Assembly: GCA_965217895.1 (NCBI GenBank)
Contig: CBDCJV010000002.1
Coordinates: 736,001 to 800,000 of the forward strand
Direction of reading: 5' to 3'
Origin: Waterburya sp.
GTDB taxonomy: Bacteria; Cyanobacteriota; Cyanobacteriia; Cyanobacteriales; Xenococcaceae
DNA length: 64,000 nucleotides
Part shown: piece after piece, positions 1 to 64,000 of the stretch
How the letters are laid out: each line of letters begins with the position of its first letter
Numbering within the stretch: position 1 is the first letter of the stretch
Program-made: the position numbers and the translations under genes
The notes under the pieces: generated by a model
Seen by the model: the letters and a program-made list of their open reading frames with translations, nothing else
Databases searched by the model: none
What the model was told of the DNA's origin: nothing

Positions 1-27
1 TTGCTGTTAACAAACTAGTAGTTAGCA

Positions 28-825
28 ATGCCATTAAACTTTATCTGGAATCCAGAAGACTACGCCAAAAACTCAGACGCGCAATTGAAATGGGCGCAAG
101 AGTTAAAAAAGAATCTCGATTTACAACAATACAAATCTATCCTTGACGTGGGTTGTGGTGATGGAAAGATTACGGCTGACTTTGCTGCAACCGTGCCACA
201 AAGCAAAGTGATGGGAACAGATAGCTCTTTTGAGATGATTGCTTATGCTGCTAAGAAATATCCTACCAGTCAATATCCTAATCTTACCTTTGATTGTGTC
301 GATGCGCGATCGCTCTTATTTAAGCAAGAATTCGATCTCATCTTTTCTAATGCCGTCCTGCACTGGGTAGACAATCATCAAGCATTTCTCAATGGGGCAA
401 ATTTAGCTTTACGAGATGGTGGAAGGTTGATTATTTCCTGTGGGGGAGAAGGAAATGCTGCTGAGATTTTGCAGGTTTTTGCAGAATTGGTAGCCTCTAA
501 TAACTGGAGTGCCTACTTTAAAGATTTTCACAATCCTTATTTTTTTCATGGACTTCAAGATTATCAGATCTGGTTGGAAAAATCTGGCTTCGAGATTAAG
601 CGTCTAGAATTAGTGCCAAAAGACATGACTCACAAAGGAAAAGAAGGTTTAGCAGGATGGATACGTACTGCCTGGATGCCTTTTACCACATGTGTACCAA
701 AAGATAAGCGTAATGATTTTATTGCTCAGTTTGTAGATTATTTTCTAGCCCAAAATCCTCTAGATTCTCAAGGACTTGCCCATGTTTCAATGGTTAGATT
801 AGAGGTTGATGCTTACCAAGTCTGA
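28..825 (+). CDS. Class I SAM-dependent methyltransferase (trans-aconitate methyltransferase-like)
   Basis: ILDVGCGDG motif I; FDLIFSNAVLHWV motif. Confidence 0.8.
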   Translation: MPLNFIWNPEDYAKNSDAQLKWAQELKKNLDLQQYKSILDVGCGDGKITADFAATVPQSKVMGTDSSFEMIAYAAKKYPTSQYPNLTFDCVDARSLLFKQEFDLIFSNAVLHWVDNHQAFLNGANLALRDGGRLIISCGGEGNAAEILQVFAELVASNNWSAYFKDFHNPYFFHGLQDYQIWLEKSGFEIKRLELVPKDMTHKGKEGLAGWIRTAWMPFTTCVPKDKRNDFIAQFVDYFLAQNPLDSQGLAHVSMVRLEVDAYQV

Positions 826-877
826 ATTTCAGGATATAATCTTATTTTTTGACATCATTAATAGAAAAATTTAGCTT

Positions 878-1366
878 ATGTTTCTTTTAACTGCTTGTTT
901 TGTAGCAGCTTTTATTTTTGCCAGCTTTGTGGAATATTGGCTACATCGCTGGATGCACATAGATCCTCGCTTGGGTAGAGATATTATTCCTCACTACGAA
1001 CATCATCGAGCCAATACGGCTAATGGGGTTTTATTAGAGTTCAAAGACTATGCGATGGTAGTTCCTTTAAGCTTTTTGGTATTTTTTATCTCAGTACCAG
1101 TAGGAATTAGTGCCGTGACAGGCAGTATTGTCTATGCTGCTTTTTCTGCCTACGCTCATCAGCTACAGCATGAATGTCCAACCAAGTGCGTTTGGCTAAA
1201 GATGCCCGTCCATTATGTACATCATAAATATAATCAGTGGGACTGCAATTTTGGCTTGGCAGTAGACTGGTGGGATAAGGTATTTGGTACTTATAAAGCA
1301 ATGGATTGGCTAACGCCAGAAGAATTGGAAAAACCAGCCAAAGGCTATTTACAAATTAAATGGTAG
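878..1366 (+). CDS. Sterol desaturase / fatty acid hydroxylase family membrane protein
   Basis: His boxes HRWMH, HYEHH, HQLQH, HYVHH; NFG...WDKVFGT motif. Confidence 0.8.
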   Translation: MFLLTACFVAAFIFASFVEYWLHRWMHIDPRLGRDIIPHYEHHRANTANGVLLEFKDYAMVVPLSFLVFFISVPVGISAVTGSIVYAAFSAYAHQLQHECPTKCVWLKMPVHYVHHKYNQWDCNFGLAVDWWDKVFGTYKAMDWLTPEELEKPAKGYLQIKW

Positions 1367-1502
1367 TTATTAAATACCTGTAAATTTTCCTTAAATAAAA
1401 ATCATAAGCACGATCCAAAATTTTCTTTTCACAGCTTTTGTAATACGATCGTTTTTGGCAATATAGCAAAAGACTGAGCTGCTAAAACAGCTAAAATTCA
1501 GA

Positions 1503-1820
1503 TTACGGTTGAATTTCAGCTTTCATTCTTTTGAGGGTCACTTCCATCTGGTCAAACATTTGCTGAGGAGTCATGCCAAATTGATTTAGCTGCGTTTTCA
1601 ATTGCTGCACAGTCATCTGTGCCATAAAATCTTCTGATAGCTCAAACCGCTTCATGAAAATGCGATAGCGTTCCATTAACTGCTCCATTTGATCGATAAA
1701 CTTCTTTTTGCCTTCTCGGTCAAACTTGCCGTATTCGCTACCCAATGTCATCAAAGATTGATAGTCCTCAAAAAGCTTTTTAGCTTCTTCTTGTACTACT
1801 TGAGAGTCAAAAAATCCCAT
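1503..1820 (-). CDS. DUF1825 family conserved cyanobacterial protein
   Basis: MGFFDSQVVQEEAK...YGKFDREGKK...FELSEDFMAQMT recognised as the family signature. Confidence 0.75.
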   Translation of the reverse strand: MGFFDSQVVQEEAKKLFEDYQSLMTLGSEYGKFDREGKKKFIDQMEQLMERYRIFMKRFELSEDFMAQMTVQQLKTQLNQFGMTPQQMFDQMEVTLKRMKAEIQP

Positions 1821-2055
1821 AATATTTATCTAACCTGAATTTAACTTACATCTCGCTAAGAGAAAAATAAATAAAATATATTTATTGTTTTAAAACTTAT
1901 ATTTCTATTGTAGAGCAGTAAATAAAGACCAGTAAAATACGGTTTCCCGACTGATTGTCAATTTGACCCAAGGAATTTAAGATACAAAAACTATTTTGAC
2001 CTGAGCTATGTTCTTTTGTTTGGCGGGTAGTATGTAGTATTAAGAGGAGCAAGAA

Positions 2056-2754
2056 TTGCGAGTCAGCACTATGATTAAAAAATCAAATATAAAGACAACA
2101 GTTATTGCTACAACGACGGTTACTATCATTATTAATTTTATAGCGGCTGATGTCCTTGCTTCGACCGATGCAGACTACTCTTTTAGGCTCACTTCAGACT
2201 GGCACGACTGTCAGCAAATAGGAACAGCATACCAAGAAGTTTACGCTTTTGAGACGGATAGTTTCTATGTCAATATCTGCCAAAAAGGCAATGCTTATTT
2301 TTACTCAGGGGAAGCCAAACAGAGTGACCATAGCTCTATCTTTATGCCTGCGTATCCCCTAAAGAATGGTCAAGGTTTTCAGGCTGAAAACGGTAATCTA
2401 TCTTATTTGGTCTTGTTACCTTTTAACAAGCAAAATGACGGTAGCCAAGTTCCAACTCGCAAGCCAACAGAAGCTATTTTAACTATCAAGCGTAACGGGC
2501 ATTTGGTGTCGGTGGAATCTTCTTTAAATAAATACTGTCATCAATCAGCAGATAAGATTGCCTTTGATACTATTAAGATTCAGCCACAGAACTCGAATCA
2601 AGTAGCCACAATTTCCAATCAACAAGATTTTAACTTAGATATATCTTTTGCCAACCAAGGAAAACTTTTACCACCAGAAATTTTTCAGTCTAATTCTCGA
2701 TTTGATTTTTATCGCGTCGGCGGGGAATTGCATCGCTTAACCACCTGTAATTAG
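2056..2754 (+). CDS. Hypothetical, probably exported protein (start may be a downstream ATG)
   Basis: 232-aa ORF with hydrophobic N-terminus; AFETDSFYVNIC motif seen in cyanobacterial exported proteins. Confidence 0.55.
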   Translation: MRVSTMIKKSNIKTTVIATTTVTIIINFIAADVLASTDADYSFRLTSDWHDCQQIGTAYQEVYAFETDSFYVNICQKGNAYFYSGEAKQSDHSSIFMPAYPLKNGQGFQAENGNLSYLVLLPFNKQNDGSQVPTRKPTEAILTIKRNGHLVSVESSLNKYCHQSADKIAFDTIKIQPQNSNQVATISNQQDFNLDISFANQGKLLPPEIFQSNSRFDFYRVGGELHRLTTCN

Positions 2755-2794
2755 GATTTGAGAACTTTTTCGATTCTTGTGAGTTACAGACTAA

Positions 2795-3457
2795 TCATAA
2801 TAATCCTCGATAGCGAATAAATAGTAAAATTACTGCCCACGAGCCTAATGCTACTTTTACAGCAACTAAAATATTGAGTAAAGGAATAATTCCTCCACTA
2901 AAAAGCGTGCCTAATTCTCCTAGGGGTAATTCTCCTCCAATTAAAGTTACCACCGCTAACGAAATAAAAATTAGCACTGAAAGCTTTTCCCAGGTAGCAG
3001 CATGATACTTTTCATAGATTGCTTCCATTTGTTGAGACGATAAGGTAATGGCAAGCAAACCGATCGCTGTTCCTCCTGCAACCCCCGCAGCAAAACCGCC
3101 ACCAGGACTAAGATGTCCGCGAATTGCTAGTTCAATACTTATTATGGCGGCAATAGTTGCACCCAGACGGGCGAGAATAATGGATGGGCGATCGCTAAAT
3201 TGATAGACTGTTTCGGTAGGTTGTTCGTTTGCTAGCAGAAATTTTACGCCTAAGATGGCGATCGAAAATACTACTACCTCAAAAATTGTGTCATAAAGAC
3301 GATTGCGAAAAATTATGCCTGAAACTGCATTAGGTACGCCAGTATCTTCTACTATTGAACCGACAATGGAAATTTCTTGCCATTGGGCTGTGGGATTGGG
3401 CATAATCAGCATTTTGACGAAGAATGCCAATCCTGCTGCGAGATAAAGCCATTTCAT
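2795..3457 (-). CDS. mrpB: Mrp/Mnh Na+/H+ antiporter subunit B
   Basis: PNAVSGIIFRNRLYDTIFE and GHLSPGGGFAAG motifs; last gene of the operon. Confidence 0.85.
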   Translation of the reverse strand: MKWLYLAAGLAFFVKMLIMPNPTAQWQEISIVGSIVEDTGVPNAVSGIIFRNRLYDTIFEVVVFSIAILGVKFLLANEQPTETVYQFSDRPSIILARLGATIAAIISIELAIRGHLSPGGGFAAGVAGGTAIGLLAITLSSQQMEAIYEKYHAATWEKLSVLIFISLAVVTLIGGELPLGELGTLFSGGIIPLLNILVAVKVALGSWAVILLFIRYRGLL

Positions 3458-4002
3458 TGACGATCCTCCTGGTTTACGGTTACGTAAGTCAAAGTAGTCT
3501 CTGACGCGGTTAATTCGGTTTGTATAATTTCAAACAGACGCTGCACTCTGATTGCAGTTTGATACATTGGGCTATTACTTGATGCCGATTTGCTACAGAT
3601 AGCGTGAACTTCTTTAGCCATTAATGCTTGTTCTAAAGCTTTTGAGTTGGAATATTCGACTATTTCAAGACGTAAATGATATTGAGTAATGACTTTTTGA
3701 AGATTGGTTATTAGTTCTGTAAAATAAGTATCTTTGCCTGCCTTCAGATCTGAAAGTACCCCAAGACGCATTACCAAGGAGGAACGAACTGCAACCACAT
3801 AAAGAGTAATTGCCAACATTGTCCCTACTAAAGCTTCAGTTAAAGCCACGTCTGCTGCGCCCAAAACTGCATAGATCAATGCTGCGATCGCACCTAAAAT
3901 GCCTCGGATAACCAAAGCGTGATAAGGGTTGGCTTGAAATACCAATATCAAAGCCGCTAATGGCATTAACGCCACAATGGCATAGATATAATTATCAATC
4001 AT
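3454..4002 (-). CDS. Mrp antiporter DUF4040-domain subunit
   Basis: LGAADVALTEALVG motif; overlaps neighbouring genes. Confidence 0.8.
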   Translation of the reverse strand: MIDNYIYAIVALMPLAALILVFQANPYHALVIRGILGAIAALIYAVLGAADVALTEALVGTMLAITLYVVAVRSSLVMRLGVLSDLKAGKDTYFTELITNLQKVITQYHLRLEIVEYSNSKALEQALMAKEVHAICSKSASSNSPMYQTAIRVQRLFEIIQTELTASETTLTYVTVNQEDRQ

Positions 4003-4273
4003 TGTTTTCCCCGCTACTAGAACAATACGCTAAAACATAGCCCAGCACTGTATTCCAAATTGCTAAGGAAATAATTGCCAAGAGCAACAACGACCATTCA
4101 CTGGGTATCTTAAGTAGTAACCCGAAAATAATAGTCATAGAACCAAGAGTATCGGCGACAGAAAGACTATGAAGCTTAAATAGTACTGATCTGTTGCTAA
4201 TTAAGGGTAATGTTCCCCAAAACCAAAAGATAATGCCGATAATCATCAGACTGTAACTTAAAATTTCAATCAT
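3995..4273 (-). CDS. mrpG: Mrp antiporter subunit G
   Basis: KLHSLSVADTLG motif; operon position. Confidence 0.8.
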   Translation of the reverse strand: MIEILSYSLMIIGIIFWFWGTLPLISNRSVLFKLHSLSVADTLGSMTIIFGLLLKIPSEWSLLLLAIISLAIWNTVLGYVLAYCSSSGENND

Positions 4274-4312
4274 AAATAACGCCTAATGTATGTTAGCTTT
4301 GTTTAAAATTTA

Positions 4313-4570
4313 CTAGTTCGTAACTTCGTTTAACCGTTTCATTAAATGCGCCAAGAGCATCAAGCCCGCATTGCCTACACTTAAAATGAGGACGGCAACG
4401 ACTCCAATTGACCAATCATCCCGTAAAACAGAGATAAATAGCATCATAATTGCGGTTTTTGTGGCAATACTGGCAAATGCCAGCATTTTTTGCCAAATAT
4501 CGTCATCCTGGCAAGCTTCGTAGATTGGGATTAATAAAGCTAAAATCATCGCTATCAAAATTGAATCCAT
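4313..4570 (-). CDS. mrpF: Mrp antiporter subunit F-like membrane protein
   Basis: Small 3-TM protein between the E and G subunits. Confidence 0.6.
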   Translation of the reverse strand: MDSILIAMILALLIPIYEACQDDDIWQKMLAFASIATKTAIMMLFISVLRDDWSIGVVAVLILSVGNAGLMLLAHLMKRLNEVTN

Positions 4571-4594
4571 TGTTTCATTTATCAGTTATTAAAG

Positions 4595-5008
4595 TTAATC
4601 TCTATTTACTTCTGCACTCCTTACCTTCGGTTTAACTCGATGCACCTCATACCAGCCAGCTTTATCATATTTAACAACAATAGTTTTAGGGGTAAAGGTA
4701 ATCAAAAATATATCGAGAAATATTAGTCCTGGTGTCCGTCGAGATTTAACTCTTTTCCTGACTATATCCTCTTCATTGTGGGGTCGAAGCATAATTTGGA
4801 TCGCCTCAATATAAGCTTGAGGAATAGCAACGACAACTTCCCACAACACCCGTAGCCAATCATTTAACGCTTCTGGAGATGTATAGCTACGTGGCAATAG
4901 CAGCGCGATCGCCACGCCGATAATAATATTAGCCAAACTATAATCGGCAGTGAGTAAAAACCAAATTGTTAGTCGTAGTATTATATTAAGAATGGCGATC
5001 GCCTCCAT
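4595..5008 (-). CDS. mrpE: Mrp antiporter subunit E
   Basis: LITFTPKT motif; operon position. Confidence 0.8.
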   Translation of the reverse strand: MEAIAILNIILRLTIWFLLTADYSLANIIIGVAIALLLPRSYTSPEALNDWLRVLWEVVVAIPQAYIEAIQIMLRPHNEEDIVRKRVKSRRTPGLIFLDIFLITFTPKTIVVKYDKAGWYEVHRVKPKVRSAEVNRD

Positions 5009-6465
5009 ACTATCCAGAAAAGTAAAACTAACGTTAGTGCCATGAACCCCATCAAATGGTCGAATTGCTCAAAATCACGGGGTATTTTGATTACTAGTTT
5101 TTTGAAGATTAAAAAATAAGCCAACCAACCTAAAGCAATAGTGGTTAAAGGTTTAATTGTATTTTGTAAGCTATAGGCTTGATAGTAAAAAACATTGGCA
5201 CCAATTAATCCCCCTAGTAAAACTATCATCGCCCACCAAAACCCAGGTTGGATCTTCTTCTGCGCCCGTTCATGTCCCCCAGCCTCTCCGTTTTCTAGTT
5301 GCCTTCCGTGTGGCAGAAAAATAAATTTAGCAAAGGAAATTGCCGTTCCCAGTGCAGCAAGATTCATGCCAATCACCTGCCAGGGTAAGAGATTTTTGCT
5401 AGTTAAGACTTTTGCCCCAAAACCAGACAGTAAAGGAAATCCAGAAATTGAAAAACTAGCGATCGCTAAAGCCAGCCAAATCTTATTGTCGATAGGTTGC
5501 TGTTGCAGTTGTTTAAAGTTGCGACTAGGTAAAACCCCCGCAATTAAAAACAATGCAGACTTGACTAAACCGTGAGTTAAGGCATAAAAACCACCTACAA
5601 CTGGCGCAGCAAGGACAAAACCTAACTGAGAAATAGTGTGAAACGCTAACATCCGCTTGGTATCTTTTTCCAAAACTGCAAAACCTACTCCTAAAAGTGC
5701 TGTAGCCACGCCAAAAAACCTGACAATAGGATCGATTTCTGCCAACAGCAGCGCGCAACGTACTAAGGGGAAGACACCCGCTTTAACTACTACTCCCGAA
5801 AGCATTGCCGAGACAGGACTTTCTGATTCGGAATGAGTTAAGGGCAACCACAAGCCTGAAACAAAAATACCGCCTTTAACTAATAGTCCGAGAAAAATTA
5901 GCGCAACTGCTTCTGGGGGAGAACCACGCAAACCTGCATAATTAAAAGAATGATGTGCCTGATATATCAGCACTGCCCCCACCAAATAAAACAGCATGGC
6001 TACATTGCTGACGAAAAGATAGCGCAATCCTACCCAAATCGATCTGTCAGTGCGAGGATAAGCAATTAGCAGAAAGGATGCAATACTAATTACTTCTAGT
6101 GCCACATATAAACTAATAAAATCGGCACAGATAAAAGTAGCGTTAACGCTGCCATGCAGAATAACTAGCTGCGTATAGAAGAATGCCGTTTTACTGCTTT
6201 GCCAACAGTAAAGAATAACTGCTGCTGTCACCAGTGCATTAGTTAAAATAAAAAAACCGCTTAATCGATCGACGATTAAAGTAACGCCAAAATTATTTAG
6301 TAACTGTATATTTAAAGGCGAGCCGAGCAAAAATATCACCACGGCGTAAGCAGTCGAAACTAGAGCAATTCCTAATGCTAAAAACCGATCCAGTCTAGGA
6401 AATAGATAAATAGCAAAGCCGATAAAAAATGGTAAAGCTAGCCAGGCGATCATTATGTCGCTCAT
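4981..6465 (-). CDS. mrpD: Mrp antiporter subunit D (NuoL/M/N-like)
   Basis: LYVALEV, WLPLTHSES, SAMLSGVVVKAG, KRMLAFHTISQLG motifs. Confidence 0.85.
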   Translation of the reverse strand: MSDIMIAWLALPFFIGFAIYLFPRLDRFLALGIALVSTAYAVVIFLLGSPLNIQLLNNFGVTLIVDRLSGFFILTNALVTAAVILYCWQSSKTAFFYTQLVILHGSVNATFICADFISLYVALEVISIASFLLIAYPRTDRSIWVGLRYLFVSNVAMLFYLVGAVLIYQAHHSFNYAGLRGSPPEAVALIFLGLLVKGGIFVSGLWLPLTHSESESPVSAMLSGVVVKAGVFPLVRCALLLAEIDPIVRFFGVATALLGVGFAVLEKDTKRMLAFHTISQLGFVLAAPVVGGFYALTHGLVKSALFLIAGVLPSRNFKQLQQQPIDNKIWLALAIASFSISGFPLLSGFGAKVLTSKNLLPWQVIGMNLAALGTAISFAKFIFLPHGRQLENGEAGGHERAQKKIQPGFWWAMIVLLGGLIGANVFYYQAYSLQNTIKPLTTIALGWLAYFLIFKKLVIKIPRDFEQFDHLMGFMALTLVLLFWIVWRRSPFLI

Positions 6466-6797
6466 GGCGTATTATTCTCTTCGATCGCACTAGTTTCTAG
6501 AGTCGGATTATCTTTTGCCAACTTCATTACTCCCACCAGCATTAAAGCCTGAATCGAAAAGCCAATCACAATTGCCGTTAAAATAACCGCCTGGGGAACA
6601 GGATCGGCATAAGCAATATTATTTTTATTGCTCACGATGGGCGTAAACAAACCATCCCTTGATGCTACAAGCACATAATAGGCAATGACCCCCGTACTCA
6701 TAATGTCCATCGAGATGATTTTCATAACTAGACTTTGTTTAAAGATAATGCCAAAAAATCCACATAACATAGTGGCTAAAATACAAGCTTCTAACAT
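6462..6797 (-). CDS. mrpC: Mrp antiporter subunit C
   Basis: ADPVPQAVILTAIVIGF motif. Confidence 0.9.
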   Translation of the reverse strand: MLEACILATMLCGFFGIIFKQSLVMKIISMDIMSTGVIAYYVLVASRDGLFTPIVSNKNNIAYADPVPQAVILTAIVIGFSIQALMLVGVMKLAKDNPTLETSAIEENNTP

Positions 6798-6827
6798 TTT
6801 CCCATCACCAATAAAAAACGATTAATA

Positions 6828-7040
6828 TCAAACGGCATTTTTAATTAAAAATAACATCGGTAAAGTCAAGGCAATACGAAAGACAAATCTAGAGGCAAAT
6901 TTCAATGCTTTTTGATTAGAGGTATCTATGTTTTTGGAACTAAATTCGCTTATGTTGGGCAACAAAAAAACCGCTGCAAAAACATAGACAGTAAAACAAA
7001 ACCAAACTAAGGTATTTCGATCTGAAACTAAATAATTCAT
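6828..7040 (-). CDS. Small hypothetical membrane protein
   Basis: 70-aa ORF with two hydrophobic segments, co-oriented upstream of mrpC. Confidence 0.4.
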   Translation of the reverse strand: MNYLVSDRNTLVWFCFTVYVFAAVFLLPNISEFSSKNIDTSNQKALKFASRFVFRIALTLPMLFLIKNAV

Positions 7041-7279
7041 AATGCCTGTTAAAATTTATAGATTAAAATCTATTAAAAACAAAATCTCATAGTAAATATA
7101 CTATACATATCGGTAGAAAAATACAACCATAGTTATATTTGAGTTGTTAATTTTTTAGTTGATAATTTCCTTATGCGAAACGGTATCCGTGATAGACATC
7201 TTTAAAAGTTAGTCTAATGTAGATAGAGAGATAGCAAATTAGCTATACTCCTCATTCCTCATCCCTCATCTCTTAAACT

Positions 7280-8263
7280 GTGTCTATTATTGCCGTCGAA
7301 AACCTCAGTAAAATATACCCTGTAGCGATAAAAAAGCCAGGACTCAAGGGAACTTTAACCCACTTTTTTCGCCGTACCTATCGCCAAATCAAAGCCGTAC
7401 AAAATGTATCTTTCCAGATTCAGCCAGGGGAAGTGGTCGGATTTTTGGGTGCTAATGGTGCAGGCAAAACTACCACTTTAAAGATGCTGACGGGTTTAAT
7501 TCACCCTTCTGAGGGGGAGGTAATTGTAGCAGATCATATTCCTTTTCGCCGTCAGCCTGAATTTTTACACAAAACCAGCCTAGTAATGGGACAAAAGCAG
7601 CAACTACTTTGGGACTTACCTGCTTTGGATTCTTTACGCATCAATGCTGCTGTTTACAATATTCCCGACAAGATTTTTAAACAGCGTCTGGGTGAATTGG
7701 CAACTATGTTAGACGTTACTGATAAGCTCAATCAGCCAGTGCGAAAGCTTTCTTTAGGAGAAAGAATGAAGGCTGAGTTGTTAGCTGCTTTGCTACATCA
7801 TCCCCAGGTATTGTTTCTCGATGAGCCGACTTTGGGTTTAGACGTTAATGCTCAAGCAGCAGTCAGAAAATTTCTGCAAGAATATAATCAACGCTATGGA
7901 GCAACAATTTTGCTGACTAGCCACTACATGGCAGATATTACGGCATTGTGCGATCGCGTTTTGTTAATTCATCAAGGACAATTGATCTACGACGGCTTAC
8001 TTGATGGTTTACTTGATCGTTTTGCTCCTTATCGTCAGGTAAAAGTGGTATTGGCACAGCCAGTCTCAAAGACAAAATTAAAGGAATTTGGCGAGATTGA
8101 ATCTATTCAAGGACAAGAAGTCAAATTTTTAATCCCTAGAGAAAAACTAACCTCCACTATTTCGCGGATTTTGGCTCAATTACAAATACAAGATTTAAAT
8201 GTCAACGATCCACCAGTTGAAGAAATTATTGGTCGTTTATTTCAAGCAGGAAAAGTTGCTTGA
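7280..8263 (+). CDS. ABC-2 type transporter ATP-binding protein
   Basis: Walker A GANGAGKTT, LSLGE signature, LFLDEPT. Confidence 0.9.
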   Translation: MSIIAVENLSKIYPVAIKKPGLKGTLTHFFRRTYRQIKAVQNVSFQIQPGEVVGFLGANGAGKTTTLKMLTGLIHPSEGEVIVADHIPFRRQPEFLHKTSLVMGQKQQLLWDLPALDSLRINAAVYNIPDKIFKQRLGELATMLDVTDKLNQPVRKLSLGERMKAELLAALLHHPQVLFLDEPTLGLDVNAQAAVRKFLQEYNQRYGATILLTSHYMADITALCDRVLLIHQGQLIYDGLLDGLLDRFAPYRQVKVVLAQPVSKTKLKEFGEIESIQGQEVKFLIPREKLTSTISRILAQLQIQDLNVNDPPVEEIIGRLFQAGKVA

Positions 8264-8403
8264 CTTTTTACTTATTTACCGCCCGATCAATAGCTTAAAC
8301 CAAAAAAATGTAGTTGATTAAGTTCAGGTTTAATTTTAGAATTAACTCTTCTCATCTCAGCTTAAATCTTACACTTTCTTACTCACCATCAAATTTTGGC
8401 AAT

Positions 8404-9324
8404 ATGAAAAAGCTTAAAGGAAGAGATCTGCTTGGCACTGCCGATTTAAACGCCGAAGAAACTCTGAGTCTATTAGAATTAGCTCGTAAACTAAAAAATC
8501 AAGAACTAGTTATTCAATGCAATAAAGTTTTGGGCTTACTATTTTATAAAGCCTCAACCCGTACCAGAGTATCTTTTAGCGTGGCAATGTATCAGCTAGG
8601 GGGACAGGTAATCGATCTTAATCCTAGCTTGACTCAAGTTGGTCGTGGTGAACCAATTGAAGACACTGCTAGGGTATTAGACCGCTACCTTGATATCTTG
8701 GCTATACGTACCTTTGCTCAAGCAGATCTCCAAACCTTTGCTAATTATGCTCAAATTCCGATTATCAATGCTTTGACTGATTTAGAGCATCCCTGTCAGA
8801 TTTTGGCTGATTTATTAACGGTACAAGAGTGCTTTGGCTCATTGGCAGGCAAAACCCTAACTTATTTAGGAGATGGGAATAATATGGCTAACTCTCTGCT
8901 GCTAGGAGGTGCTTTGACTGGTCTAAATATCAGGGTTGCTGCTCCTCAAGGTTATGAACCAGACCCCGATATTGTGCAGCGCGCTCAAAAAATTGCTGCG
9001 GGTAAGTCTGAGATTGTTGTTACCCAAGACCCTATTGCTGCCGTAGAAGGAGCGCAGGTAGTTTATACAGATGTTTGGGCAAGTATGGGACAAGAAGACT
9101 CAGCAAATCAAAGGATTCCAGTTTTTCAACCCTATCAAGTAAACCAGCAGCTTATTAATCATGCCGATCCCCAGGCTATTATTCTGCACTGCTTACCTGC
9201 TCATCGAGGAGAAGAAATTACCACTGAGGCAATCGAGAGTGAGCGATCGCGTGTATGGGATCAGGCAGAAAATAGAATGCACGCCCAAAAAGCCTTATTG
9301 GCTAGCTTATTAGGTTGGCAATAG
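8404..9324 (+). CDS. argF: Ornithine carbamoyltransferase (start moved to ATG 8404)
   Basis: STRTR, HPCQ, YTDVWASMGQE, HCLP, QAENR motifs. Confidence 0.95.
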   Translation: MKKLKGRDLLGTADLNAEETLSLLELARKLKNQELVIQCNKVLGLLFYKASTRTRVSFSVAMYQLGGQVIDLNPSLTQVGRGEPIEDTARVLDRYLDILAIRTFAQADLQTFANYAQIPIINALTDLEHPCQILADLLTVQECFGSLAGKTLTYLGDGNNMANSLLLGGALTGLNIRVAAPQGYEPDPDIVQRAQKIAAGKSEIVVTQDPIAAVEGAQVVYTDVWASMGQEDSANQRIPVFQPYQVNQQLINHADPQAIILHCLPAHRGEEITTEAIESERSRVWDQAENRMHAQKALLASLLGWQ

Positions 9325-9384
9325 TTAGAAAATAAGAAGGATAAAGGAAATACTTTTATTCCTCATCCTTTATCCCTTCAAAAG

Positions 9385-10224
9385 CTACTGTGGATCGCCT
9401 AAATTAAACAAGAAGGGAATACCGCCTTGAGAATCACCACTGGTAACCAATACTCTAGGCATCTGCGCCCCACCTTCTCGCCAGGCTTCGATCGCTTCTT
9501 TTTTTAATACAAGTTCACCACCCTGAGCTTTAAGTGTTTCTGCTAATAGTCTTTGGGCTTCGGCTTTACCTTTGGCACGGTTGATATCTGCCTGAGCCTG
9601 CTGCTCTGCCTCTCTAGCTACGTATACTGCTCTTTGGGATTTTTGTTCGGCAATTTGCTTCTCTTCAACTGCTCTAGCAAATTCAGGAGAGAAATTAAGG
9701 TCAACGACGCTGGTATCTAAGATAATAATGCCGTATTTGTCCAAACGCTCTCCCAGAGCATCGTCAAAGTCTTGTTTTAATTCATTCCTCTTCGTAATTG
9801 CTTCTTCAACCGTTCTTCTGGCTGCTGCGATTTTAAATGATTCTTGGGTTTGAGGAGCAATAATTTTTGAGACAATATTTTGCAATGTTCCCTGTTTTCT
9901 TCTAATTTCGACTACTTGAATTGGATCGAGACGGAAGTTAATTGCAAAGCTAGCTTTAAGATCCTGTAAATCTTTAGTAGAGCTTTCGGCAGGTACTTCA
10001 AATTTTTGTACTGTTAAATCATAAATATCTACATTAGATACTAACGGCGGACGAAAATGGAGTCCTTCAAGCAATACGCCGTCCTGGGCTTTACCTAAAA
10101 TACTTAAAACCCCAGCCTGACCAGGATTAAGAATGACAAATGAATTGAAAGCAAGCAAAGCTACTAAAGCAGCAACGATACCACCCAGCAAAGGCTGCCA
10201 ACTATTAGATGACTGAGTATTCAA
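9385..10224 (-). CDS. Prohibitin / SPFH (band 7) family protein
   Basis: N-terminal TM; STKDLQ motif; AVEEKQIAEQ coiled coil. Confidence 0.9.
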   Translation of the reverse strand: MNTQSSNSWQPLLGGIVAALVALLAFNSFVILNPGQAGVLSILGKAQDGVLLEGLHFRPPLVSNVDIYDLTVQKFEVPAESSTKDLQDLKASFAINFRLDPIQVVEIRRKQGTLQNIVSKIIAPQTQESFKIAAARRTVEEAITKRNELKQDFDDALGERLDKYGIIILDTSVVDLNFSPEFARAVEEKQIAEQKSQRAVYVAREAEQQAQADINRAKGKAEAQRLLAETLKAQGGELVLKKEAIEAWREGGAQMPRVLVTSGDSQGGIPFLFNLGDPQ

Positions 10225-10360
10225 ACTACTATCTCCTCTGTTATATATAAAATAAATTTGCGATCGGTATTTGAAAGTCTACCGTATTTAAGGGTTTAGC
10301 AGTAGTTAAGTGTATTCAGAGATTGCTATCAAATCGATTAACGCCTTATAAATTAACGAG

Positions 10361-10633
10361 TTATTCAACTACTACGCACCATTCATGAAGCTCAAAGTCT
10401 ACACAGTTGTTAGCAATCAAGGGATCTTGAGCAACTATAGTTTGTGCTTCTTGGAGAGAACTTGCTTCAAAAATCAGCATTCCTCCTCCTAATCCCTTCC
10501 AATAGCCAGTTCTAGCTTTGTGTCCTTGAGCAATAAGTTGGCGTACATATTTTTTGTGCGCAGGAACGTATTGATCGAAAGCAATTTTGTTGACTATTCC
10601 TTTTTCTATTTTGACGAAAGTAAGCATAAGCAA
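10361..10633 (-). CDS. YciI family protein
   Basis: VPAHK...GGGMLIFEA...DPL motif. Confidence 0.8.
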   Translation of the reverse strand: MLMLTFVKIEKGIVNKIAFDQYVPAHKKYVRQLIAQGHKARTGYWKGLGGGMLIFEASSLQEAQTIVAQDPLIANNCVDFELHEWCVVVE

Positions 10634-10690
10634 AAATTAGATTTATTGTAAACAAGATAACAGTACTAAATATTACAATAACGTTATATT

Positions 10691-10876
10691 TATAGCGGTT
10701 TTTAAATTAGTCAGATATAAATTGAATTATTTTAAGGCAAAAGTTAAATTTATCTTAACAAATCAAGAAACGCTTTATAGCGTTTCTCAGTTTACTGAAG
10801 TACATCTAACTTCTGCTTTCTGCCTTCTGCCTTAAAGCGATTTACTTTGTACCTGACTAATTTGAGAACCGCTATA
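10691..10876. mobile_element. MITE with ~31-bp imperfect terminal inverted repeats
   Basis: TATAGCGGTTTTTAAATTAGTCAGATATAAA at 10691 versus reverse complement of the right end TATAGCGGTTCTCAAATTAGTCAGGTACAAA; a related internal end near 10777. Confidence 0.7.
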
Positions 10877-10911
10877 TTTCAGCTAATTAAGCATTTTCAT
10901 TATTAAAATAA

Positions 10912-12075
10912 ATGATGATCGAAAAAATACTAGGAAGAAAAAATCTTAAGGTAAATATTTCTATTGTTGGCGGTTCTAATTCAGTAATGAGGCAAGGCTA
11001 TGCTAAATATTTAGATGCCTATATTAGAAAGGAAACCTCTTTAGAAACATCGCTAAAATATTATTCTTTGGGTGGTGTACCTAACATTTTTGGTACTATT
11101 CAAGAACACAGATACAACATAGGTGTCAACAGTGATATTGTATTTTTTGAATATTGTGTAAACGATCGCCATGCTATTGAGATAGACCAGTATTCTCTGG
11201 AATTGGTTGGAAAAGCATTAGAAGGATTTATTAGAAAAGTAAACAAATCAAATCCTAACTGCTTAATAGTCATTCTGATATTCGGAATTAATCTAGACAA
11301 TTTTTATAATAATCATTGTCATTTATCAGAGCTTTATCAAAAAATAGGCAATCATTACGGTTTGCCAACAATCGATATTACTAAAGTATTAAGCAATACT
11401 TATAGTTTAGAGTACGTTAAAGCTTTATATAATGATAGAGATCATGCCCATTATTCTAGACCCAGAGGAGTACAAATTGTTTCTCAGACTATTGTAAAAG
11501 AGCTAAAAAGGCTCGGAATAATCAATAATCTACAAGCAATTAAAAACAGCATAAACAAACAAAATAAGCAGTTAGAAATATCTCCTATTTATTATGATAA
11601 TTTTGAGGAGTTGGCTTTTCTTGAACGTTTTGAAAATGACAATTGCTTTTCAAAGCCTCCCAAAATATCAGTTTACCAAAACACAGTTTTCAGGGAAAAA
11701 AATTTTACTATTTATCAAGGCAATTCTTTGAAGTTTCTTTTAAAAGGGAAGCTAATGGCAATTTTTATTAAATCCGATCTTAATGATGGTTTTATTACCA
11801 TTGAATTTAATAAACAACGTATTGTTACTAGCTCCTATTCTTCTTGGGTTAATAATATTAAACCTCAAAACGTTATCAATTTAATTGCTTTACCTTTACG
11901 CCGATTTTCAGCATCTGAGGACTTTGCGATCGCATCAATCAGTTTATGTCCAGAATATCCCCATGATTTTGAGTTGGATTTTAATAAAGCTGTTCCAACT
12001 AAAAAAGACCCTAAAAAATGGAAACTAAGCATTATAGGCATTGCCTATATTGGTGAAATAAAACCGTTAAACTAA
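10912..12075 (+). CDS. SGNH/GDSL hydrolase family protein
   Basis: GGSNS block I, EYCVND block III, DHAH (DxxH) block V; AT-rich. Confidence 0.7.
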   Translation: MMIEKILGRKNLKVNISIVGGSNSVMRQGYAKYLDAYIRKETSLETSLKYYSLGGVPNIFGTIQEHRYNIGVNSDIVFFEYCVNDRHAIEIDQYSLELVGKALEGFIRKVNKSNPNCLIVILIFGINLDNFYNNHCHLSELYQKIGNHYGLPTIDITKVLSNTYSLEYVKALYNDRDHAHYSRPRGVQIVSQTIVKELKRLGIINNLQAIKNSINKQNKQLEISPIYYDNFEELAFLERFENDNCFSKPPKISVYQNTVFREKNFTIYQGNSLKFLLKGKLMAIFIKSDLNDGFITIEFNKQRIVTSSYSSWVNNIKPQNVINLIALPLRRFSASEDFAIASISLCPEYPHDFELDFNKAVPTKKDPKKWKLSIIGIAYIGEIKPLN

Positions 12076-12186
12076 TTAACCTTAGTTCTGGTTAATTTAT
12101 TTAACGGTTAGCGACTAGTAACCATCAACAATCAATTAGAGTATTAAAACTAAACCTCTTGAAAATATGAAAACGCTATAAACAAG

Positions 12187-12396
12187 CTATTTGGATTTAT
12201 AGTTACTATCTAACCAGCATTGAGGAAGATTTTCTCCAGAAGGAAAAACTAGATTTTGCTTGTCAAAAGGTTCTGGAGGCTGTTCATTTTGACCAGCTTG
12301 CATTTGACCTGTTACTTTGTCCTTGAAAGGATCGATTAATTCATCTATTTCAGAAATTTCGACCAATTCATCGTCCTGCTTGTTTTTTAATAACAT
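12187..12396 (-). CDS. Conserved small cyanobacterial protein
   Basis: QAGQNEQPPEPF...LVFPSGENLPQCWLD motif. Confidence 0.7.
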   Translation of the reverse strand: MLLKNKQDDELVEISEIDELIDPFKDKVTGQMQAGQNEQPPEPFDKQNLVFPSGENLPQCWLDSNYKSK

Positions 12397-12589
12397 TAAA
12401 TAGCCCCTTGCTTATGAATGTAAATAAAATATTGTAGGTAGTTGACTTGAAATTTATTACAAGAACAACTGGCAATATTTACACACTCAAAATACTATAA
12501 ACTCGATGCTATTTCCATCTGGCAAAAGGCTTAGATTTTAAGACACACATTATAATCGTATCTCACGGCTATAAAGCTTAAATCAGCAT

Positions 12590-13165
12590 TTAATCAGTTA
12601 AACCGCCAAACACACCCTTGAGGGCAGCGATCGCATCTTCTGCTGCTGCCCAAATACCGTCTTCTGGTTCGTTCCCTGTTAATTGGCGTACGCCATAATA
12701 GTAAATTGCCCCTTTTAATTGTTCTTGATGAGCGCGATTTTTAAAGTTGGCTTTATTGATCGGGTCTACTAGTTTTTGCAAAATACCGTCAGTTGCTTGA
12801 GCTGCTTTATGCACCAATAAACCAGTCATTACTAACTGATGCTTTAGCCCTTCGTGCTGCATAAATTTTTCGTATATGTCCAAATGATTTTCAGACATAA
12901 TACTTTCGATAGTTTGCACCATATTGGTAACGGTATCACTGGGTTGTGAAGTCATTTCCAATTCAGCAATAGCTTCATCAATTGCAGTTAAACTTTTGCG
13001 ATCGTCCTCTAACATATCTGTTAAAGTTTCTGTAACTTTTTTGTTATCAGTGCTTGCCTTTAATAACTTTTCTTCGTTGGAAATCATTAAATTTTGCAGA
13101 GTTTTCATATCTGCTAATTTACGAGCGATCGCATTTTTCTTTGTAGTTTCTAATGTAGCTGCCAT
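12590..13165 (-). CDS. Ferritin-like / hemerythrin-associated helical protein
   Basis: QHEGLKHQ...GLLVHKAAQ...NFKNRAHQEQLKG motif. Confidence 0.6.
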   Translation of the reverse strand: MAATLETTKKNAIARKLADMKTLQNLMISNEEKLLKASTDNKKVTETLTDMLEDDRKSLTAIDEAIAELEMTSQPSDTVTNMVQTIESIMSENHLDIYEKFMQHEGLKHQLVMTGLLVHKAAQATDGILQKLVDPINKANFKNRAHQEQLKGAIYYYGVRQLTGNEPEDGIWAAAEDAIAALKGVFGGLTD

Positions 13166-13518
13166 AAGCTGCTTTTACTCCAATTTCTAATTAATTTCGT
13201 CTAACTGTTATAGTCTGACGTTAATTTTCACGAGAAACATCCTACTTATGATTGATCGATGTTTCCATTTAGCAATTAGAATTAAGTAGACAATGAGGGC
13301 ATTGCTAAATCGGGGTATGATTCACCAACGCCGAAAATATTGTAGGGTCAGAGGTCAGCAAGGTTTATCTTGTTTGCCAACTTAGGATTAAACTTTTCAG
13401 ACTAACTTACAACGATAAATAATTTTATTTTGCTACCTGTTAAAAATGACAGGTGTTTATAGTTTCTGTACTTTAACTATCTTTTATTCCTGTACCTATC
13501 GCTAGTGTCAACTATTCC

Positions 13519-13561
13519 GTAGCAAAATACACAGGCCGATCGAGGACTAAACTTCTAATCT
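13519..13561 (+). promoter_or_regulatory. Putative NtcA-activated promoter of the Nit1C cluster
   Basis: GTAGCAAAATACAC (GTA-N8-CAC, one mismatch) at 13519-13532, then TAATCT 23 nt downstream. Confidence 0.55.
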
Positions 13562-13614
13562 GGTCGGTAACTCAGTCGAAAATTAACCGACTGTTGCAGT
13601 CTTGAAGTGAAATA

Positions 13615-14895
13615 ATGAAAAAGCACTACTCCGTAATAGTTGTGGGTGGTGGTCAAGCTGGTCTTTCAATCAGTTATTGTTTGAAGCAAAAAGGCATCGA
13701 CCACATTGTATTTGAAAAGAATCAGATTGGTTATTCTTGGCAACAAAAACGCTGGGATACATTCTGCCTGGTGACACCTAACTGGCAATGTACTCTCCCT
13801 GGTTATCATTATCCAGGTGACGATCCTGACGGTTTTATGGAAAGAGATGCGATCGTTGAATATGTAAAGGATTATGCCAAATTTTTCAACCCACCAATCA
13901 AAGAAGGAGTAGAAGTATTTTCAGTTAAGAAAAATAATTCTCAAGGGTTATTTGAACTAGCGACTTCTATTGACAACTATACGGCGGATCAGGTTGTTGT
14001 CGCCACAGGCAGCTATCATCAGGCGAAAGTGCCGAGAATGGCGGAAAGGTTTACGGGCGATGTAATGCAACTGCATTCTTCTGACTACAAAAACCCTGAG
14101 TTATTGCCAGAAGGAGAAGTATTAGTAATCGGTAGTGGGCAATCTGGTTGTCAGATAGCAGAAGACTTACACTTGGCAGGTAGAAAAACTCATCTTTGCG
14201 TTGGTGGCGCACCGCGATCGCCTCGTAAGTATCGGGGCAAAGATGTTGTAGATTGGTTAGACCGACTGGGATATTACGATCTGAGTATAGATAAACACGC
14301 CGATCCTGAAAGTGTAAGAAACAAAACTAACCATTATCTTACAGGTCGCGATGGTGGTCATGAAATAGACTTAAGACAGTTTGCTAAAGAGGGAATGCAG
14401 CTATATGGTTCACTCAAAGATATTCAGGGCGATCGCTTAGAATTTAAATCCAATCTAAAGCACAACCTGGATCGCGCTGATAATGTAGCCGAAAGTATTA
14501 AAAAGACTATCGATGAATACATCGTCAGAAAAGAAATAGATGCGCCTACCGAAGAGGCTTATAAGCCAGTTTGGCAACCAGAAGAAGTTGCGCAACTTGA
14601 CTATAAAAAAAGCAACATCACTTCTGTAATTTGGTGTATTGGCTATCAAACTAACTTTAACTGGATTAAAGTTCCTGTATTTGACGGGCTAGGCTATCCT
14701 AGCCACGATCGCGGTGTTACAAGTGCCAGGGGCTTATATTTCGTAGGTCTTCCTTGGCTGTATACCTGGGGTTCGGGAAGATTTTCAGGTATAGCCAGAG
14801 ATGCCGAATATCTGTCTGACTACATTGCCAACAGGATGAAATATGCCTATCCAGGTACATTGCTGGCTGTTAATGAAGCTGCGCTCGGCTCTTAA
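13615..14895 (+). CDS. MSMEG_0569 family flavin-dependent oxidoreductase (Nit1C NitH-like)
   Basis: GGGQAG and GSGQSG Rossmann motifs; RWDTFCLVTPNWQC; context. Confidence 0.85.
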   Translation: MKKHYSVIVVGGGQAGLSISYCLKQKGIDHIVFEKNQIGYSWQQKRWDTFCLVTPNWQCTLPGYHYPGDDPDGFMERDAIVEYVKDYAKFFNPPIKEGVEVFSVKKNNSQGLFELATSIDNYTADQVVVATGSYHQAKVPRMAERFTGDVMQLHSSDYKNPELLPEGEVLVIGSGQSGCQIAEDLHLAGRKTHLCVGGAPRSPRKYRGKDVVDWLDRLGYYDLSIDKHADPESVRNKTNHYLTGRDGGHEIDLRQFAKEGMQLYGSLKDIQGDRLEFKSNLKHNLDRADNVAESIKKTIDEYIVRKEIDAPTEEAYKPVWQPEEVAQLDYKKSNITSVIWCIGYQTNFNWIKVPVFDGLGYPSHDRGVTSARGLYFVGLPWLYTWGSGRFSGIARDAEYLSDYIANRMKYAYPGTLLAVNEAALGS

Positions 14896-14928
14896 CAATG
14901 AACAATGAACAATGAACAATGAACAATT
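14894..14928. repeat. Heptamer tandem repeat (AACAATG)x4 plus one variant, STRR-like
   Basis: Read directly from the sequence. Confidence 0.9.
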
Positions 14929-14939
14929 GTAGAACAATT

Positions 14940-14996
14940 GTAGGGTGGGCATGAAGATAAGTCTTGTATTCAAAAAGCAATTTTAAATTGCCCACC
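14940..14996. repeat. REP-like inverted repeat GTAGGGTGGGCA...TGCCCACC
   Basis: Same arms recur at 35338-35401 with a different spacer. Confidence 0.7.
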
Positions 14997-15044
14997 GCTA
15001 ACGATAAATAATGATTGATAAACTATTTAAAAGGAAAATAAATT

Positions 15045-15527
15045 ATGCCTGAAGTTACTACCCCCGCACACAAAGCTGGTGATTTCTTTGTCGATTACGA
15101 AGAAAAAGTATTTCCCGATATTAAAGCTGAACCAGGAGAAAAAGCATTAGTTACATTTCATACCGTGGCTTTTGAAGGTTCGATTGGTTTAGTAAATTTA
15201 TTACAGGCTACCCGCTTGATTCGCAAAGGTTTTGATACCTCGGTGTTGCTTTATGGTCCTGGGGTAACGTTAGGAATACAGCGAGGCTTTCCGAAGATTG
15301 GCGATGAATCTTTTCCTGGACATCAGGCGATGAACAACCAGCTAATCAAAATTATGGAAGAGGGTGCAAAAGTCTATGCCTGTCGTTTTGCACTGCAAGC
15401 ATTATATGGACATGGTGAACCCTCTCTAATTCCTGGAATTACCCCCATTAACCCTTTAGATGTACTGGATATAGTCTTGATGCACCGCAAAGAAGGCGCA
15501 TTTATCCTTGATACTTGGACAATGTAA
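15045..15527 (+). CDS. MSMEG_0572/Sll0783 family protein (Nit1C NitB, DsrE-like)
   Basis: DYEEKVFPD...[11 protein letters not shown]...[12 protein letters not shown]. Confidence 0.9.
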
Positions 15528-15626
15528 GTCGTAGCTAGTTTAGAACCTATCACTTAGAAGATAACTGTTTGTAAGTAGGAAGTAATAAGTTTAAACCTGC
15601 TGTCAATGTTCGATGGTAAATGATAA

Positions 15627-16655
15627 ATGATGAATGTAAAAGCAGCAGCAGTACAAATATCTCCTGTGCTTTATAGCCAAGAAGGAACTACAGAGAAAGT
15701 TTTAAAAGCGATCACCGATGCTGGCAAAGAAGGGGTGCAGTTAATTGTTTTCCCTGAAACCTTTATTCCCTACTACCCTTATTTCTCTTTTATACAGCCA
15801 CCCGTGTTGATGGGTAAGGAACACATGAGGCTATATGAGGAAGCGGTATCGATTCCTAGTCCTGTTACCGAAGCGGTTAGTAAAGCAGCTAAAGCTAACT
15901 CAATGGTAGTAGTTTTGGGAGTTAACGAACGGGACGGAGGTTCTCTATATAATACTCAGTTAATCTTTGATGCTGATGGTAGTTTATTACTCAAACGCCG
16001 TAAGATAACTCCTACCTACCACGAACGAATGATTTGGGGACAGGGAGACGGATCGGGATTACAGGTATTAGACACGGCTGTCGGTAAAGTGGGTGCTTTA
16101 GCCTGTTGGGAACACTATAATCCTCTAGCTAGATATAGTCTGATGGCACAGCAGGAACAAATACATTGCGCTCAATTTCCTGGTTCGATGGTGGGGCAAA
16201 TCTTTGCCGATCAAACCGAGGTGACGATTAAACATCATGCTTTAGAGGCTGGTTGTTTTGTGGTTAATTCGACTGGCTGGCTAAGTCCCGAACAAGTTGT
16301 TGAAATATGTCCCGATGAGAATCTGCGACGGGTTTTAACTGGTGGCTGCTACACCACTATCATTTCTCCCGAAGGTGTTTGCCTGTGTGAACCCATAACA
16401 GAAGGAGAAGGCATGGCGATCGCCGATTTGGATTTCTCTTTAATTACTAAACGCAAGCGGATGATGGACTCAGTGGGACACTATTCCCGTCCCGATCTAT
16501 TGCAGCTTCAGGTGAATCAAGATGCTCGTAATGTTTGGCAACAAACACCCACAGATTATGCGATCGCCTCAGAAAATGAACTAGCTATTAATGGCAAATT
16601 ACCAACTCCAGAATTACCAAAAATTAACGAACCAAAACCTATAACTAATAATTAA
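15627..16655 (+). CDS. Nit6803-family nitrilase (Nit1C NitC)
   Basis: Catalytic triad in [29 protein letters not shown]. Confidence 0.92.
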
Positions 16656-16689
16656 CAATTCTACGCGCCTTAATCGTGCCGCGATCGCC

Positions 16690-17802
16690 ATGACAAATGA
16701 GCAAAAACGCAAATTAATTACAGATCTACAGTCCCAAGGATTAAAACTAGCTGAAAACATTACAGGTGCAGCAGGAAGAAAAGGTGGTGCAGGTCCATCA
16801 GATCACAAAGCTGTAACAATAGACGGCACAACGGTCATGATACCCGTTTACACTAGTGTTGCTGCTAAATCTAACTATACACTTGCAGATTTTCACAAAC
16901 AGTCGCTCAACTATAAGAAATCTTATGTTTTAGAAAAGAATGAAGAGGGTATTGCATCGATCCAATTTCCCAACCAGCCCAAATTTTATAGCCTCAAAAC
17001 TGCCGAAGGGATACCCTACAGTCACATTGCTTTATTGCATAGCCATAACGTCCTTGCCACAACAGTTTTACAAAGCTGCATCCGCTATAGTAACCGCAAT
17101 ACAGCCTGTCAATTTTGCGCCATCGAACAATCTCTAGCAGCAGAAAAAACGATCGCCCAAAAAACTCCCGAACAATTAGCAGAAGTGGCAGCAGCAGCAG
17201 TTGAGCTTGACGGTATAGAACAGTTAGTAATGACTACAGGCACACCCAATACGACAGATCGAGGGGCAGCCTATTTAATTGAATGCGCCAAAGCAGTCAA
17301 AGCGAGAGTCAATTTACCTATTCAGGCACAGTGCGAACCTCCCGATGATTTTATTTGGTTTAAACGAATGAAAGCCTGGGGAATAGATAGTTTGGGAATG
17401 CACCTCGAAGTAATTGAACCAGAAGTGCGCGATCGCATTATGCCAGGCAAAGCCAAAGTATCTCTAGATTATTACTTTCAAGCATTTGAGGCAGCAGCAA
17501 AAGTCTTTGGTTGGGGACAGGTAAGCACTTACATTTTGGCAGGTTTAGGAGACAGCTTAGAAAGCATCACCGATACTTGCGATCGCTTAATAAAGCTAGG
17601 AGTTTATCCCTTTGTTGTTCCCTTTATTCCCGTTACTGGAACACCATTAGCCAACCATCAACCCCCCAGCAGCGAATTTATGTATGCAATCTATGAACAG
17701 GTAGGGGCAATGTTAAATCATGCAGGTATGTCCTCCCAAGATATTAAAGCTGGCTGTGCCAAGTGTGGTGCTTGTTCTGCACTTTCTACCTTTGAACATT
17801 AA
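16690..17802 (+). CDS. MSMEG_0568 family radical SAM protein (NitD)
   Basis: GRKGGAGPSDHK; C-x9-C-x2-C (CIRYSNRNTACQFC); C-terminal CAKCGACS. Confidence 0.9.
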   Translation: MTNEQKRKLITDLQSQGLKLAENITGAAGRKGGAGPSDHKAVTIDGTTVMIPVYTSVAAKSNYTLADFHKQSLNYKKSYVLEKNEEGIASIQFPNQPKFYSLKTAEGIPYSHIALLHSHNVLATTVLQSCIRYSNRNTACQFCAIEQSLAAEKTIAQKTPEQLAEVAAAAVELDGIEQLVMTTGTPNTTDRGAAYLIECAKAVKARVNLPIQAQCEPPDDFIWFKRMKAWGIDSLGMHLEVIEPEVRDRIMPGKAKVSLDYYFQAFEAAAKVFGWGQVSTYILAGLGDSLESITDTCDRLIKLGVYPFVVPFIPVTGTPLANHQPPSSEFMYAIYEQVGAMLNHAGMSSQDIKAGCAKCGACSALSTFEH

Positions 17803-17847
17803 GCGCATTGAACATTGCATCAAATAATTAACAACAACTAACGACGA

Positions 17848-18354
17848 ATGACTAAATACCAATTTAAACTAGCTTTATCACCAGCCCATATAGAAGCTTA
17901 CTTTCTACTAAGACAACAAATTTTCTGTCAAGAACAAGGTATCTTTCAAATGAGCGATCGCGATAACTATGACTCAATCGCTTATCCTATTGTTGCCATC
18001 AATAATGATAACAAGGTTGTCGGAGTTGTCAGGATCTATGAAACCGAACCTGGACTTTGGTACGGTGGCAGACTTGGGGTACATCCAGATTATCGACGAG
18101 GGTGGAAGATTGGCAAAGAATTAATCAATAAAGCGGTAACTACGGCTAATGCTTGGGGCTGCGATCGCTTTTTAGCCACAGTTCAATTAACTAACGTGCG
18201 CTTTTTTCAAAGATTACACTGGAACTCAGTTGAAGAAATTTCTATTTGCGATCAACCCCATCATCTAATGGAAGCTGAACTAGCTTTTTATCCCCCCACG
18301 AATCAAACTCGTCCTAGTTTACCAATGCAGCTACAGCAATTATCCGTTAGCTGA
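17848..18354 (+). CDS. MSMEG_0567/Sll0786 family GNAT acetyltransferase (NitE)
   Basis: LRQQIFCQEQ, WYGGRLGV, FLATVQ..NVRFF. Confidence 0.85.
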   Translation: MTKYQFKLALSPAHIEAYFLLRQQIFCQEQGIFQMSDRDNYDSIAYPIVAINNDNKVVGVVRIYETEPGLWYGGRLGVHPDYRRGWKIGKELINKAVTTANAWGCDRFLATVQLTNVRFFQRLHWNSVEEISICDQPHHLMEAELAFYPPTNQTRPSLPMQLQQLSVS

Positions 18355-18377
18355 CATTAACTCCTTATCAAATTCAG

Positions 18378-18689
18378 CTAACTAATAAAAATTTCAATTG
18401 AACTCAAAAGGTTTGGAAGCTTATTTTGAACTACATCCCAAACGACATCAAGATCAATTTGATCGTATTTATGTACAATTATTTCTCGCCACCTAATTTC
18501 TGGATGACTTTGACGAAACGACTCAGATAATCTTTTAGTTGCCTCGCCAATAATTGTAATTTGATAAAGGATTGCCGAAATTTTTTCATCGTTAGCTTCT
18601 AGCTCTAAAAAGCTGATGCCATCTGAGTAATGTAAAATACGTTTAATAGCATTAACTATATTAATCAGAGATTCTTTGTCACGCAGCAT
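18378..18689 (-). pseudogene. HepT/DUF86 HEPN ribonuclease toxin lacking the Arg of its RX4H motif
   Basis: IIGEATKRLS...HPEIRWREIIVHKYD; the usual xGMRD/N segment before xxxHxY is missing. Confidence 0.65.
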
Positions 18690-18993
18690 AAATAACTCGT
18701 GCAGAGTCTATAATATTGTCTTTTCTAAGCCAATTATCGCTGCGCTCGATCGCTGCTTTAACAATCAAGTCCACCTTTCTATCAAAAATAGCCTCAAGCT
18801 CATCTTGCATTTGTATAGTTTCAGTTAGCCCTCTTTTTGTGTTGGCATCGAAGCTTACCAATACGTCAATATCGCTGGAGACATTGAAATCGTCACGCAA
18901 AACAGAGCCAAATAGAGCAAATTCAATAATCTGCCATTAATGGCAAAATTTTTTGATTTTATCTAAAGGTATGTCGATATTTTGAAACTCCAT
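18679..18993 (-). pseudogene. MNT nucleotidyltransferase antitoxin with an internal stop
   Basis: From ATG 18993 it reads MEFQNIDIPLDKIKKFCH*WQIIEFALFGSVLRDDF...SDIDVLV; in-frame TAA at 18937-18939. Confidence 0.85.
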
Positions 18994-19065
18994 AGACAAC
19001 CAAATTCTTAAACCTCAGCTTAGTATTATAGGCGATCAAAAGACCGCTTAAGAGCCGATTGTATC

Positions 19066-19230
19066 TAGGGCGTGTCATCAATTAAAAAAAAGAGCTTTTT
19101 TTGGTATTTTAACGACCTACTGCGTCGAAAAATAACCTCCGTAGCCCTGCTATGCAGAACATTTTTCTTCTTGTATCTCGCTAAAATACGCTGCAAAAGC
19201 ATTCTTCCCCTCAATTGATGACACGCCCTA
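19066..19230. mobile_element. MITE (165 bp) with perfect 18-bp terminal inverted repeats
   Basis: TAGGGCGTGTCATCAATT at 19066-19083 and AATTGATGACACGCCCTA at 19213-19230; no ORF inside. Confidence 0.85.
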
Positions 19231-19577
19231 AGCAAATAATATAAATTATGTCGCGAACAAAACCAAAAATTGAGGAATTTATAAGTAGATACTTTAAATG
19301 AGGAAGAAATTTTAGTAACATTACTATCTTTGCAGAGCCAAACAGCAAAAAACTATAATCTAACTAACCCTAACGCCACCAAAGTGATTTTTTCAGCTTT
19401 AACTTAAAAATAGCGATCGCGAAGAGAAATTCATAACTTATGATGTAAGTTGGCAGGCTTATAAGTCATCAGTCAATACTTGCATTGTTTAGTATTTTTA
19501 TAATTTGGCAATCAGCAATTAGGCGTAGATAGTTTAAAAAATCGCTTAATCGCTCTTTTTTGCTGTAATTACCAAAT

Positions 19578-19605
19578 GTAATGTAGATTACGTAAAAATA
19601 ACTAC
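19578..19605 (+). promoter_or_regulatory. Two adjacent perfect NtcA boxes upstream of the cynS-urease operon
   Basis: GTAATGTAGATTAC (19578-19591) directly followed by GTAAAAATAACTAC (19592-19605). Confidence 0.65.
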
Positions 19606-19658
19606 AAACTTAAAATTTAAAAAACGCTTTAATGACTTAACAGCAAAATGTCAGCATG

Positions 19659-19747
19659 GCGATTGCAAGACAGCGCGGTCTTGAGGTTTCCTCAAGTGGA
19701 GCGACTGTCGAGGGTGGGTAAGCTGGCTAAACGCCAGCACCCTTCGC
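19659..19747. repeat. Nested hairpin repeat inserted into a split HIP1 site
   Basis: GCGA[81 nt]TCGC with stems CTTGAGG/CCTCAAG, GCTGGC/GCCAGC, AGGGTG/CACCCT. Confidence 0.6.
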
Positions 19748-19919
19748 CATCAATTACAGATATGGTAATTTCCTCAAGCACAAAAGCTATAGATAAGTGA
19801 GGTAATGTGTTAGCTCCCAACGAGGAAATCTGAGTGAATTAGATTTGATTTATATGATGTGTGGTGTGTTCACATGACTACGGATCGCTGGAAATTTATG
19901 GCGGAGGAGGAATTAAATT

Positions 19920-20366
19920 ATGAAAGTATTTCCCGAAATCACTGAAAAATTATTAGCAGCTAAAAAAGAAAAAGGAATTACCTTTGAGGATCTAGAAAAG
20001 GCAGTCGGACGAGATGAAACTTGGATCGCTTCGGTTATCTATCGTCAAGCCAGTGCAGATATGGACGAAGCTACAAAAATAGTTACCACTTTAGGTTTAC
20101 CAGAATCAATGGCTGAACCTCTTACAGTTGCACCCCTAAAGGGTTCTCTTGAGCCTCAAATACCTACCGACCCATTAATTTATCGTTTTTACGAAATTAT
20201 GCAGGTATACGGAATGCCAATCAAAGCCGTAGTCCATGAAAAATTTGGGGATGGCATCATGAGTGCAATTGATTTTTCAGTTGAAGTAGAGAAAGTAGAA
20301 GATCCAAAAGGCGATCGCGTACAGATAGTAATGTGTGGTAAATTTTTACCTTATAAGAAATGGTAG
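19920..20366 (+). CDS. cynS: Cyanase (cyanate hydratase)
   Basis: [31 protein letters not shown]. Confidence 0.95.
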
Positions 20367-20370
20367 ATTT

Positions 20371-20673
20371 ATGTATCTAACACCAAAAGAAATGGAGCGG
20401 TTAACGATATTTACCGCTGCCGAAATTGCCCGTCGTCGCAAAGCCAAAGGGATTAAATTAAATGTCCCCGAAGCGATCGCCTATATTACCGATGCGCTGG
20501 TAGAAGGGGCGAGGGAAGATAAAACTGTAGCTCAATTAATGAGCGAGGGTGCAGAATTACTGACAATGGATGATGTCTTACCAGGAGTAACAGAATTGAT
20601 TCCCTTAATTCAAGTAGAGGCACATTTTCTTGATGGCACGAAGTTAATTAGTGTTCATAATCCGATTAGATAG
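20371..20673 (+). CDS. ureA: Urease gamma subunit (start moved to ATG 20371)
   Basis: [11 protein letters not shown]...GIKLNVPEA...[19 protein letters not shown]. Confidence 0.9.
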
Positions 20674-20700
20674 CCCTAGTTCTAGTAGTAAGTAAGATAA

Positions 20701-20719
20701 GGGCGAACGGTCGTTCGCC
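20701..20719. repeat. REP-like palindrome
   Basis: GGCGAAC-GGTC-GTTCGCC hairpin between ureA and ureB. Confidence 0.65.
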
Positions 20720-20731
20720 TGTACAAAAATT

Positions 20732-21097
20732 ATGATTCCAGGTGAAATATTTTTTGCAGAGGATGAGATTGAAATTAATGCAGGTAGAGAGAAGAAAACG
20801 ATCGCGGTAGATAATACAGGCGATCGTCCGATTCAAGTCGGTTCTCATTTTCACTTTTTTGAAGTCAATCGAGCATTAGCATTTGATCGCCCTGCTGCGT
20901 TTGGTTTTCGTTTGGATATTCCTTCTGGAACGGCAGTACGTTTTGAACCTGGAGATACTAAAGAAATTATTTTAGTTGCCCTTGGAGGAAACAGGCGAGT
21001 TATCGGACTTAATAATTTAACCAACGGTGCATTAGATAATTCAGAAATTGAAGCTGTTGCGATCGCTAATGCCCAACAATTAGGTTTTTATCAATAA
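20732..21097 (+). CDS. ureB: Urease beta subunit
   Basis: [39 protein letters not shown]. Confidence 0.93.
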
Positions 21098-21099
21098 CT

Positions 21100-21127
21100 G
21101 TAGGGGCGATTTGCGAATCGCCCCTAC
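21100..21127. repeat. REP-like GTAG palindrome
   Basis: GTAGGGGCGATT-TGCG-AATCGCCCCTAC. Confidence 0.75.
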
Positions 21128-21150
21128 GACTACTAACAATTAACCACAAC

Positions 21151-22857
21151 ATGAGAATCAACCGCGAACGATATGGAGAATTATTTGGTGCGACCAAAGG
21201 CGATCGCCTGCGTCTGGGAGATACTTCAATAATTATTGAAATTGAAGCGGATACAGGAGTTTACGGGGATGAATGTGTTTTTGGTGGCGGAAAAACGCTA
21301 CGGGATGGTTTGGGTTTAGCACCAGGAGTTACGGCATCTCAAGGCGCATTAGATTTGGTTTTAACCAATGTTATCGTCATGGATGCGGTGTTGGGCATTA
21401 TTAAAACCGATCTGGGCATCAAAGATGGCAAAATAGTGGGTATTGGTAAGGCTGGTAATCCAGATATTATGGACGGGGTAACACCCAATCTAATTGTTAG
21501 TGCCAATACAGATGTACGCTCGGCTGAAGGCTTGATTGCTACGGCTGGTGGAATTGATGGTCACGTTCATTTTGATAGTGCTGGGTTGTGCGCTGAAGCT
21601 CTTTCTAGCGGTATTACTACCATGATTGGTGGTGGTTTAGGCCCTGTTACCGTGGGGATTTGTTCGGGTGGGGCGCGGAATTTAGGAATTATGCTGCAAG
21701 CCACAGAAAGCTTTCCGATTAATTTTGGTTTCCTGGGTAAAGGTAGCTCTAGTTTACCTGCCAGTTTAATAGAACAGATCGAAGGTGGGGCAATCGGCTT
21801 AAAGATTCACGAAGATTGGGGGGCGATGCCTGCTGCCATTGATACTTGTCTGAGGGTGGCAGATGAATACGATTTTCAAGTACAGCTACACAGCGATACT
21901 CTTAACGAATCGGGATATGTGGAAGATACCTTAGATGCGATCGCAGGTCGTACCATTCATATGTACCATACGGAAGGGGCTGGGGGCGGTCATGCACCAG
22001 ATATTATTAAAGTGGCTTCTTATCCTCACTGTTTGCCCTCTTCTACCAACCCGACTAATCCCTATACGATAAATACTTTTGACGAGCATTTAGATATGGT
22101 GATGGTCTGTCATCATCTCAATCCTAGAGTACCCGAAGATATTGCTTTTGCCGACTCGCGTATTCGAGCCGAAACCATTGCTGCTGAAGATATTTTGCAC
22201 GATATGGGAGCAATTTCCATGATGGGTTCGGATAGTCAGGGAATGGGGCGCATTGCCGAAACAATCTGTCGTACATGGCAACTGGCTTCTAAAATGAAAG
22301 ACCAGCGAGGAGTATTACCAGGAGATAGCGATCGCCATGATAATCAAAGAGCTTTACGCTATTTAGCTAAATATACAATTAACCCCGCCCGCACCTACGG
22401 CATAGATCGCTATGTAGGTTCATTAGAACCAGGAAAAATTGCCGATATAGTGCTGTGGCAACCTGGATTCTTTGGTATTAAGCCCGAATTGATTATAAAA
22501 GGTGGTTTTATTACTTGGTCGCCCATGGGAGAGTCGAATGCTTCTTTAATGACCTGCGAACCAATTATTTATCGACCACAGTGGAGTAGTTTTGGTATTG
22601 CACCTCAAGCTACTTCCTTTAGTTTTATGACCCAAGCAGCCATAGATAAAGGCATCCCTAATAAATTAGGTTTGCAAAAACCAGCTTTAGCTGTAACAGG
22701 TACTCGTTCTTTATCTAAGTCTGACCTAATACACAATAATATTTGTCCTCAGATTAAAGTCGATCCTGATACATTTCAGGTCAAAGTTGACGGCGAACTA
22801 GCAATCTGCGAACCAGTCGATCGCGTTCCTTTGGGAAGATTATATATGTTTCGTTAA
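21151..22857 (+). CDS. ureC: Urease alpha subunit, divergent paralog
   Basis: [39 protein letters not shown] and SDSQ retained; substrate-pocket loops altered. Confidence 0.9.
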
Positions 22858-22966
22858 TCGTGTCTGGTGTTGAAATTCGTAAGAATCGCTACTCCTATAG
22901 TTAAAACTTCATGATAATGTTAAGTCCAATTATTGTTAAAGAATGCAGTAGGGCAAAATATTTCTT

Positions 22967-23797
22967 ATGGAACGTACATTTGTTGGTACTCTCAAAACCT
23001 TATGGCGTTATCCAGTTAAATCGATGCAGGGGGAAGAATTAGACAAGTCAGATATCGACATAAAAGGATTATTGGGCGATCGCACTCATGCCCTTTGGGA
23101 CGTAGAAACTAAGCGCGTTGCCAGTGCCAAAAATCCGCGAAAATGGTCGTCTTTACTTAACTGTCATGCCACCTTTGAGCAAACACCCCAGGTAGATAAA
23201 CTTATACCTACCGTACATATTTCTCTCCCTGATGGTTCTACTATTACCAGCAAGCAAGCTGATATTAATACCCAGCTATCTAACTGGATTAAGCGAGAAG
23301 TAAAGTTTCTGACTACTGCCCCTGAAACACCCAGTCTCGACCAATACTGGCCAGATGTCGAAGGCACAGCCTATCAAGATACGGTGACTCAGTTGTTTAT
23401 GCCGACTGAAACTTTTTTCGATTCCTGCCCGATTCACGCGATTACTACTGCTACTCTTAATCGTCTACAACAACTTTATCCAGATGGAGAATTTGCTATC
23501 TGTCGCTTTCGCCCTAACTTACTGATTGATACCTTATCAACTCAAGCTGATTTTGTCGAAAATGATTGGGTTGGTCATATTCTAGCGATCGGCGATTCTG
23601 TTAGGCTTAAGATTGATACAGCCTGTCCTCGATGTGTCGTAACCACTTTGGCACAAGAGGGATTGCCTCAAGATTTAAATATTTTGAAAACTACTGCTAA
23701 GTATAACGATGTTATTGCAGGAATAAGATTGTCAGTCATTCAAGGAGGCACTATTCATCAAGGAGATTCTATCTGGTTGTTAGAAATTAAAGTTTAG
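22967..23797 (+). CDS. MOSC domain protein (YcbX/mARC-like)
   Basis: LWRYPVKSMQGE, GDR, RFRPNLL, CPRC motifs. Confidence 0.88.
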   Translation: MERTFVGTLKTLWRYPVKSMQGEELDKSDIDIKGLLGDRTHALWDVETKRVASAKNPRKWSSLLNCHATFEQTPQVDKLIPTVHISLPDGSTITSKQADINTQLSNWIKREVKFLTTAPETPSLDQYWPDVEGTAYQDTVTQLFMPTETFFDSCPIHAITTATLNRLQQLYPDGEFAICRFRPNLLIDTLSTQADFVENDWVGHILAIGDSVRLKIDTACPRCVVTTLAQEGLPQDLNILKTTAKYNDVIAGIRLSVIQGGTIHQGDSIWLLEIKV

Positions 23798-23860
23798 GAT
23801 AGTTGTTCAACTGATTGACTATCATGGCTTTTAGAGTTGGCTAACTTATGGCAGTAATTT

Positions 23861-24931
23861 TTAAACTCTTTTAACCTGCTCTCTTTCTACCGCTTCAAAC
23901 AAGGCTTTAAAATTGCCTTGACCAAAACCTTTTGCTTCTTGTCTACGTTCAATAAATTCAAGAAAAAAAGTTGGCTGCTCAAAAATGGGCTGAGTAAAAA
24001 TCTGCATCAGTAAAGATTCTACAACAGGCTGATATTCTAACTCCCCTCGATCGCCATCGACTAAAATTTGCAGATCGGCGATCGCTTGCCACTCTTGAAT
24101 GCTTAACCGTGATTTATGCTTTAGCAGACGGTAATAGGACTGGGGTACGGTTAAAAAATTAAGATGAGGCTGCATCAAAGCCACGTCGGCAATCAAGTTT
24201 TGCGATCGCAATGCTAGATGTTGAATACCCGATCCACCATTAAGATTGATAAATTCTTGAATTTGAGAATTGGCTGTCGTTGGTTGATTAATATTAAACT
24301 GCACTTCACCGCTATCATTGATTAAAGCCTGACTGGTTAATCCTGATTTTTCGGTGTGAATATTAAAACTCTGCTGTATTTTAAATCCAAATAAAGACTG
24401 ATATAACTTGACAGCAGAGTCTAATTTACCCACAGCAACATTGAGAACAACGTGATCGATATGAGTAATATTTGTCTGGAAATCAGCCTTGAGCGAATAT
24501 GGCTCAATATCTATATCTGGTAAGCAATAATCAAATTTATCTGAAGTCCCTTCAATTAAAGTATGTTGGAGAGAATTCCAGCCAGTAATTTTGGCAGCTT
24601 TAAATTTCCCTGGTAACGATCGGTAAGTTTGAGGATGCTGTAATATTTTTACTCCTAAATACTTACCCTGACTAATAACTGATTTAATATCATCTATTCT
24701 AAAGGCAATATCCACTATCCCCGAAGGATGAAGCTCAAGATACTTGGCAACTGGACTAGTATTGCTTAAGGGCGAAGAAATTACCAAAAAAGCCGAATTT
24801 AAGGCAATTACCTCAGTCTGGGTGTGTTTATTAATACTTCTGCCGATCGCTTGAAAGCCGACATTGTGGATAAACCAGTCTCTTGTTCTTGCTGCATTCC
24901 TGGTATAGAAATGAACATGATCGATCTTCAT
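23861..24931 (-). CDS. hppD: 4-hydroxyphenylpyruvate dioxygenase (start moved to ATG 24931)
   Basis: MKIDHVHFY, IDHVVLNV, GIQHLAL, FFLEFIERR, GFGQGNFKALFEA. Confidence 0.92.
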   Translation of the reverse strand: MKIDHVHFYTRNAARTRDWFIHNVGFQAIGRSINKHTQTEVIALNSAFLVISSPLSNTSPVAKYLELHPSGIVDIAFRIDDIKSVISQGKYLGVKILQHPQTYRSLPGKFKAAKITGWNSLQHTLIEGTSDKFDYCLPDIDIEPYSLKADFQTNITHIDHVVLNVAVGKLDSAVKLYQSLFGFKIQQSFNIHTEKSGLTSQALINDSGEVQFNINQPTTANSQIQEFINLNGGSGIQHLALRSQNLIADVALMQPHLNFLTVPQSYYRLLKHKSRLSIQEWQAIADLQILVDGDRGELEYQPVVESLLMQIFTQPIFEQPTFFLEFIERRQEAKGFGQGNFKALFEAVEREQVKRV

Positions 24932-24963
24932 AAAGTTATTACTGTCGTAACTGTTGAGCCTAT

Positions 24964-25821
24964 CTATTTCGTAGCACAAATCAACCCAAAACGAATCAAT
25001 CCCCTGGCATAGCCGCGACTCATCAGATTTAAAGATAATGCTCCTTGGATTGTTTGCCAACCTGCTTGGAATAAACCCATGATTGCCTGGGGTGTAATAG
25101 CTGAGTCGATTACTACATCCCAGAAAGGCGACACCGCCATCGACCAATCATCTGATTTAAGCTCATTAAAACCACATTCAGTTGCGATCGCCCGATACTC
25201 GGACAAAGAGATCACATAAGGTAGGCAATATACGCGATAAATTTCTTTGAGATGAGCAATTTCATTAACAGTTAAATTCCCAGCTAAAGAATCAGTTTCT
25301 CGATGACACCAGGTAGCTAAAATTATTTTTCCGCCTGGCTTTAAGACGCGATAACATTCTGCCAAGAATTTGGTTTTATCGGGCATATGTTCCCCGCTTT
25401 CTAATGACCACACCAAATCAAAAGTATTGTCCTCAAAAGGCATCTCTAAAGCGTTCGCTACTTCAAACCTAACGCGATCGTCTAAATCTGCTTCTACTGC
25501 CCTTTCCCTGGCTCTAAATGCTTGCACAGGAGATAAAGTAATGCCTGTAGCCTTACTGCCAAACTTTTGGGCTAAATATAAGGTACTGCCACCAATACCG
25601 CAGCCGACATCAATTATTTTCTTGGGCGCATTATTTTCAGCATAACCAGCCCAAATTAACAATTCTTCAATTAATTCTATTTGCGCCTGACGGCGATCTA
25701 ATCTGTAGTTACCATTCTTGCCATAGTAACCGTGGTGCATATGTTCACCCCAAACTTCCTCCCATATTCCGCTAGAGGCATCATAAAACTCTCTGATATT
25801 TTGATATAAGTTGTTACTCAT
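24964..25821 (-). CDS. Gamma-tocopherol methyltransferase-like SAM methyltransferase
   Basis: WGEHMHHGYY, DVGCGIGGS, WSLESGEHMPDK; adjacent to hppD. Confidence 0.85.
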   Translation of the reverse strand: MSNNLYQNIREFYDASSGIWEEVWGEHMHHGYYGKNGNYRLDRRQAQIELIEELLIWAGYAENNAPKKIIDVGCGIGGSTLYLAQKFGSKATGITLSPVQAFRARERAVEADLDDRVRFEVANALEMPFEDNTFDLVWSLESGEHMPDKTKFLAECYRVLKPGGKIILATWCHRETDSLAGNLTVNEIAHLKEIYRVYCLPYVISLSEYRAIATECGFNELKSDDWSMAVSPFWDVVIDSAITPQAIMGLFQAGWQTIQGALSLNLMSRGYARGLIRFGLICATK

Positions 25822-25925
25822 TAAATTATGGCAATTGCGATCAGGCTTGTTACACTCTATCTAAATCTCTTTTTTTTCGCTGGAAATAATGGCATTTGGT
25901 AAAAAATCAGGAATGAATCTAAAAA

Positions 25926-26273
25926 TTAATTAGAAAAGCGAACATTGTTTTCCGTAACGACAACAAACCCATCAAATATTCTTTGAGGGTAAAGTACAAA
26001 TAAACGCTGTAAAACGTTAATTTTATTTGTAGAACGTTCGTCTTGAAGACGCATCAGAATTATGCCTTTATGAGGTAGTTTTTCTCGATAAACTTTTTCG
26101 CCAAAATCTTTATCATTGGTAATCAAAATCCAACCTTCATCAAAAGCTTTCTTGATAATTGCATCATCTGTAATGCCTCTAGCTTCTTCATAAACTGAAA
26201 GTACTTCGTTTCCTTCTTCTTTTAACCAGCCAGCTACTTTAATACCCGTACATTCATCTACTAAAAAACGCAT
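25926..26273 (-). CDS. DUF5615 PIN-like toxin
   Basis: MRFLVDEC...ILITNDKDFGE; paired with DUF433. Confidence 0.8.
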   Translation of the reverse strand: MRFLVDECTGIKVAGWLKEEGNEVLSVYEEARGITDDAIIKKAFDEGWILITNDKDFGEKVYREKLPHKGIILMRLQDERSTNKINVLQRLFVLYPQRIFDGFVVVTENNVRFSN

Positions 26274-26283
26274 CTTGTAAACT

Positions 26284-26523
26284 TTATGCCATTAATGGCA
26301 TAAAAGTTGTACTTTCAAGAGACTGAGAAGCAAAGAGTAAACAAGCTCTGATATCTGCTTCGACTATATCCTCATACTCTTCTATAATCTCTGCTGTTGT
26401 TGCGCCATGAGCTAGAAGATTAAGAATATATTCTACCGTTAGGCGCGTACCTTTAATGACTGGTTTTCCAACCATTACTTTGGGATTGCTAGTGATCCTA
26501 CTCAAAAGTTGGCGATCGCTCAT
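26284..26523 (-). CDS. DUF433 antitoxin
   Basis: PKVMVGKPVIKGTRLTVE motif. Confidence 0.88.
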   Translation of the reverse strand: MSDRQLLSRITSNPKVMVGKPVIKGTRLTVEYILNLLAHGATTAEIIEEYEDIVEADIRACLLFASQSLESTTFMPLMA

Positions 26524-26768
26524 AATTTTATTATAAAAAGCTTTACAAAAATGTTTGATGATTGTCTTGCTACTTATCTTTGTCTTTTATTCTTTAGTTT
26601 ACTCTTTTCTTTTTCATACTCTTCTTTTATTTTCTTTAATCTTTTGGACATAGCATTTCCAAAACCTCAGCCATCAGTATGCTACACAGCGAAAAATCGC
26701 CTACTTGACTCTAGAAGACTAGTTTTCAAAAGTTAAGTAGGCAATCTAATTTAATTATGTGTATAATG

Positions 26769-26796
26769 TGACTAGCGGTCATGTGACTTTCAGTCA
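26769..26796. promoter_or_regulatory. Tandem TGAC-N5-GTCA operator upstream of the truncated TetR
   Basis: TGACTAGCGGTCA-TG-TGACTTTCAGTCA, directly after TATAAT at 26762. Confidence 0.7.
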
Positions 26797-26814
26797 TATT
26801 AAAATAAGCACAAT

Positions 26815-27006
26815 ATGCCAAGCCAAACTTTTTTTAATTTACCTAAAGAAAAGCGAGACACCTTGATCAAAATTGCGCTAAACGAGTTTTCTGCTAATGA
26901 ATACAACTCTGCATCTGTTTCTCGAATTGTCAAAGAGACTGGTATTGCTAAAGGTAGTTTCTATCAATATTTTCAAGATAAAAAAGATCTTTATCTATTT
27001 GAATAA
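26815..27006 (+). pseudogene. Truncated TetR regulator (HTH domain only)
   Basis: MPSQTFFNLP...IAKGSFYQYFQDKKDLY is homologous to the N-terminus of 40196-40909; stops right after the HTH, next to an IS fragment. Confidence 0.8.
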
Positions 27007-27069
27007 GGCATTTTTCCCTGATTATACCTCTTTTACCAAGATCCCAAATGGCTTCTATAAGTAGTGGTG

Positions 27070-27421
27070 CAAATAAACGCATCGAGCAAGGAAAAAGTCT
27101 TTTATGGCAGGGAAAAGTTAATGAAACTTTAGCTTTATTTTCGCCTTTAAAAAAGAAACAAGCACAAAACTTTTGTACTTATTTAGAAAATCATCGCGAT
27201 CGCATTGTCAACTATGATTATTATCAAGCAGAAAATATTTGTGCCATTGCTTCAGGTGGGGTGGAGTCTACCGTTAAGCAGATAGACCGAAGACTAAAAA
27301 TTTCAGGCGCGCAATGGAAAATTGAAAATGTACCACAAGTCTTAAAACATCGATGCGCCTATCTCAACAATACTCTTTTTACTCAGTAGTACTTATGTTC
27401 TTGTATAATTGACTTGCTCCC
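27070..27421 (+). mobile_element. 3' fragment and right end of the ISKra4-like element
   Basis: Protein identical from NKRIEQ onward to the 38389-38838 ORF; ends in TTGACTTGCTCCC. Confidence 0.88.
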
Positions 27422-27620
27422 TAGTGATCAGTAATTTGATGAGTAGTATGTAGTAGATGAAGGCTTAAGTAAAGACACCATTTTGTTAACCTCAAACCCT
27501 TACCATATCTAACTTGCTACTTAAGCGAAGCGTTAGTAGCCTTTTGTTAGCTACTAACTACCTACTACGAACTACAAACTTAATATTTGAGATACTTTTC
27601 TCTATCGGATTTGGGTCGAT

Positions 27621-29273
27621 TTAGTTCGTATTAGCTAACAAAGGTGCAGCAGATAGAAGCTTTTTGGTGTAGGGATGTTTTGCTTGGGTAAATATCTTTT
27701 CGGTGCTGTCTATTTCGACGATTTGACCTGCATTCATGACGGCAATGCGATCGCAAAAGAATCTGGCAACCCAAAGATCGTGGGTGATAAATAAGTAAGT
27801 TAAGTCAAATTCTGCTTTTAAAGCCAGCATTAGCTCTAATACTTGAGTTTGCACCGTAGCATCAAGCATACTAACTGGTTCATCACAGATTACTAATTTA
27901 GGCTTAGTAATTAGAGCGCGAGCGATCGCAACTCTTTGCTGTTGTCCTCCAGAAAGTTCATGGGGATAACGTTGAGCATATTCTTTGGTTGGCGTTAAAC
28001 CAACTTTTTCGAGCATGGTTACTACTTGCTGCTTGGCTTCGGTGGCAGTAGCTAATTTATGAATCAATAAAGGATCGGCAATACTATCCCCTACATTCAT
28101 CAATGGATTTAAGCAGGCATGGGGATCTTGAAACACCATCTGTAGCTGTCGTCGTTGACTGCGCATGGCAGAAGGAGAAAGAGTAGTTAGATCCTGTCCT
28201 AGAAATTTCACCTGTCCCGCCGTCGGTTTGAGCAACTGTAAAATTGTACGGGAAAGTGTGCTTTTACCACAGCCTGACTCTCCCACAAGTCCTAGTATTT
28301 CTCCTTCATAAAGCTCGAAGCTTATTTCGTCAACCGCCTTAATTGTCGCTGCTTTCTCTTGAGAAAATAACTGCTGGAAAAAATTCGCCTCTAGGGTAAA
28401 GTACTGTTTTAAATTTTTAACTTCTAAAATTGGTGTTTGCTTAGTAAGTTTTAGTGGGCTATCATCTACTACCTGTAAGTGAAGGGCTGCATTTAACAAA
28501 GACTTAGTATACTCGTGCTGGGGCTGATAGAGAATAGACTTGACATCTCCTGTTTCTACCATTTTACCCTTGTACATTACTGCAAGGCGATCGCAATATT
28601 CACCTACCATGGCTAAATCGTGAGAAATTAACAGCAAAGCCATTTCTCTTTCGCTACATAGTCTGGTTAATTCAGTTAGAATTTCGGCTGAAACCGTAAC
28701 GTCTAAGCTTGTTGTCGGTTCATCGGCGACAATTACTTTAGGATTAAGCAGTAGTGCCAGAGCGATCGCTACTCGCTGTCTCATGCCGCCACTAAACTCA
28801 TGGGGATATTGTCCCCAACGGTTAGCAGGGATTTTTACAGTTGCTAAAGTTGCGATCGCTAACTGTTTAGCTGCGGATTTAGATAGTCGAGGTTGATGAG
28901 CTTTAATGGTTTCTAAACAATGATCGCCGATGGTCATCAAGGGATCTAGCCTCGTCATTGGATCTTGAAAGATCAAAGCCACTACTTCTCCCCTAAATTG
29001 GCGTAACTGCGCTTTATTTAACTCAAAGACCGACTTTTCTTGGAATACAGCTTTGCCTTCTACCTGACTTCCCTCTGGCAACAAGCGCATTATTGCCCGC
29101 CCTAAAGTAGACTTGCCACAACCAGACTCACCCACTAGCCCCATTTTTTCTCCAGGCTTAAGACTAAAAGAAACATCATCTACCGCCCAAACAGTAGCTT
29201 GATTTGCTTTATGGGGATAGGCAACTCGAAGATTGGCGACTGACAATAGAGCTTGAGTCATAATCTGAGTCAT
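27621..29273 (-). CDS. Peptide/nickel ABC transporter ATP-binding protein with two fused ATPase domains
   Basis: Two GESGCGKST Walker A motifs; YPHEFSGG and YPHELSGG. Confidence 0.9.
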   Translation of the reverse strand: MTQIMTQALLSVANLRVAYPHKANQATVWAVDDVSFSLKPGEKMGLVGESGCGKSTLGRAIMRLLPEGSQVEGKAVFQEKSVFELNKAQLRQFRGEVVALIFQDPMTRLDPLMTIGDHCLETIKAHQPRLSKSAAKQLAIATLATVKIPANRWGQYPHEFSGGMRQRVAIALALLLNPKVIVADEPTTSLDVTVSAEILTELTRLCSEREMALLLISHDLAMVGEYCDRLAVMYKGKMVETGDVKSILYQPQHEYTKSLLNAALHLQVVDDSPLKLTKQTPILEVKNLKQYFTLEANFFQQLFSQEKAATIKAVDEISFELYEGEILGLVGESGCGKSTLSRTILQLLKPTAGQVKFLGQDLTTLSPSAMRSQRRQLQMVFQDPHACLNPLMNVGDSIADPLLIHKLATATEAKQQVVTMLEKVGLTPTKEYAQRYPHELSGGQQQRVAIARALITKPKLVICDEPVSMLDATVQTQVLELMLALKAEFDLTYLFITHDLWVARFFCDRIAVMNAGQIVEIDSTEKIFTQAKHPYTKKLLSAAPLLANTN

Positions 29274-29364
29274 GATTAGCAGTAAAAGAGAGTATAGTTT
29301 ATCGCATTGTAATCATTAGAGAGAGTAGCGTCTAGACTAAATATTTATAGTGATTTGCCTGCAA

Positions 29365-29404
29365 CAGTTAAAACAGTTAGGGCAGTAAGAGCAGTTAGGA
29401 CAGT
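29365..29404. repeat. Degenerate 9-mer tandem repeat (CAGTTAGRG-like)
   Basis: About 4 copies; same unit at 33970-34014. Confidence 0.75.
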
Positions 29405-29538
29405 CTTCTTTGACTACAAACTACTAACTATAAACAACAAACTTCTTTTTAAAGCCGAAATAATCAACATGAGTGACTCAGATTTTGTTAATCTTGAATA
29501 CGCTGTGTTTCCAACCTTAATTACTTTAGCTACCAGGC

Positions 29539-31329
29539 ATGAGAACAAACTACTGTGGCGAATTGCGAGCCAAACATATAGACCAAACCGTTACCATCTA
29601 TGGCTGGGTCGATCGCCGTCGCGATCATGGAGGCGTAATCTTTATTGATTTGCGCGATCGCACTGGCACGGTTCAAATTGTTAGCGATCCTCAACGCACG
29701 CCTCAATCTTATGCCGACGCGGAATCTTTACGCAGCGAATATGTAGTAAAGGCAGTAGGCAAAGTCAGCCAGCGTCCTCCTGAATCCTTAAATGATAAGC
29801 TACCGACGGGACAAGTAGAAATCTATGCCGAATCTATTGAGTTACTCAACGCCGTAAATAAACAACTGCCGTTTCAAGTTTCTACAGCCGACACTGAAAA
29901 TGTTGGCGAAAAACTACGTCTCAAATATCGTTATCTAGATCTGCGACGCGATCGCATGGCAAAAAACCTCCAGCTACGTCATCAGGTAGTCAAGGCAATG
30001 CGTCGTTTCCTCGAAGACGAAGAAAACTTTATGGAGGTAGAGACTCCAATTCTTACTCGCTCAACTCCTGAAGGTGCGCGGGATTATCTTGTACCTTCTC
30101 GCGTCAACCCTGGAAACTGGTATGCTTTGCCTCAGTCCCCGCAGTTATTCAAGCAGTTATTGATGGTGTCGGGATGTGATCGCTATTATCAAATTGCTCG
30201 TTGCTTCCGTGACGAAGATTTGCGCGCCGATAGACAGCCAGAATTTACTCAGCTAGACATGGAAATGAGCTTTATGTCTCAAGATGAGATTATTAAACTC
30301 AACGAGGCTTTAATCTGTCATATCTTTAAGACGGTTAAGAATATTGAGCTTGAGCGTCCTTTCCCTCGTATTACTTACGCCGATTCGATGGCTCGTTACG
30401 GTACAGATCGACCAGATACCCGCTTTGCTATGGAGTTAGTGGATGTCTCAGATATTGTTCAAGACTCAGGGTTTAAAGTCTTTTCGGGTGCGGTAAAAGG
30501 TGGTGGACAAGTTAAAGTCCTGCCTGTTCCTGGCGGTAACGATGCTATTTCTAATGTTCGTATCAAACCCAAAGGAGATATTTTTAATGAAGCCGTAACC
30601 GCAGGTGCTAAAGGTATTGCCTATATTCGCGTCCGAGAAAACAACGAAATAGATACTATTGGTGCAATTAAAGACAATTTGAATGAAGAGCAAAAAACAG
30701 AATTATTAAGCCGTACAGGAGCAAAACCAGGGCATTTACTGCTATTTGGTGCAGGAGATACAGCTACGGTTAATAAATCTTTAGATCGCTTGCGTTTATT
30801 TATTGCTCAAGAGATGGGATTAATTGATAACGAGCAGGTTAATCTAATCTGGGTAACAGAATTTCCGATGTTTGAGTGGAATGCCGATGAAAAACGCTAT
30901 GAAGCACTGCATCACCCTTTTACAGCACCTTACCCTGAAGATATCAAAGATTTAACTACCGCCAGAGCGCAAGCTTACGATCTAGTTTATAACGGTATCG
31001 AAATTGGTGGGGGTAGCTTGAGAATCTATCAAAAAAATATACAAGAAGAAGTCTTTAAAGTGATCGGCTTTTCTACTGAAGAGGCTTATAACAAATTCGG
31101 TTTCTTACTTGAAGCATTTGAATATGGCACACCTCCCCACGGTGGTATAGCTTTTGGCTTAGATCGTTTAGTGATGTTGCTGGCACAAGAAGAGTCTATC
31201 CGTGACGTAATTGCTTTTCCTAAAACTCAACAGGCAAGCTGTCTATTAACAGATGCGCCAGCTTTAGTCGATAACAAACAGCTAAAAGAGCTAGAAATTG
31301 CCTCAACTTACAAACCAAAGAAGGACTAA
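29539..31329 (+). CDS. aspS: Aspartate--tRNA ligase
   Basis: [39 protein letters not shown]. Confidence 0.97.
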
Positions 31330-31603
31330 GTTTGTAGGTTGAGGCTAATGTTAATTAAAAATGTTGATAGTCCCAAAGATGTATGTTCTCCGTCTAGCTT
31401 TTCCGTATTATAGTAAGAAAGTAGTTTAGCGATCGCTTTGTAACCGCCAGTCAACTTAGGTAAAAACTAACATAAGGCGATCGCCGTTATTTACCAATAT
31501 TTTTAGCTATACGAAATCACGCCAACCCTTCAGCTTTACTTAGGTAATCGAAAGATTTAGAGTCTATCTAAGTTTGATAATAATGCCTAGTAGAAGAATA
31601 AAA

Positions 31604-32020
31604 ATGAGAAATCAAATTTGGTATATCGCCTTGCTTATCGGATTAATGTGTCTTATTCGTTTTAGTCTGAGTGTTTTGGGCTATGCTTCACCCCATTGGT
31701 TTATGGAAGAAGTAGGAATATCTTTGTCTGCTAATCCTTAAATGCCATATGCTATTCGCGCTTGGGCGATTAGAGATATAGTAATTTCTATACTTGTAGC
31801 CTTGGCAGATAAGACCACAGTTAAGATGCTTTTGATCGCCTGCGTTGCTATCGATTTTACAGATATTGTTTCTGCTTATTTAAGTGGAGTAGCAGGATTA
31901 TTTGATACAGCAGATGGTTGGTTATTAAAACTAACTTCTACTGCGATCGCTGCCCTATTTTTGGAATTAGTAGCAATTGCACTACTTTCTAAAGATAAAG
32001 CCCAAGAAAGTGCCAATTAA
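31604..32020 (+). pseudogene. DUF4267-like membrane protein with an internal stop
   Basis: ATG 31604 opens 45 codons to an in-frame TAA at 31739-31741, then continues in frame as MPYAIRAWAIRD... Confidence 0.65.
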
Positions 32021-32329
32021 AGTAACTTTGATTGATTAAAGAAATTACAACCTGTTTTTTACAACCGCTTATTTATCGCTAAGAAAAAGGGATTTGTATG
32101 AAATTAGGCTGACGATTAGTTTGATATTATCTTTGCTGTCTTAATTGTCTGGGAGATACACCTAGCAACTTCTTCGATCATAAAAACCAACGCGGATGGC
32201 TACATCTGCGATCGCTAAGCAAAAAAAATTGTTACTCAGCTAAGGTTGTGGAATGATTTAACAAGACCAAAAATTAATTACTCCCCAAGTCTCTTAGTCA
32301 GCTTAAACCATCCCATTATGATGCAACTC

Positions 32330-32422
32330 CTATTTACCTAATTCCATATTAAGTTCCTCAGCAACCGCTTGTGCTAACTGGGGATTTGCCGTATCAGCAA
32401 AAAGTTGAAAATTACCAGTCAT
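32330..32422 (-). pseudogene. N-terminal remnant resembling ribose-phosphate pyrophosphokinase
   Basis: MTGNFQLFADTANPQLAQAVAEELNMELGK* resembles the Prs N-terminus (LFxGxANPxLAxxIA). Confidence 0.5.
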
Positions 32423-32425
32423 TAA

Positions 32426-32584
32426 TTACTTTGGTTGGGGAATAGGTTGTGGAATAGGCGTTGGTACAGGTTGTGGAATAGGCGTTGGTACTGGCTGCGG
32501 AATAGGCGTTGGTACAGGTTGTGGTTGGGGAGTAGGGACGGGTTGAGGACTGGGACTAGGAGGTGCTGGAGGTGCTTCAATCAT
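32426..32584 (-). CDS. 52-aa proline-rich repeat peptide, missing from the ORF track
   Basis: MIEAPPAPPSPSPQPVPTPQPQPVPTPIPQPVPTPIPQPVPTPIPQPIPQPK; 24-nt repeat units differ at synonymous positions. Confidence 0.6.
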   Translation of the reverse strand: MIEAPPAPPSPSPQPVPTPQPQPVPTPIPQPVPTPIPQPVPTPIPQPIPQPK

Positions 32585-32664
32585 TTTTAGTTTAGTTGTT
32601 AGTTTTTACAAAAGATAATTGTAATGTTTTAAACAAGAATTAGACGGCAGTAAGCTGTTTAATC

Positions 32665-32860
32665 TCAAACTCGTTCGATGGCAGGAAAACCTTCAGGTGT
32701 GCTAGGAATTTTAATCATTACGCTTTCACAGTCGATAGCCTTATAGTATCGTAATGCTTCTTTGATCGTATCCTCTGTATCTCTGGCTAGATTAGGAGAG
32801 ACTTCAATGCTGACATAGCCATCGAGTCCCCCAGTTTGTTTGTAAATCTTTTTAAAGCGA
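32665..32860 (-). pseudogene. Internal transaldolase fragment
   Basis: DGYVSIEVSP and VMIKIPSTPEG (Schiff-base Lys motif); both ends missing. Confidence 0.8.
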
Positions 32861-33022
32861 TCGCAAATACTCCAGATCTCGATTCTTATCAAATTGTAAT
32901 ACAGGATCGAATAATATCAAGCTTGGCAATTCTGAACCCGCCAGATACAAGTGAACCTTTTTTATGAACTTGAAATAACATATTGAAGTGGTGATATTAG
33001 AAACTAAAAGATTTAGATACGT

Positions 33023-33964
33023 CTATTTACTGTTTAAATAGTAGTCAATTATGGTTTGTCGATAAAATAAAGGCATTCCTGTATCGTAATATTTTCCTTG
33101 AACGAGATAAGCGATCGCGCCATTAGTTTGCCTTAGTTTATCGAGACAGGTTGTCAACTGAAACTCGCCTTTAAAACGTTCATTATTATCAATTTCTGCT
33201 GCTAATAAATTAAAGATTTCTGATTCTAAAACGTACATACCAAAAATACCGAGGAATCGATCGTCAGGCATTCCTGGGACTTGTAAATGTTCTCTGGCAT
33301 ACTCTAGGGATGGTTTTTCGTAAATTTGGGCAATATCTAAAATTGATGGCGAGGGACGCTGCTTCGCAAGCAGCTTGTCCAATCGCCATGGCGATTGTTC
33401 CCTTTGCCAAGTGCCACCAACACAACCTGCTTTATGAATAATATTGGCATCCATAGGAGTTATACCGATAACGCTGGTATTTGTTTGCTGATAAATATCG
33501 ATCATTTGTTTGGCACAGGAAAACTCAGTGTCCGAAGTGTAGATATGATCTCCGAGCAATAGTAAAAACGGTTCGTTGTTAACCCAATCTTGGGCGCAAA
33601 AAACAGCATGACCAAATCCTTCTTGTTCGGTTTGAGTCAAAATTGTAATGCGATCGCCAATAGCCTGTAGATATTCAGTATATTCTTTGTTTTCGGCTGA
33701 AAGTTTTTGCCACAATTCAGGTTTTGGAGGAGACTTAAACAGATCCTCAAATAAATTGCGATCGCTTTGCTGCACCACAATTCCAATTTCTTCAATCCCT
33801 GCGCTAATCGCTTCTTCAGCGATCGCCAGAATAATTGGCTTGGCTTTACCGTCTTTGCCGATAATAGGCAGCAGTTCTTTTTTTAGCGTTTTGGTAGCTG
33901 GATACATTCTCGTACCAAAACCCGCAGCAGGAATGATTGCTTTACGTACTTGTTTACTAGACAT
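33023..33964 (-). CDS. UTP--glucose-1-phosphate uridylyltransferase-like nucleotidyltransferase
   Basis: KAIIPAAGFGTRMYPATK, QEGFGHAV, LLGDH, EKP, GEFQLT. Confidence 0.85.
   Translation of the reverse strand: MSSKQVRKAIIPAAGFGTRMYPATKTLKKELLPIIGKDGKAKPIILAIAEEAISAGIEEIGIVVQQSDRNLFEDLFKSPPKPELWQKLSAENKEYTEYLQAIGDRITILTQTEQEGFGHAVFCAQDWVNNEPFLLLLGDHIYTSDTEFSCAKQMIDIYQQTNTSVIGITPMDANIIHKAGCVGGTWQREQSPWRLDKLLAKQRPSPSILDIAQIYEKPSLEYAREHLQVPGMPDDRFLGIFGMYVLESEIFNLLAAEIDNNERFKGEFQLTTCLDKLRQTNGAIAYLVQGKYYDTGMPLFYRQTIIDYYLNSK
33353..33382. repeat. 30-nt hairpin element inserted in frame into a HIP1 site inside a CDS
   Basis: GCGA|GGGACGCTGCTTCGCAAGCAGCTTGTCCAA|TCGC. Confidence 0.7.
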
Positions 33965-34135
33965 TACAACAGTTAGAGCAGTTAGAGTAGAGCAGTTAGA
34001 GCAGTTAGGACAGTTTTACCTTGGAGAAATGGACAGCTTTTTTCTTACTTTATAAAAAATGTCCGAATCATTGTTATTAACATTTGTCATTTAGTTTTTT
34101 AATACCATAGATTCAAATCCTTATTTGAACGAGTC

Positions 34136-34167
34136 AATGTTTAATGTTTAATGTTTAATGTTTAATG
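34136..34167. repeat. Heptamer tandem repeat (AATGTTT)x4
   Basis: Read directly; a related (ATTTAAC)n tract lies near 35287-35326. Confidence 0.9.
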
Positions 34168-34169
34168 AT

Positions 34170-35294
34170 TTAATACATTTCATATTTCAAGAGAGTACAG
34201 GGAATTGCACCGTTATAAAGTTTGATGCGCTTGGAAGTCCTTAAACCTACCTGTTTAGATAGCTTCATGCTGCCTGTCAGGATATACACCGTCCAACCTC
34301 TAAATCTTTGTTTAAAAATATCTCCCAGCAGCTTATATAGTTCTCCTAATTCAGCTTCGTTGCCCAATCTTACGCCATAGGGAGGATTGCAAATCAAAAC
34401 TCCTCGATCTGCTGGTGCTTCAATAGTTGAAATTTCTTGACGAGCAAATTTTACATAGTCTTCAAGTCCAGAACTTTCAGCGTTAGCAAAAGCCTGTCTG
34501 ATAATTTTTAGATCGCGATCGCTGCCAATTATCGGTACGTTTATACTATCTTTTTGGCGATCGCCTGCTTCTTTAAGTAAACTTTGCCATAAATCGCGAT
34601 CGTAATCTAGCCATGTCTGAAAAGTAAAATCTCGGTATAGTCCAGGAGCGATGTCCAAAGCTTTTAAAGCTGCTTCAATCGGTAATGTGCCACTGCCACA
34701 CATCGGGTCGAGAAAAGGTAAGTCGGGTGTCCATTCCGCCATTTCTAACAAAGCTGCTGCTAATGTCTCTTTCATCGGCGCATCACCCATAGCAGGGCGG
34801 TATCCACGACGATGCAAGCTAGAGCCTGAGCTATCTAAACTTAAGATACAGTGTTCTCGATCGATGTGAGCGTTGATAATCAGATCGGGGTTTTCCGTAT
34901 CTACACTAGAGCGTTTTCCGCGCCGACTCTTCTGTAGATCGACGATCGCATTTTTAATTTGTAAAGCCGTAAAGTGAGTATGGTTAAGATTTTGACTTTT
35001 ACCTGTACAGGTAACGGCGAGCGTCATATTAGGATCGAGGTACTGCTCCCAATCTAGCTTCTGCACGTTGCGATAAAGCTCATCTCCATCAAAACTCTTG
35101 ATTCTGGCAATGGGCATTAGAATCCGAAAAGTTGTCCTTGTCCATAGGTTAGCCCGATAAAGTAATTCGCGATTGCCTTGAAAATGAACCCCTGTAAAGT
35201 CTGGGCGCACATTTTCTGCTCCAATTCTGATTAATTCTTGAGCAGCAACTTCTTCCAAACCGCGAGATGTGGTGGCAAAGTAATCATTTAACAT
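34170..35294 (-). CDS. THUMP-domain RNA methyltransferase (RlmL-like)
   Basis: SLHRRGYR, APMKETLAA, DPMCGSGT, NPPYG. Confidence 0.9.
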   Translation of the reverse strand: MLNDYFATTSRGLEEVAAQELIRIGAENVRPDFTGVHFQGNRELLYRANLWTRTTFRILMPIARIKSFDGDELYRNVQKLDWEQYLDPNMTLAVTCTGKSQNLNHTHFTALQIKNAIVDLQKSRRGKRSSVDTENPDLIINAHIDREHCILSLDSSGSSLHRRGYRPAMGDAPMKETLAAALLEMAEWTPDLPFLDPMCGSGTLPIEAALKALDIAPGLYRDFTFQTWLDYDRDLWQSLLKEAGDRQKDSINVPIIGSDRDLKIIRQAFANAESSGLEDYVKFARQEISTIEAPADRGVLICNPPYGVRLGNEAELGELYKLLGDIFKQRFRGWTVYILTGSMKLSKQVGLRTSKRIKLYNGAIPCTLLKYEMY

Positions 35295-35408
35295 TTAATA
35301 TTCAACATTTAACATTTAACATTTAATAGCCATAGCCGTAGGGTGGGCAGAAAAAATAATTAATCATCTTGTCAATCAAAATATCCTGTTTATGCCCACC
35401 TGGTAGCA

Positions 35409-36050
35409 TTAATTTAACCTAATTTGGGTTTCGGTTTTGCTTAGATGAGAAGTATCACCATAAAAGTCTAAACTCCAGCGATTATGATCATTGCGAACAA
35501 CTTTAGTTAAGCAGCAAAGAGCAACTTTAAAGTCAGGTGTATCAGCTACTAATCCTTGGGCTGCGCCAAATACCGATACACCGTGTCCGACGATTAAAAT
35601 ATCTTCAGAAAACTGAGAAACTAATTGCCTGACTGTTTTTTCTGTACGTTGATAAACATCCGCTCTTCTTTCGGGATATTGAGCAGTCAAATAAGATTTA
35701 TAATTCCAATCAATCAAAGGGTATTCTGCCGTCAAAAAATCCTGGGGATGAATTTCTGGTTTTTCCGTCATCCATTCGGGGTTGTACCATTCACTTAAGC
35801 CAGCCTCTAGCTTAATCGGCAGATTCAAAACTTCTGCTATCTCGTTAGCGGTTTGGATAGTCCGTAGAAAAGGTGAAGCAAAAATATGGCTGATATTTTC
35901 CTGTTTTAACCTTTGTCCTAATTCTGCCGCTTGTACAAAGCCATCGTTGGATAAAGGAGGATCGTAACGTCTACGGGCGGTATTAAACCATTCTGGATTA
36001 ATAAAGTCGAGACGGTTTCCGTGTCTGGCTATCCAAACTGTTTGAGACAT
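35409..36050 (-). CDS. Histidine phosphatase family protein
   Basis: RHG, SPFLRTIQTA, VGHG motifs. Confidence 0.9.
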   Translation of the reverse strand: MSQTVWIARHGNRLDFINPEWFNTARRRYDPPLSNDGFVQAAELGQRLKQENISHIFASPFLRTIQTANEIAEVLNLPIKLEAGLSEWYNPEWMTEKPEIHPQDFLTAEYPLIDWNYKSYLTAQYPERRADVYQRTEKTVRQLVSQFSEDILIVGHGVSVFGAAQGLVADTPDFKVALCCLTKVVRNDHNRWSLDFYGDTSHLSKTETQIRLN

Positions 36051-36070
36051 TGTGTTAAATATATTTTGAG

Positions 36071-36304
36071 CTATTGTTGGTTTATACTTAGCAAAATCTT
36101 AGTGCAGGTATCATATACAAAGTTTTTTGTGTAGCTGACACCCCGATAAGTGTAAAAATGTATTGGTCTAATTAAAATAATTTCACTAGAATCAAGATCG
36201 CTTGAAAGACGGTATTTAGCCCAACGACTAACAGAATCAAGTTGCTTAGATTGAACTTCTGTTGCCTGAGATTGATAGCTAACGCCTCGATAAGTTAGTT
36301 TCAT
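36071..36304 (-). CDS. DUF4278 family small protein
   Basis: MKLTYRGVSY and a second YTYRGVSY motif. Confidence 0.7.
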   Translation of the reverse strand: MKLTYRGVSYQSQATEVQSKQLDSVSRWAKYRLSSDLDSSEIILIRPIHFYTYRGVSYTKNFVYDTCTKILLSINQQ

Positions 36305-36417
36305 ACGCTTGTTTAGTAATTTCAAAATTAAGAAAATTATTGATTACTGCTTAATACGTATGACAGACTAAAAACTTGCAATAATTGTTCAATTTAGCAT
36401 TTGGGCGATCGCCTAAA

Positions 36418-36549
36418 TATAGTCATTCCAATTAATTTCCTCGTGATTGACTGGTTTTAAGTCAGAGGTCAGAGGTCAGAGGTCAGGAGAGTTTGAGACA
36501 CTTATCACAGTTTTCCTTTTTCGTATGGTTTCTATTTGGAATGACTATA
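36418..36549. mobile_element. MITE-like element with 14-bp terminal inverted repeats and internal (TCAGAGG)x3
   Basis: TATAGTCATTCCAA ... TTGGAATGACTATA. Confidence 0.7.
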
Positions 36550-36666
36550 GAATAAATACGCTCAAAAAGCGATTCAGCTCGGTCTTTGCGAAAGTCTCCC
36601 CCATGAGCGACTGAATCAACAAAGGCTTAAGCCGCATATAGCGATCGCATTAGCAGTCTAGTTTTT

Positions 36667-37167
36667 CTACCTACAGCCTAAAGATTCGCGGGTATCTATT
36701 CCTGTCTTTGGATTAACACCTGAAGCATTCTCACAAAGTTGTTTAACCTGCGATTTGTCTAAAACTGCAAAGGAAAAGTCTGCGCCATTTATTTTGGCAT
36801 CTTTAAAAGTGGAAAAAGATAAGATTGATTCTTGAAAATTAGCGTTGGTCAAATCTGCGCCATCAAAATTAGTCAAATATCCAAAGCCATAGCTAAAATC
36901 TGCCCCAGTTAAATTGGCATTAGCCAAATTAGAAGCGTTAAACACCGCACCTCGAATATCGGCATCGCTAAAATCTGCTTCTTCTAGATCGACTTTGGCA
37001 AAATCTACGCTTTGTAAAACCCTGCCAGCAAAGTCTTTATCGATCAAATCGGATTCACTATAGGTTGAGGGAGTAACCGAAGAAGAACTCCCTGCTATAG
37101 CTGGTAAAGGAACAATTAAAAGAATTAACAGCAACAAAAATGCACTTAGTCGGAGAAAATATTTCAT
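36667..37167 (-). CDS. Pentapeptide repeat protein with signal peptide
   Basis: A(D/N)(L/F)xx repeats; C-terminal [18 protein letters not shown]. Confidence 0.9.
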
Positions 37168-37277
37168 GGATTAAATTTATTTTTAAGCAAATTTTGCTTA
37201 GAAGAACACAGTTTCTAATTGTAAATCTTCTTCTGTATCCCGTGGGAGTAATCATCCTTTAAATCACTAAAATAATT

Positions 37278-38324
37278 ATGGAAAATAATAACCAAACAGA
37301 TTTTTCGAGCTTATTACAACAACTATTAGATCGACAGTCATTGACCCAAACTCAAGCATCTCAATTAATGCAGGGATGGTTACGCTCAGAACTTGCCGAT
37401 GTCTTATCTGGAGCTATCTTAGCAGCTATTCAAGCCAAGGGAGTTTCTGCCGAAGAGTTGGCAGGAATGGCGCAGGTGTTGAAATCGCAATCTCTACAAC
37501 AAGACCAAATTATCTATGATAATCCTGTGATCGACACCTGTGGAACTGGAGGGGATGGTGCATCTACTTTTAATATTTCCACCGCAGTAGCCTTTATTGC
37601 AGCAGCAGCAGGAATCAAAGTAGCCAAACACGGTAACCGTTCTGCTTCTAGTAAAGTTGGTTCAGCCGATGTTTTAGAATATCTTGGCGTTGACTTGACT
37701 GCACCTTTACCTAAAGTGAAAGCAGCATTAGACGAAGTTGGAATTACTTTTCTCTTTGCCCGTGGCTGGCATCCGGCGATGAAAAGCGTTGCGCCTATAC
37801 GCAGTACTCTTAAAGTTAGAACAGTTTTTAATCTTCTTGGTCCACTGGTAAATCCTCTTTGCCCTACTGGTCAAGTGATCGGCGTTTACGATCGCTCATT
37901 TCTCAGTAGCATGGCGGAGGCTTTGAATATACTGGGAATTTCTAAAGCGATCGCTCTTCATGGTAGAGAAAGGTTAGATGAGGCAGGACTAGGAGATGCT
38001 ACGGATTTAATGATGTTAAATAAGGGAAAAGTTACACCAGGTATTTTTAGTCCCCAAACTTTAGGTCTAAAATCCGCTTCTTTAAAAGAGCTTAAAGGAG
38101 GAGAAGTTGAGGAAAATGCAGCCATCTTAACTAATGTGCTTCAAGGAAAGGCAAGTAAAGCGCAGCAGGATGCAGTGGCATTGAATGCTTCGCTGGCTTT
38201 GCAGGTGGGAGAAGTAGTCCCTTTTGGCGATCACCTTCAGGGTGTAAATGTTGCCCAAGAAATTATCAATAGTGGTATTGCCTGGTCTAAATTGGAAGAG
38301 TTGGTTAGATTCCTAAAAAGTTGA
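37278..38324 (+). CDS. trpD: Anthranilate phosphoribosyltransferase
   Basis: [30 protein letters not shown]. Confidence 0.96.
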
Positions 38325-38356
38325 AGTTTATCTCAGATAGAAACTTCACTATGATC

Positions 38357-39554
38357 GGGAGCAAGTCAATTATGCAAGAACATAAGTACTACTGAGTAAA
38401 AAGAGTATTGTTGAGATAGGCGCATCGATGTTTTAAGACTTGTGGTACATTTTCAATTTTCCATTGCGCGCCTGAAATTTTTAGTCTTCGGTCTATCTGC
38501 TTAACGGTAGACTCCACCCCACCTGAAGCAATGGCACAAATATTTTCTGCTTGATAATAATCATAGTTGACAATGCGATCGCGATGATTTTCTAAATAAG
38601 TACAAAAGTTTTGTGCTTGTTTCTTTTTTAAAGGCGAAAATAAAGCTAAAGTTTCATTAACTTTTCCCTGCCATAAAAGACTTTTTCCTTGCTCGATGCG
38701 TTTATTTGAACCGCCGACTTTATAAAGATTCTCTACGAGATGAAACCAGTCTAGAATTTGTCTAGTTTCACCTTCGCGATTGAACTGGTTCATTAGATTC
38801 CAAATTCCTTGATGACCATCTGCCACACAATTCAACACACATCAAAGGGTTGTTGATTGACCCCTTTAACTAGTTCTTCATTCTCCTGAAACCATGCCAT
38901 TCTTGATTGTGAATCAATACAGACTGCTTTATAGTCTCTCCAGATACAGGATTGGCCTTTGCGTTCCGTTCTCAGACGTACTTTTCCTCCGTCAACACTA
39001 ATCTCTGATACTTTCGCTTCACAGTTAGCTTCCCTAAATTGATGTCGATGAACCAATCTCTGTTGAGTTTTCTCTGAAACTATCATTCCTGTGTATCTTG
39101 CTACATCTTGAGATGCACTCTCATAAGAGACATTGGCACTAGCTCTGAGGCAGCATTCCGTTAAATAAGGACTAATTCTTTGATGAGATTTTATTTTTAG
39201 TCTATGACCTTGTTTTTCGCTAATTGGCAGTTTTCCAATGATACTCTTGATGTTTCTTACTCTTCCTGCTTTTGTTCCTGTAGTTTGCTGAATAAAAAAA
39301 TGCCCAATTGAGGGGTAATGTATTCAAGAGTTTGTTCTCTAATTGTCGCTTCTATTTTACCTAGACTCTCTACTTGTTCTGCTTCAGTTTCTTGATAAAG
39401 TAAAGCAGCAATAGCTTCTATGTGTTGCGCTAACTTTTGTTCTGTTTCAGGAGTCATTTATTTTTATTTTGTCACTGCTAACTTTGGCTTTATTCTACCT
39501 TCTACTTTTTTATTCACTTTAGTTCATTTGTTCTGTCAAAACTGACTTGCTCCC
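38357..39554 (-). mobile_element. ISKra4-like insertion sequence (1198 bp), transposase split over three frames
   Basis: TIRs GGGAGCAAGTCAATTATGCAAGAAC and GGGAGCAAGTCAGTTTTGACAGAAC; ATC on both flanks; SVDGGKVRLR, DGHQGIWN, ILDWFHL, SGGVES motifs; frame shifts near the T7 run (~39295) and near 38835. Confidence 0.88.
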
Positions 39555-39992
39555 ATCGCCTTCTCTTAAATGACGTCCATCGCGATCGGCTATATATGTT
39601 ACTTCTCCATCCACATCAAAGGCTAAATGCTTGAAACGAACTGCTCTTACAGTCCCCTCACCAGCTACCCAGTTACGAATGGGGCTTTTGAGTGTCGCTA
39701 CAGTACGAACATTTAGAGGTGCGGTTTTGGTAACTATCGCCTGTTCGCTGTTTTTATCCCGAATCCGCATTACGGAGATGCCTCCAACAGCTAGTACTAA
39801 ACTCAGGATAGGAATGACCCATCAGAAGTTCTTACTTCCTTTTGACTCAGGCTGTTGCTCTGCTTGTGGCAAATTTGGATTCTCTACAGTTGATTCGACT
39901 ACAATTGTTTTTTCAAGATCGTCGTTGGTAGGTTCTAGATCGGCGAACTCCTCGGAATTAGTTGAATTTATTTTAGGTATAGACATAGACAT
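39555..39992 (-). pseudogene. N-terminal remnant of an RND efflux periplasmic adaptor
   Basis: From ATG 39992: in-frame TGA at 39822-39824 before a TM segment, then GTVRAVRFKHLAFDVDGEVTYI...LREGD, cut by the IS end. Confidence 0.7.
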
Positions 39993-40050
39993 GAGTAAAT
40001 TTAATTATGGAAGTAATGAATAGAAGTAATTTAGAAAATATTTATCTTGA

Positions 40051-40080
40051 TGACCAAGTAGTTATGTGACTTATTGGTCA
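40051..40080. promoter_or_regulatory. Tandem TGAC-N6-GTCA operator upstream of the adaptor pseudogene
   Basis: TGACCAAGTAGTTA-TG-TGACTTATTGGTCA. Confidence 0.7.
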
Positions 40081-40195
40081 CATTACGACACAAATATTTT
40101 TTGCTGTTAATTTAGCTAACAGTAATCGCTCTCAAAATAGGGTTGAACGAGTTAAATATTTATTAATTGATAGCAGCGATCGCAAAAACATTTAT

Positions 40196-40909
40196 TTATC
40201 TCTTAGAAGTAGTAGCAACTCTCGTCGCCTTGCTTTTAGTAGATTTGGACGGGCTTTTGCTACCTAATCCGCATTCGAGAATTTGAAACAGGTCATCATA
40301 TATTTGGTTAATAGCATTCAGATCGATATCTTTATCTACTCCTTTCTCAACTAACTGTTTGGTATCCAAACCGAGTTGTGCGGGAATATAATGTCTCAAT
40401 CCTTCTCCTAAAGTATTAATGGCGAAAACTGCCATATCTAAGTTGATATCATTGGCTACATCTCCCTGTTCGATACCGTTTTGCACCAACTGCTTTAAAT
40501 ATTCGTTAGATGAGGCTTGAGTCATAGCTAAAACTTCTTCACGAAAAGGTATATCGCCATATACGGCACGATTGATAATTTGGCTTAATGCGGGATGAGT
40601 TAAGTCAAATTTAGTCCCCACGCTAAATAACCAACGTAGGTAGGGGAAGAAACCCATATTGGATTCGGGTGGTTTTGCCTGTTGCATGAAGGCTAGTTTC
40701 TCTTTGTTAGCTAGATCTACTAGATATAAATAAAGCTCTTTTTTGTCTTCAAAATATTGGTAAAAACTGCCTTTAGCGATCTTCGCTTGTTTGACAATTT
40801 TGGTAATCGAAGCATTTTGATAATCGTTATTAGCAAATTCGGCGATCGCCAGATCGGTAATTGTCTGTCGCTTTTTATTTGGTAGGTTAAAAAATGTTTG
40901 GTTTGGCAT
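40196..40909 (-). CDS. TetR/AcrR family transcriptional regulator
   Basis: HTH with IAKGSFYQYFEDKKELY. Confidence 0.92.
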   Translation of the reverse strand: MPNQTFFNLPNKKRQTITDLAIAEFANNDYQNASITKIVKQAKIAKGSFYQYFEDKKELYLYLVDLANKEKLAFMQQAKPPESNMGFFPYLRWLFSVGTKFDLTHPALSQIINRAVYGDIPFREEVLAMTQASSNEYLKQLVQNGIEQGDVANDINLDMAVFAINTLGEGLRHYIPAQLGLDTKQLVEKGVDKDIDLNAINQIYDDLFQILECGLGSKSPSKSTKSKATRVATTSKR

Positions 40910-40934
40910 AGCAAAAAGCTATTGATTTGTATTA

Positions 40935-40964
40935 TGACTGTTACGTCACATGACTTATTAGTCA
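40935..40964. promoter_or_regulatory. Tandem TGAC-N6-GTCA autoregulatory operator
   Basis: TGACTGTTACGTCA-CA-TGACTTATTAGTCA just upstream of the tetR start. Confidence 0.75.
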
Positions 40965-41114
40965 CACAATGACAACATAGCTGTCAATTTTTAGAAAAAT
41001 TACAATAGCTAAAATTATTGTATTCCCCTACTATTTAAGAATTATCAAATTTTTGTGATAATTATCAATTTTTTATGATACTAATAATAGTTTAATTCAG
41101 GAGTAACCCTAGTC

Positions 41115-43673
41115 GTGGAGTCACGATATAACGCAGCCGAAATAGAACAAAAATGGCAACAGCAATGGCAAGAATCGGCAATTTACAAAACCTCTGAGCA
41201 GAATGAGCAACCTAAATTTTATGCTCTTTCTATGTTTCCCTACCCTTCGGGAAACTTACACATGGGTCATGTCCGTAACTATGTAATTACTGACGTGATT
41301 GCTCGTTTTAAGAGAATGCAGGGTTATCGAGTGCTGCATCCTATGGGTTGGGATGCTTTTGGTTTACCCGCCGAAAATGCGGCTATTGATCGCAGTATTC
41401 CGCCTGCAAAATGGACATTGCAAAACATTGCTCAAATGCGCCAGCAGCTAAAGCAACTAGGGCTTTCTATTGACTGGGATCGAGAAGTTGCTACTTGTTC
41501 TCCTGACTATTATCGATGGACACAGTGGCTGTTTCTTCAGTTTCTTGATGCGGGATTGGCTTATCAAAAAGAGGCTGCTGTTAACTGGGATCCTATCGAT
41601 CAAACAGTACTTGCCAACGAACAGGTAGATAATGAAGGGCGTTCTTGGCGTTCTGGAGCAATAGTCGAGCGTAAACTACTTAAGCAATGGTTTTTTAAGA
41701 TCACGGACTATGCTGAAAAACTACTGCAAGATTTGGATCGGCTAGAAGGTTGGCCAGAAAGAGTCAAAACTATGCAGGCTAACTGGATTGGCAAATCTGT
41801 CGGAGCTTATTTAGAATTTTCTATTGTCGATCGCGACGACAAAATTGCTGTGTTTACCACTCGCCCAGATACAGTATACGGCGTTACCTATATCGTTCTT
41901 GCGCCCGAACATCCTCTAACTCCTAAAGTGACTACAGCAGAACAAAAAGAGGCAGTAGAGGCGTTCATCGAAGAGATTAAACAACAAAGCGAAATTGAAA
42001 GAACAGCAGAAGATAAACCCAAACGGGGGATTTTGACTGGAGGCAAAGCGATTAATCCCTTCAATGGTGAAGAAGTACCAATTTTGATTGCTGACTATGT
42101 TCTCTATGAATATGGTACGGGGGCAGTAATGGGTGTTCCCGCCCACGATGTCAGGGATTTTAAATTTGCGACAGAAAAAGGTTTGCCGATTAAAACCGTT
42201 GTTGTCCCCGAAAACGTAGGGGCGAATGGTTATTCGCCCTCCGACGCATATACCGATCCTGGAACAATTGTTAATTCAGGACAATTTGACGGGATACCCT
42301 CTCTTGAAGGGAAAACCAAAATTATTGAATATGCCGAACAAAAAGGCTATGGTAAGGCTCGTGTACAGTATCGCTTAAGAGATTGGTTGATTTCTCGCCA
42401 GAGATATTGGGGTTGTCCTATTCCTGTAATTCATTGTGATGATTGCGGTACTGTACCTGTACCAGATAAGGATCTTCCTGTTGAATTACCCGAATCTGTG
42501 GAATTATCTGGACGAGGAGGTTCGCCTTTAGCTCAATTAGATAGCTGGATTAATGTAGCTTGTCCTTGTTGTGGTCAACCTGCAAAACGGGAAACCGATA
42601 CGATGGATACTTTTATTGATTCTTCTTGGTATTTTCTCCGCTTCAGTGATGCTAATAATACTGATATGGCTTTTGCTAAAGATAAAGTCAATGATTGGCT
42701 TCCTGTGGATCAATACGTAGGCGGAATTGAACACGCAATTTTACATTTACTTTATTCTCGCTTCTTTACTAAAGTATTGCGAGATAGGGGTTTGCTTAAT
42801 TTTGATGAGCCATTTAAACGCTTGCTCACTCAGGGAATGGTGCAGGGATTAACTTACAAAAATCCTCAAACTAATAAGTACATTCCCTTGGTAAATATCG
42901 ATCGCCATAATCCTCAAGATCCAGAGACAGGAGATAAGCTAGAGGTTTTCTTTGAGAAGATGTCTAAATCTAAATACAATGGTGTAGCACCTGAAGATGT
43001 GATTGCCCAATACGGTGTAGATACAGCCAGAATGTTTGCTCTATTTAAAGCTCCACCAGAGAAAGATTTAGAATGGGATGAGGCTGATGTTGAAGGACAA
43101 TTTCGCTTTTTAAATCGGGTTTGGTCTTTGGTGACTAGCTATGATCCAAGTGGCGTTACTGAGATATCGGCAGAACTAACTAAAGCTGAAAAAGATTTAC
43201 GACGAGCGATTCACACTGCCATCAAAGAGATTTCTGAAGATTTAACTGGAGATTACCAGTTTAATACGGCGGTTTCGGAGTTGATGAAGTTGAGCAATGC
43301 TTTAAAAGATGCCAAGTGCAATACTTCTCTAGTTTATCAAGAGGGAATTGAAGCCTTAGTTCTTTTGCTTGCTCCTTTTGCACCTCATATTGCTGAGGAA
43401 TTATGGAGTCACTTAGGTAATATTGAATCTGTTCATAAACAACAATGGCGCGAGGTAGATTCTTCTGCTTTAGAGGTAGATGAAATCACCCTAGTAGTAC
43501 AGATTATGGGCAAAACTCGCGGTACAATTCAAGTGCCTGCTGGCTCTGATAAAGTAGCCTTAGAAAAATATGCCACAGAATCGGAGATTGCCCAGCGTTA
43601 TATAGAGGGAAAAGAAATTAAAAAAGTAATTGTCGTACCTAACAAGCTGGTTAATTTTGTAGTAGCAAAATAG
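41115..43673 (+). CDS. leuS: Leucine--tRNA ligase
   Basis: [31 protein letters not shown]. Confidence 0.97.
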
Positions 43674-43816
43674 TATCGACTATGGCGATACTGATAGCTA
43701 GACATTTCGATTTATAGAGTTATAGAGTTGTTGTATTTCGTAAGCTGCGTCGTATGATTTGTCCTCAAATGGAGGCTTGAGGTGACTGTCGAGGGCGGGG
43801 ATAGGGAGGTTTCCTC

Positions 43817-43858
43817 GTAACCATCGCTACAAAATCTTCTCAATGCCTCTGCTAGCCT
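43817..43858 (+). promoter_or_regulatory. Canonical NtcA-activated promoter
   Basis: GTAACCATCGCTAC (43817-43830), 22-nt spacer, TAGCCT (43853-43858). Confidence 0.85.
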
Positions 43859-43898
43859 TATGCGTATGGCAACTTTCCTTAAATTTAATGAGGCAAAA

Positions 43899-44672
43899 GT
43901 GATTTCAGCACATATATCGATAGTTGAAAGCAATCCTCACTTGCGATCGCTATTAGGTTGGCATTTACAACAATCAGGATACACTGTCAGCCAGTCGGCT
44001 AGTTTGCAACAGGGTCGAGATGCTTTTTACAAACATCATCCAACATTGGTCATTGTGGACTCTGATTTGCCTGATGGAGATGGGCTAGAACTATCCCACT
44101 GGCTATATGAACAGCAGACATCTCTGATTCTTTTGCTATCGGCTCGTGATACTGAACAAGATATTGTCAGAGGGTTAAAAACTGGTGCTGACGACTATCT
44201 AACTAAGCCCTTTGGGATGCAGGAATTTTTGGCAAGGGTCGAAGCTTTGGTAAGAAGAATGCGTACAACTACTGCTGTTCCTTTGTCGATGGAGTGTAAA
44301 GATCTAAAAATAGATTTGGCACAACGGCGGGTAGAGCTTCGAGGTAACTTTATTGAACTGACACCTCAAGAATTTAGTTTGCTCTATGTCTTAGCTCAAG
44401 CGGAAGGAAATCCTTTAAGCCGTTCAGAACTATTACAGCGTGCATGGCCTGAAGCTATTGATAACCCGCGCACGGTGGACACTCACGTGCTTTCTCTACG
44501 CAAAAAAATCGAGTTTAATCCTCGACAACCACATATTATTCAGACCGTCAGAAATGTAGGCTATCGTTTTAATCCTGAATTAATTGACAATGGCGTTAAT
44601 TCGTCTGAAACGGATACAGATATAACAGTGCTGCCTGCTTCTAACCTGACTCGTTTTCCTAGCAGCATTTAA
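43899..44672 (+). CDS. nrrA: OmpR-family nitrogen-regulated response regulator (start probably GTG 43899)
   Basis: IVESNPHLRSLLGWHLQQ and KPFGMQEFLARVEAL match NrrA; NtcA promoter upstream. Confidence 0.85.
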   Translation: MISAHISIVESNPHLRSLLGWHLQQSGYTVSQSASLQQGRDAFYKHHPTLVIVDSDLPDGDGLELSHWLYEQQTSLILLLSARDTEQDIVRGLKTGADDYLTKPFGMQEFLARVEALVRRMRTTTAVPLSMECKDLKIDLAQRRVELRGNFIELTPQEFSLLYVLAQAEGNPLSRSELLQRAWPEAIDNPRTVDTHVLSLRKKIEFNPRQPHIIQTVRNVGYRFNPELIDNGVNSSETDTDITVLPASNLTRFPSSI

Positions 44673-44701
44673 CTTTTTAAAACTAAATATTTTATTTTCT
44701 G

Positions 44702-44890
44702 CTAATTGGCACGAGAACGAGAACTTGATTGTGAGCTACTACTAGAGCTGCTGTTGGTCACGCTTACCGAAATATTCTGTTCGACCCTATTTTGATTGTC
44801 GGCAGAAGTTGCAGCACTGCTGGTTGCTTCGGCAACAGCTTTGCCGTCGGAGGAAACAATCTTTTGCTTAATAACTCTGTATTTAGTCAT
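44702..44890 (-). CDS. Ser-rich 62-aa peptide without a GG leader
   Basis: Co-oriented directly downstream of the glycosyltransferase; poly-Ser tail. Confidence 0.65.
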   Translation of the reverse strand: MTKYRVIKQKIVSSDGKAVAEATSSAATSADNQNRVEQNISVSVTNSSSSSSSQSSSRSRAN

Positions 44891-44946
44891 GGTTTAGTTT
44901 TGAATAACAACAATTGAGTGATGGATATAAACTTGAATTTTTTTAT

Positions 44947-47900
44947 TTAAGCAGTTTCTTGACTAATCGCCCTGTCTCGATAATTAAGTAGACTACGAGC
45001 TATATTAACTAGAATACTTGCTTCTGGATCGGACTCAACATTCAACAAAGCTAGCTTGTGTAACAGAGTGTTAGTCTGTTGTAACCAGAGTGATAGCTGA
45101 GAAATAGCTTCGGGTGAATTATCTATTTTAAGAGCTTCTTTAATTAAACATAAAGCCCCTGCAAAATTGCCAATTTTAAGAGGAATATTAGCGCGATTTA
45201 AACACCAGTCAAAGTGAAAAGCGCGAGATCTGGCTGTTATTTCTGCTCGATGCTCAGGAGGTAGATAGCTTGCAGAAATTTCAATGGCGCGACGATGAGC
45301 CACTCCCGAAGATCCATTCATATTTTCAGCTACAGTGATGCTGTTGGCTTGTTCTCGATAGTGAGCTAAGATTCCAGGCTCATACCACCAGTCATAAAAA
45401 GTTGCTACCCGCTTATAAAATTCCCAATCGCAAGTATAGAGTAAATCTAGCTTATAGCCTCCCAGCTTTTCATAAGCAGTCCGCCGAATAACTAACGAGG
45501 GTGGACTAAGGGTGCAAGAAACTCCAATGCGTAAGATCCAGTCGGCAACAATACCACGATGATTTCCTAAGTCATGTTGCTGAGAGAAGACAACTTGACG
45601 GGACTCATTGATGTTTTCATAACCAGTAAAAGCTGCGCCAACTGATTCTGGACTAGTTACCAAACTTGCTTTAAGTCGAGCGTAAAACCCTGGCAGAACA
45701 TAATCGTCATGATGCAGCAAATGAATCCACTGACCCCGACAGAGGGATACTGCCGTATTCCAATTTTCTGGTAATGATACTGTTTTGGGAAATCGATAGT
45801 AACGAATAATTCCCTTACCTAAATAGTCGGGAATCTGCCATTGAGGTGGGTTGCTGCCGTTATCGAGAACGATAATTTCCATTTCCTCCGTCCACTGAGC
45901 AAGAACACTAGCAAGACATTCTGGGAAATATTCGGGGCGGTTGACAACAGGAATTACAACGCTCCAGAACGGTCTTTTGGCTTCGGGTTTAGGTACAGGA
46001 GAAATTGCTGGAAACTGATAGTCGCCAATAGTCACCTCGCCTTGAGGAATTTCAGGGACACTAAAGCTATCAACAAATGTGGCGACTTCTGCTGAGGATT
46101 CTATAGCTTGAGCATAGTCAGAATTAATTAGCTTTAATCCGAGTTTAAAGTTTAACTTAGCTTGGCTCAAGTCTCCTAGATCTTGATAGATCTGACCCAG
46201 GTTATAGTAGGCAGATCCGCAATCAGGGTCTAACTGTAAAACTCTTTGATAGCAAGCAAGTGACTTAGTTAACTTTCTCTGTTGTTGCAGCACTAGACCT
46301 AGATGATAGTGGGCATCTACCAGTTCGGGCTGCATTAAAATTGCCTGACGGTAATAAGTGGCAGCAGTTTCCCAGTCTTGGACTTGGTGGCGACTTAAGC
46401 CTAATTTGTAGTTCAGCTTGGCATAATTGATCTGTTTTTGAGCAGATAGCTTACCTTGAGCATAAAGTGCATTACCCCAGTTAACATCGGCTGCGATACA
46501 TTCTGGCTCAATCTCTAAAGCTTGCTGATAACAGGCTGCTGCTGCCGACCAGTTGCCCTGCTGTTGCAGTACATAACCTAAATTGTTGCATATAGGTGCA
46601 GAATCTGGTCGCAGTTTCAAAGCCTGTCGATAAGCCAGTTCTGCTGATTGATATTGACCTTGACTTTGATGCAAATTACCTAAACCAAACCAAGCCTGGA
46701 GAAATTTGGGCTGTACTTTTACCGCAGCACTGAGATATTTTTCTGCTGCTTCTGGGCGATCGCTTTTTGCCAATATGCCCAGTCTATATAAGGCTTCAGG
46801 ATGTTGAGGTTGAGCTGTTATAACTTGCAGATATTCCTGTCGTGCTGCTTCTAAACGATTTGCTCGTTGATGCTGTACACCTAATTGAAAAGCCTGGGCG
46901 ACTTTAGCATCATCAAATCTTCTTGGTTTGTCAACTATCTGAAACAGAAAATCTTCTAACGCTCTGATTGGCATTAAATCTCCATAGAGCTTATGTTTGT
47001 TGAGGGCAATTCGTTGAGCAATATGCCGACGATAACCAGCATCCTGAGCCAAACGCACCGCAATCTGGATATATTCATCTTTGCTTTGAGCGATGGTTTC
47101 TTCTACACCGATCATTTTGAGGAATGCTAGAGTATGTCGCCCCCGCATTTGCTGAGCAGCAAGAGTGACTATCGGTAAATTATGAGTCATACATTCTAGG
47201 GTCGTATTGCAGCCAGACCAACCAATGTTATCTAAAAATATATCGGCGATCGCGCCTACGCCCACAAAGCTTTCTGCATATAAACGGGGCAAGAATATGC
47301 AGTAGTCTCGATCATCTAAATCAAACTGTTCAAAAGCATCTGCCAATCGCTGACGGAATATACTGGTGGCAAATTCGCTTTCGAGCTTGATAAAGACAAA
47401 TTTGGCATGACCTAATTTTTGGGCAAGACGCGGAAAAACATCATCATGCTGCGGTAAATATTTAAACAAAGATTGACAGCACCAAAACATGATTTCGTTG
47501 TTTTGTACACCAAGATCTTCTTTCCTAACTGCTTCAGGTCGAATTGATATAGGCTGATAACAGATACCCAGGTTGGGCAATCTAATTAACTTTTCGGTGT
47601 AGTGTGACTGAGCAGCTTCTGGCTCCATTAGATCGCTGCTGAGGTAATAATCAATTGTGGGCATTCCACTGGTGTTTGGATGCCCCCAAGAGGTGATTTG
47701 AATAGGAGCTAGTCTTAAGCAACCTAATTGAACCGTCAGGGAGTTCATGCCAAATTCAGGAAAAATCAGCACCTGTAAATTGTCTGAGGCGATTTTCTCT
47801 GCCCATCGATCTACGCAGAAATGATGGTGTTCAAATCGATCGAAGGCTTTAGCCGCGATCGCCGTTTCGCGATCGCTAATGTTGCCCGTATAGTAACCAA

Positions 47901-48465
47901 ATAACTCAAATTCACTACGGTCTATATTTTCAATCCAGCCTTTTAAGGGAATTTTCCAGACTGAATGGTGATGAAAAAAACCAGAAACAAAACCGATGCG
48001 AATTTTTTGCTCCGCAGGCAATTTCGACGGTGGCAGTGCTTGACACCATTGAGGATAGCGACTTGCCATCAAGCGACAAATCATTTCTCCGTAAGTCCGC
48101 TGTAGGTCTTTGTCGTTCAGCCCCTGATAAGGCAATAAAAAAGGCTGAGCTGAACCTGCTGCCTCTCCTGCCTTGGCTCGCTCTTGTTCGCTGGCTGCTT
48201 GGTAACTATCAGCTAAGTCGGCTAAACAGCGTTGATAATTATTGCGTCTTAAGTTGATTTCTTCTCGATTAGCATAGATTGTGGGCAGTTGAGCCATGGT
48301 TATGCCAAATTTAGCTAGATGATAGTTCGGCTTTAGAGCGATCGCTTTCTGATAAGTGGCGATCGCATCAACCATCTTGCCCTGCTGGGTCAATAAATTT
48401 CCTAAATCGTTATATGTTTCTGCTGATTTAGGTTCAGTGTTTGAAGGTTCTTGAAAAGTTGTCAT
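44947..48465 (-). CDS. TPR - GT41 (O-GlcNAc transferase/SPINDLY-like) - TPR - GT2 fusion protein
   Basis: GT41 motifs RIGFVSGFFHHHSV, RLAPIQITSWGHPNTSG, DIFLD; multiple TPRs; GT2 motifs SVVIPVVNR and LLHHDD; start moved to ATG 48465. Confidence 0.85.
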   Translation of the reverse strand: MTTFQEPSNTEPKSAETYNDLGNLLTQQGKMVDAIATYQKAIALKPNYHLAKFGITMAQLPTIYANREEINLRRNNYQRCLADLADSYQAASEQERAKAGEAAGSAQPFLLPYQGLNDKDLQRTYGEMICRLMASRYPQWCQALPPSKLPAEQKIRIGFVSGFFHHHSVWKIPLKGWIENIDRSEFELFGYYTGNISDRETAIAAKAFDRFEHHHFCVDRWAEKIASDNLQVLIFPEFGMNSLTVQLGCLRLAPIQITSWGHPNTSGMPTIDYYLSSDLMEPEAAQSHYTEKLIRLPNLGICYQPISIRPEAVRKEDLGVQNNEIMFWCCQSLFKYLPQHDDVFPRLAQKLGHAKFVFIKLESEFATSIFRQRLADAFEQFDLDDRDYCIFLPRLYAESFVGVGAIADIFLDNIGWSGCNTTLECMTHNLPIVTLAAQQMRGRHTLAFLKMIGVEETIAQSKDEYIQIAVRLAQDAGYRRHIAQRIALNKHKLYGDLMPIRALEDFLFQIVDKPRRFDDAKVAQAFQLGVQHQRANRLEAARQEYLQVITAQPQHPEALYRLGILAKSDRPEAAEKYLSAAVKVQPKFLQAWFGLGNLHQSQGQYQSAELAYRQALKLRPDSAPICNNLGYVLQQQGNWSAAAACYQQALEIEPECIAADVNWGNALYAQGKLSAQKQINYAKLNYKLGLSRHQVQDWETAATYYRQAILMQPELVDAHYHLGLVLQQQRKLTKSLACYQRVLQLDPDCGSAYYNLGQIYQDLGDLSQAKLNFKLGLKLINSDYAQAIESSAEVATFVDSFSVPEIPQGEVTIGDYQFPAISPVPKPEAKRPFWSVVIPVVNRPEYFPECLASVLAQWTEEMEIIVLDNGSNPPQWQIPDYLGKGIIRYYRFPKTVSLPENWNTAVSLCRGQWIHLLHHDDYVLPGFYARLKASLVTSPESVGAAFTGYENINESRQVVFSQQHDLGNHRGIVADWILRIGVSCTLSPPSLVIRRTAYEKLGGYKLDLLYTCDWEFYKRVATFYDWWYEPGILAHYREQANSITVAENMNGSSGVAHRRAIEISASYLPPEHRAEITARSRAFHFDWCLNRANIPLKIGNFAGALCLIKEALKIDNSPEAISQLSLWLQQTNTLLHKLALLNVESDPEASILVNIARSLLNYRDRAISQETA

Positions 48466-48866
48466 GACCCGTTTTAGATTAGGTATAAAAATGCTTGAAA
48501 ACAAATTTATTGCAACTTAAAAACAAAAATATTACGACTGAATAATGTTTTATACTTATTGAATGTTAGTCATTCCGTAGCTAAACCGAGGGATAACTTG
48601 ATTAAAATAGATTATTTTAAATTGCGCTTTTAACGGTTTTAATAATCTCAAACTGCAAAATTCTACTTGATATTTTCAATCAAATATCAGGAAATTAGGG
48701 CAATTGCCAAAAGTCCCTTAATGGAGCAGTTTTCAAGATCTAAAACTCATATAACTGTTATTAGGTGAATAGGGGGAATTTTTGAGCAAGCCCTAAATAA
48801 ACTCTCTTAAATCTACTGTTCCCATGAACATCGATCGACAATCAACAGTGCTACCGCTTAGACCGC

Positions 48867-49187
48867 TTAGACTATAGAAATACTGGTACTTTGATCTGTA
48901 GCCACGGTGCTATAGCGATCTAGACCGTATACTGTTCCATATCCTACGCCATAACCCGCAGTATAGCCAAAACCAGGATAGCCTTGATTAATCAAGTTAA
49001 CTCCAGTTGTGGCTATAGCTTGGCTGTAATCGCCCGATCCTACTGCTGATGCAGAAGCATAAACTGCGCCATCCGTTGCACTAGTACTTGTTGTCGCCGA
49101 AGCTGATGCACCTCCTCTAATAGCAAAATCGCTTTTTCGCTCCTCTTCCTTAAAAGAGTTAATGAATTCTAAATCATGAATAAACAT
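48867..49187 (-). CDS. Double-glycine-leader precursor peptide 1
   Basis: Leader MFIHDLEFINSFKEEERKSDFAIRGG, then an 80-aa Ser/Thr/Ala/Gly/Tyr-rich core. Confidence 0.8.
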   Translation of the reverse strand: MFIHDLEFINSFKEEERKSDFAIRGGASASATTSTSATDGAVYASASAVGSGDYSQAIATTGVNLINQGYPGFGYTAGYGVGYGTVYGLDRYSTVATDQSTSISIV

Positions 49188-49255
49188 AGCTAAATAGCCT
49201 CAAGAAAACTTTAAAATTAGTTTGAAATTGAAAGGAATCTAACAATTAACAAATA

Positions 49256-49362
49256 GGTATTGCTGAAGGTTACGAACATCCCTCAATATGATTTCACACA
49301 TCAAAGTAAGTTCAATATTTAGACATGACCAACGACCAGTCTAATTCTCCTTCAACAACACC
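49256..49362. mobile_element. Possible degenerate MITE
   Basis: GGTATTGCTGAAGG versus reverse complement GGTGTTGTTGAAGG (2 mismatches). Confidence 0.4.
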
Positions 49363-49585
49363 AAAAATTAATATTTTGCTAATTTATTAGACTTAATAGC
49401 TAACAACAACATCTTGATTACAAAACATATTGTTATTATTTGTTTTGCTCTGAGACTTACGTTGATATTTTAATAGCAAAGGAAATAATTGATCGAACTA
49501 TGATAAACTATGTCAATATTTCAAGTCAAAACTATTATAAAATTATCACCGTTTCTTCGTGTTGCTAGCCTAGCCTACTATACTT

Positions 49586-49816
49586 TTAGTAGTAGTAACC
49601 GTAATTTGAAGCACTAGCACTAGAGCTAGAACCAGCAATACTAACACCAGCATTGGCATCTGCTACAGTATAGGTATTGGTGTAAGCACTAGTGTATTGT
49701 CCATAAGCTTGTGATTGACCATTAGCATAAGCATTTGCTGAAGTACCATAGTAGTAACCACCTTGTACTTCTGAAGTGTCAACTGATTCGATGTACTGTA
49801 AGTCAGAAATAATCAT
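49586..49816 (-). CDS. Double-glycine-leader precursor peptide 2 (start moved to ATG 49816)
   Basis: GAGG RBS; leader MIISDLQYIESVDTSEVQGG; 56-aa core YYYG...GYYY. Confidence 0.82.
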   Translation of the reverse strand: MIISDLQYIESVDTSEVQGGYYYGTSANAYANGQSQAYGQYTSAYTNTYTVADANAGVSIAGSSSSASASNYGYYY

Positions 49817-50085
49817 CTTTTTTTCCTCGTGTTTGTTCAATATGTTTGAATAATTGTTTATGGAAACTATGTTTCGTTTCCATGTATCTAACATAACTTG
49901 TTCAAAATTTGATATGTTGCCAAATTGGCATTTATATTTGGTTAAAACCAATAATCATATTTATATAGAGCATTAAATCTTAAAAATAGTAGAAAATGTG
50001 GGCTGTATAACTAATTGCTCAGTCAAAAAAATCTACTATCAAGCATAAGCCAATTATTTTAGACAAGTATCTCAGCCAAGGAACA

Positions 50086-50826
50086 ATGGTCAAATTTGAA
50101 AGTTTAGAAATTGCCACAGCCGAAATTGAGGAACATCTCAAACAAGAGTTAAAGCTCAAGCAAATTTGTTGTGAAATTTTGCACCAAAAGATTGTAGCAG
50201 AAGCTGCCTCCTCCAAAAATATTGTCGTCACCGAGCAAGAAATTGAGGCTGAAGCCAATCAAATTCGCTCTTTGCTGCGACTGGAAAAGGCATCTGACAC
50301 CCTGGCTTGGCTAAAGGACAATCTGCTCAATCCAGATGGTTGGGAAATAGCAATTAACAATCATCTTCTAGCGAATAAACTAGCCAAAAATCTGTTTGAT
50401 TCCCAGGTAGAAGCTCATTTTGCCCAAAATCGCCTAAATTTTGATCGCTTTGTACTTTACCAGCTTATAGTTCCTTATGAAAAGCTGGCTCAAGAACTTT
50501 TTTATCAAATAGAGGAAGAAGAAATAAGCTTTTATCAAGCAGCTCATCTTTATGATGTTGATGAGCAACGTCGATACGTATGTGGTTATGAGGGAAAAGT
50601 ACATCGCTGGAATTATCCACCAGACATCGCTGCTGCTATATTTACAACTCCAATTGCCATCGGCGAAATAATTGGACCTATTAAATCAGAACAAGGCTAT
50701 CATTTGTTCAAAATTGAAGACTATATTCCCGCCCAACTAACGCCTAGAATACGCCAGGAGATTATCGACCGGCTCTTTAGCCAATGGCTAGACAGTGAAT
50801 TGAACTATATGATTCATCGAAATTAA
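50086..50826 (+). CDS. PpiC/parvulin-type peptidylprolyl isomerase-like protein
   Basis: LAQELFYQIEEEEISFYQAAHLY, GEIIGPIKSEQGYHLF; usual companion of cyanobacterial peptidase-transporter loci. Confidence 0.8.
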   Translation: MVKFESLEIATAEIEEHLKQELKLKQICCEILHQKIVAEAASSKNIVVTEQEIEAEANQIRSLLRLEKASDTLAWLKDNLLNPDGWEIAINNHLLANKLAKNLFDSQVEAHFAQNRLNFDRFVLYQLIVPYEKLAQELFYQIEEEEISFYQAAHLYDVDEQRRYVCGYEGKVHRWNYPPDIAAAIFTTPIAIGEIIGPIKSEQGYHLFKIEDYIPAQLTPRIRQEIIDRLFSQWLDSELNYMIHRN

Positions 50827-50862
50827 GTATCATCCCAGTAAATATCGCAGTAAATGATTAGC

Positions 50863-50967
50863 TAGGGGCGAATGGTGAGGCAGTTGCGGTGGGTCGAGAC
50901 CCCGCGTCGCCGTCAGGCGCAAGGGAATGCTTTCCGATGTCGAACCCGAAGGGCTGTTTGCCCATAC
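50863..50967. repeat. GC-rich composite REP-like element
   Basis: Begins TAGGGGCGAATGGT like the other REP copies and ends TTTGCCCATAC, with nested GC-rich inserts. Confidence 0.5.
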
Positions 50968-51053
50968 AGTACTAAGTGTCATAAAAAAGAGTGCGTATTA
51001 CTTCTGCTATATAAATTTGTTGTTAGAGGTAAAACTTAAAATTTCAGGCTGAA

Positions 51054-54000
51054 TTAAAGACTTAATTGCTGTTGGGCTAGCTGGTAGTAGAGTCCTTGTT
51101 GGGAGATTAATTCATTATGAGTTCCTTGTTCAACTATCAAACCTCGATCTAGGACGACAATACAATCAGCATTACGTACCGTGGAAAGACGATGGGCAAT
51201 AATTAAGGTAGTACGCTGGCGAGAAAGACGAGCTAGATTATCTTGAAAACGCCGTTCCGATTCCGTATCGAGGGAACTAGTCGCTTCGTCTAGAATTAAA
51301 ATTGGCGGATCGCCTAAAAATGCCCGCGCGATCGCAATTCTTTGTCGCTGTCCACCAGAAAGACTATCACCCCGTTCTCCAACTTTGGTGTTGTATCCCA
51401 AAGGCATGGACTGAATAAAGCTATGAGCCTCTGCTAGTTTCGCCGTGGCGATCGCCTGTTCTAGGGTAAATTCCGAGCGATAGAGAGTAATATTTTCTAA
51501 GATTGTGCCTGAGAATAAAAAGCAGTCTTGGGGGACAACTCCCATTTGCGATCGCAAAGATTTAAGGCAAACGTGCTTGAGGTTGTGTCCATCGATGGCG
51601 ACTTGACCACTAAGAGGATGATACAAGCCTTGAATAAGCTTAACTAAGGTGCTTTTTCCCGAACCGCTACGACCGACAATAGCTACAGTTTGACCTGCTG
51701 CAACTTCTAGGGAAATATTTTGGAGAATGTTGGCCTCTTCTTCATTCTCGTAGCGAAAGGTGACATTATTCAACTGCAAGCTTCCCTGTAGCTTGGGTAA
51801 CATCAGTTTTGAAGCTCGCCCAGAGTCTTCTGATTTGGTTTCAAAGACATCATTTAATCGTTCTACAGAAATTAACACCTCCTGTAACTCATCCCACACC
51901 CCGACCAAGGCTAATACAGGACTAATGATATAGCCTTTCATCATATTAAAAGCGACATACTGACCAATAGTTAACTGCTCTTGTATGACCAAGGTTGCAC
52001 CGTACCAAAGCAGCACTGTTCCACCAATGGAATTGATCAGTCCACTCAGCAGTCCTAAATTAATTGCTAGCTTTTGACCTTTGAAGCGTAGATTAAGCTC
52101 ACGAGTTAAGAGATCTTCCCAACGCCAGCGTAAATCTTGCTCGGCGGTAACGGCTTTAACGGTAGATATTCCCGTCATCATTTCTACCAAAGAAGAATTT
52201 TCATCCGCAGCCGCGTTAAATCTTAACCGTGAAATTTTCCTTAATAGTGGAGTCGCTGCTAGGGTTAAAAGGACAATTGGCGGAATCAAAAGTAAAATTA
52301 GAGCCGTTAGCTGCCAGTTGTAATAGAGCATCAACCCTAAATAAATAAATCCCGTTAAGAAATCCAACCAAGAGACTAAAAGATTTTGAACTAAAAACTG
52401 TTGAATTTTCTGATTTTCCTGAACCCGAGTGATGATATCCCCCACACGACGAGATTCAAAAAACTTGAGGGGCAGGTTCAAAGCATGGTTCACAAACCCG
52501 CCAATCATGGTTAAATCTAAACGGTTTGCCAAATAGGTGAGTAAATAACTGCGTATTGCTGACAAGCCAATGCCCAACGAGCCAAACAATAAAATTCCTG
52601 TTACCAGAACATTTAAAGTTGACTGGCTTTTATTAGTCACCACCTGATCGAGAATTATCTGGGTGAACAGAGGAGAAATTAGACCCAGAACTTGAATCAG
52701 TATAGATGCAACAATAACTATAATAGCGATCGAGCGATAGGGCAGTAACAGCTTAAAGAATCTGCTCAAAGAGCGTTTTTCTTCAGGGGCTTCGTATAAA
52801 TTTTCAGTAGGCTCTAACAGCAGGGCATATCCTGTCCAGCTAATTTCAAACTCGGAGGTAGATAGCTCAAATTTTCCCCTGCCAGGATCGGCAACCAGAA
52901 TTTTATCGTTTTTGATTCGGTAAACAACCACATAGTGATCGCCTTCCCAGTGGGCAATCCAGGGATTATTTTGCTCGGCGATTCGACTCAGGCTGGCTCT
53001 TACGGGTCGAGCATAATAGCCGATGTCTTCTGCTGCTTTGGCTAAACTTTTGAGAGATGACCCAGAACGTCCAATGCCGATAATCTCGCGCAAATAGTTG
53101 ATGCTCAAACGCTTGCCCCAATATTGGCTAATCATTGCCAGGCAAGCTGCACCACAGTCAGAAGAACTTTGCTGTTCGATAAAAGGATAGGTTTTCCATC
53201 GACCACGACGCTTAATCGGTCTGGGATAATCGACTTCTTGAACTTCATCATCTATGTTTTGAGTCTCAGCCGAACTTGCTTGAAGGGAATTCGCTATGGG
53301 AGTAATACTAAGATTAGGAGTCTTGACGTTAACCAGAGCGCTAACGCTAGGAGCATTTTTAGCTTTGACTAATGGTGTTTGGCTAGATTGAGCCTCAGGA
53401 TTCTTTGACCAAGCCAAAACCAGTTCAGGAAAAAGCTTCGAGAAAGCCTGCCAATTCTTTTGAGGTAAATAATAGATTAATAGGTCAGTCTGAGCTATCC
53501 AATTATGATTGGCGGACTCTGCATCTGCCCAAGAATCTCCTGTTTTGACTTTTTGGTTTTTAATTTGACCATAACGTAACCAGAAACGGGCAGTTTGCTT
53601 TTCTGCTGTTAAGTATTCCCCAGCTTTAAACTTGCCTGCTTCAAGATAGGGCAGTAATTTTTTGAGGCGATGGCTGGACAAGGAGCGTAGCTGCGTCAGC
53701 GTTTTTAAAAAGATTAACTTTTGCTGCTGCTGAGTCATATGTTGCCATTTTTTGTTCAGCTCAGGTATTTTTTGCAGATATGGAGTTAGTTTTGCTAAGG
53801 AGATCCGAGCAATCTGAACTTTACTAGCACCTACTACCTTATAAGGAAGAGCGATAGGACTCCAAAGAGATTCACCGCCGAAGGTTGCCCCTTCTGCCAT
53901 TAAGTTGGTCGAAACTTCTCTGTGTTTATGGACATCAAAGCTTAGTAATCGCGATCGCCCTGCACAGATAAGATAAAAATATTGTGAGTCTAGTTTTTGG

Positions 54001-54197
54001 TTGTTTGATTGAGCCGTGAAACCAGACTGAGCCATTAAAACATCGCCCAATTGAAACTCAAGTATTTCAAATTGCTGGCTCAGAAGTTTGATCGACTCTA
54101 CTTTATCTGAGGTAAATTGACCCTGCTTCAACAACCACGATAAGACCGTAAAGCGATTTTCCGTAGGAAATGTCGATTTTATTTCTGTGCTATCCAT
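51054..54197 (-). CDS. HetC-like peptidase-containing ABC transporter (cNMP-like, C39 peptidase, TM and ATPase domains)
   Basis: QQSSSDCGAACL (catalytic Cys), HYVVV, VADP; GRSGSGKST; LSGGQRQR; LDEATS. Confidence 0.92.
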   Translation of the reverse strand: MDSTEIKSTFPTENRFTVLSWLLKQGQFTSDKVESIKLLSQQFEILEFQLGDVLMAQSGFTAQSNNQKLDSQYFYLICAGRSRLLSFDVHKHREVSTNLMAEGATFGGESLWSPIALPYKVVGASKVQIARISLAKLTPYLQKIPELNKKWQHMTQQQQKLIFLKTLTQLRSLSSHRLKKLLPYLEAGKFKAGEYLTAEKQTARFWLRYGQIKNQKVKTGDSWADAESANHNWIAQTDLLIYYLPQKNWQAFSKLFPELVLAWSKNPEAQSSQTPLVKAKNAPSVSALVNVKTPNLSITPIANSLQASSAETQNIDDEVQEVDYPRPIKRRGRWKTYPFIEQQSSSDCGAACLAMISQYWGKRLSINYLREIIGIGRSGSSLKSLAKAAEDIGYYARPVRASLSRIAEQNNPWIAHWEGDHYVVVYRIKNDKILVADPGRGKFELSTSEFEISWTGYALLLEPTENLYEAPEEKRSLSRFFKLLLPYRSIAIIVIVASILIQVLGLISPLFTQIILDQVVTNKSQSTLNVLVTGILLFGSLGIGLSAIRSYLLTYLANRLDLTMIGGFVNHALNLPLKFFESRRVGDIITRVQENQKIQQFLVQNLLVSWLDFLTGFIYLGLMLYYNWQLTALILLLIPPIVLLTLAATPLLRKISRLRFNAAADENSSLVEMMTGISTVKAVTAEQDLRWRWEDLLTRELNLRFKGQKLAINLGLLSGLINSIGGTVLLWYGATLVIQEQLTIGQYVAFNMMKGYIISPVLALVGVWDELQEVLISVERLNDVFETKSEDSGRASKLMLPKLQGSLQLNNVTFRYENEEEANILQNISLEVAAGQTVAIVGRSGSGKSTLVKLIQGLYHPLSGQVAIDGHNLKHVCLKSLRSQMGVVPQDCFLFSGTILENITLYRSEFTLEQAIATAKLAEAHSFIQSMPLGYNTKVGERGDSLSGGQRQRIAIARAFLGDPPILILDEATSSLDTESERRFQDNLARLSRQRTTLIIAHRLSTVRNADCIVVLDRGLIVEQGTHNELISQQGLYYQLAQQQLSL

Positions 54198-54227
54198 TTT
54201 TGCTTTACTTCGTAAAAAGTCATCAAA

Positions 54228-54635
54228 TTAGCTTTTGCTGAATTTATGCAGGATGAAATTAGACATTTCCTGAAACGAAAATACTTTTCTTCCACCTCTA
54301 ATACTTTCTGACTGGCGGTCAACCTCTTCCAAATAGGTCAAATCGCGGAGCTTGGTCAAAGATTTATGGGTTGATTGGGGCGATCGAGACTGGCTACGAT
54401 GAGCCATGACATTATCTTTGACTAACTGAGGTTTCGGTTCTCGATTAACTTTCATCAATCGGTTATAGGTTCGGTAGGGAATATAGTGCAACGGGTTGTA
54501 GCCTGAAAAGCGTAGAATCAACAGGCACGCCCAAGAATATTTTCCTGAGATAATCGCTTCAACTATTTGGTTGAACTGATCCTCAGTCATCACTTTTTCA
54601 AACTGGGAATTAGCTGAATTAAGATGGTTATACAT
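54228..54635 (-). CDS. HetP-family protein
   Basis: QFNQIVEAIISGKYSWACLLILRFSGYNPLHYIPYRTYNRL; start ATG 54635 or TTG 54650. Confidence 0.88.
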   Translation of the reverse strand: MYNHLNSANSQFEKVMTEDQFNQIVEAIISGKYSWACLLILRFSGYNPLHYIPYRTYNRLMKVNREPKPQLVKDNVMAHRSQSRSPQSTHKSLTKLRDLTYLEEVDRQSESIRGGRKVFSFQEMSNFILHKFSKS

Positions 54636-54779
54636 AAATGTTTCCCTCAAATAAATACTTCTCGGTTTTCTAAATCGCTATTAGCCAAGTATTGAGATAA
54701 TTTTCTCTATGCTCCCGAATAATTCTAATAAATTCTTATGGCTGTTTAATATGTTCTTTGACAAGATTTTATGCACTAC

Positions 54780-56399
54780 CTATAAATCAATGCCGTCCTG
54801 TTCCAGCTTTTTAATTGGATCGAGCAAAACATCAATAATTCGCTCTTGGCGAATCACAATATCAGCCGTAGCTGTTTGACCTGGTTTGAACAAAATTTTC
54901 TTGAGATCGTTAGTGACATAGTTGCGCTCAAGCTCTATTTTCACTTGGTAAACTGCACCTAATTGTTCGTCGCTTTTCGCGTCTGGGGAAACGGAAATTA
55001 CTTTGCCAGGAATTGCACCATAGTCTTGATAGGAATAGGCATCAAACTTGACCTGTGCGGACATTCCTTTTTTGACAAAGCCAGCTTCGCGATCGGGTAA
55101 GGCAGCCGAAAGCACCAACGGAGAGCCTTTTGGCGCGATTTCGGCTACAGTTTCTCCCGACTGAACTACTTTTCCTGTGTTAGTTACGTTAAACGATAAA
55201 ACAGTTCCCGCCACCGGAGATCTTAAAGCTCTTTTTTCCAGTAAGCTTGCTGCACCTGCTAGTTGATTTTTAGTTTCGGCTATTTTAGCTTCAGTTTGAC
55301 TAATTTCTAGCTTAATCTGCTCTGCTTTCTGTTGTGCTTCTAGCTCAATTCTCTGTTTCTCTGCCTTTTTTTGAGCTAATTCTGCTTGAAGTTGCTCAAC
55401 TTGTTTTTGTCCTGAAACTAGATCTCCTTGGCTTTGAGTAATACTTGCCTCCATTTGTCGCAAAGCTTGTTCAGACTGAAATATTTGTTCGCTAATATTA
55501 CTAATTCCTTGGAGCTTGTTGTCAGTCAACTGTTGCTGAGCCTGACGATAAGTCTGTTGAGCCTGAAAATAAACTTCTTGAGAGATTGCCCCTTGTTCTA
55601 CTAAAGGCTTGAGTCTTGCCAGTCGCTGTTGATGATCCTTTAGCTCTTCCTTGATTTGAGCCAGTTTTTCTTGGTCTAGTGCTGATAGATTCTGGACATT
55701 TTTTTGTCTGCTAGACTGAGCTGTCAACTCAGACTGCCTTTGGGCAAGTAAATCTGTCGTCACTTCGGTTTCGGCGATCGCCGAGTCTATGGCTGTTTGT
55801 TGACCCTCAACTTCACTTTGGGCAATTTGTTGCTGAGTTTTACTCTCTAATGCAACTTTTTCTAACAAGTTGCGTTTTTGATTAACCTCCAGTTGATAAG
55901 AGTCAACGAGATTTTTGAGTCGCTCAACTTCCCTAATCTGCTGGTCTGAATCCAATCTGGCGATTAATTGTCCCGCCTTGACCTCTTGTCCTTCTTTGAC
56001 GGCGATATAGCTCACCTTGGCAGATTCAATTGACTCAATTTTATAGGCTTCACCTTTCGGCACTAATTTGCCTTGCGCCTTCCCCACCTTATCAATTTCT
56101 CCAAACCATGCCCAAAGAGCAAAAAATAGGCAAAATACTATTCCTCCAACAGTAAGTCTTAGGGGTAAATTGGATGGAGGCTCATCCAACAACGACTGCA
56201 TGGTCGGCGACCATTTAACCATTGCTCCTTGATTACTGGCTACTACATCATTCTCTCGAGCGAGGTTGGATGTATCAGCCTGAGCAGGTTCAATTTTAGC
56301 TATTTGTCTGATTGATAGCTCTGAATCTGAAGACTCTCTATGGTTGTATTGATGGGAAATGTACCGTTTTAAATTAGCAACCTTGGGCAACATTTTCAT
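54780..56399 (-). CDS. HlyD family type I secretion membrane fusion protein
   Basis: TM, GKLVPKG, VKEGQEVKAGQ, long coiled coil, LRSPVAG, KFDAYSYQDYG. Confidence 0.92.
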   Translation of the reverse strand: MKMLPKVANLKRYISHQYNHRESSDSELSIRQIAKIEPAQADTSNLARENDVVASNQGAMVKWSPTMQSLLDEPPSNLPLRLTVGGIVFCLFFALWAWFGEIDKVGKAQGKLVPKGEAYKIESIESAKVSYIAVKEGQEVKAGQLIARLDSDQQIREVERLKNLVDSYQLEVNQKRNLLEKVALESKTQQQIAQSEVEGQQTAIDSAIAETEVTTDLLAQRQSELTAQSSRQKNVQNLSALDQEKLAQIKEELKDHQQRLARLKPLVEQGAISQEVYFQAQQTYRQAQQQLTDNKLQGISNISEQIFQSEQALRQMEASITQSQGDLVSGQKQVEQLQAELAQKKAEKQRIELEAQQKAEQIKLEISQTEAKIAETKNQLAGAASLLEKRALRSPVAGTVLSFNVTNTGKVVQSGETVAEIAPKGSPLVLSAALPDREAGFVKKGMSAQVKFDAYSYQDYGAIPGKVISVSPDAKSDEQLGAVYQVKIELERNYVTNDLKKILFKPGQTATADIVIRQERIIDVLLDPIKKLEQDGIDL

Positions 56400-57380
56400 G
56401 ATTTTAAAACCGCTTTACTGTATTGCTATATATATATATGTATACCGTGTATATTGATGCTCTTTATTCATAAAAAACCTCATAAAAAACCTCATAAGTA
56501 AATATTTCAAACTTTTTATGTTAATTTTTGCTAAGTTTTGCGCTGAATGCAGGTGTTTAAAGGATTGAGGTAAATAATCTTAAAAGTAAATTTACGGGGG
56601 TGTAAACAACTTTTTAAGTTTACTTTACAAGATATTTTTGACCACAATAATTAAATTTTAGATTGTGTAATATATGTTTATACGTTGTATTTCGTAAATC
56701 AGATTGTAACACGTTTTTTCATGGCTTTTTCCATGATGTAAAATAGAATACTTCTCAAAAACTGTACGTAATGCAGCAAAATACAGCAAAAACAATTGCT
56801 TTTTAGATACTTTCAAAGTATCTCAATTATTTATTAAGTTATTCAATTTCGAGTTTAAAATAAAATCTAATTGTGAAACTAACTATAATTTATCTGTATT
56901 ACCAAAGTTTTTATTATTATCTAAAAACCAATTAAAAAATGATAAAGCGGTACATAAATAAATTGTTCAATAATTGATTTACCCAGCAATCAATATTGTG
57001 CTGTTCTCATAATATTGATTACCTAAACAATGAATTTTTAGTATCAATGACCACTGAAAATATTTTATTTTTTGATAAATTCTGCTATTGCTTTTATCTT
57101 TAGTTAGCTGTAATCAACTACTTGACTATGTATAAAATATGATAAGAATTTGACTGACTAACGTTTGTCGCCATTTGCCTAACGGGGTGACAAAAAGCTT
57201 AAAAGGATAAGAGAATAAGCTTTTTAGCTCTAATACCCTGTTGATAAAAAGATAGTTTATTAGGAAATGGAATTTGGGCTATTACAAAAGATGATTTACT
57301 TCAAATGATTGGCTATAGTGGTCTGCGTTAAGAAATGACTGTAGCAGTGTATTTCAATCTCTCCAGTTACCGCTGATTTT

Positions 57381-58253
57381 CTAATTTGCTCTATAAGTTT
57401 TTGGAGTCATGCCTGTAAACTGCCGAAACTGTTTACTAAGATGGCTATGGCTATTAAATCCACACTCTAAGGCAATATCCATAATTGATCGCTCTTTTTG
57501 CATCAATAACTCTTTTGCTCGTTTTATTCGTTGCTGAAGCAAGTATTGGTAGGGAGATATTCCGAGCGATCGCTTGAATAAATGGCTGAAATGGAACTGA
57601 CTCATGCCTATCAATCGAGCTAGATCTGCCAGCTTAATATCTCGATCTAAATGTTCGTTAATATATTCGATAACTTGCAGCAGTTGACGTTCGCTTAAGC
57701 CACCCTCGTAAATAGCAAGACGAGATTGAGAAGTACAATATTTTCTGAGTAAATGTACCGCTAAAACATTTGCTAGTGACTCAATGTAAAGTCTTCCGCC
57801 TAAATTTTCCTGTTGGAGTTCCGAGAGTAACATCATGGCGATTGACTCAAGTTGAGGATCGCGAGTCCGAAATTCGGGGATTAATTCCAGGCGATCTGGA
57901 TTTAGGTTGAGAGTTTCTTCGGCAACACTTTGCAGAAAATGAGATGAGATCCGAATCTGCACAAAGCGATCGTCACTATCCCAACGAGCAAAAAACGGCA
58001 TTCTGCCAGGGGTGATGGATAAGTCGCCTTTTACATATAATCCCCTGTTAGTTTTATCTCCCTGAGTTTGCAACAAGCGTATTGGACGCGGGGCAAGAGA
58101 CATACAAATCGAGTGTTCGTTATTATAATACGTTCTTCCTTCTCCCGCAGGGTGTTGAAATTGCTCGACCAAAATATTCTCCCAACCCCTATTTTGGCTG
58201 GACAGAATCGGCAAATGGGAACATTCAATTTGATGTCTGGCTGAATTTTTCAT
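57381..58253 (-). CDS. AraC family transcriptional regulator
   Basis: C-terminal double HTH (MSQFHFSHLFK...IALECGFNSHSHL...GMTP). Confidence 0.93.
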   Translation of the reverse strand: MKNSARHQIECSHLPILSSQNRGWENILVEQFQHPAGEGRTYYNNEHSICMSLAPRPIRLLQTQGDKTNRGLYVKGDLSITPGRMPFFARWDSDDRFVQIRISSHFLQSVAEETLNLNPDRLELIPEFRTRDPQLESIAMMLLSELQQENLGGRLYIESLANVLAVHLLRKYCTSQSRLAIYEGGLSERQLLQVIEYINEHLDRDIKLADLARLIGMSQFHFSHLFKRSLGISPYQYLLQQRIKRAKELLMQKERSIMDIALECGFNSHSHLSKQFRQFTGMTPKTYRAN

Positions 58254-58502
58254 AGGGCAAACCCAACTTATCTTTTTTAATTTTATTCATTTTGAAAAAG
58301 TTTATATCTTTGCAAAGTATAAATTTAAAAGTTATTAATTTTAATTTTCATTAAATTTGCGAAATTGCCGTCCCCTCAGTCAAATATAGCAGGCTCAATT
58401 AATCTCAATGTTTACCGCAAGATTTTGATAGTTTCACCAGAATTTGATAGCCCAGCATGAGTAGTTTACTTAAGCTGGAATGGTGATTAATTGAGAGGAA
58501 CT

Positions 58503-59135
58503 ATGACACATTTGTTACACATTGATTCCAGTCCTAGAGGAGAAAGATCGCATTCTCGCAGATTTACTAGAGAATTTGTTGAAGCTTGGAAACAGGTACA
58601 TCCATCTGATACAGTCACTTATCGGGATATCGGTCGCAATCCCGTCCCCCATGTCAATGAATTATGGATTGCAGCAGGTTATACGCCACCAGAGCAACGC
58701 ACACCCGAACTATGGAAGGCAATTGAAAAGAGCGATCGCCTGGTAGACGAATTATTAGCTGCGGATATTTACGTTATAGGTGTTCCTATGTACAATTACA
58801 GCGTTCCTAGTGGCTTTAAAGCTTATATCGATCAAATTGTACGGATTGGACGAACCTTTGAGTTTGTACCTGAGAATCCTATCAACCCCTACAAACCCCT
58901 CGTATTAGGCAAGAAAATGTTTATCATCACCGCACGAGGTTCTTCTGGCTATGGAGTGGGTGAGCAATATGAGCATTTGAATTATCAAGACCCTTATTTA
59001 AAAGCGATTTTTAGCTTGATTGGCATTACTGATATTACCTTTATTCATGTTGAGAATGACGAGTTGGGCGGGACGAGTTTAGCAGAATCGATCGCCTCGG
59101 CTCGTACTCAAATCGCTCAACTGGTTGAGAGTTAA
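58503..59135 (+). CDS. azoR: FMN-dependent NADH-azoreductase
   Basis: IDSSPRGERSHS, PMYNYSVPS..KAYIDQI, TARG. Confidence 0.9.
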   Translation: MTHLLHIDSSPRGERSHSRRFTREFVEAWKQVHPSDTVTYRDIGRNPVPHVNELWIAAGYTPPEQRTPELWKAIEKSDRLVDELLAADIYVIGVPMYNYSVPSGFKAYIDQIVRIGRTFEFVPENPINPYKPLVLGKKMFIITARGSSGYGVGEQYEHLNYQDPYLKAIFSLIGITDITFIHVENDELGGTSLAESIASARTQIAQLVES

Positions 59136-59181
59136 AGCATTATTGCCAGAAGTGTTGGGTAATAAATCCACAGGAGATTTT

Positions 59182-59652
59182 ATGTTTGCATTAAAGCTTG
59201 TCGCCATATTAGGTTGTGGGATTATAGCTGGAGTATTTTTTGCCTTCTCGACTTTTGTAATGCCAGCCCTTGCCAGACTCAAACCGCAAGAAGGAATTAT
59301 TGCTATGCAGTCGATTAATATTACTGTAATTAATCCATTATTTATGACTGCTTTGTTTGGAACGGCGGTGATTTGCTTATTTTTAGCTGTTTTCTCCGTG
59401 TTAAAGTGGCATCAACCCATTGCTGTTTATTTGCTCGTGGGAAGTCTACTTTATTTGCTTGGTACTATAGCAGTAACGATCGCCTTCAATGTACCGTTAA
59501 ACGATGCTTTAGCAAAAGTCGATCCGAGTAGTGTTGAAGGTGCGGGCTTATGGGCTAAGTACCTAACGAATTGGACACTTTGGAATCATGTTCGCACAAT
59601 AGCAGCATTCGGAGCAACAACAGCATTTGCGATCGCTTTCCGTTTAGCTTAA
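59182..59652 (+). CDS. DUF1772 / anthrone oxygenase family membrane protein
   Basis: AGVFFAFSTFVMPAL, MQSIN, NVPLN, WNHVRT; start moved to ATG 59182 after a GGAG RBS. Confidence 0.85.
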   Translation: MFALKLVAILGCGIIAGVFFAFSTFVMPALARLKPQEGIIAMQSINITVINPLFMTALFGTAVICLFLAVFSVLKWHQPIAVYLLVGSLLYLLGTIAVTIAFNVPLNDALAKVDPSSVEGAGLWAKYLTNWTLWNHVRTIAAFGATTAFAIAFRLA

Positions 59653-59671
59653 GTTTTTACTTGAAAATGAT

Positions 59672-60220
59672 ATGGAGATTTTTACCAATAGATTTCTTCT
59701 ACGAGACTTTATCCAAAAAGATGAATCAGCATTTTTTGCCTATCATGGCGATCCCAAATATGCTGAGTTTTGTGCGCCAGAAGAGGTATCACCTAGCCAT
59801 ACAGGAGAATTACTCAATCTTTTTACTCAATGGGCAACTGAAAGTCCCCGTTGCAATTATCAACTTGCTATTATCGATCGCCGAAACTTAAATTTAATCG
59901 GTTGTTGTGGGCTACGTCGCGAGAATTACGATTCGCATAAGGCGGAAATGGGAATTGAATTAGCACCGCAGTTTTGGAGTCGTTACGCTTATGCAATTGA
60001 AGTTGGCAAAGCTTTAATTGAGTTTGGTTTTAACGATCTGGGTTTAAAAGAGATTAGAGGTATTTCTGTCAGTGCAAATTTGCGGGTTGCGCGTTTGGCA
60101 AAGCGATATGGTTTTATTAAAATTGGCACACGCCCTAGTCCAGATTGGATGAGCGATCGCGGCTGGAATCAAATTGAGTGGCAACTTACCAGAGAATCTT
60201 GGAAAAGCTTATTATACTAA
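59672..60220 (+). CDS. RimJ/RimL-type GNAT acetyltransferase
   Basis: TNRFLLRDF, LIGCCGL, AEMG, N......KRYGF. Confidence 0.85.
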   Translation: MEIFTNRFLLRDFIQKDESAFFAYHGDPKYAEFCAPEEVSPSHTGELLNLFTQWATESPRCNYQLAIIDRRNLNLIGCCGLRRENYDSHKAEMGIELAPQFWSRYAYAIEVGKALIEFGFNDLGLKEIRGISVSANLRVARLAKRYGFIKIGTRPSPDWMSDRGWNQIEWQLTRESWKSLLY

Positions 60221-60257
60221 ATTCCATTTATATACACCACTTAAAAATAATGTAGGC

Positions 60258-60290
60258 TCAGAGGTCAGAGGTCAGAGGTCAGAGGTCAGG
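60258..60290. repeat. Heptamer tandem repeat (TCAGAGG)x4
   Basis: Read directly from the sequence. Confidence 0.9.
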
Positions 60291-60447
60291 GGGGAAAAGA
60301 GCCTGTCTGCCAACTCATATTTAAAGTATGTTTTGATAATCGAATTTAGTATTAGACCTCTAAACGATACAAAGAGCGATCGCGCTTGGTTATTAAATAG
60401 TCAAACATCAACATAGGATACACGCGATCGCTCACAGACTTCATACT

Positions 60448-60563
60448 CTACGTTTTCAACCGCGAAATATGCAGGATCTCACCAACTACAGAAAAGCCTG
60501 CACGAGTGTAAATTCGTTTTTCTGCTTCATGTGCAGCCATCAGGAAAGGAATAGTAATACCCT
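60448..60563 (-). pseudogene. C-terminal GNAT-like remnant
   Basis: GITIPFLMAAHEAEKRIYTRAGFSVVGEILHISRLKT* contains the YxRxGF motif but has no N-terminus. Confidence 0.45.
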
Positions 60564-60613
60564 GATGGCTGCCTGCAACACATAAATTATGACTGAATGC
60601 GCGATTCCATAAA

Positions 60614-61180
60614 TCAGAAATATCTTCTTACTCGATTGCAATACTCCAAATATTCCTTGCCATAATGCTCCTGCAAATAGTCTTCCTCACGTAATACTTG
60701 ACGATGAAACAGCCATATAGCTGCACCAATATAAACCAAAAGTATCCAATTTGGGAATACCAGGAATTGACCAAGTAAGATGAACGCAAATGCGACATAA
60801 ATTGGATTTCGGCCAAAAGCGAAAATGCCAGTCGTTATCAGTTTGTCAGGATGGTCTGTATCGATGCCAACACGAAAACTCTGTCCAAAAGAAACAAGAC
60901 TCCACAATAACAGCAATAACCCCGCCAGACAAAAAAACACTCCGACCCAAGAAATTACCTCAGAATCAAAAAATTCTTGTGTGCTTACGGTAGGAAAATT
61001 GAATGCAGCAGCAAACACGAGATAGAAATAGAAAATGGCAAATGGCAAAATCAAGAAATCTGTCCGATCTATTTTGCCAAAATTCATTGCTTTTATCCCT
61101 TTTCTCTTCATCAGTAAGGATCGGCTCAATACCATTCCGAGCATTAGTACAATTGTCAGTACTGAGAAATATTTTGACAT
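60614..61180 (-). CDS. Isoprenylcysteine carboxyl methyltransferase family protein
   Basis: LITTGIFAFGRNPIY, EEDYL..YG..Y..YC..VRR. Confidence 0.85.
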   Translation of the reverse strand: MSKYFSVLTIVLMLGMVLSRSLLMKRKGIKAMNFGKIDRTDFLILPFAIFYFYLVFAAAFNFPTVSTQEFFDSEVISWVGVFFCLAGLLLLLWSLVSFGQSFRVGIDTDHPDKLITTGIFAFGRNPIYVAFAFILLGQFLVFPNWILLVYIGAAIWLFHRQVLREEDYLQEHYGKEYLEYCNRVRRYF

Positions 61181-61595
61181 AGATTCCTCCGCTCACAATA
61201 TTTACAGCCAACAAAATAACAAGGGTTTTAGCTGATAATGAACTCAGGTTAGATAGTGGATGCTCCTCTATTATATAAATAGTTGGCGATCGCGATCGCC
61301 AATAGTAAATTGAAAATCATATTCGTAATGTGATCGAGATCATATTTTAGATTTAAACAGCAGTTTAAAATCAGGATATAAATATAAATACCGCCAGCTA
61401 ACATTTATAAAAAGCTGGCTTATAAAAAATCACTCGCGCCCAAGTTAATTAACTTGGGCGTTGCTATTGTTATCAATCAAACTCTTATTTAAACAAGGTC
61501 ATAACTTGCTAGTTACTAAACCATGCTGAAATTATTAGGAATGAGTGTAATACTAGATTTTTAAGACTGACTCACAGTTTATCAATTCCCTTTTT

Positions 61596-63041
61596 ATGTC
61601 CATTTCTCAGAAACCTGATTTAGCCGAGAACACAATAAAACCCGTTTCTAAATCTCCTTTCAACTCTTGGCAACTATGGAACATGAATTTTGGCTTTCTG
61701 GGTATTCAGTTTGGCTGGGGACTCCAGATGGTAAACATGAGTGCTATTTTTGAGTTTTTAGGGGCAAATGCCGACCAGTTACCGATTCTGTGGTTAGCTG
61801 CACCCTTAACAGGCTTATTTATCCAGCCCATTATCGGCAATCTCAGTGACTATACCTGGACTCCTTTAGGTCGCAGACGACCATACTTTTTAGTCGGAGC
61901 AATTTTGGCATTTATCTCTCTGGTATTGATGCCTAACTGTGACAATATCTGGACGGCAGCAGGAGTATTATGGATTTTAGATACTAGTGCCAACGTTAGC
62001 ATGGTGCCTTTTAGAGCATTTGTTGGCGATTTGTTACCAAAAGAGCAGCGAACCAAAGGTTTTGCGATGCAAAGCATTATGCTAGGTTTGGGGGCGGTTT
62101 CGGCTTCGACTTTGCCCTGGATCTTGAGTCACATTCTGCACGTAAGTAACGCGAGAAATTCTCTACATAAAATACCCCTAACGGTGGAAGTCTCTTTTTA
62201 TGTTGGCAGCGTATTATTTTTAGGTACTGTCTTGTGGACAATTGTGACTACCCCCGAATATCCACCGCAAAATTTAGTTCGGTTTAAGCAGTTAAAAGCT
62301 AAACGTAGCGGGATCTCCAGCAGTCTACGAGAAACCTGGCAAACTTTAGGCAAAATGCCAGTCAAAATGCAGCAGCTTGCTAAAGTACAGTTTTTTACTT
62401 GGTTGGGGATATTTTGCTTTTTTCTTTATTTTCCTCCTGCGGTGGCGCGCAACATCTTTGGGGCAACCAGCCAAAATTCGGTTATTTATAGTGACGGTAT
62501 AGAATGGGCGGGAATTTGTTTTGCTTTATATAATGCTGTCTGCATTGGCTCTTCTTTTTTATTACCTCGAATTGCTCAACGTCTTGGTCGCCCTTTAACC
62601 CATAGTCTTTGCTTACTTTGTGGCGGGACAAGTTTAATTTCTTTATTAGCAATTAGCAATCAATATGTTTTGCTTTTGGCAATGATCGGTTTGGGGATAG
62701 CCTGGTCAAGCGCGCTGATTATGCCCTACACCATGTTAAGTGATTCTATTCCACCTCAGCGTCAAGGAATCTATCAGGGAATATTTAACTTTTTTATTGT
62801 CTTACCAGAAATTGTCGCTTCTCTTGGTTTGGGTTGGGTAATGCAGCATTTACTCCATGAAGATCACCTGCTAGCGGTTGTGATGGGAGGAATATTTTTA
62901 ATTATTGCTGCGGGATTAACTTTACTAATTAAATCAACTCCCGTTAATGATTTGAAGCTGGAGGCACAAGCTATAGAAACTCATGAGGATATGGCTTCTA
63001 GTTGGGACGAAACGAATTCTGCAACAGAGCAAGCAAAATGA
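61596..63041 (+). CDS. MFS sugar transporter (sucrose/maltose GPH type)
   Basis: GIQFGWGLQ, QPIIGNLSD...GRRRPY, GIFNFFIVLPE. Confidence 0.88.
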   Translation: MSISQKPDLAENTIKPVSKSPFNSWQLWNMNFGFLGIQFGWGLQMVNMSAIFEFLGANADQLPILWLAAPLTGLFIQPIIGNLSDYTWTPLGRRRPYFLVGAILAFISLVLMPNCDNIWTAAGVLWILDTSANVSMVPFRAFVGDLLPKEQRTKGFAMQSIMLGLGAVSASTLPWILSHILHVSNARNSLHKIPLTVEVSFYVGSVLFLGTVLWTIVTTPEYPPQNLVRFKQLKAKRSGISSSLRETWQTLGKMPVKMQQLAKVQFFTWLGIFCFFLYFPPAVARNIFGATSQNSVIYSDGIEWAGICFALYNAVCIGSSFLLPRIAQRLGRPLTHSLCLLCGGTSLISLLAISNQYVLLLAMIGLGIAWSSALIMPYTMLSDSIPPQRQGIYQGIFNFFIVLPEIVASLGLGWVMQHLLHEDHLLAVVMGGIFLIIAAGLTLLIKSTPVNDLKLEAQAIETHEDMASSWDETNSATEQAK

Positions 63042-64000
63042 TGAATCAGTTTGGTCGTTTGACTCAACTCTTACTGTTAGCAATTACGGTGTTGACCTAT
63101 AATGTCATTGCTATAGCGATCGCCAATTCTCTATTCGTCAGTCATGTCGGGGCGGGAAAACTACCCATCGTCTTTATTTTGATTGGTTTATGTTCTTTTC
63201 CTATTTATGGCGTTTTTTCGCAAATAGCCGACCGCTATAGTCGTCCTCAAGTATTTCGCTACGTACTGCTGGGGTCGATTGTTGCTATGTTCGGGCTAAG
63301 GCTACTGACCGATGTAGACCTAGATTGGGTTTATTATGTTGTTTTGATCGCTATCTTTTTTCAGTGGGACTTTAATAATAATATTCTTTATCCAGGGCTA
63401 CTTACAGACTATTTCACCACCCTAGAATATAAGCAATACGCCCCCTATATTGGAATTGCTCAAGCGGTAGGCACTTTAGTCGGTGGTGGTTTGACTATTT
63501 TGTTGTCCCGCTATTTTCCTAGTCAAGAATTACTGTTGTGTTTGCCGTTGTTTATGGCGATCGCTTTTGGGCAGCTAGTATATTTAGAAAAGTCTCAGCG
63601 ACGCTTAGAAACCTCTCCCCTAGAATCTAATTTAAGTATTCTCGAATCTCTAAAAACTCTGCCCGATTTGACCAAACGTTATCCTTTAATCTTATTTATT
63701 GCTGCCAGCACTTTTTTACTGGTAATTATTTACATAAGCTCGGAATTTCTCTGGTTTAATATTTACGGTCAACATTTTGAAGAATCAGAATTGACGAGTT
63801 TTCTGGGGCTGATGCGGATGATTATTTCCCTAATTCAAGTAGCGTTTCTTTATGGCATTACTCGTCCTTTACTCAAATGGGTGGGGGTAGCTAGGCTAAA
63901 TGCGCTTTATCCGATCACCACTCTTTTAAGTTTGGGCGGGCTACTGTTGAACTTTAATTTAGCTGCGGGAATTGGTTTACACATCAACGGCGACGCACTA
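63038..64000 (+). CDS. Partial membrane protein resembling the MFS / ATP-ADP translocase-like family; runs off the window
   Basis: ATG overlaps the previous stop; MMNQFGRL...ANSLFVSHVGAGKLP and several TM segments. Confidence 0.6.
   Translation, partial: MMNQFGRLTQLLLLAITVLTYNVIAIAIANSLFVSHVGAGKLPIVFILIGLCSFPIYGVFSQIADRYSRPQVFRYVLLGSIVAMFGLRLLTDVDLDWVYYVVLIAIFFQWDFNNNILYPGLLTDYFTTLEYKQYAPYIGIAQAVGTLVGGGLTILLSRYFPSQELLLCLPLFMAIAFGQLVYLEKSQRRLETSPLESNLSILESLKTLPDLTKRYPLILFIAASTFLLVIIYISSEFLWFNIYGQHFEESELTSFLGLMRMIISLIQVAFLYGITRPLLKWVGVARLNALYPITTLLSLGGLLLNFNLAAGIGLHINGDAL

Follow-up and report, generated by a model that had tools for sequence, protein, structure and literature searches.

A probable second, clade-2 urease beside a cyanase gene and an NtcA-type MOSC gene in the cyanobacterium Waterburya sp.

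The three urease genes that follow the cyanase gene cynS in Waterburya sp. most likely encode a true and functional second urease, UreA2B2C2, which, judging from its sequence, belongs to a distinct and widespread lineage, here called clade 2. We put the probability at roughly 60% that the locus as a whole combines this second urease with a separate, NtcA-driven, mARC-like reductase in a nitrogen-scavenging island. The locus lies in a window of 64,000 nt (GCA_965217895.1, contig CBDCJV010000002.1, positions 736,001 to 800,000, forward strand), which is the whole stretch of DNA that was analysed.

All five genes, cynS (19920..20366), ureA2 (gamma subunit, 20371..20673), ureB2 (beta subunit, 20732..21097), ureC2 (alpha subunit, 21151..22857), and the MOSC gene (22967..23797), are intact and, as the preliminary description had it, co-oriented, lying on the plus strand, and the 4-nt gap that it reported between cynS and ureA2 is present, with the ureA2 ATG following the cynS stop codon TAG at 20364-20366. 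The cynS product matches the Pfam domains Cyanate_lyase and CYNS_N and the TIGR00673 model with 210.9 bits (cut-off 113.3). Pfam urease domains are present in all three subunits, with Urease_gamma (1-99/99) in UreA2, Urease_beta in UreB2, which carries a C-terminal extension of about 20 residues, and Urease_alpha and Amidohydro_1 in UreC2, which scores 843.4 bits with TIGR01792 against an equivalog cut-off of 680. The top NCBIfam model for UreA2 is NF009671, a fused gamma/beta model. Cyanobacterial loci, the window included, have ureA and ureB as two distinct genes wherever they were mapped, except for L052, where no separate ureB open reading frame was called; in the non-cyanobacterial members the two are fused. 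The spacers hold GC-rich palindromes without strand assignment, a short one between ureA2 and ureB2 (20702..20719), which belongs to a GGSGA-N-TCSCC family with about 308 genome copies or about 10 times the shuffled expectation, and one with a 12-bp stem between ureB2 and ureC2 (21100..21127). Purifying selection against relatives is strong on all five genes (dN/dS 0.008-0.16), with values of 0.008-0.034 for cynS, 0.09-0.16 for ureB2, 0.03-0.05 for ureC2 with dS up to 3, and 0.11-0.14 for the MOSC gene. A Nit1C-like nitrilase cluster, the cyanase, urease 2, and the MOSC gene are neighbours, in line with the nitrogen-scavenging setting proposed earlier. Toxin-antitoxin genes lie on both sides of the locus, and its flanks vary among relatives.

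The urease had been described as divergent and as the second of its genome, and both statements are borne out. A separate canonical ureC, 58% identical to the window UreC, is found outside the window in a cluster of the order UT-ureA-ureB-ureG-ureD-ureE-ureF-ureC. This cluster includes the UT urea transporter, and its ureG-D-E-F genes are the sole such set of the genome. A tree of 87 clade-2 and 22 canonical cyanobacterial UreC sequences splits the two groups with 100% support, placing the window UreC outside the canonical cyanobacterial ureases, and gathers the 17 cyanobacterial clade-2 sequences into one group (99%). The hosts of clade 2 are cyanobacteria, Proteobacteria, and Actinobacteria, and a canonical urease is present alongside it in all 5 other cyanobacterial and in 7 of 10 non-cyanobacterial carriers.

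UreC2 shares the three-subunit architecture, metal ligands, and catalytic residues of the canonical nickel ureases of K. aerogenes (1EJW/2KAU) and S. pasteurii (4CEU), to which it is about 58 to 60% identical. All six metal ligands are kept (H138, H140, K218, H247, H273, and D361, aligning with H134, H136, K217, H246, H272, and D360 in K. aerogenes), as are the substrate and flap residues H220, D222, C320, H321, and R337, equivalent to His222, Asp224, Cys322-His323, and Arg339 of S. pasteurii, whose roles are described in PMC7433671. The same source assigns to the backbone carbonyls of Ala170 and Ala366 the binding of the urea nitrogen on Ni(2); throughout clade 2 these residues are replaced by valine and glycine (V168 and G364 in UreC2), the contacts being made by backbone atoms, and a clade-wide deletion of 3 residues precedes V168. 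The clades are told apart by 21 alignment columns, and 13 of these, both alanine positions among them, adjoin ligands or substrate-binding residues, a pattern that would fit a different specificity as well as a kinetic variant. UreC2 has the clade-2 signature HVHFDS with a short GP(V/I)TVGI loop, reading HFDSAGL after the HxH ligands where canonical enzymes have H(F/W)ICPQQ. The nearest solved structure, the K. aerogenes urease (696 bits), is more distant from UreC2 than its own canonical paralogue (740 bits). No published assay of any clade-2 urease was found in the literature.

The absence of ureD, ureE, ureF, ureG, and a urea transporter from the window was likewise noted before and holds in the genome-wide search. 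Pfam UreD and UreF each have one genome match, at C2:4.64 Mb. The tblastn matches to UreE and UreG also lie outside the window, as do those to the UT-type urea transporter and to the one Urt/Fmd-type ABC transporter of the genome. The accessory set UreGDEF (C2:4.641-4.644 Mb) is housed in the canonical urease operon, but its own sequences side with clade 2. Its UreF is 48-56% identical to UreF from cyanobacterial clade-2 clusters versus 22-28% to UreF from canonical clusters, and the corresponding values for UreG are 75-83% versus 56-60%. In the UreF tree, the proteins of the genus join the cyanobacterial clade-2-linked UreF (94/98), whereas three canonical-linked sequences stand apart (100/100). 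Since the clade-2-type set, found in 24 of 24 genus relatives, is the only one of the genus, maturation of urease 2 most likely takes place in trans.

Accessory genes lie beside ureC2 at none of the 10 genus loci, so that accessory-gene linkage, compared with other clade-2 clusters, is entirely lost. At the other cyanobacterial clade-2 loci at least one accessory gene lies directly downstream (11 of 11), and G-D-E-F is present at 7 of them. Across 89 loci with a clade-2 ureC, UreG is found at 74, UreD at 72, UreF at 68, and UreE at 56, accompanied by an Urt/FmdD-type binding protein (38), a CN-hydrolase (18), AmiR/ANTAR (14), and arginase-family genes (8); formamidases and urea/amide ABC transporters also occur near clade-2 clusters elsewhere. 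The Urt-like transporters and the urea-producing arginase-family genes in these neighbourhoods point to urea as the substrate. The clusters of Methylobacterium, P. syringae, Stutzerimonas, Methylophilus, and Thermoleophilia have the order ureE-ureF-ureAB-ureC-ureG-ureD, with the same signature motifs and 66-70% UreC identity, whereas the cyanobacterial order is ureABC-GDEF with separate ureA and ureB; the cluster name ureEFABCGD is used for M. smegmatis (PMC4222082).

Two other views of urease 2 can be weighed against these data. Helicobacter mustelae has an iron urease, UreA2B2, which is likewise a second urease without adjoining accessory genes, and Veaudor et al. raised this analogy for the cyanobacterial duplicates (PMC6737895); the bare genus loci would suit such an accessory-independent, non-nickel enzyme for times of nickel scarcity. 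The Helicobacter-type criterion is, however, a lack of cognate accessory proteins, and here the sole accessory set of the genome is of clade-2 descent, so that cognate maturation factors are at hand, while the other clade-2 clusters examined carry UreG/D/E/F, which makes a non-nickel urease very unlikely. A redundant duplicate in decay appears even less credible. Copies do get lost in the genus, with ureC2 missing from 17 of 25 genomes and two broken copies in one (G010), but the window copy is intact, retains all catalytic residues, and shows the low dN/dS given above over considerable divergence.

The linkage to cynS turned out to be local. The clade is distinct, but a cynS neighbour is not conserved across it, and a MOSC neighbour is conserved in part only. 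The cynS gene adjoins the urease genes at 5 of the 10 loci in the genus and at none of the 11 other cyanobacterial or the 70 non-cyanobacterial clade-2 loci. The gene is single-copy in the window genome and present in 20 of 24 genus relatives, where it usually ends an HK-cynA-cynB-cynD-cynS array, and its adjacency to the urease genes results from insertion of ureABC2 downstream of the resident cynABDS operon. The 4-nt gap is confined to the window genome and L035; in L036, L037, and L039 the spacer is about 133 nt long and ureA2 starts with GTG. The cynS leader of the window genome carries a GC-rich insert roughly 100 nt long (19651..19750, plus strand) that occurs in this genome alone, as a single copy; the leaders of L036 and L037 lack it but are collinear in all other respects. 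An Rfam search with the insert gave no match; the entire leader folds with z = -3.6.

The MOSC protein, earlier called mARC-like, deserves the name: both of its domains align with human mARC1 (6FW2), its closest solved relative. It has 276 residues and consists of MOSC_N and MOSC (Pfam), sharing these domains and the cysteine motif with the mARC/YcbX N-reductases, but it is without the 2Fe-2S domain of YcbX and without the membrane anchor of mARC, and it differs from both in its NtcA promoter and its linkage to urea/amide genes in cyanobacteria. C223 in the motif ACPRC aligns with ACSRC of mARC1 and is invariant in 15 orthologues; the conserved cysteine of mARC/YcbX-type MOSC proteins is the molybdenum ligand, and the gene is predicted to encode a molybdenum-cofactor N-reductase. 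Within the genus, 7 of 8 ureC2 carriers have an orthologue versus 0 of 17 non-carriers, and 8 of 10 other cyanobacterial clade-2 carriers have one. Overall, the MOSC gene accompanies clade-2 urease in 15 of 20 carriers compared with 5 of 398 sampled non-carriers; such counts overstate the association because relatives are not independent. In a 400-genome sample of the phylum, 5 genomes hold the MOSC gene and 2 hold clade 2, with zero overlap. Direct adjacency to the clade-2 urease is kept at 5 of 10 genus, 1 of 11 other cyanobacterial, and 1 of 70 other loci, the last with a 34% identical protein; at L052/L157 the gene is divergent to ureA2.

Elsewhere in cyanobacteria the MOSC gene ends FmdA-UrtABCDE-like-MOSC operons that adjoin canonical urease genes (L141 and L160) or follows an Urt-like operon (L142). 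An adjoining urea or amide gene is missing at 8 of 13 non-genus MOSC loci, one of which (L145) has an ammonium transporter. MOSC relatives of 43-68% identity were examined at 80 metagenomic loci, 33 of which span 6 kb or more; urea/amide genes occur at one of the 80, and the link is thus weak outside cyanobacteria.

In NtcA-activated promoters a GTAN8TAC box precedes the -10 box, TAN3T, by about 22 nt. The boxes reported upstream of the locus are present as a tandem pair before cynS (19578-19591 and 19592-19605, plus strand, 315-342 nt 5' of the gene), and a third box lies before the MOSC gene (22879-22892). The motif GTAN8TAC and its position are treated in PMC3898017. As it occurs 11 times in the whole window, with 10.2 expected by chance, the boxes are informative through position and conservation alone. 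The candidate cynS -10 box TAAAAT (19611-19616) lies 19 nt past box 1, compared with the canonical 22 nt, and the upstream boxes are the same in L036 and L037, which carries little weight as these are close relatives. The MOSC promoter (22879..22920, plus strand) is of the canonical NtcA-activated type, GTAAGAATCGCTAC being followed after 22 nt by the -10 box TAATGT. Box, spacing, and -10 box are kept at all 5 loci with ureC2-MOSC adjacency; the promoter also precedes the MOSC genes of G003 and G010, which are unlinked, and, 65-89 nt 5' of the ATG, 4 of 5 stand-alone orthologues from outside the genus (at least 64% identity). These patterns suggest that the locus would be under NtcA control. 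None of the papers listed in a literature search on MOSC domains and NtcA in cyanobacteria contained the term 'MOSC domain'.

In a sub-lineage of the genus, ureABC2 thus follows closely on the resident cyanase gene, without accessory genes of its own. On the reading that we prefer, UreA2B2C2 would be a nickel enzyme that receives its metal in trans from the single UreG-D-E-F set, which is of clade-2 descent despite its place in the canonical operon. Its most probable substrate is urea, and it would probably differ from the canonical enzyme in regulation or kinetics. The MOSC gene would form a separate NtcA-driven unit. Its product would be a mARC-like reductase with a functional link to urea/amide uptake, probably converting small N-hydroxylated amides or ureas, or else hydroxylamine, into products that urease and amidases could use or would no longer be inhibited by. 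We infer the trans-maturation, the substrate, the NtcA control, and the MOSC reaction from sequence comparison.

One model put forward in the preliminary description is a pathway dedicated to N-hydroxyurea or another N-substituted urea, in which the MOSC protein would remove the N-OH group or reduce hydroxylamine, urease 2 would be adapted to the substituted substrate, and the cyanase would clear the released cyanate. The clade-wide changes on the Ni(2) side of the amide pocket, the canonical urease held by most carriers, the MOSC gene in most clade-2 carriers, and the conversion of N-hydroxyurea into urea by mARC1 (PMC11513889) all agree with it. No sequence feature identifies hydroxyurea, however, and the cynS adjacency is local and owed to an insertion, the MOSC adjacency is partial, the MOSC gene accompanies canonical urease and Urt genes in a genome without clade 2 (L141), and the clade-2 neighbourhoods indicate urea, so that we regard this pathway as unlikely. 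A related idea, in which the clade-2 enzymes are a sister lineage for an N-substituted or urea-like compound (N-hydroxyurea or methylurea), with an NtcA-induced mARC-like reductase handling the N-OH group as cyanobacterial partner, is rather unlikely; a pocket remodelled on the Ni(2) side for another compound would explain the retention beside a canonical urease in most carriers.

The opposite view is that the genes are not functionally coupled, a variable region having gathered nitrogen genes and the MOSC protein serving an unrelated detoxification; YcbX and YiiM reduce N-hydroxylated base analogues. The varying flanks, the bracketing toxin-antitoxin genes, the MOSC gene's own promoter, and the lack of urea/amide genes at 8 of 13 non-genus and 79 of 80 metagenomic MOSC loci are what this view would predict. 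The conservation of the MOSC NtcA promoter in distant cyanobacteria, the position of the gene at the end of Urt-like operons in three lineages, and its distribution between ureC2 carriers and non-carriers of the genus speak against it, and we consider it improbable.

Duplicated ureABC genes in cyanobacteria, including Xenococcus PCC 7305, were reported by Veaudor et al. in 2019 (PMC6737895), who, in the part of the article concerned with these duplicates, give copy numbers without phylogeny, context, or function and pose a biochemical difference as a question. Matches named Xenococcus PCC 7305 are 91% identical in UreC and 75% in the MOSC protein, and the duplicates are probably the same genes as urease 2 described here.

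Urease is among the best-studied metalloenzymes, and yet the clade-2 lineage, which spans cyanobacteria, methylotrophs, pseudomonads, and actinobacteria and usually occurs beside a canonical urease, has apparently never been assayed, although it departs from the canonical enzymes at both backbone positions that hold the substrate amide nitrogen on Ni(2). If urease 2 is a plain urease, one genome would be running two ureases on one borrowed nickel-chaperone set; if it is not, it would give primary producers a new nitrogen source. The NtcA-driven MOSC gene by urea/amide uptake genes may furthermore be a lead to a nitrogen-assimilation role of bacterial mARC-like enzymes.

The five genes of the window locus, cynS (19920-20366), ureA2 (20371-20673), ureB2 (20732-21097), ureC2 (21151-22857), and a mARC-like MOSC_N+MOSC gene (22967-23797), are intact and co-oriented, with 4 nt between the cynS stop and the ureA2 ATG, as the preliminary description had observed. 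The CynS and UreC2 scores exceed the NCBIfam equivalog cut-offs, and comparison with relatives indicates strong purifying selection on each of the five genes (dN/dS 0.008-0.16; 0.03-0.05 for ureC2). The nearest named matches come from Pleurocapsales-type cyanobacteria (Myxosarcina, Xenococcus, and Pleurocapsa). An Rfam scan of positions 18700-24100 revealed no riboswitch in the cynS leader, and its sole match above the gathering score, 5_ureB_sRNA (21298-21598, minus strand, antisense within ureC2; 41.3 bits against a gathering score of 40), is most likely a coding-sequence similarity to Helicobacter ureB, not an sRNA. The cynS leader contains a GC-rich insert of about 100 nt (19651-19750). 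Two relatives have leaders that are identical apart from lacking it; the insert occurs once in the genome, matches no Rfam family, and has a predicted fold with stable hairpins. The ureA2-ureB2 and ureB2-ureC2 spacers are filled by short GC-rich palindromes of the form GGSGA-N-TCSCC (20702-20719 and 21100-21127), which occur in about 308 copies genome-wide, roughly 10 times as often as in a shuffle, and look like a REP-like element family.

The proposal that the window encodes a second urease is confirmed. The genome's other UreC (UreC1), at 4.64 Mb of the same contig and accompanied by ureG-D-E-F, is 58% identical to UreC2, and in a tree of 109 UreC sequences, the canonical side of which is cyanobacterial only, 87 sequences of the window lineage (clade 2) split from 22 canonical cyanobacterial sequences with 100% support. 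The 17 cyanobacterial clade 2 sequences form one group (99%). Across 40 relatives compared, a UreC type at 56-62% identity is present in every matching genome and, sharing 81-93% identity with UreC1, represents the canonical cyanobacterial enzyme, and the window type is found in only 8 of 25 genus genomes (own genome included) and in 1 of 16 from other families. The relatives of UreC2 at 79-84% identity belong to Leptolyngbya-like, Pseudanabaena, Chlorogloea, Phormidesmis, and other cyanobacteria, and those at 66-70% to Methylobacterium/Methylorubrum, Bosea, Pseudomonas syringae, Stutzerimonas, Methylophilus, Burkholderiales, Thermoleophilia/Gaiellales, a Mycolicibacterium, and one thaumarchaeal MAG, so that UreC2 is closer to all of these than to the paralogue in its own genome.

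UreC2 has lost none of the six metal ligands and retains the catalytic residues (His, Asp, Cys-His, and Arg), and its nearest solved structures are canonical ureases, the best being that of K. aerogenes (696 bits). All clade 2 members compared have in common the motif HVHFDS, which follows the first pair of His residues, as well as a loop, GP(V/I)TVGI, that is 3 residues shorter than the canonical GPATGTNATTCTPG. Between 87 clade 2 and 27 canonical (cyanobacterial and thaumarchaeal) sequences, 21 columns are discriminating, i.e., conserved to at least 93% in either group and different between them, and 13 of these adjoin ligands or substrate residues. Among them are V168 and G364, which correspond to Ala170 and Ala366 in S. 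pasteurii; the backbone carbonyls of the two alanines are described in the excerpted text of PMC7433671 to bind the urea nitrogen on Ni(2). In-frame insertions in a surface loop near residue 393 lengthen the protein to 593 aa in G003 (L041) and 585 aa in G019 (L039), both genus genomes, and G010 has two broken ureC2 copies (L042 and L043), one of them adjoining a TnpB gene of the IS605 type. In L041, L042, and L053, a gene for nitrile hydratase beta lies near urease 2.

The canonical operon (C2:4639578-4646200) begins after a urea transporter of the UT family that carries a fused EF-hand pair, and has the order ureA, ureB, ureG, ureD, ureE, ureF, ureC, followed by a ZnuABC-like transporter. 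UreD, UreE, and UreF are each encoded once in the genome, as is UreG apart from a 31% paralogue, and none of the 10 genus urease 2 loci carries an accessory gene. The genome's UreG is 75-83% identical to the UreG of cyanobacterial clade 2 clusters versus 56-60% to that beside canonical genes, and for UreF the corresponding values are 48-56% versus 22-28%. In the UreF tree, five genus proteins cluster with seven cyanobacterial clade 2-linked ones (94/98), and the canonical-linked references, which number only three, form their own 100/100 branch. The clade 2 UreF type is present in all 24 genus relatives, with or without ureABC2, and G025, a genome of another family, has both UreF types. Judged by these comparisons, the only UreG-D-E-F set, encoded between ureB1 and ureC1, descends from clade 2. 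An ancestor would have acquired a whole clade 2 cluster and lost the canonical chaperones, and the clade 2 chaperones would now serve both ureases; urease 2 would therefore have its cognate maturation factors in trans.

The preliminary description joined cynS, ureABC, and MOSC into a possible pathway for a substituted urea such as N-hydroxyurea, and as a conserved unit this pathway is not supported, the cynS link being a matter of insertion history and MOSC being only partly linked. The cynS gene is single-copy, is present in 20 of 24 genus relatives, and usually stands last in HK-cynA-cynB-cynD-cynS (L147-L150). In G019, the order is cynABDS-ureA2B2C2-MOSC; in the window and two genus loci (L036 and L037), cynABD is lost and the leader carries two tandem NtcA-type boxes (GTAN8TAC), and L035 retains a cynD remnant. 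In G021, a divergent Urt-like ABC transporter and FmdA precede ureA2B2C2 and MOSC, and cynS lies elsewhere in the genome. Adjacency of cynS is seen at 5 of the 10 loci in the genus versus 0 of 81 other clade 2 loci, and the 4-nt junction is limited to the window and L035, the other three cynS-adjacent loci having a spacer of about 133 nt; the link thus reflects local insertion history rather than a conserved operon. From this gene order, cynS is the bystander of an insertion.

The role assigned to MOSC as a pathway partner fares better, although its linkage is partial. Both domains of the protein, with the cysteine motif, align to human mARC1; the motif's cysteine is invariant in 15 orthologues, and mARC1 is described to reduce N-hydroxyurea to urea (PMC11513889). 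Seven of the 8 genus ureC2 carriers and none of the 17 genus non-carriers have an orthologue with 74% identity or more, and 8 of 10 other cyanobacterial carriers have one of 47-72% (G025 and G234 have none), counts that are suggestive rather than statistical, the relatives not being independent. A phylum-wide comparison was set aside, as in 400 sampled cyanobacterial genomes both genes are too rare (5 with MOSC, 2 with clade 2); that the two sets of genomes do not overlap speaks against a link. The gene has a canonical NtcA-type promoter (22879-22920; GTAN8TAC, 22 nt, TAN3T), which is kept at 5/5 loci with adjacent ureC2 and MOSC, in G003 and G010, where the gene is unlinked, and in 4/5 stand-alone orthologues outside the genus (at least 64% identity), always 65-89 nt before the ATG, and is missing where MOSC is an internal operon gene. 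Within the genus, MOSC adjoins urea/amide genes at 5 of the 10 loci. At L052/L157, it diverges from ureA2; at L141 and L160, it stands after FmdA and five Urt-like genes and before ureG and ureF, with ureC1B1A1 divergent; at L142, it follows a NarB-like gene and Urt-like genes; and at L145, it lies beside an ammonium transporter. Further points count against a link: at seven non-genus loci (L143, L144, L159, and L161-L164), no nitrogen genes were found nearby, and among 80 metagenomic loci with relatives of 43-68% identity, 33 of them at least 6 kb long, only L173, a Pseudanabaena-type operon, includes urea/amide genes. At one alphaproteobacterial clade 2 locus, a homologue of 34% identity lies 6 kb upstream. 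Among the papers listed by a literature search on MOSC with NtcA in cyanobacteria, none contains the term MOSC domain. Overall, MOSC is a plausible, only partly linked partner of urease 2.

As to the substrate, all ORFs of 90 clade 2 loci, cyanobacterial loci included, were clustered. The non-cyanobacterial order is ureE-ureF-ureAB(fused)-ureC-ureG-ureD, and that of cyanobacteria outside the genus is ureA-ureB-ureC-ureG-ureD-ureE-ureF, with at least one accessory gene at 11/11 loci and all four at 7/11; at many of these 11 loci, a CN-hydrolase gene precedes the cluster, together with a Urt-like ABC transporter in divergent orientation. Neighbours over the 90 loci include an Urt/FmdD-type binding protein (38), a CN-hydrolase of the amidase/formamidase type (18), AmiR/ANTAR (14), arginase-family genes (8), and FmdA (4). 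Since these neighbours are nickel chaperones, urea/amide importers, and urea-producing ureohydrolases, they argue for urea as the clade 2 substrate. Ammonia-oxidising archaea grow on urea; archaeal backing for urea activity of clade 2 was dismissed, because the thaumarchaeal locus L119 is an exception, the UreC of 10 of 80 other genomes of its phylum being only 57-60% identical to it. A substituted urea appears unlikely as the substrate, and the idea is kept alive by the altered pocket and by the usual presence of a canonical urease in the same genome, which accompanies clade 2 in 5/5 other cyanobacterial and 7/10 non-cyanobacterial carriers, clade 2 being the only urease in the remaining 3/10. 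The literature search found no characterised clade 2 member or assay and no urease homologue with a new substrate. In the excerpted texts, M. smegmatis ureEFABCGD is a second urease cluster of unclear regulation (PMC4222082), the only paper found with this gene order, and duplicated ureABC in seven cyanobacteria, including Xenococcus PCC 7305, is counted only (Veaudor et al. 2019; PMC6737895). At 12-13 of 70 non-cyanobacterial loci (L059, L060, L067, L074, L082, L085, L092, L097, L099, L103, L116, and others), ureD has as neighbours a CbbQ/NorQ-type AAA+ gene and one that encodes about 757 aa with no Pfam match; the two lie downstream of ureD in most cases and on the opposite strand in a few, and may be an additional metallocentre-assembly pair.

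Just upstream of cynS, genes for an FMO-like flavin monooxygenase, a 160-aa protein without a Pfam match, a nitrilase, a radical SAM protein, and a GNAT protein stand in series (13615-18354, plus strand), a row that we take to resemble the Nit1C nitrilase cluster; a HepT/MNT toxin-antitoxin pair (18378-18900, minus strand) lies between. Directly downstream of MOSC are a glyoxalase/dioxygenase-fold gene, presumably 4-hydroxyphenylpyruvate dioxygenase-like, and a methyltransferase gene, their ends overlapping (23861-25821, minus strand), followed by a PIN-like/DUF433 toxin-antitoxin pair (25926-26523). Elsewhere, the genome encodes FmdA with an Urt-like transporter and an amidase. Going by sequence and gene order, urease 2 is most likely a genuine nickel urease that belongs to a distinct lineage; it would be matured in trans and act within an NtcA-controlled scavenging neighbourhood that includes the Nit1C-like nitrilase cluster.

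Follow-up and report, generated by a model that had tools for sequence, protein, structure and literature searches.

In a gene cluster of Waterburya sp., we found a TPR-GT41-TPR-GT2 glycosyltransferase whose clade is syntenic with double-glycine (GG) leader precursors; a functional link between enzyme and peptides is therefore well supported by comparative genomics. The cluster lies at positions 44702 to 56399 of the window (the whole 64,000-nucleotide stretch that was analyzed). Wang et al. (2011) had already described such a set of exporter, HlyD, PPIase, HetP-like and precursor genes as group I/II cyanobacterial "bacteriocin" clusters; the new part is the link of a glycosyltransferase to the precursors. 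The whole is best explained, with rather more confidence than doubt, as a double-glycine export system whose cores the glycosyltransferase most likely O-glycosylates.

Gene content of the cluster

The preliminary description of this DNA had listed a HlyD protein, a HetP-like protein, a PCAT, a PPIase, two GG precursors and the glycosyltransferase, and every gene it named was found where it had placed it. The features are as follows.

54780..56399, minus strand: HlyD-family membrane fusion (adaptor) protein, 539 aa (TIGR01843, PF13437)
54228..54650, minus strand: HetP-family protein, 140 aa (NF037966)
54291..54350, minus strand: double-glycine leader-like motif LRDLTYLEEVDRQSESIRGG within the HetP-like protein (genome-wide motif scan)
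51054..54197, minus strand: HetC-like peptidase-containing ABC exporter (PCAT), 1047 aa (PF03412, PF00664, PF00005)
50086..50826, plus strand (opposite to the PCAT): parvulin-type PPIase, 246 aa (PF00639)
49586..49816, minus strand: precursor preA, 76 aa (leader MIISDLQYIESVDTSEVQGG plus 56-aa core)
48867..49187, minus strand: precursor preB, 106 aa (leader MFIHDLEFINSFKEEERKSDFAIRGG plus 80-aa core)
44947..48504, minus strand: TPR-GT41-TPR-GT2 fusion protein, 1185 aa from the listed TTG (PF13844, PF00535, many TPR families)
46930..48087, minus strand: GT41 catalytic region, about residues 140 to 525 (SPINDLY match)
46105..46917, minus strand: central TPR array, about residues 530 to 800 (TPR profile matches)
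45205..45972, minus strand: GT2 (GT-A fold) domain, about residues 845 to 1100 (PF00535; motifs)
44702..44890, minus strand: small conserved ORF s62, 62 aa, with a poly-Ser tail (tblastn homologs)

The exporter matched PF03412 (7.4e-41), PF00664 (ABC_membrane; 3.6e-46) and PF00005 (ABC_tran; 2.4e-37), with the C39 peptidase at residues 337 to 465 followed by the transmembrane domain and the ATPase. As had been claimed, its motifs are intact: DCG at 347, HYVV at 421 and VADP at 435, which we take to be the canonical C39 catalytic Cys, His and Asp motifs, and Walker A GSGKST at 845. The N-terminal domain gave a sub-threshold Pfam match to a cNMP-binding domain (21.6 bits; cutoff, 27.5). The HlyD protein scored 240.6 bits against TIGR01843 (3e-71; cutoff, 208.65). 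The PPIase, of the type called "SurA" in the terminology of Wang et al. (PMC3140520, consulted in part), matched PF00639 (7.9e-10) and adjoins the exporter in 13 related loci too; its match to the "peptide maturation system" model TIGR04500 was weak (45.6 bits, far under the cutoff of 180), and reading by eye revealed no obvious signal peptide.

The HetP-like protein (NF037966, 117.7 bits, 1.2e-34; cutoff, 45) consists of a HetP domain (residues 10 to 69), a linker, the leader-like motif and a 20-aa tail; its L082 homolog carries the motif KISDLAYLEAVSARHSKVRGG. Judged by sequence, LRDLTYLEEVDRQSESIRGG is of the same class as the KIxDLxYLEx10GG motif noted in HetP-like proteins by Wang et al. 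(PMC3140520, consulted in part). The preliminary description was unaware of this motif near the C terminus. The small ORF s62 has neither a GG leader nor a Pfam or NCBIfam match, and its nearest protein atlas cluster comprises cyanobacterial hypothetical proteins (score, 0.91). Its tblastn homologs lie 3' of the glycosyltransferase in L009, L010 and L011; in L080, which has no glycosyltransferase, the homolog follows preB directly. The ORF s62 is thus part of the cluster with or without the enzyme.

Both cores had been described as Cys-free and rich in Ser and Thr, and sequence counts agree: neither contains Cys, and Ser plus Thr make up 27% of the preA core (rich in Tyr, Ala, Ser, Gly and Thr) and 29% of the preB core (rich in Ser, Thr, Gly, Ala and Tyr). 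A sequence check of the two cores found no N-x-S/T sequon. For preA, we place the start at the ATG at 49816 and not at the listed ORF's TTG farther upstream, because the MIISDL start is kept in all homologs and GAGG lies 9 nt upstream. Homologs of preA occur in L010, L080, L084 and Nostoc with a common core pattern (AxAxAxAxAxG..TxTxT..SxSS), and those of preB in L010 and L080. A relaxed leader pattern had 10 matches in six frames of the whole 5.29-Mb genome. Three were plausible, one each in preA and preB and one toward the C terminus of the HetP-like protein; the other seven lay within unrelated frames or were very short. Chance does not account for the leader motif, whose plausible matches genome-wide are confined to the cluster.

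The glycosyltransferase and its neighbors

The fusion protein scored 85.9 bits against PF13844 (GT41) and 69.9 bits against PF00535 (GT2). An ATG at 48465 (MTTFQEP...) is as possible a start as the listed TTG; the L084 homolog begins MTTFQEE. The best solved relative of the GT41 domain is Arabidopsis SPINDLY (SPY; 7y4i/8dtf, E = 1e-44). Residues H495/S496 and K665 of SPY, the last of them essential (PMC9715652), correspond to H180/S181 and K348, which are invariant in 15 clade members. Some donor-site residues of SPY are changed (Y744 to W, T748 to N and H728 to F), so the donor sugar is not assignable. The central TPR array precedes the GT2 domain as in stand-alone Nostoc TPR-GT2 proteins. 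The GT2 domain has DNGS at 881 and HHDD at 931, and its model (mean pLDDT, 66) resembles generic GT-A enzymes (K4CP, TarS/TarP, SpsA and WrtF). GT41 and TPR-GT2 are fused in the window, L010, L026 and L084 and are separate neighboring genes in Nostoc, L012, L025 and L062; a GT2 homolog with at least 46% identity occurs in 18 of the 21 other clade loci.

In a GT41 tree built by a quick search only, the window's domain fell within one clade of 22 rows (SH-aLRT, 100). Every one of the 18 rows that had a precursor no more than 5 kb away belonged to this clade; the 30 rows outside it had none. The preliminary description had proposed beforehand that synteny between GT41-GT2 proteins and DLx(Y/F)..GG precursors be sought in other genomes, and this is what we observed: MIISDLxYLE..GG-type precursors lie within 5 kb at 18 of the 22 clade loci, but at none (0 of 17) of the loci that hold more distant GT41 paralogs from cyanobacteria (about 38 to 46% identity). 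Six of these 17 have type IV pilin ORFs within 10 kb instead, a parallel to S. elongatus Ogt, which modifies PilA and is encoded beside pilA (10.1101/2021.07.06.449578, consulted in part). The 18 clade loci comprise 13 of the 17 cyanobacterial or uncultured genome-contig loci, each of the 3 close orthologs found among 401 genomes sampled evenly from the window's own class, the one close metagenome locus and the window itself. They span about seven lineages (the window/L010/L084 group, ten Nostoc loci, Iningainema, G224, G212, G021 and an Oscillatoriales MAG), the ten Nostoc loci counting as roughly one observation since they are close kin. Four of the 401 sampled genomes contain the clade, and all four have precursors; a strict version of the leader pattern is limited to 21 of the 401. 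In L012 and L084, precursors adjoin the glycosyltransferase with no exporter in the fetched flanks, which ties the enzyme to the peptides rather than to the pump. Of the proposal that the cluster makes glycosylated peptides, the enzyme-peptide link thus gained support, while glycosylation itself, GT41 priming and GT2 extension stay at the level of proposals.

The link has exceptions. Precursors were not seen at four of the 22 clade loci; L011 and L026 have short flanks, and L025 has only a different GG-like ORF. In L009, the closest relative (91% identity), the glycosyltransferase is shortened N-terminally and no cluster lies upstream. The same-genus genome G329 has HlyD, HetP, HetC, PPIase, preA, preB and s62 with no glycosyltransferase, leaving about 420 bp between preB and s62; this facultative presence had gone unnoticed in the preliminary description. 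The clade occurs in only 2 of the 21 genomes with the strict leader pattern, and related leaders and cores are found without the enzyme (e.g., L083 versus L060). The cluster can therefore do without the enzyme, to which the leader is not specific, and the glycosyltransferase is an optional add-on.

Alternative substrates and product roles

The cluster could be an ordinary group I/II export system in which the glycosyltransferase modifies another protein of a shared secretion or cell-surface island: an exported RTX-type surface protein, the poly-Ser s62, a pilin or the HetP-like protein. We consider this unlikely but deserving of attention. RTX calcium-repeat proteins, present in 12 of the 22 clade loci and possible substrates there, adjoin the glycosyltransferases in the ten Nostoc loci, L026 and L060, but the fetched regions of the window, L010, L012, L061, L062 and L084 have no RTX gene, and L083 has RTX genes without a glycosyltransferase, so that RTX tracks the exporter cluster rather than the enzyme. 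The s62 gene starts 56 bp after the glycosyltransferase, yet G329 has it without the enzyme, and the Nostoc loci yielded no copy of it. The distant GT41 paralogs are pilin-linked, as noted above, but no clade locus has a pilin ORF. That most clusters of this kind lack the enzyme also fits another substrate, whereas L012 and L084 keep only precursors beside it. An improbable reading is that a polysaccharide or glycolipid enzyme, its GT2 domain a glycan-building GT-A and its TPRs serving assembly, landed between preB and s62 by chance insertion and is functionally unconnected with the peptide system. The glycosyltransferase is indeed a clean 3.6-kb presence/absence difference among near relatives, its nearest GT2 structures build glycans or teichoic acids, and in Nostoc sugar-nucleotide genes (epimerase/dehydratase and C-methyltransferase) follow the GT2 genes. 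Chance cannot explain, however, why the same precursor family adjoins the enzyme in about seven lineages with differing gene orders; no membrane segment or signal peptide was seen in the protein by eye, and to our knowledge the characterized GT41 members (OGT, SPY and NGT) are protein glycosyltransferases.

A further question concerns product role and is compatible with glycosylation: the peptides might be antimicrobial or signaling RiPPs (bacteriocin-like) rather than structural fibers, any glycosylation tuning activity or self-protection as in glycocins. PCAT and GG-leader clusters are classically bacteriocin systems and were so classed by Wang et al. (PMC3140520, consulted in part), cores are hypervariable between loci, and the HetP/HetC link points to signaling. 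No immunity gene is evident, however. Unlike known glycocins, the cores are of low complexity, contain no Cys, carry few charges and show beta patterns of alternating residues; EbfG1-3 of S. elongatus, also GG peptides, form an amyloid matrix (PMC12267927, consulted in part). We regard an antimicrobial or signaling role as rather unlikely.

Known systems and a proposed pathway

We know of no characterized product of a group I/II cluster. Like the window, these clusters combine a long C39-peptidase ABC transporter, HlyD, a SurA-like PPIase and short GG-leader precursors, with adjoining HetP-like proteins bearing the motif noted above; the paper of Wang et al. (PMC3140520) lacks the word "glycosyl" and describes neither the TPR-GT41/GT2 module nor its clade-specific linkage to the precursors. 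The preliminary description was unaware that the export and precursor core had already been described; the glycosyltransferase link is new.

Likened by gene content, EbfG1-4, PteB and HlyD of S. elongatus PCC 7942 also place small GG-motif proteins beside a C39 PCAT and HlyD. PteB is a short-type PCAT, whereas the window's exporter is of the long, HetC-like type. EbfG proteins are secreted and needed for biofilm (PMC12267927 and PMC4997328); in the consulted parts of these sources no glycosyltransferase is seen there, in contrast to the window. HetC/HetP of Anabaena (Nostoc) PCC 7120 likewise pairs an N-terminally extended PCAT with a HetP-family gene. According to the part of PMC10986499 consulted, HetC depends on active sites in both the C39 and the ATPase domain, neither HlyD nor a GG precursor is encoded next to hetC, and the substrate of HetC is unknown; the window adds HlyD, two precursors and an internal GG leader in the HetP-like protein, with a cNMP domain that is sub-threshold only.

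SPINDLY, OGT, S. elongatus Ogt and HMW1C/NGT share with the window's enzyme the TPRs and a GT-B GT41 domain with an essential Lys and a His-Ser pair. HMW1C glycosylates an adhesin prior to secretion. In the sources consulted in part, GT41 protein glycosyltransferases are cytoplasmic enzymes acting on protein Ser/Thr; the window's GT41 differs from known ones in its fusion to TPR-GT2, its place beside GG-leader peptides and its partly SPY-unlike donor site. The literature searched yielded no GT41 enzyme acting on PCAT cargo. Glycocins (SunA/SunS/SunT type) are also ribosomal peptides that carry a double-glycine leader, are modified by a glycosyltransferase dedicated to them and leave the cell through a PCAT. 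Their cores are disulfide-stapled helix-loop-helix peptides modified by SunS-family GT2 enzymes, whereas the window's cores lack Cys and the primary candidate enzyme is a GT41; no SunS-like chain was among the PDB sequence matches (E ≤ 0.01) or the Foldseek matches listed.

In the pathway we propose, the HetC-like PCAT, HlyD and an outer-membrane channel encoded elsewhere would recognize the M(I/F)IxDLx(Y/F)(I/L) ... GG leaders of preA and preB. That relatives of the enzyme in other cyanobacteria adjoin such peptide genes suggests sugar addition ahead of export: core Ser/Thr (possibly Tyr) would most likely be O-glycosylated from a nucleotide sugar by the soluble TPR-GT41-TPR-GT2 protein, the SPINDLY/OGT-like GT41 domain presumably carrying out this step and the GT-A (GT2) domain perhaps adding a further sugar. 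A role in holding or maturation is probable for the parvulin PPIase, a cytoplasmic protein. The cytoplasmic C39 domain of the PCAT would cut after Gly-Gly, and the Cys-free, Ser/Thr/Tyr/Ala/Gly-rich cores would be exported. Alternating residues in the cores (AxAxAxAxG, TxTxT and SxSS) suggest extended beta-strands and a fiber-forming product of the EbfG kind, as opposed to a compact antibiotic. Within this family of clusters, the glycosyltransferase is an optional tailoring module and does not belong to the core of the export system.

Cluster content and exporter

The preliminary description placed a gene cluster for an export system at window positions 44702-56399, and its presence is confirmed by sequence and domain evidence. 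The genes are as follows.

56399-54780, minus strand: HlyD-type adaptor (TIGR01843, above cutoff)
54650-54228, minus strand: HetP-family protein (NF037966, 117.7 bits versus a cutoff of 45)
54197-51054, minus strand: HetC-like exporter, PCAT, 1,047 aa (C39 peptidase PF03412 at 7.4e-41, ABC transmembrane domain, ATPase domain)
50086-50826, plus strand: parvulin PPIase
49816-49586, minus strand: double-glycine (GG) precursor, preA
49187-48867, minus strand: double-glycine precursor, preB
48504-44947, minus strand: TPR-GT41-TPR-GT2 protein (GT), 1,185 aa (PF13844, 85.9 bits versus a cutoff of 25; PF00535, 69.9 bits)
44890-44702, minus strand: 62-aa poly-Ser ORF, s62, kept in relatives

With its long C39 ABC transporter, HlyD, rotamase (SurA), and GG precursors, the cluster falls within groups I/II of Wang et al. 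2011. In that survey, 145 cyanobacterial "bacteriocin" clusters are described, groups I and II comprise a long C39 ABC transporter, HlyD, a SurA-like rotamase, and GG precursors, and group II clusters adjoin HetP-like proteins with the motif KIxDLxYLEx10GG (PMC3140520). A later survey uses the same group scheme (PMC4558948). Since clusters of groups I and II have already been described in these surveys, the exporter part of the cluster belongs to a known kind whose product is uncharacterised. The cluster is flanked by LeuS, an OmpR-type regulator, and an AraC regulator, all housekeeping or unrelated genes. Counts of promoter-like sites (24 versus 16.7 ± 4.1 expected) and terminator-like sites (8 versus 5.1 ± 2.1 expected) were uninformative on operon structure.

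The exporter had been described as carrying intact peptidase motifs, and it does: DCG347, HYVV421, and VADP435 are all present, which we take to be the canonical catalytic Cys, His, and Asp motifs of C39 peptidases. The PF03412 match covers positions 2 to 132 of the 133 in the profile. The transmembrane domain (PF00664, 3.6e-46) is followed by an ATPase domain (PF00005, 2.4e-37) with Walker A (GSGKST845), signature (LSGGQ946), and Walker B (LILDEA967) motifs. Residues 72 to 141 weakly resemble a cNMP-binding domain, the type found at the N terminus of the long, Anabaena-type HetC, with a score below the cutoff (PF00027, 21.6 bits versus 27.5). The HetP-like protein has the HetP N-terminal domain (NF037966) and, near its C terminus, a leader-like motif, LRDLTYLEEVDRQSESIRGG (54291-54350, minus strand), followed by a 20-aa tail; its homolog at locus L082 has KISDLAYLEAVSARHSKVRGG and a 7-aa tail. 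If PCAT cut at this motif, the HetP domain would stay inside the cell and only the short tail would be exported. This scenario agrees with a working model sketched for HetC in PMC10986499, where HetC is an active PCAT of unknown substrate and the export of HetP-derived peptides is raised as a question.

The preA gene was listed from an upstream TTG. Translation almost certainly begins instead at the ATG at 49816, given that MIISDL opens every homolog and GAGG sits 9 nt upstream. In an alignment of 16 precursors, drawn from both GT-carrying and GT-less loci, the double-glycine leader was invariant at M1, I3, D5, L6, and G19 and nearly so at G20. The cores were variable, with a common progression from AxAxAxAxAxG through TxTxT to a Ser-rich tail. 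As initially noted, the preA and preB cores contain no Cys and are rich in Ser and Thr (together 27% and 29%, respectively); Tyr, Gly, and Ala are also abundant. The alternating core pattern suggests extended beta strands. The GG peptides EbfG1-4 of Synechococcus elongatus, associated with PteB, are required for biofilm, and EbfG1-3 form amyloid (PMC12267927); this precedent and the alternating pattern hint at a fibre or matrix role for the cores.

We searched all six frames of the complete 5.29-Mb genome with a relaxed leader pattern. Only three genes gave plausible matches: preA, preB, and the HetP-like gene, in its C-terminal part; the other seven matches were spurious. The genome also encodes two more long PCATs (contig C2, 901003-903285 and 1946680-1948815; 47% and 38% identity to that of the window). 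As this search found no further ORF with a leader of the preA/preB type, the substrates of these two PCATs must use other leaders. No NCBIfam family was found for any GG precursor among the 14 precursors and neighbours checked. The only matches above the curated cutoffs or plainly meaningful were Nif11, for the second precursor of Nostoc, and RTX families, for Ca-repeat proteins.

Genomic linkage of GT to the precursors

The pairing of GT with GG precursors, from which glycosylation of the peptides had been proposed, recurs elsewhere. Searching by regular expression and by reading, in flanks of at most 10 kb, we found a GG precursor within 5 kb in 18 of the 22 loci of the GT41 clade that includes the window (ten of them close kin from Nostoc) and in none of 17 loci of distant paralogs. 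When 52 GT41 domains were placed in a tree by a quick maximum-likelihood search, all 18 precursor-linked rows fell in one 22-row clade (SH-aLRT, 100), and none of the 30 rows outside it was precursor linked. The genomic association between GT and the precursors is well supported by these comparisons.

A genome-contigs search with the whole GT gave 21 loci, 17 cyanobacterial or uncultured and 4 from Nitrospirota. An ORF matching M(I/V)I(S/C)DLxYLE...GG lay at most 5 kb from the GT41 gene in 13 of the 17, mostly directly upstream and co-oriented. The ten Nostoc loci and Iningainema share the order HetC-like gene, HlyD, PPIase, precursor, and TPR-GT41-TPR, and locus L010 matches the window gene for gene. 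The Nitrospirota loci (L013, L015, L024, and L029), the sister group of the cyanobacterial clade, have tandem TPR-GT41 genes, up to four of them consecutive; GG precursors are absent from all four loci.

We also used the GT41 domain alone to search 401 genomes sampled evenly from the class to which the window belongs. Matches at an E value of at most 1e-40 occurred in 121 genomes; besides the window, only three (G224, G212, and G021) reached at least 55% identity, and all others were at or below 46%. We fetched 20-kb contexts for these three close orthologs and for the 17 next-best loci. GG precursors adjoin GT in all three close orthologs; locus L061 has four, L062 has two between the GT41 and TPR-GT2 genes, and L060 has two MIISDINYLE genes that the regular expression missed and that were recognised on reading the ORFs. 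No GG precursor was found at the 17 distant paralog loci, one of which (L077) has a PCAT and HlyD; in 6 of the 17, type IV pilin ORFs lie at most 10 kb away. The only usable close locus from a metagenome search, L084, encodes a GT at 70% identity with three precursors directly upstream (L085 to L087 are contigs of at most 2.9 kb, at most 45% identical).

The four clade loci without a precursor are L011 and L026, where the contig flanks do not reach far enough for a verdict, L025, whose sole GG-like ORF is of a different kind, and L009. The last encodes the closest relative of GT (10049-12541; 91% identity), which starts at about residue 146 and so lacks about the first 145 residues. Its upstream genes are unrelated to the cluster, and s62 and the OmpR-type regulator are kept downstream; the short gene may be a decaying remnant or a MAG assembly join. 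At L012, from an Oscillatoriales MAG, and at L084, precursors and GT occur together and the exporter is absent from the fetched flanks; therefore, GT tracks the peptides rather than the pump. A JmjC/cupin protein is encoded at L012 (8764-9984; PF08007, 4.6e-28) between two Asp/Asn-rich GG precursors and the GT41 gene, and it may be a peptide hydroxylase providing a tailoring step.

GT is optional in such clusters. The same-genus genome G329 has HlyD, HetP, HetC, PPIase, preA, preB, and s62 at 54 to 84% protein identity, in a different neighbourhood that lacks LeuS, an OmpR-type regulator, and AraC. Its cluster (locus L080, contig C21) lacks the 3.6-kb GT gene; in the region concerned (12332-13850), a gap of about 420 bp separates preB and s62. 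The two genomes thus form a natural comparison pair, with and without GT. A strict leader DNA pattern gave 28 matches in 21 of the 401 genomes and none in a reversed control; only two of the 21, the window's own genome and G212, carry the GT clade, and the leaders of G224 and G021 are variants that the pattern missed. Leaders that are nearly identical, with homologous cores, also occur where GT is absent; L083, set against L060 and the Nostoc loci, is one example. It follows that the leader serves the exporter and that GT, if it recognises the precursors, must do so through the core.

Enzyme domains and candidate substrates

Among solved structures, the best match to the GT41 part is Arabidopsis SPINDLY (SPY; 7y4i/8dtf; E value, 1e-44; query residues 9 to 489), a protein O-fucosyltransferase, followed by bacterial and human OGTs, with NGT far behind. 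H180/S181 and K348 align with SPY H495/S496 and the essential K665, which presumably corresponds to K842 of human OGT, and are invariant in 15 clade members. The SPY residues act as an essential phosphate-binding Lys and an N-lobe His-Ser pair (PMC9715652). At the GDP-fucose donor site, SPY Y744, T748, and H728 align with W, N, and F; as these donor-proximal residues differ and do not indicate the donor, we leave the sugar unnamed. Motifs DNGS881 and HHDD931 are present in the GT2 part. The model of this part, with a mean pLDDT of 66 and a poorly modelled acceptor half, matches generic GT-A enzymes with glycan or polyol acceptors (K4CP, TarS/TarP, SpsA, and WrtF), a fold that leaves the acceptor type unsettled. 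The window, L010, L026, and L084 carry GT41 and TPR-GT2 as a fusion, and in Nostoc, L012, L025, and L062 the two are separate neighbouring genes; of the 21 other clade loci, 18 contain a GT2 homolog of at least 46% identity. This split-or-fused pattern supports the view that the two domains would work together. On reading the sequence, no signal peptide or membrane segment is evident in GT, which fits action in the cytoplasm ahead of the predicted removal of the leader by the C39 domain, also cytoplasmic. A complex prediction of GT residues 1 to 810 with preA, both entered as alignments, carries no weight either way (score, 0.02; mark, 0.32).

What GT modifies can be weighed against several alternatives. 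The products differ from glycocins, which have a Cys-containing, disulfide-stapled core and a SunS-family GT2: the preA and preB cores are free of Cys, and SunS-like chains were found neither among the seven PDB sequence matches for the GT2 part (E value, ≤0.01) nor among the Foldseek matches listed for its moderate-quality model. N-glycosylation by an NGT-like mechanism was rejected as the main reading for the window, as the N-x-S/T sequon is absent from both cores; by reading, such sequons do occur in several Nostoc and other cores. The s62 product may be another glycosylation target. Its homologs (L009:12579, L010:12340, L011:2708, and L080:13710; 62 to 66 aa) share the sequence MTKYRVIKQKIVS.DGKA.AEATS ... 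poly-Ser ... R.N, and three of the four contain an NQT sequon; s62 occurs in clusters with or without GT. It has no family match, and the protein atlas gave only unnamed cyanobacterial hypothetical clusters.

RTX repeat proteins could likewise be substrates in the 12 of 22 clade loci, from three lineages, that encode them; the window has none. At the GT-less locus L083 (genome G321, contig C1), which has four GG precursors, PPIase, HlyD, and a HetC-like gene, four RTX proteins lie directly downstream of the precursor and exporter genes (about 4656-7654, minus strand), and exporters of this type may also serve RTX-type cargo. In the ten Nostoc loci (e.g., L018:9159-12449), a Nif11-leader precursor, a radical SAM/SPASM enzyme, and an RTX Ca-repeat protein lie between TPR-GT41 and two TPR-GT2 genes, followed by an NAD-dependent epimerase/dehydratase and a sugar-type C-methyltransferase. 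The whole arrangement resembles a larger, composite RiPP/glycosylation island that may use an unusual sugar.

A possible glycopeptide pathway

On balance, we lean towards GT glycosylating the exported peptides, as first proposed, and hold any further detail with less confidence. A cyanobacterial precedent for a TPR-GT41 gene beside the gene of its substrate comes from S. elongatus, where ogt adjoins pilA and is required for PilA glycosylation (10.1101/2021.07.06.449578). Tentatively, and as a reading less likely than not, the cluster may specify an unrecognised class of ribosomal glycopeptides. The GT41 clade, whose paralogs are often pilin linked, would O-glycosylate the Ser/Thr-rich, beta-strand-patterned cores in the cytoplasm; the TPR-GT2 partner, here fused to GT41, would extend the glycan; and the mucin-like glycopeptides, once exported by PCAT/HlyD, would serve as building blocks of the sheath or biofilm matrix. 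Wang et al. 2011 (PMC3140520) nowhere use the word "glycosyl", and among open-access papers and preprints, a scope that leaves absence unproven, we found none linking a GT41/TPR glycosyltransferase to GG precursors. As far as we found, the clade-specific attachment of a SPINDLY/OGT-like GT41 and a TPR-GT2 to double-glycine peptides is undescribed.

Cyanobacteria have many double-glycine peptide clusters, and their products are almost all uncharacterised; the best studied, EbfG/PteB, builds the matrix of biofilms. In several lineages, such peptides are accompanied by a dedicated protein glycosyltransferase, which offers a testable hypothesis for how some of them mature. If the proposed pathway is correct, it would be the first GT41-dependent RiPP-like pathway, GT41 would be a new enzyme family in RiPP-type tailoring chemistry, and products of a cytoplasmic "glycosylate then export" route would join the cargo of ABC-type secretion systems. 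The finding would then bear on sheath and biofilm biology and on what HetC-type exporters carry.
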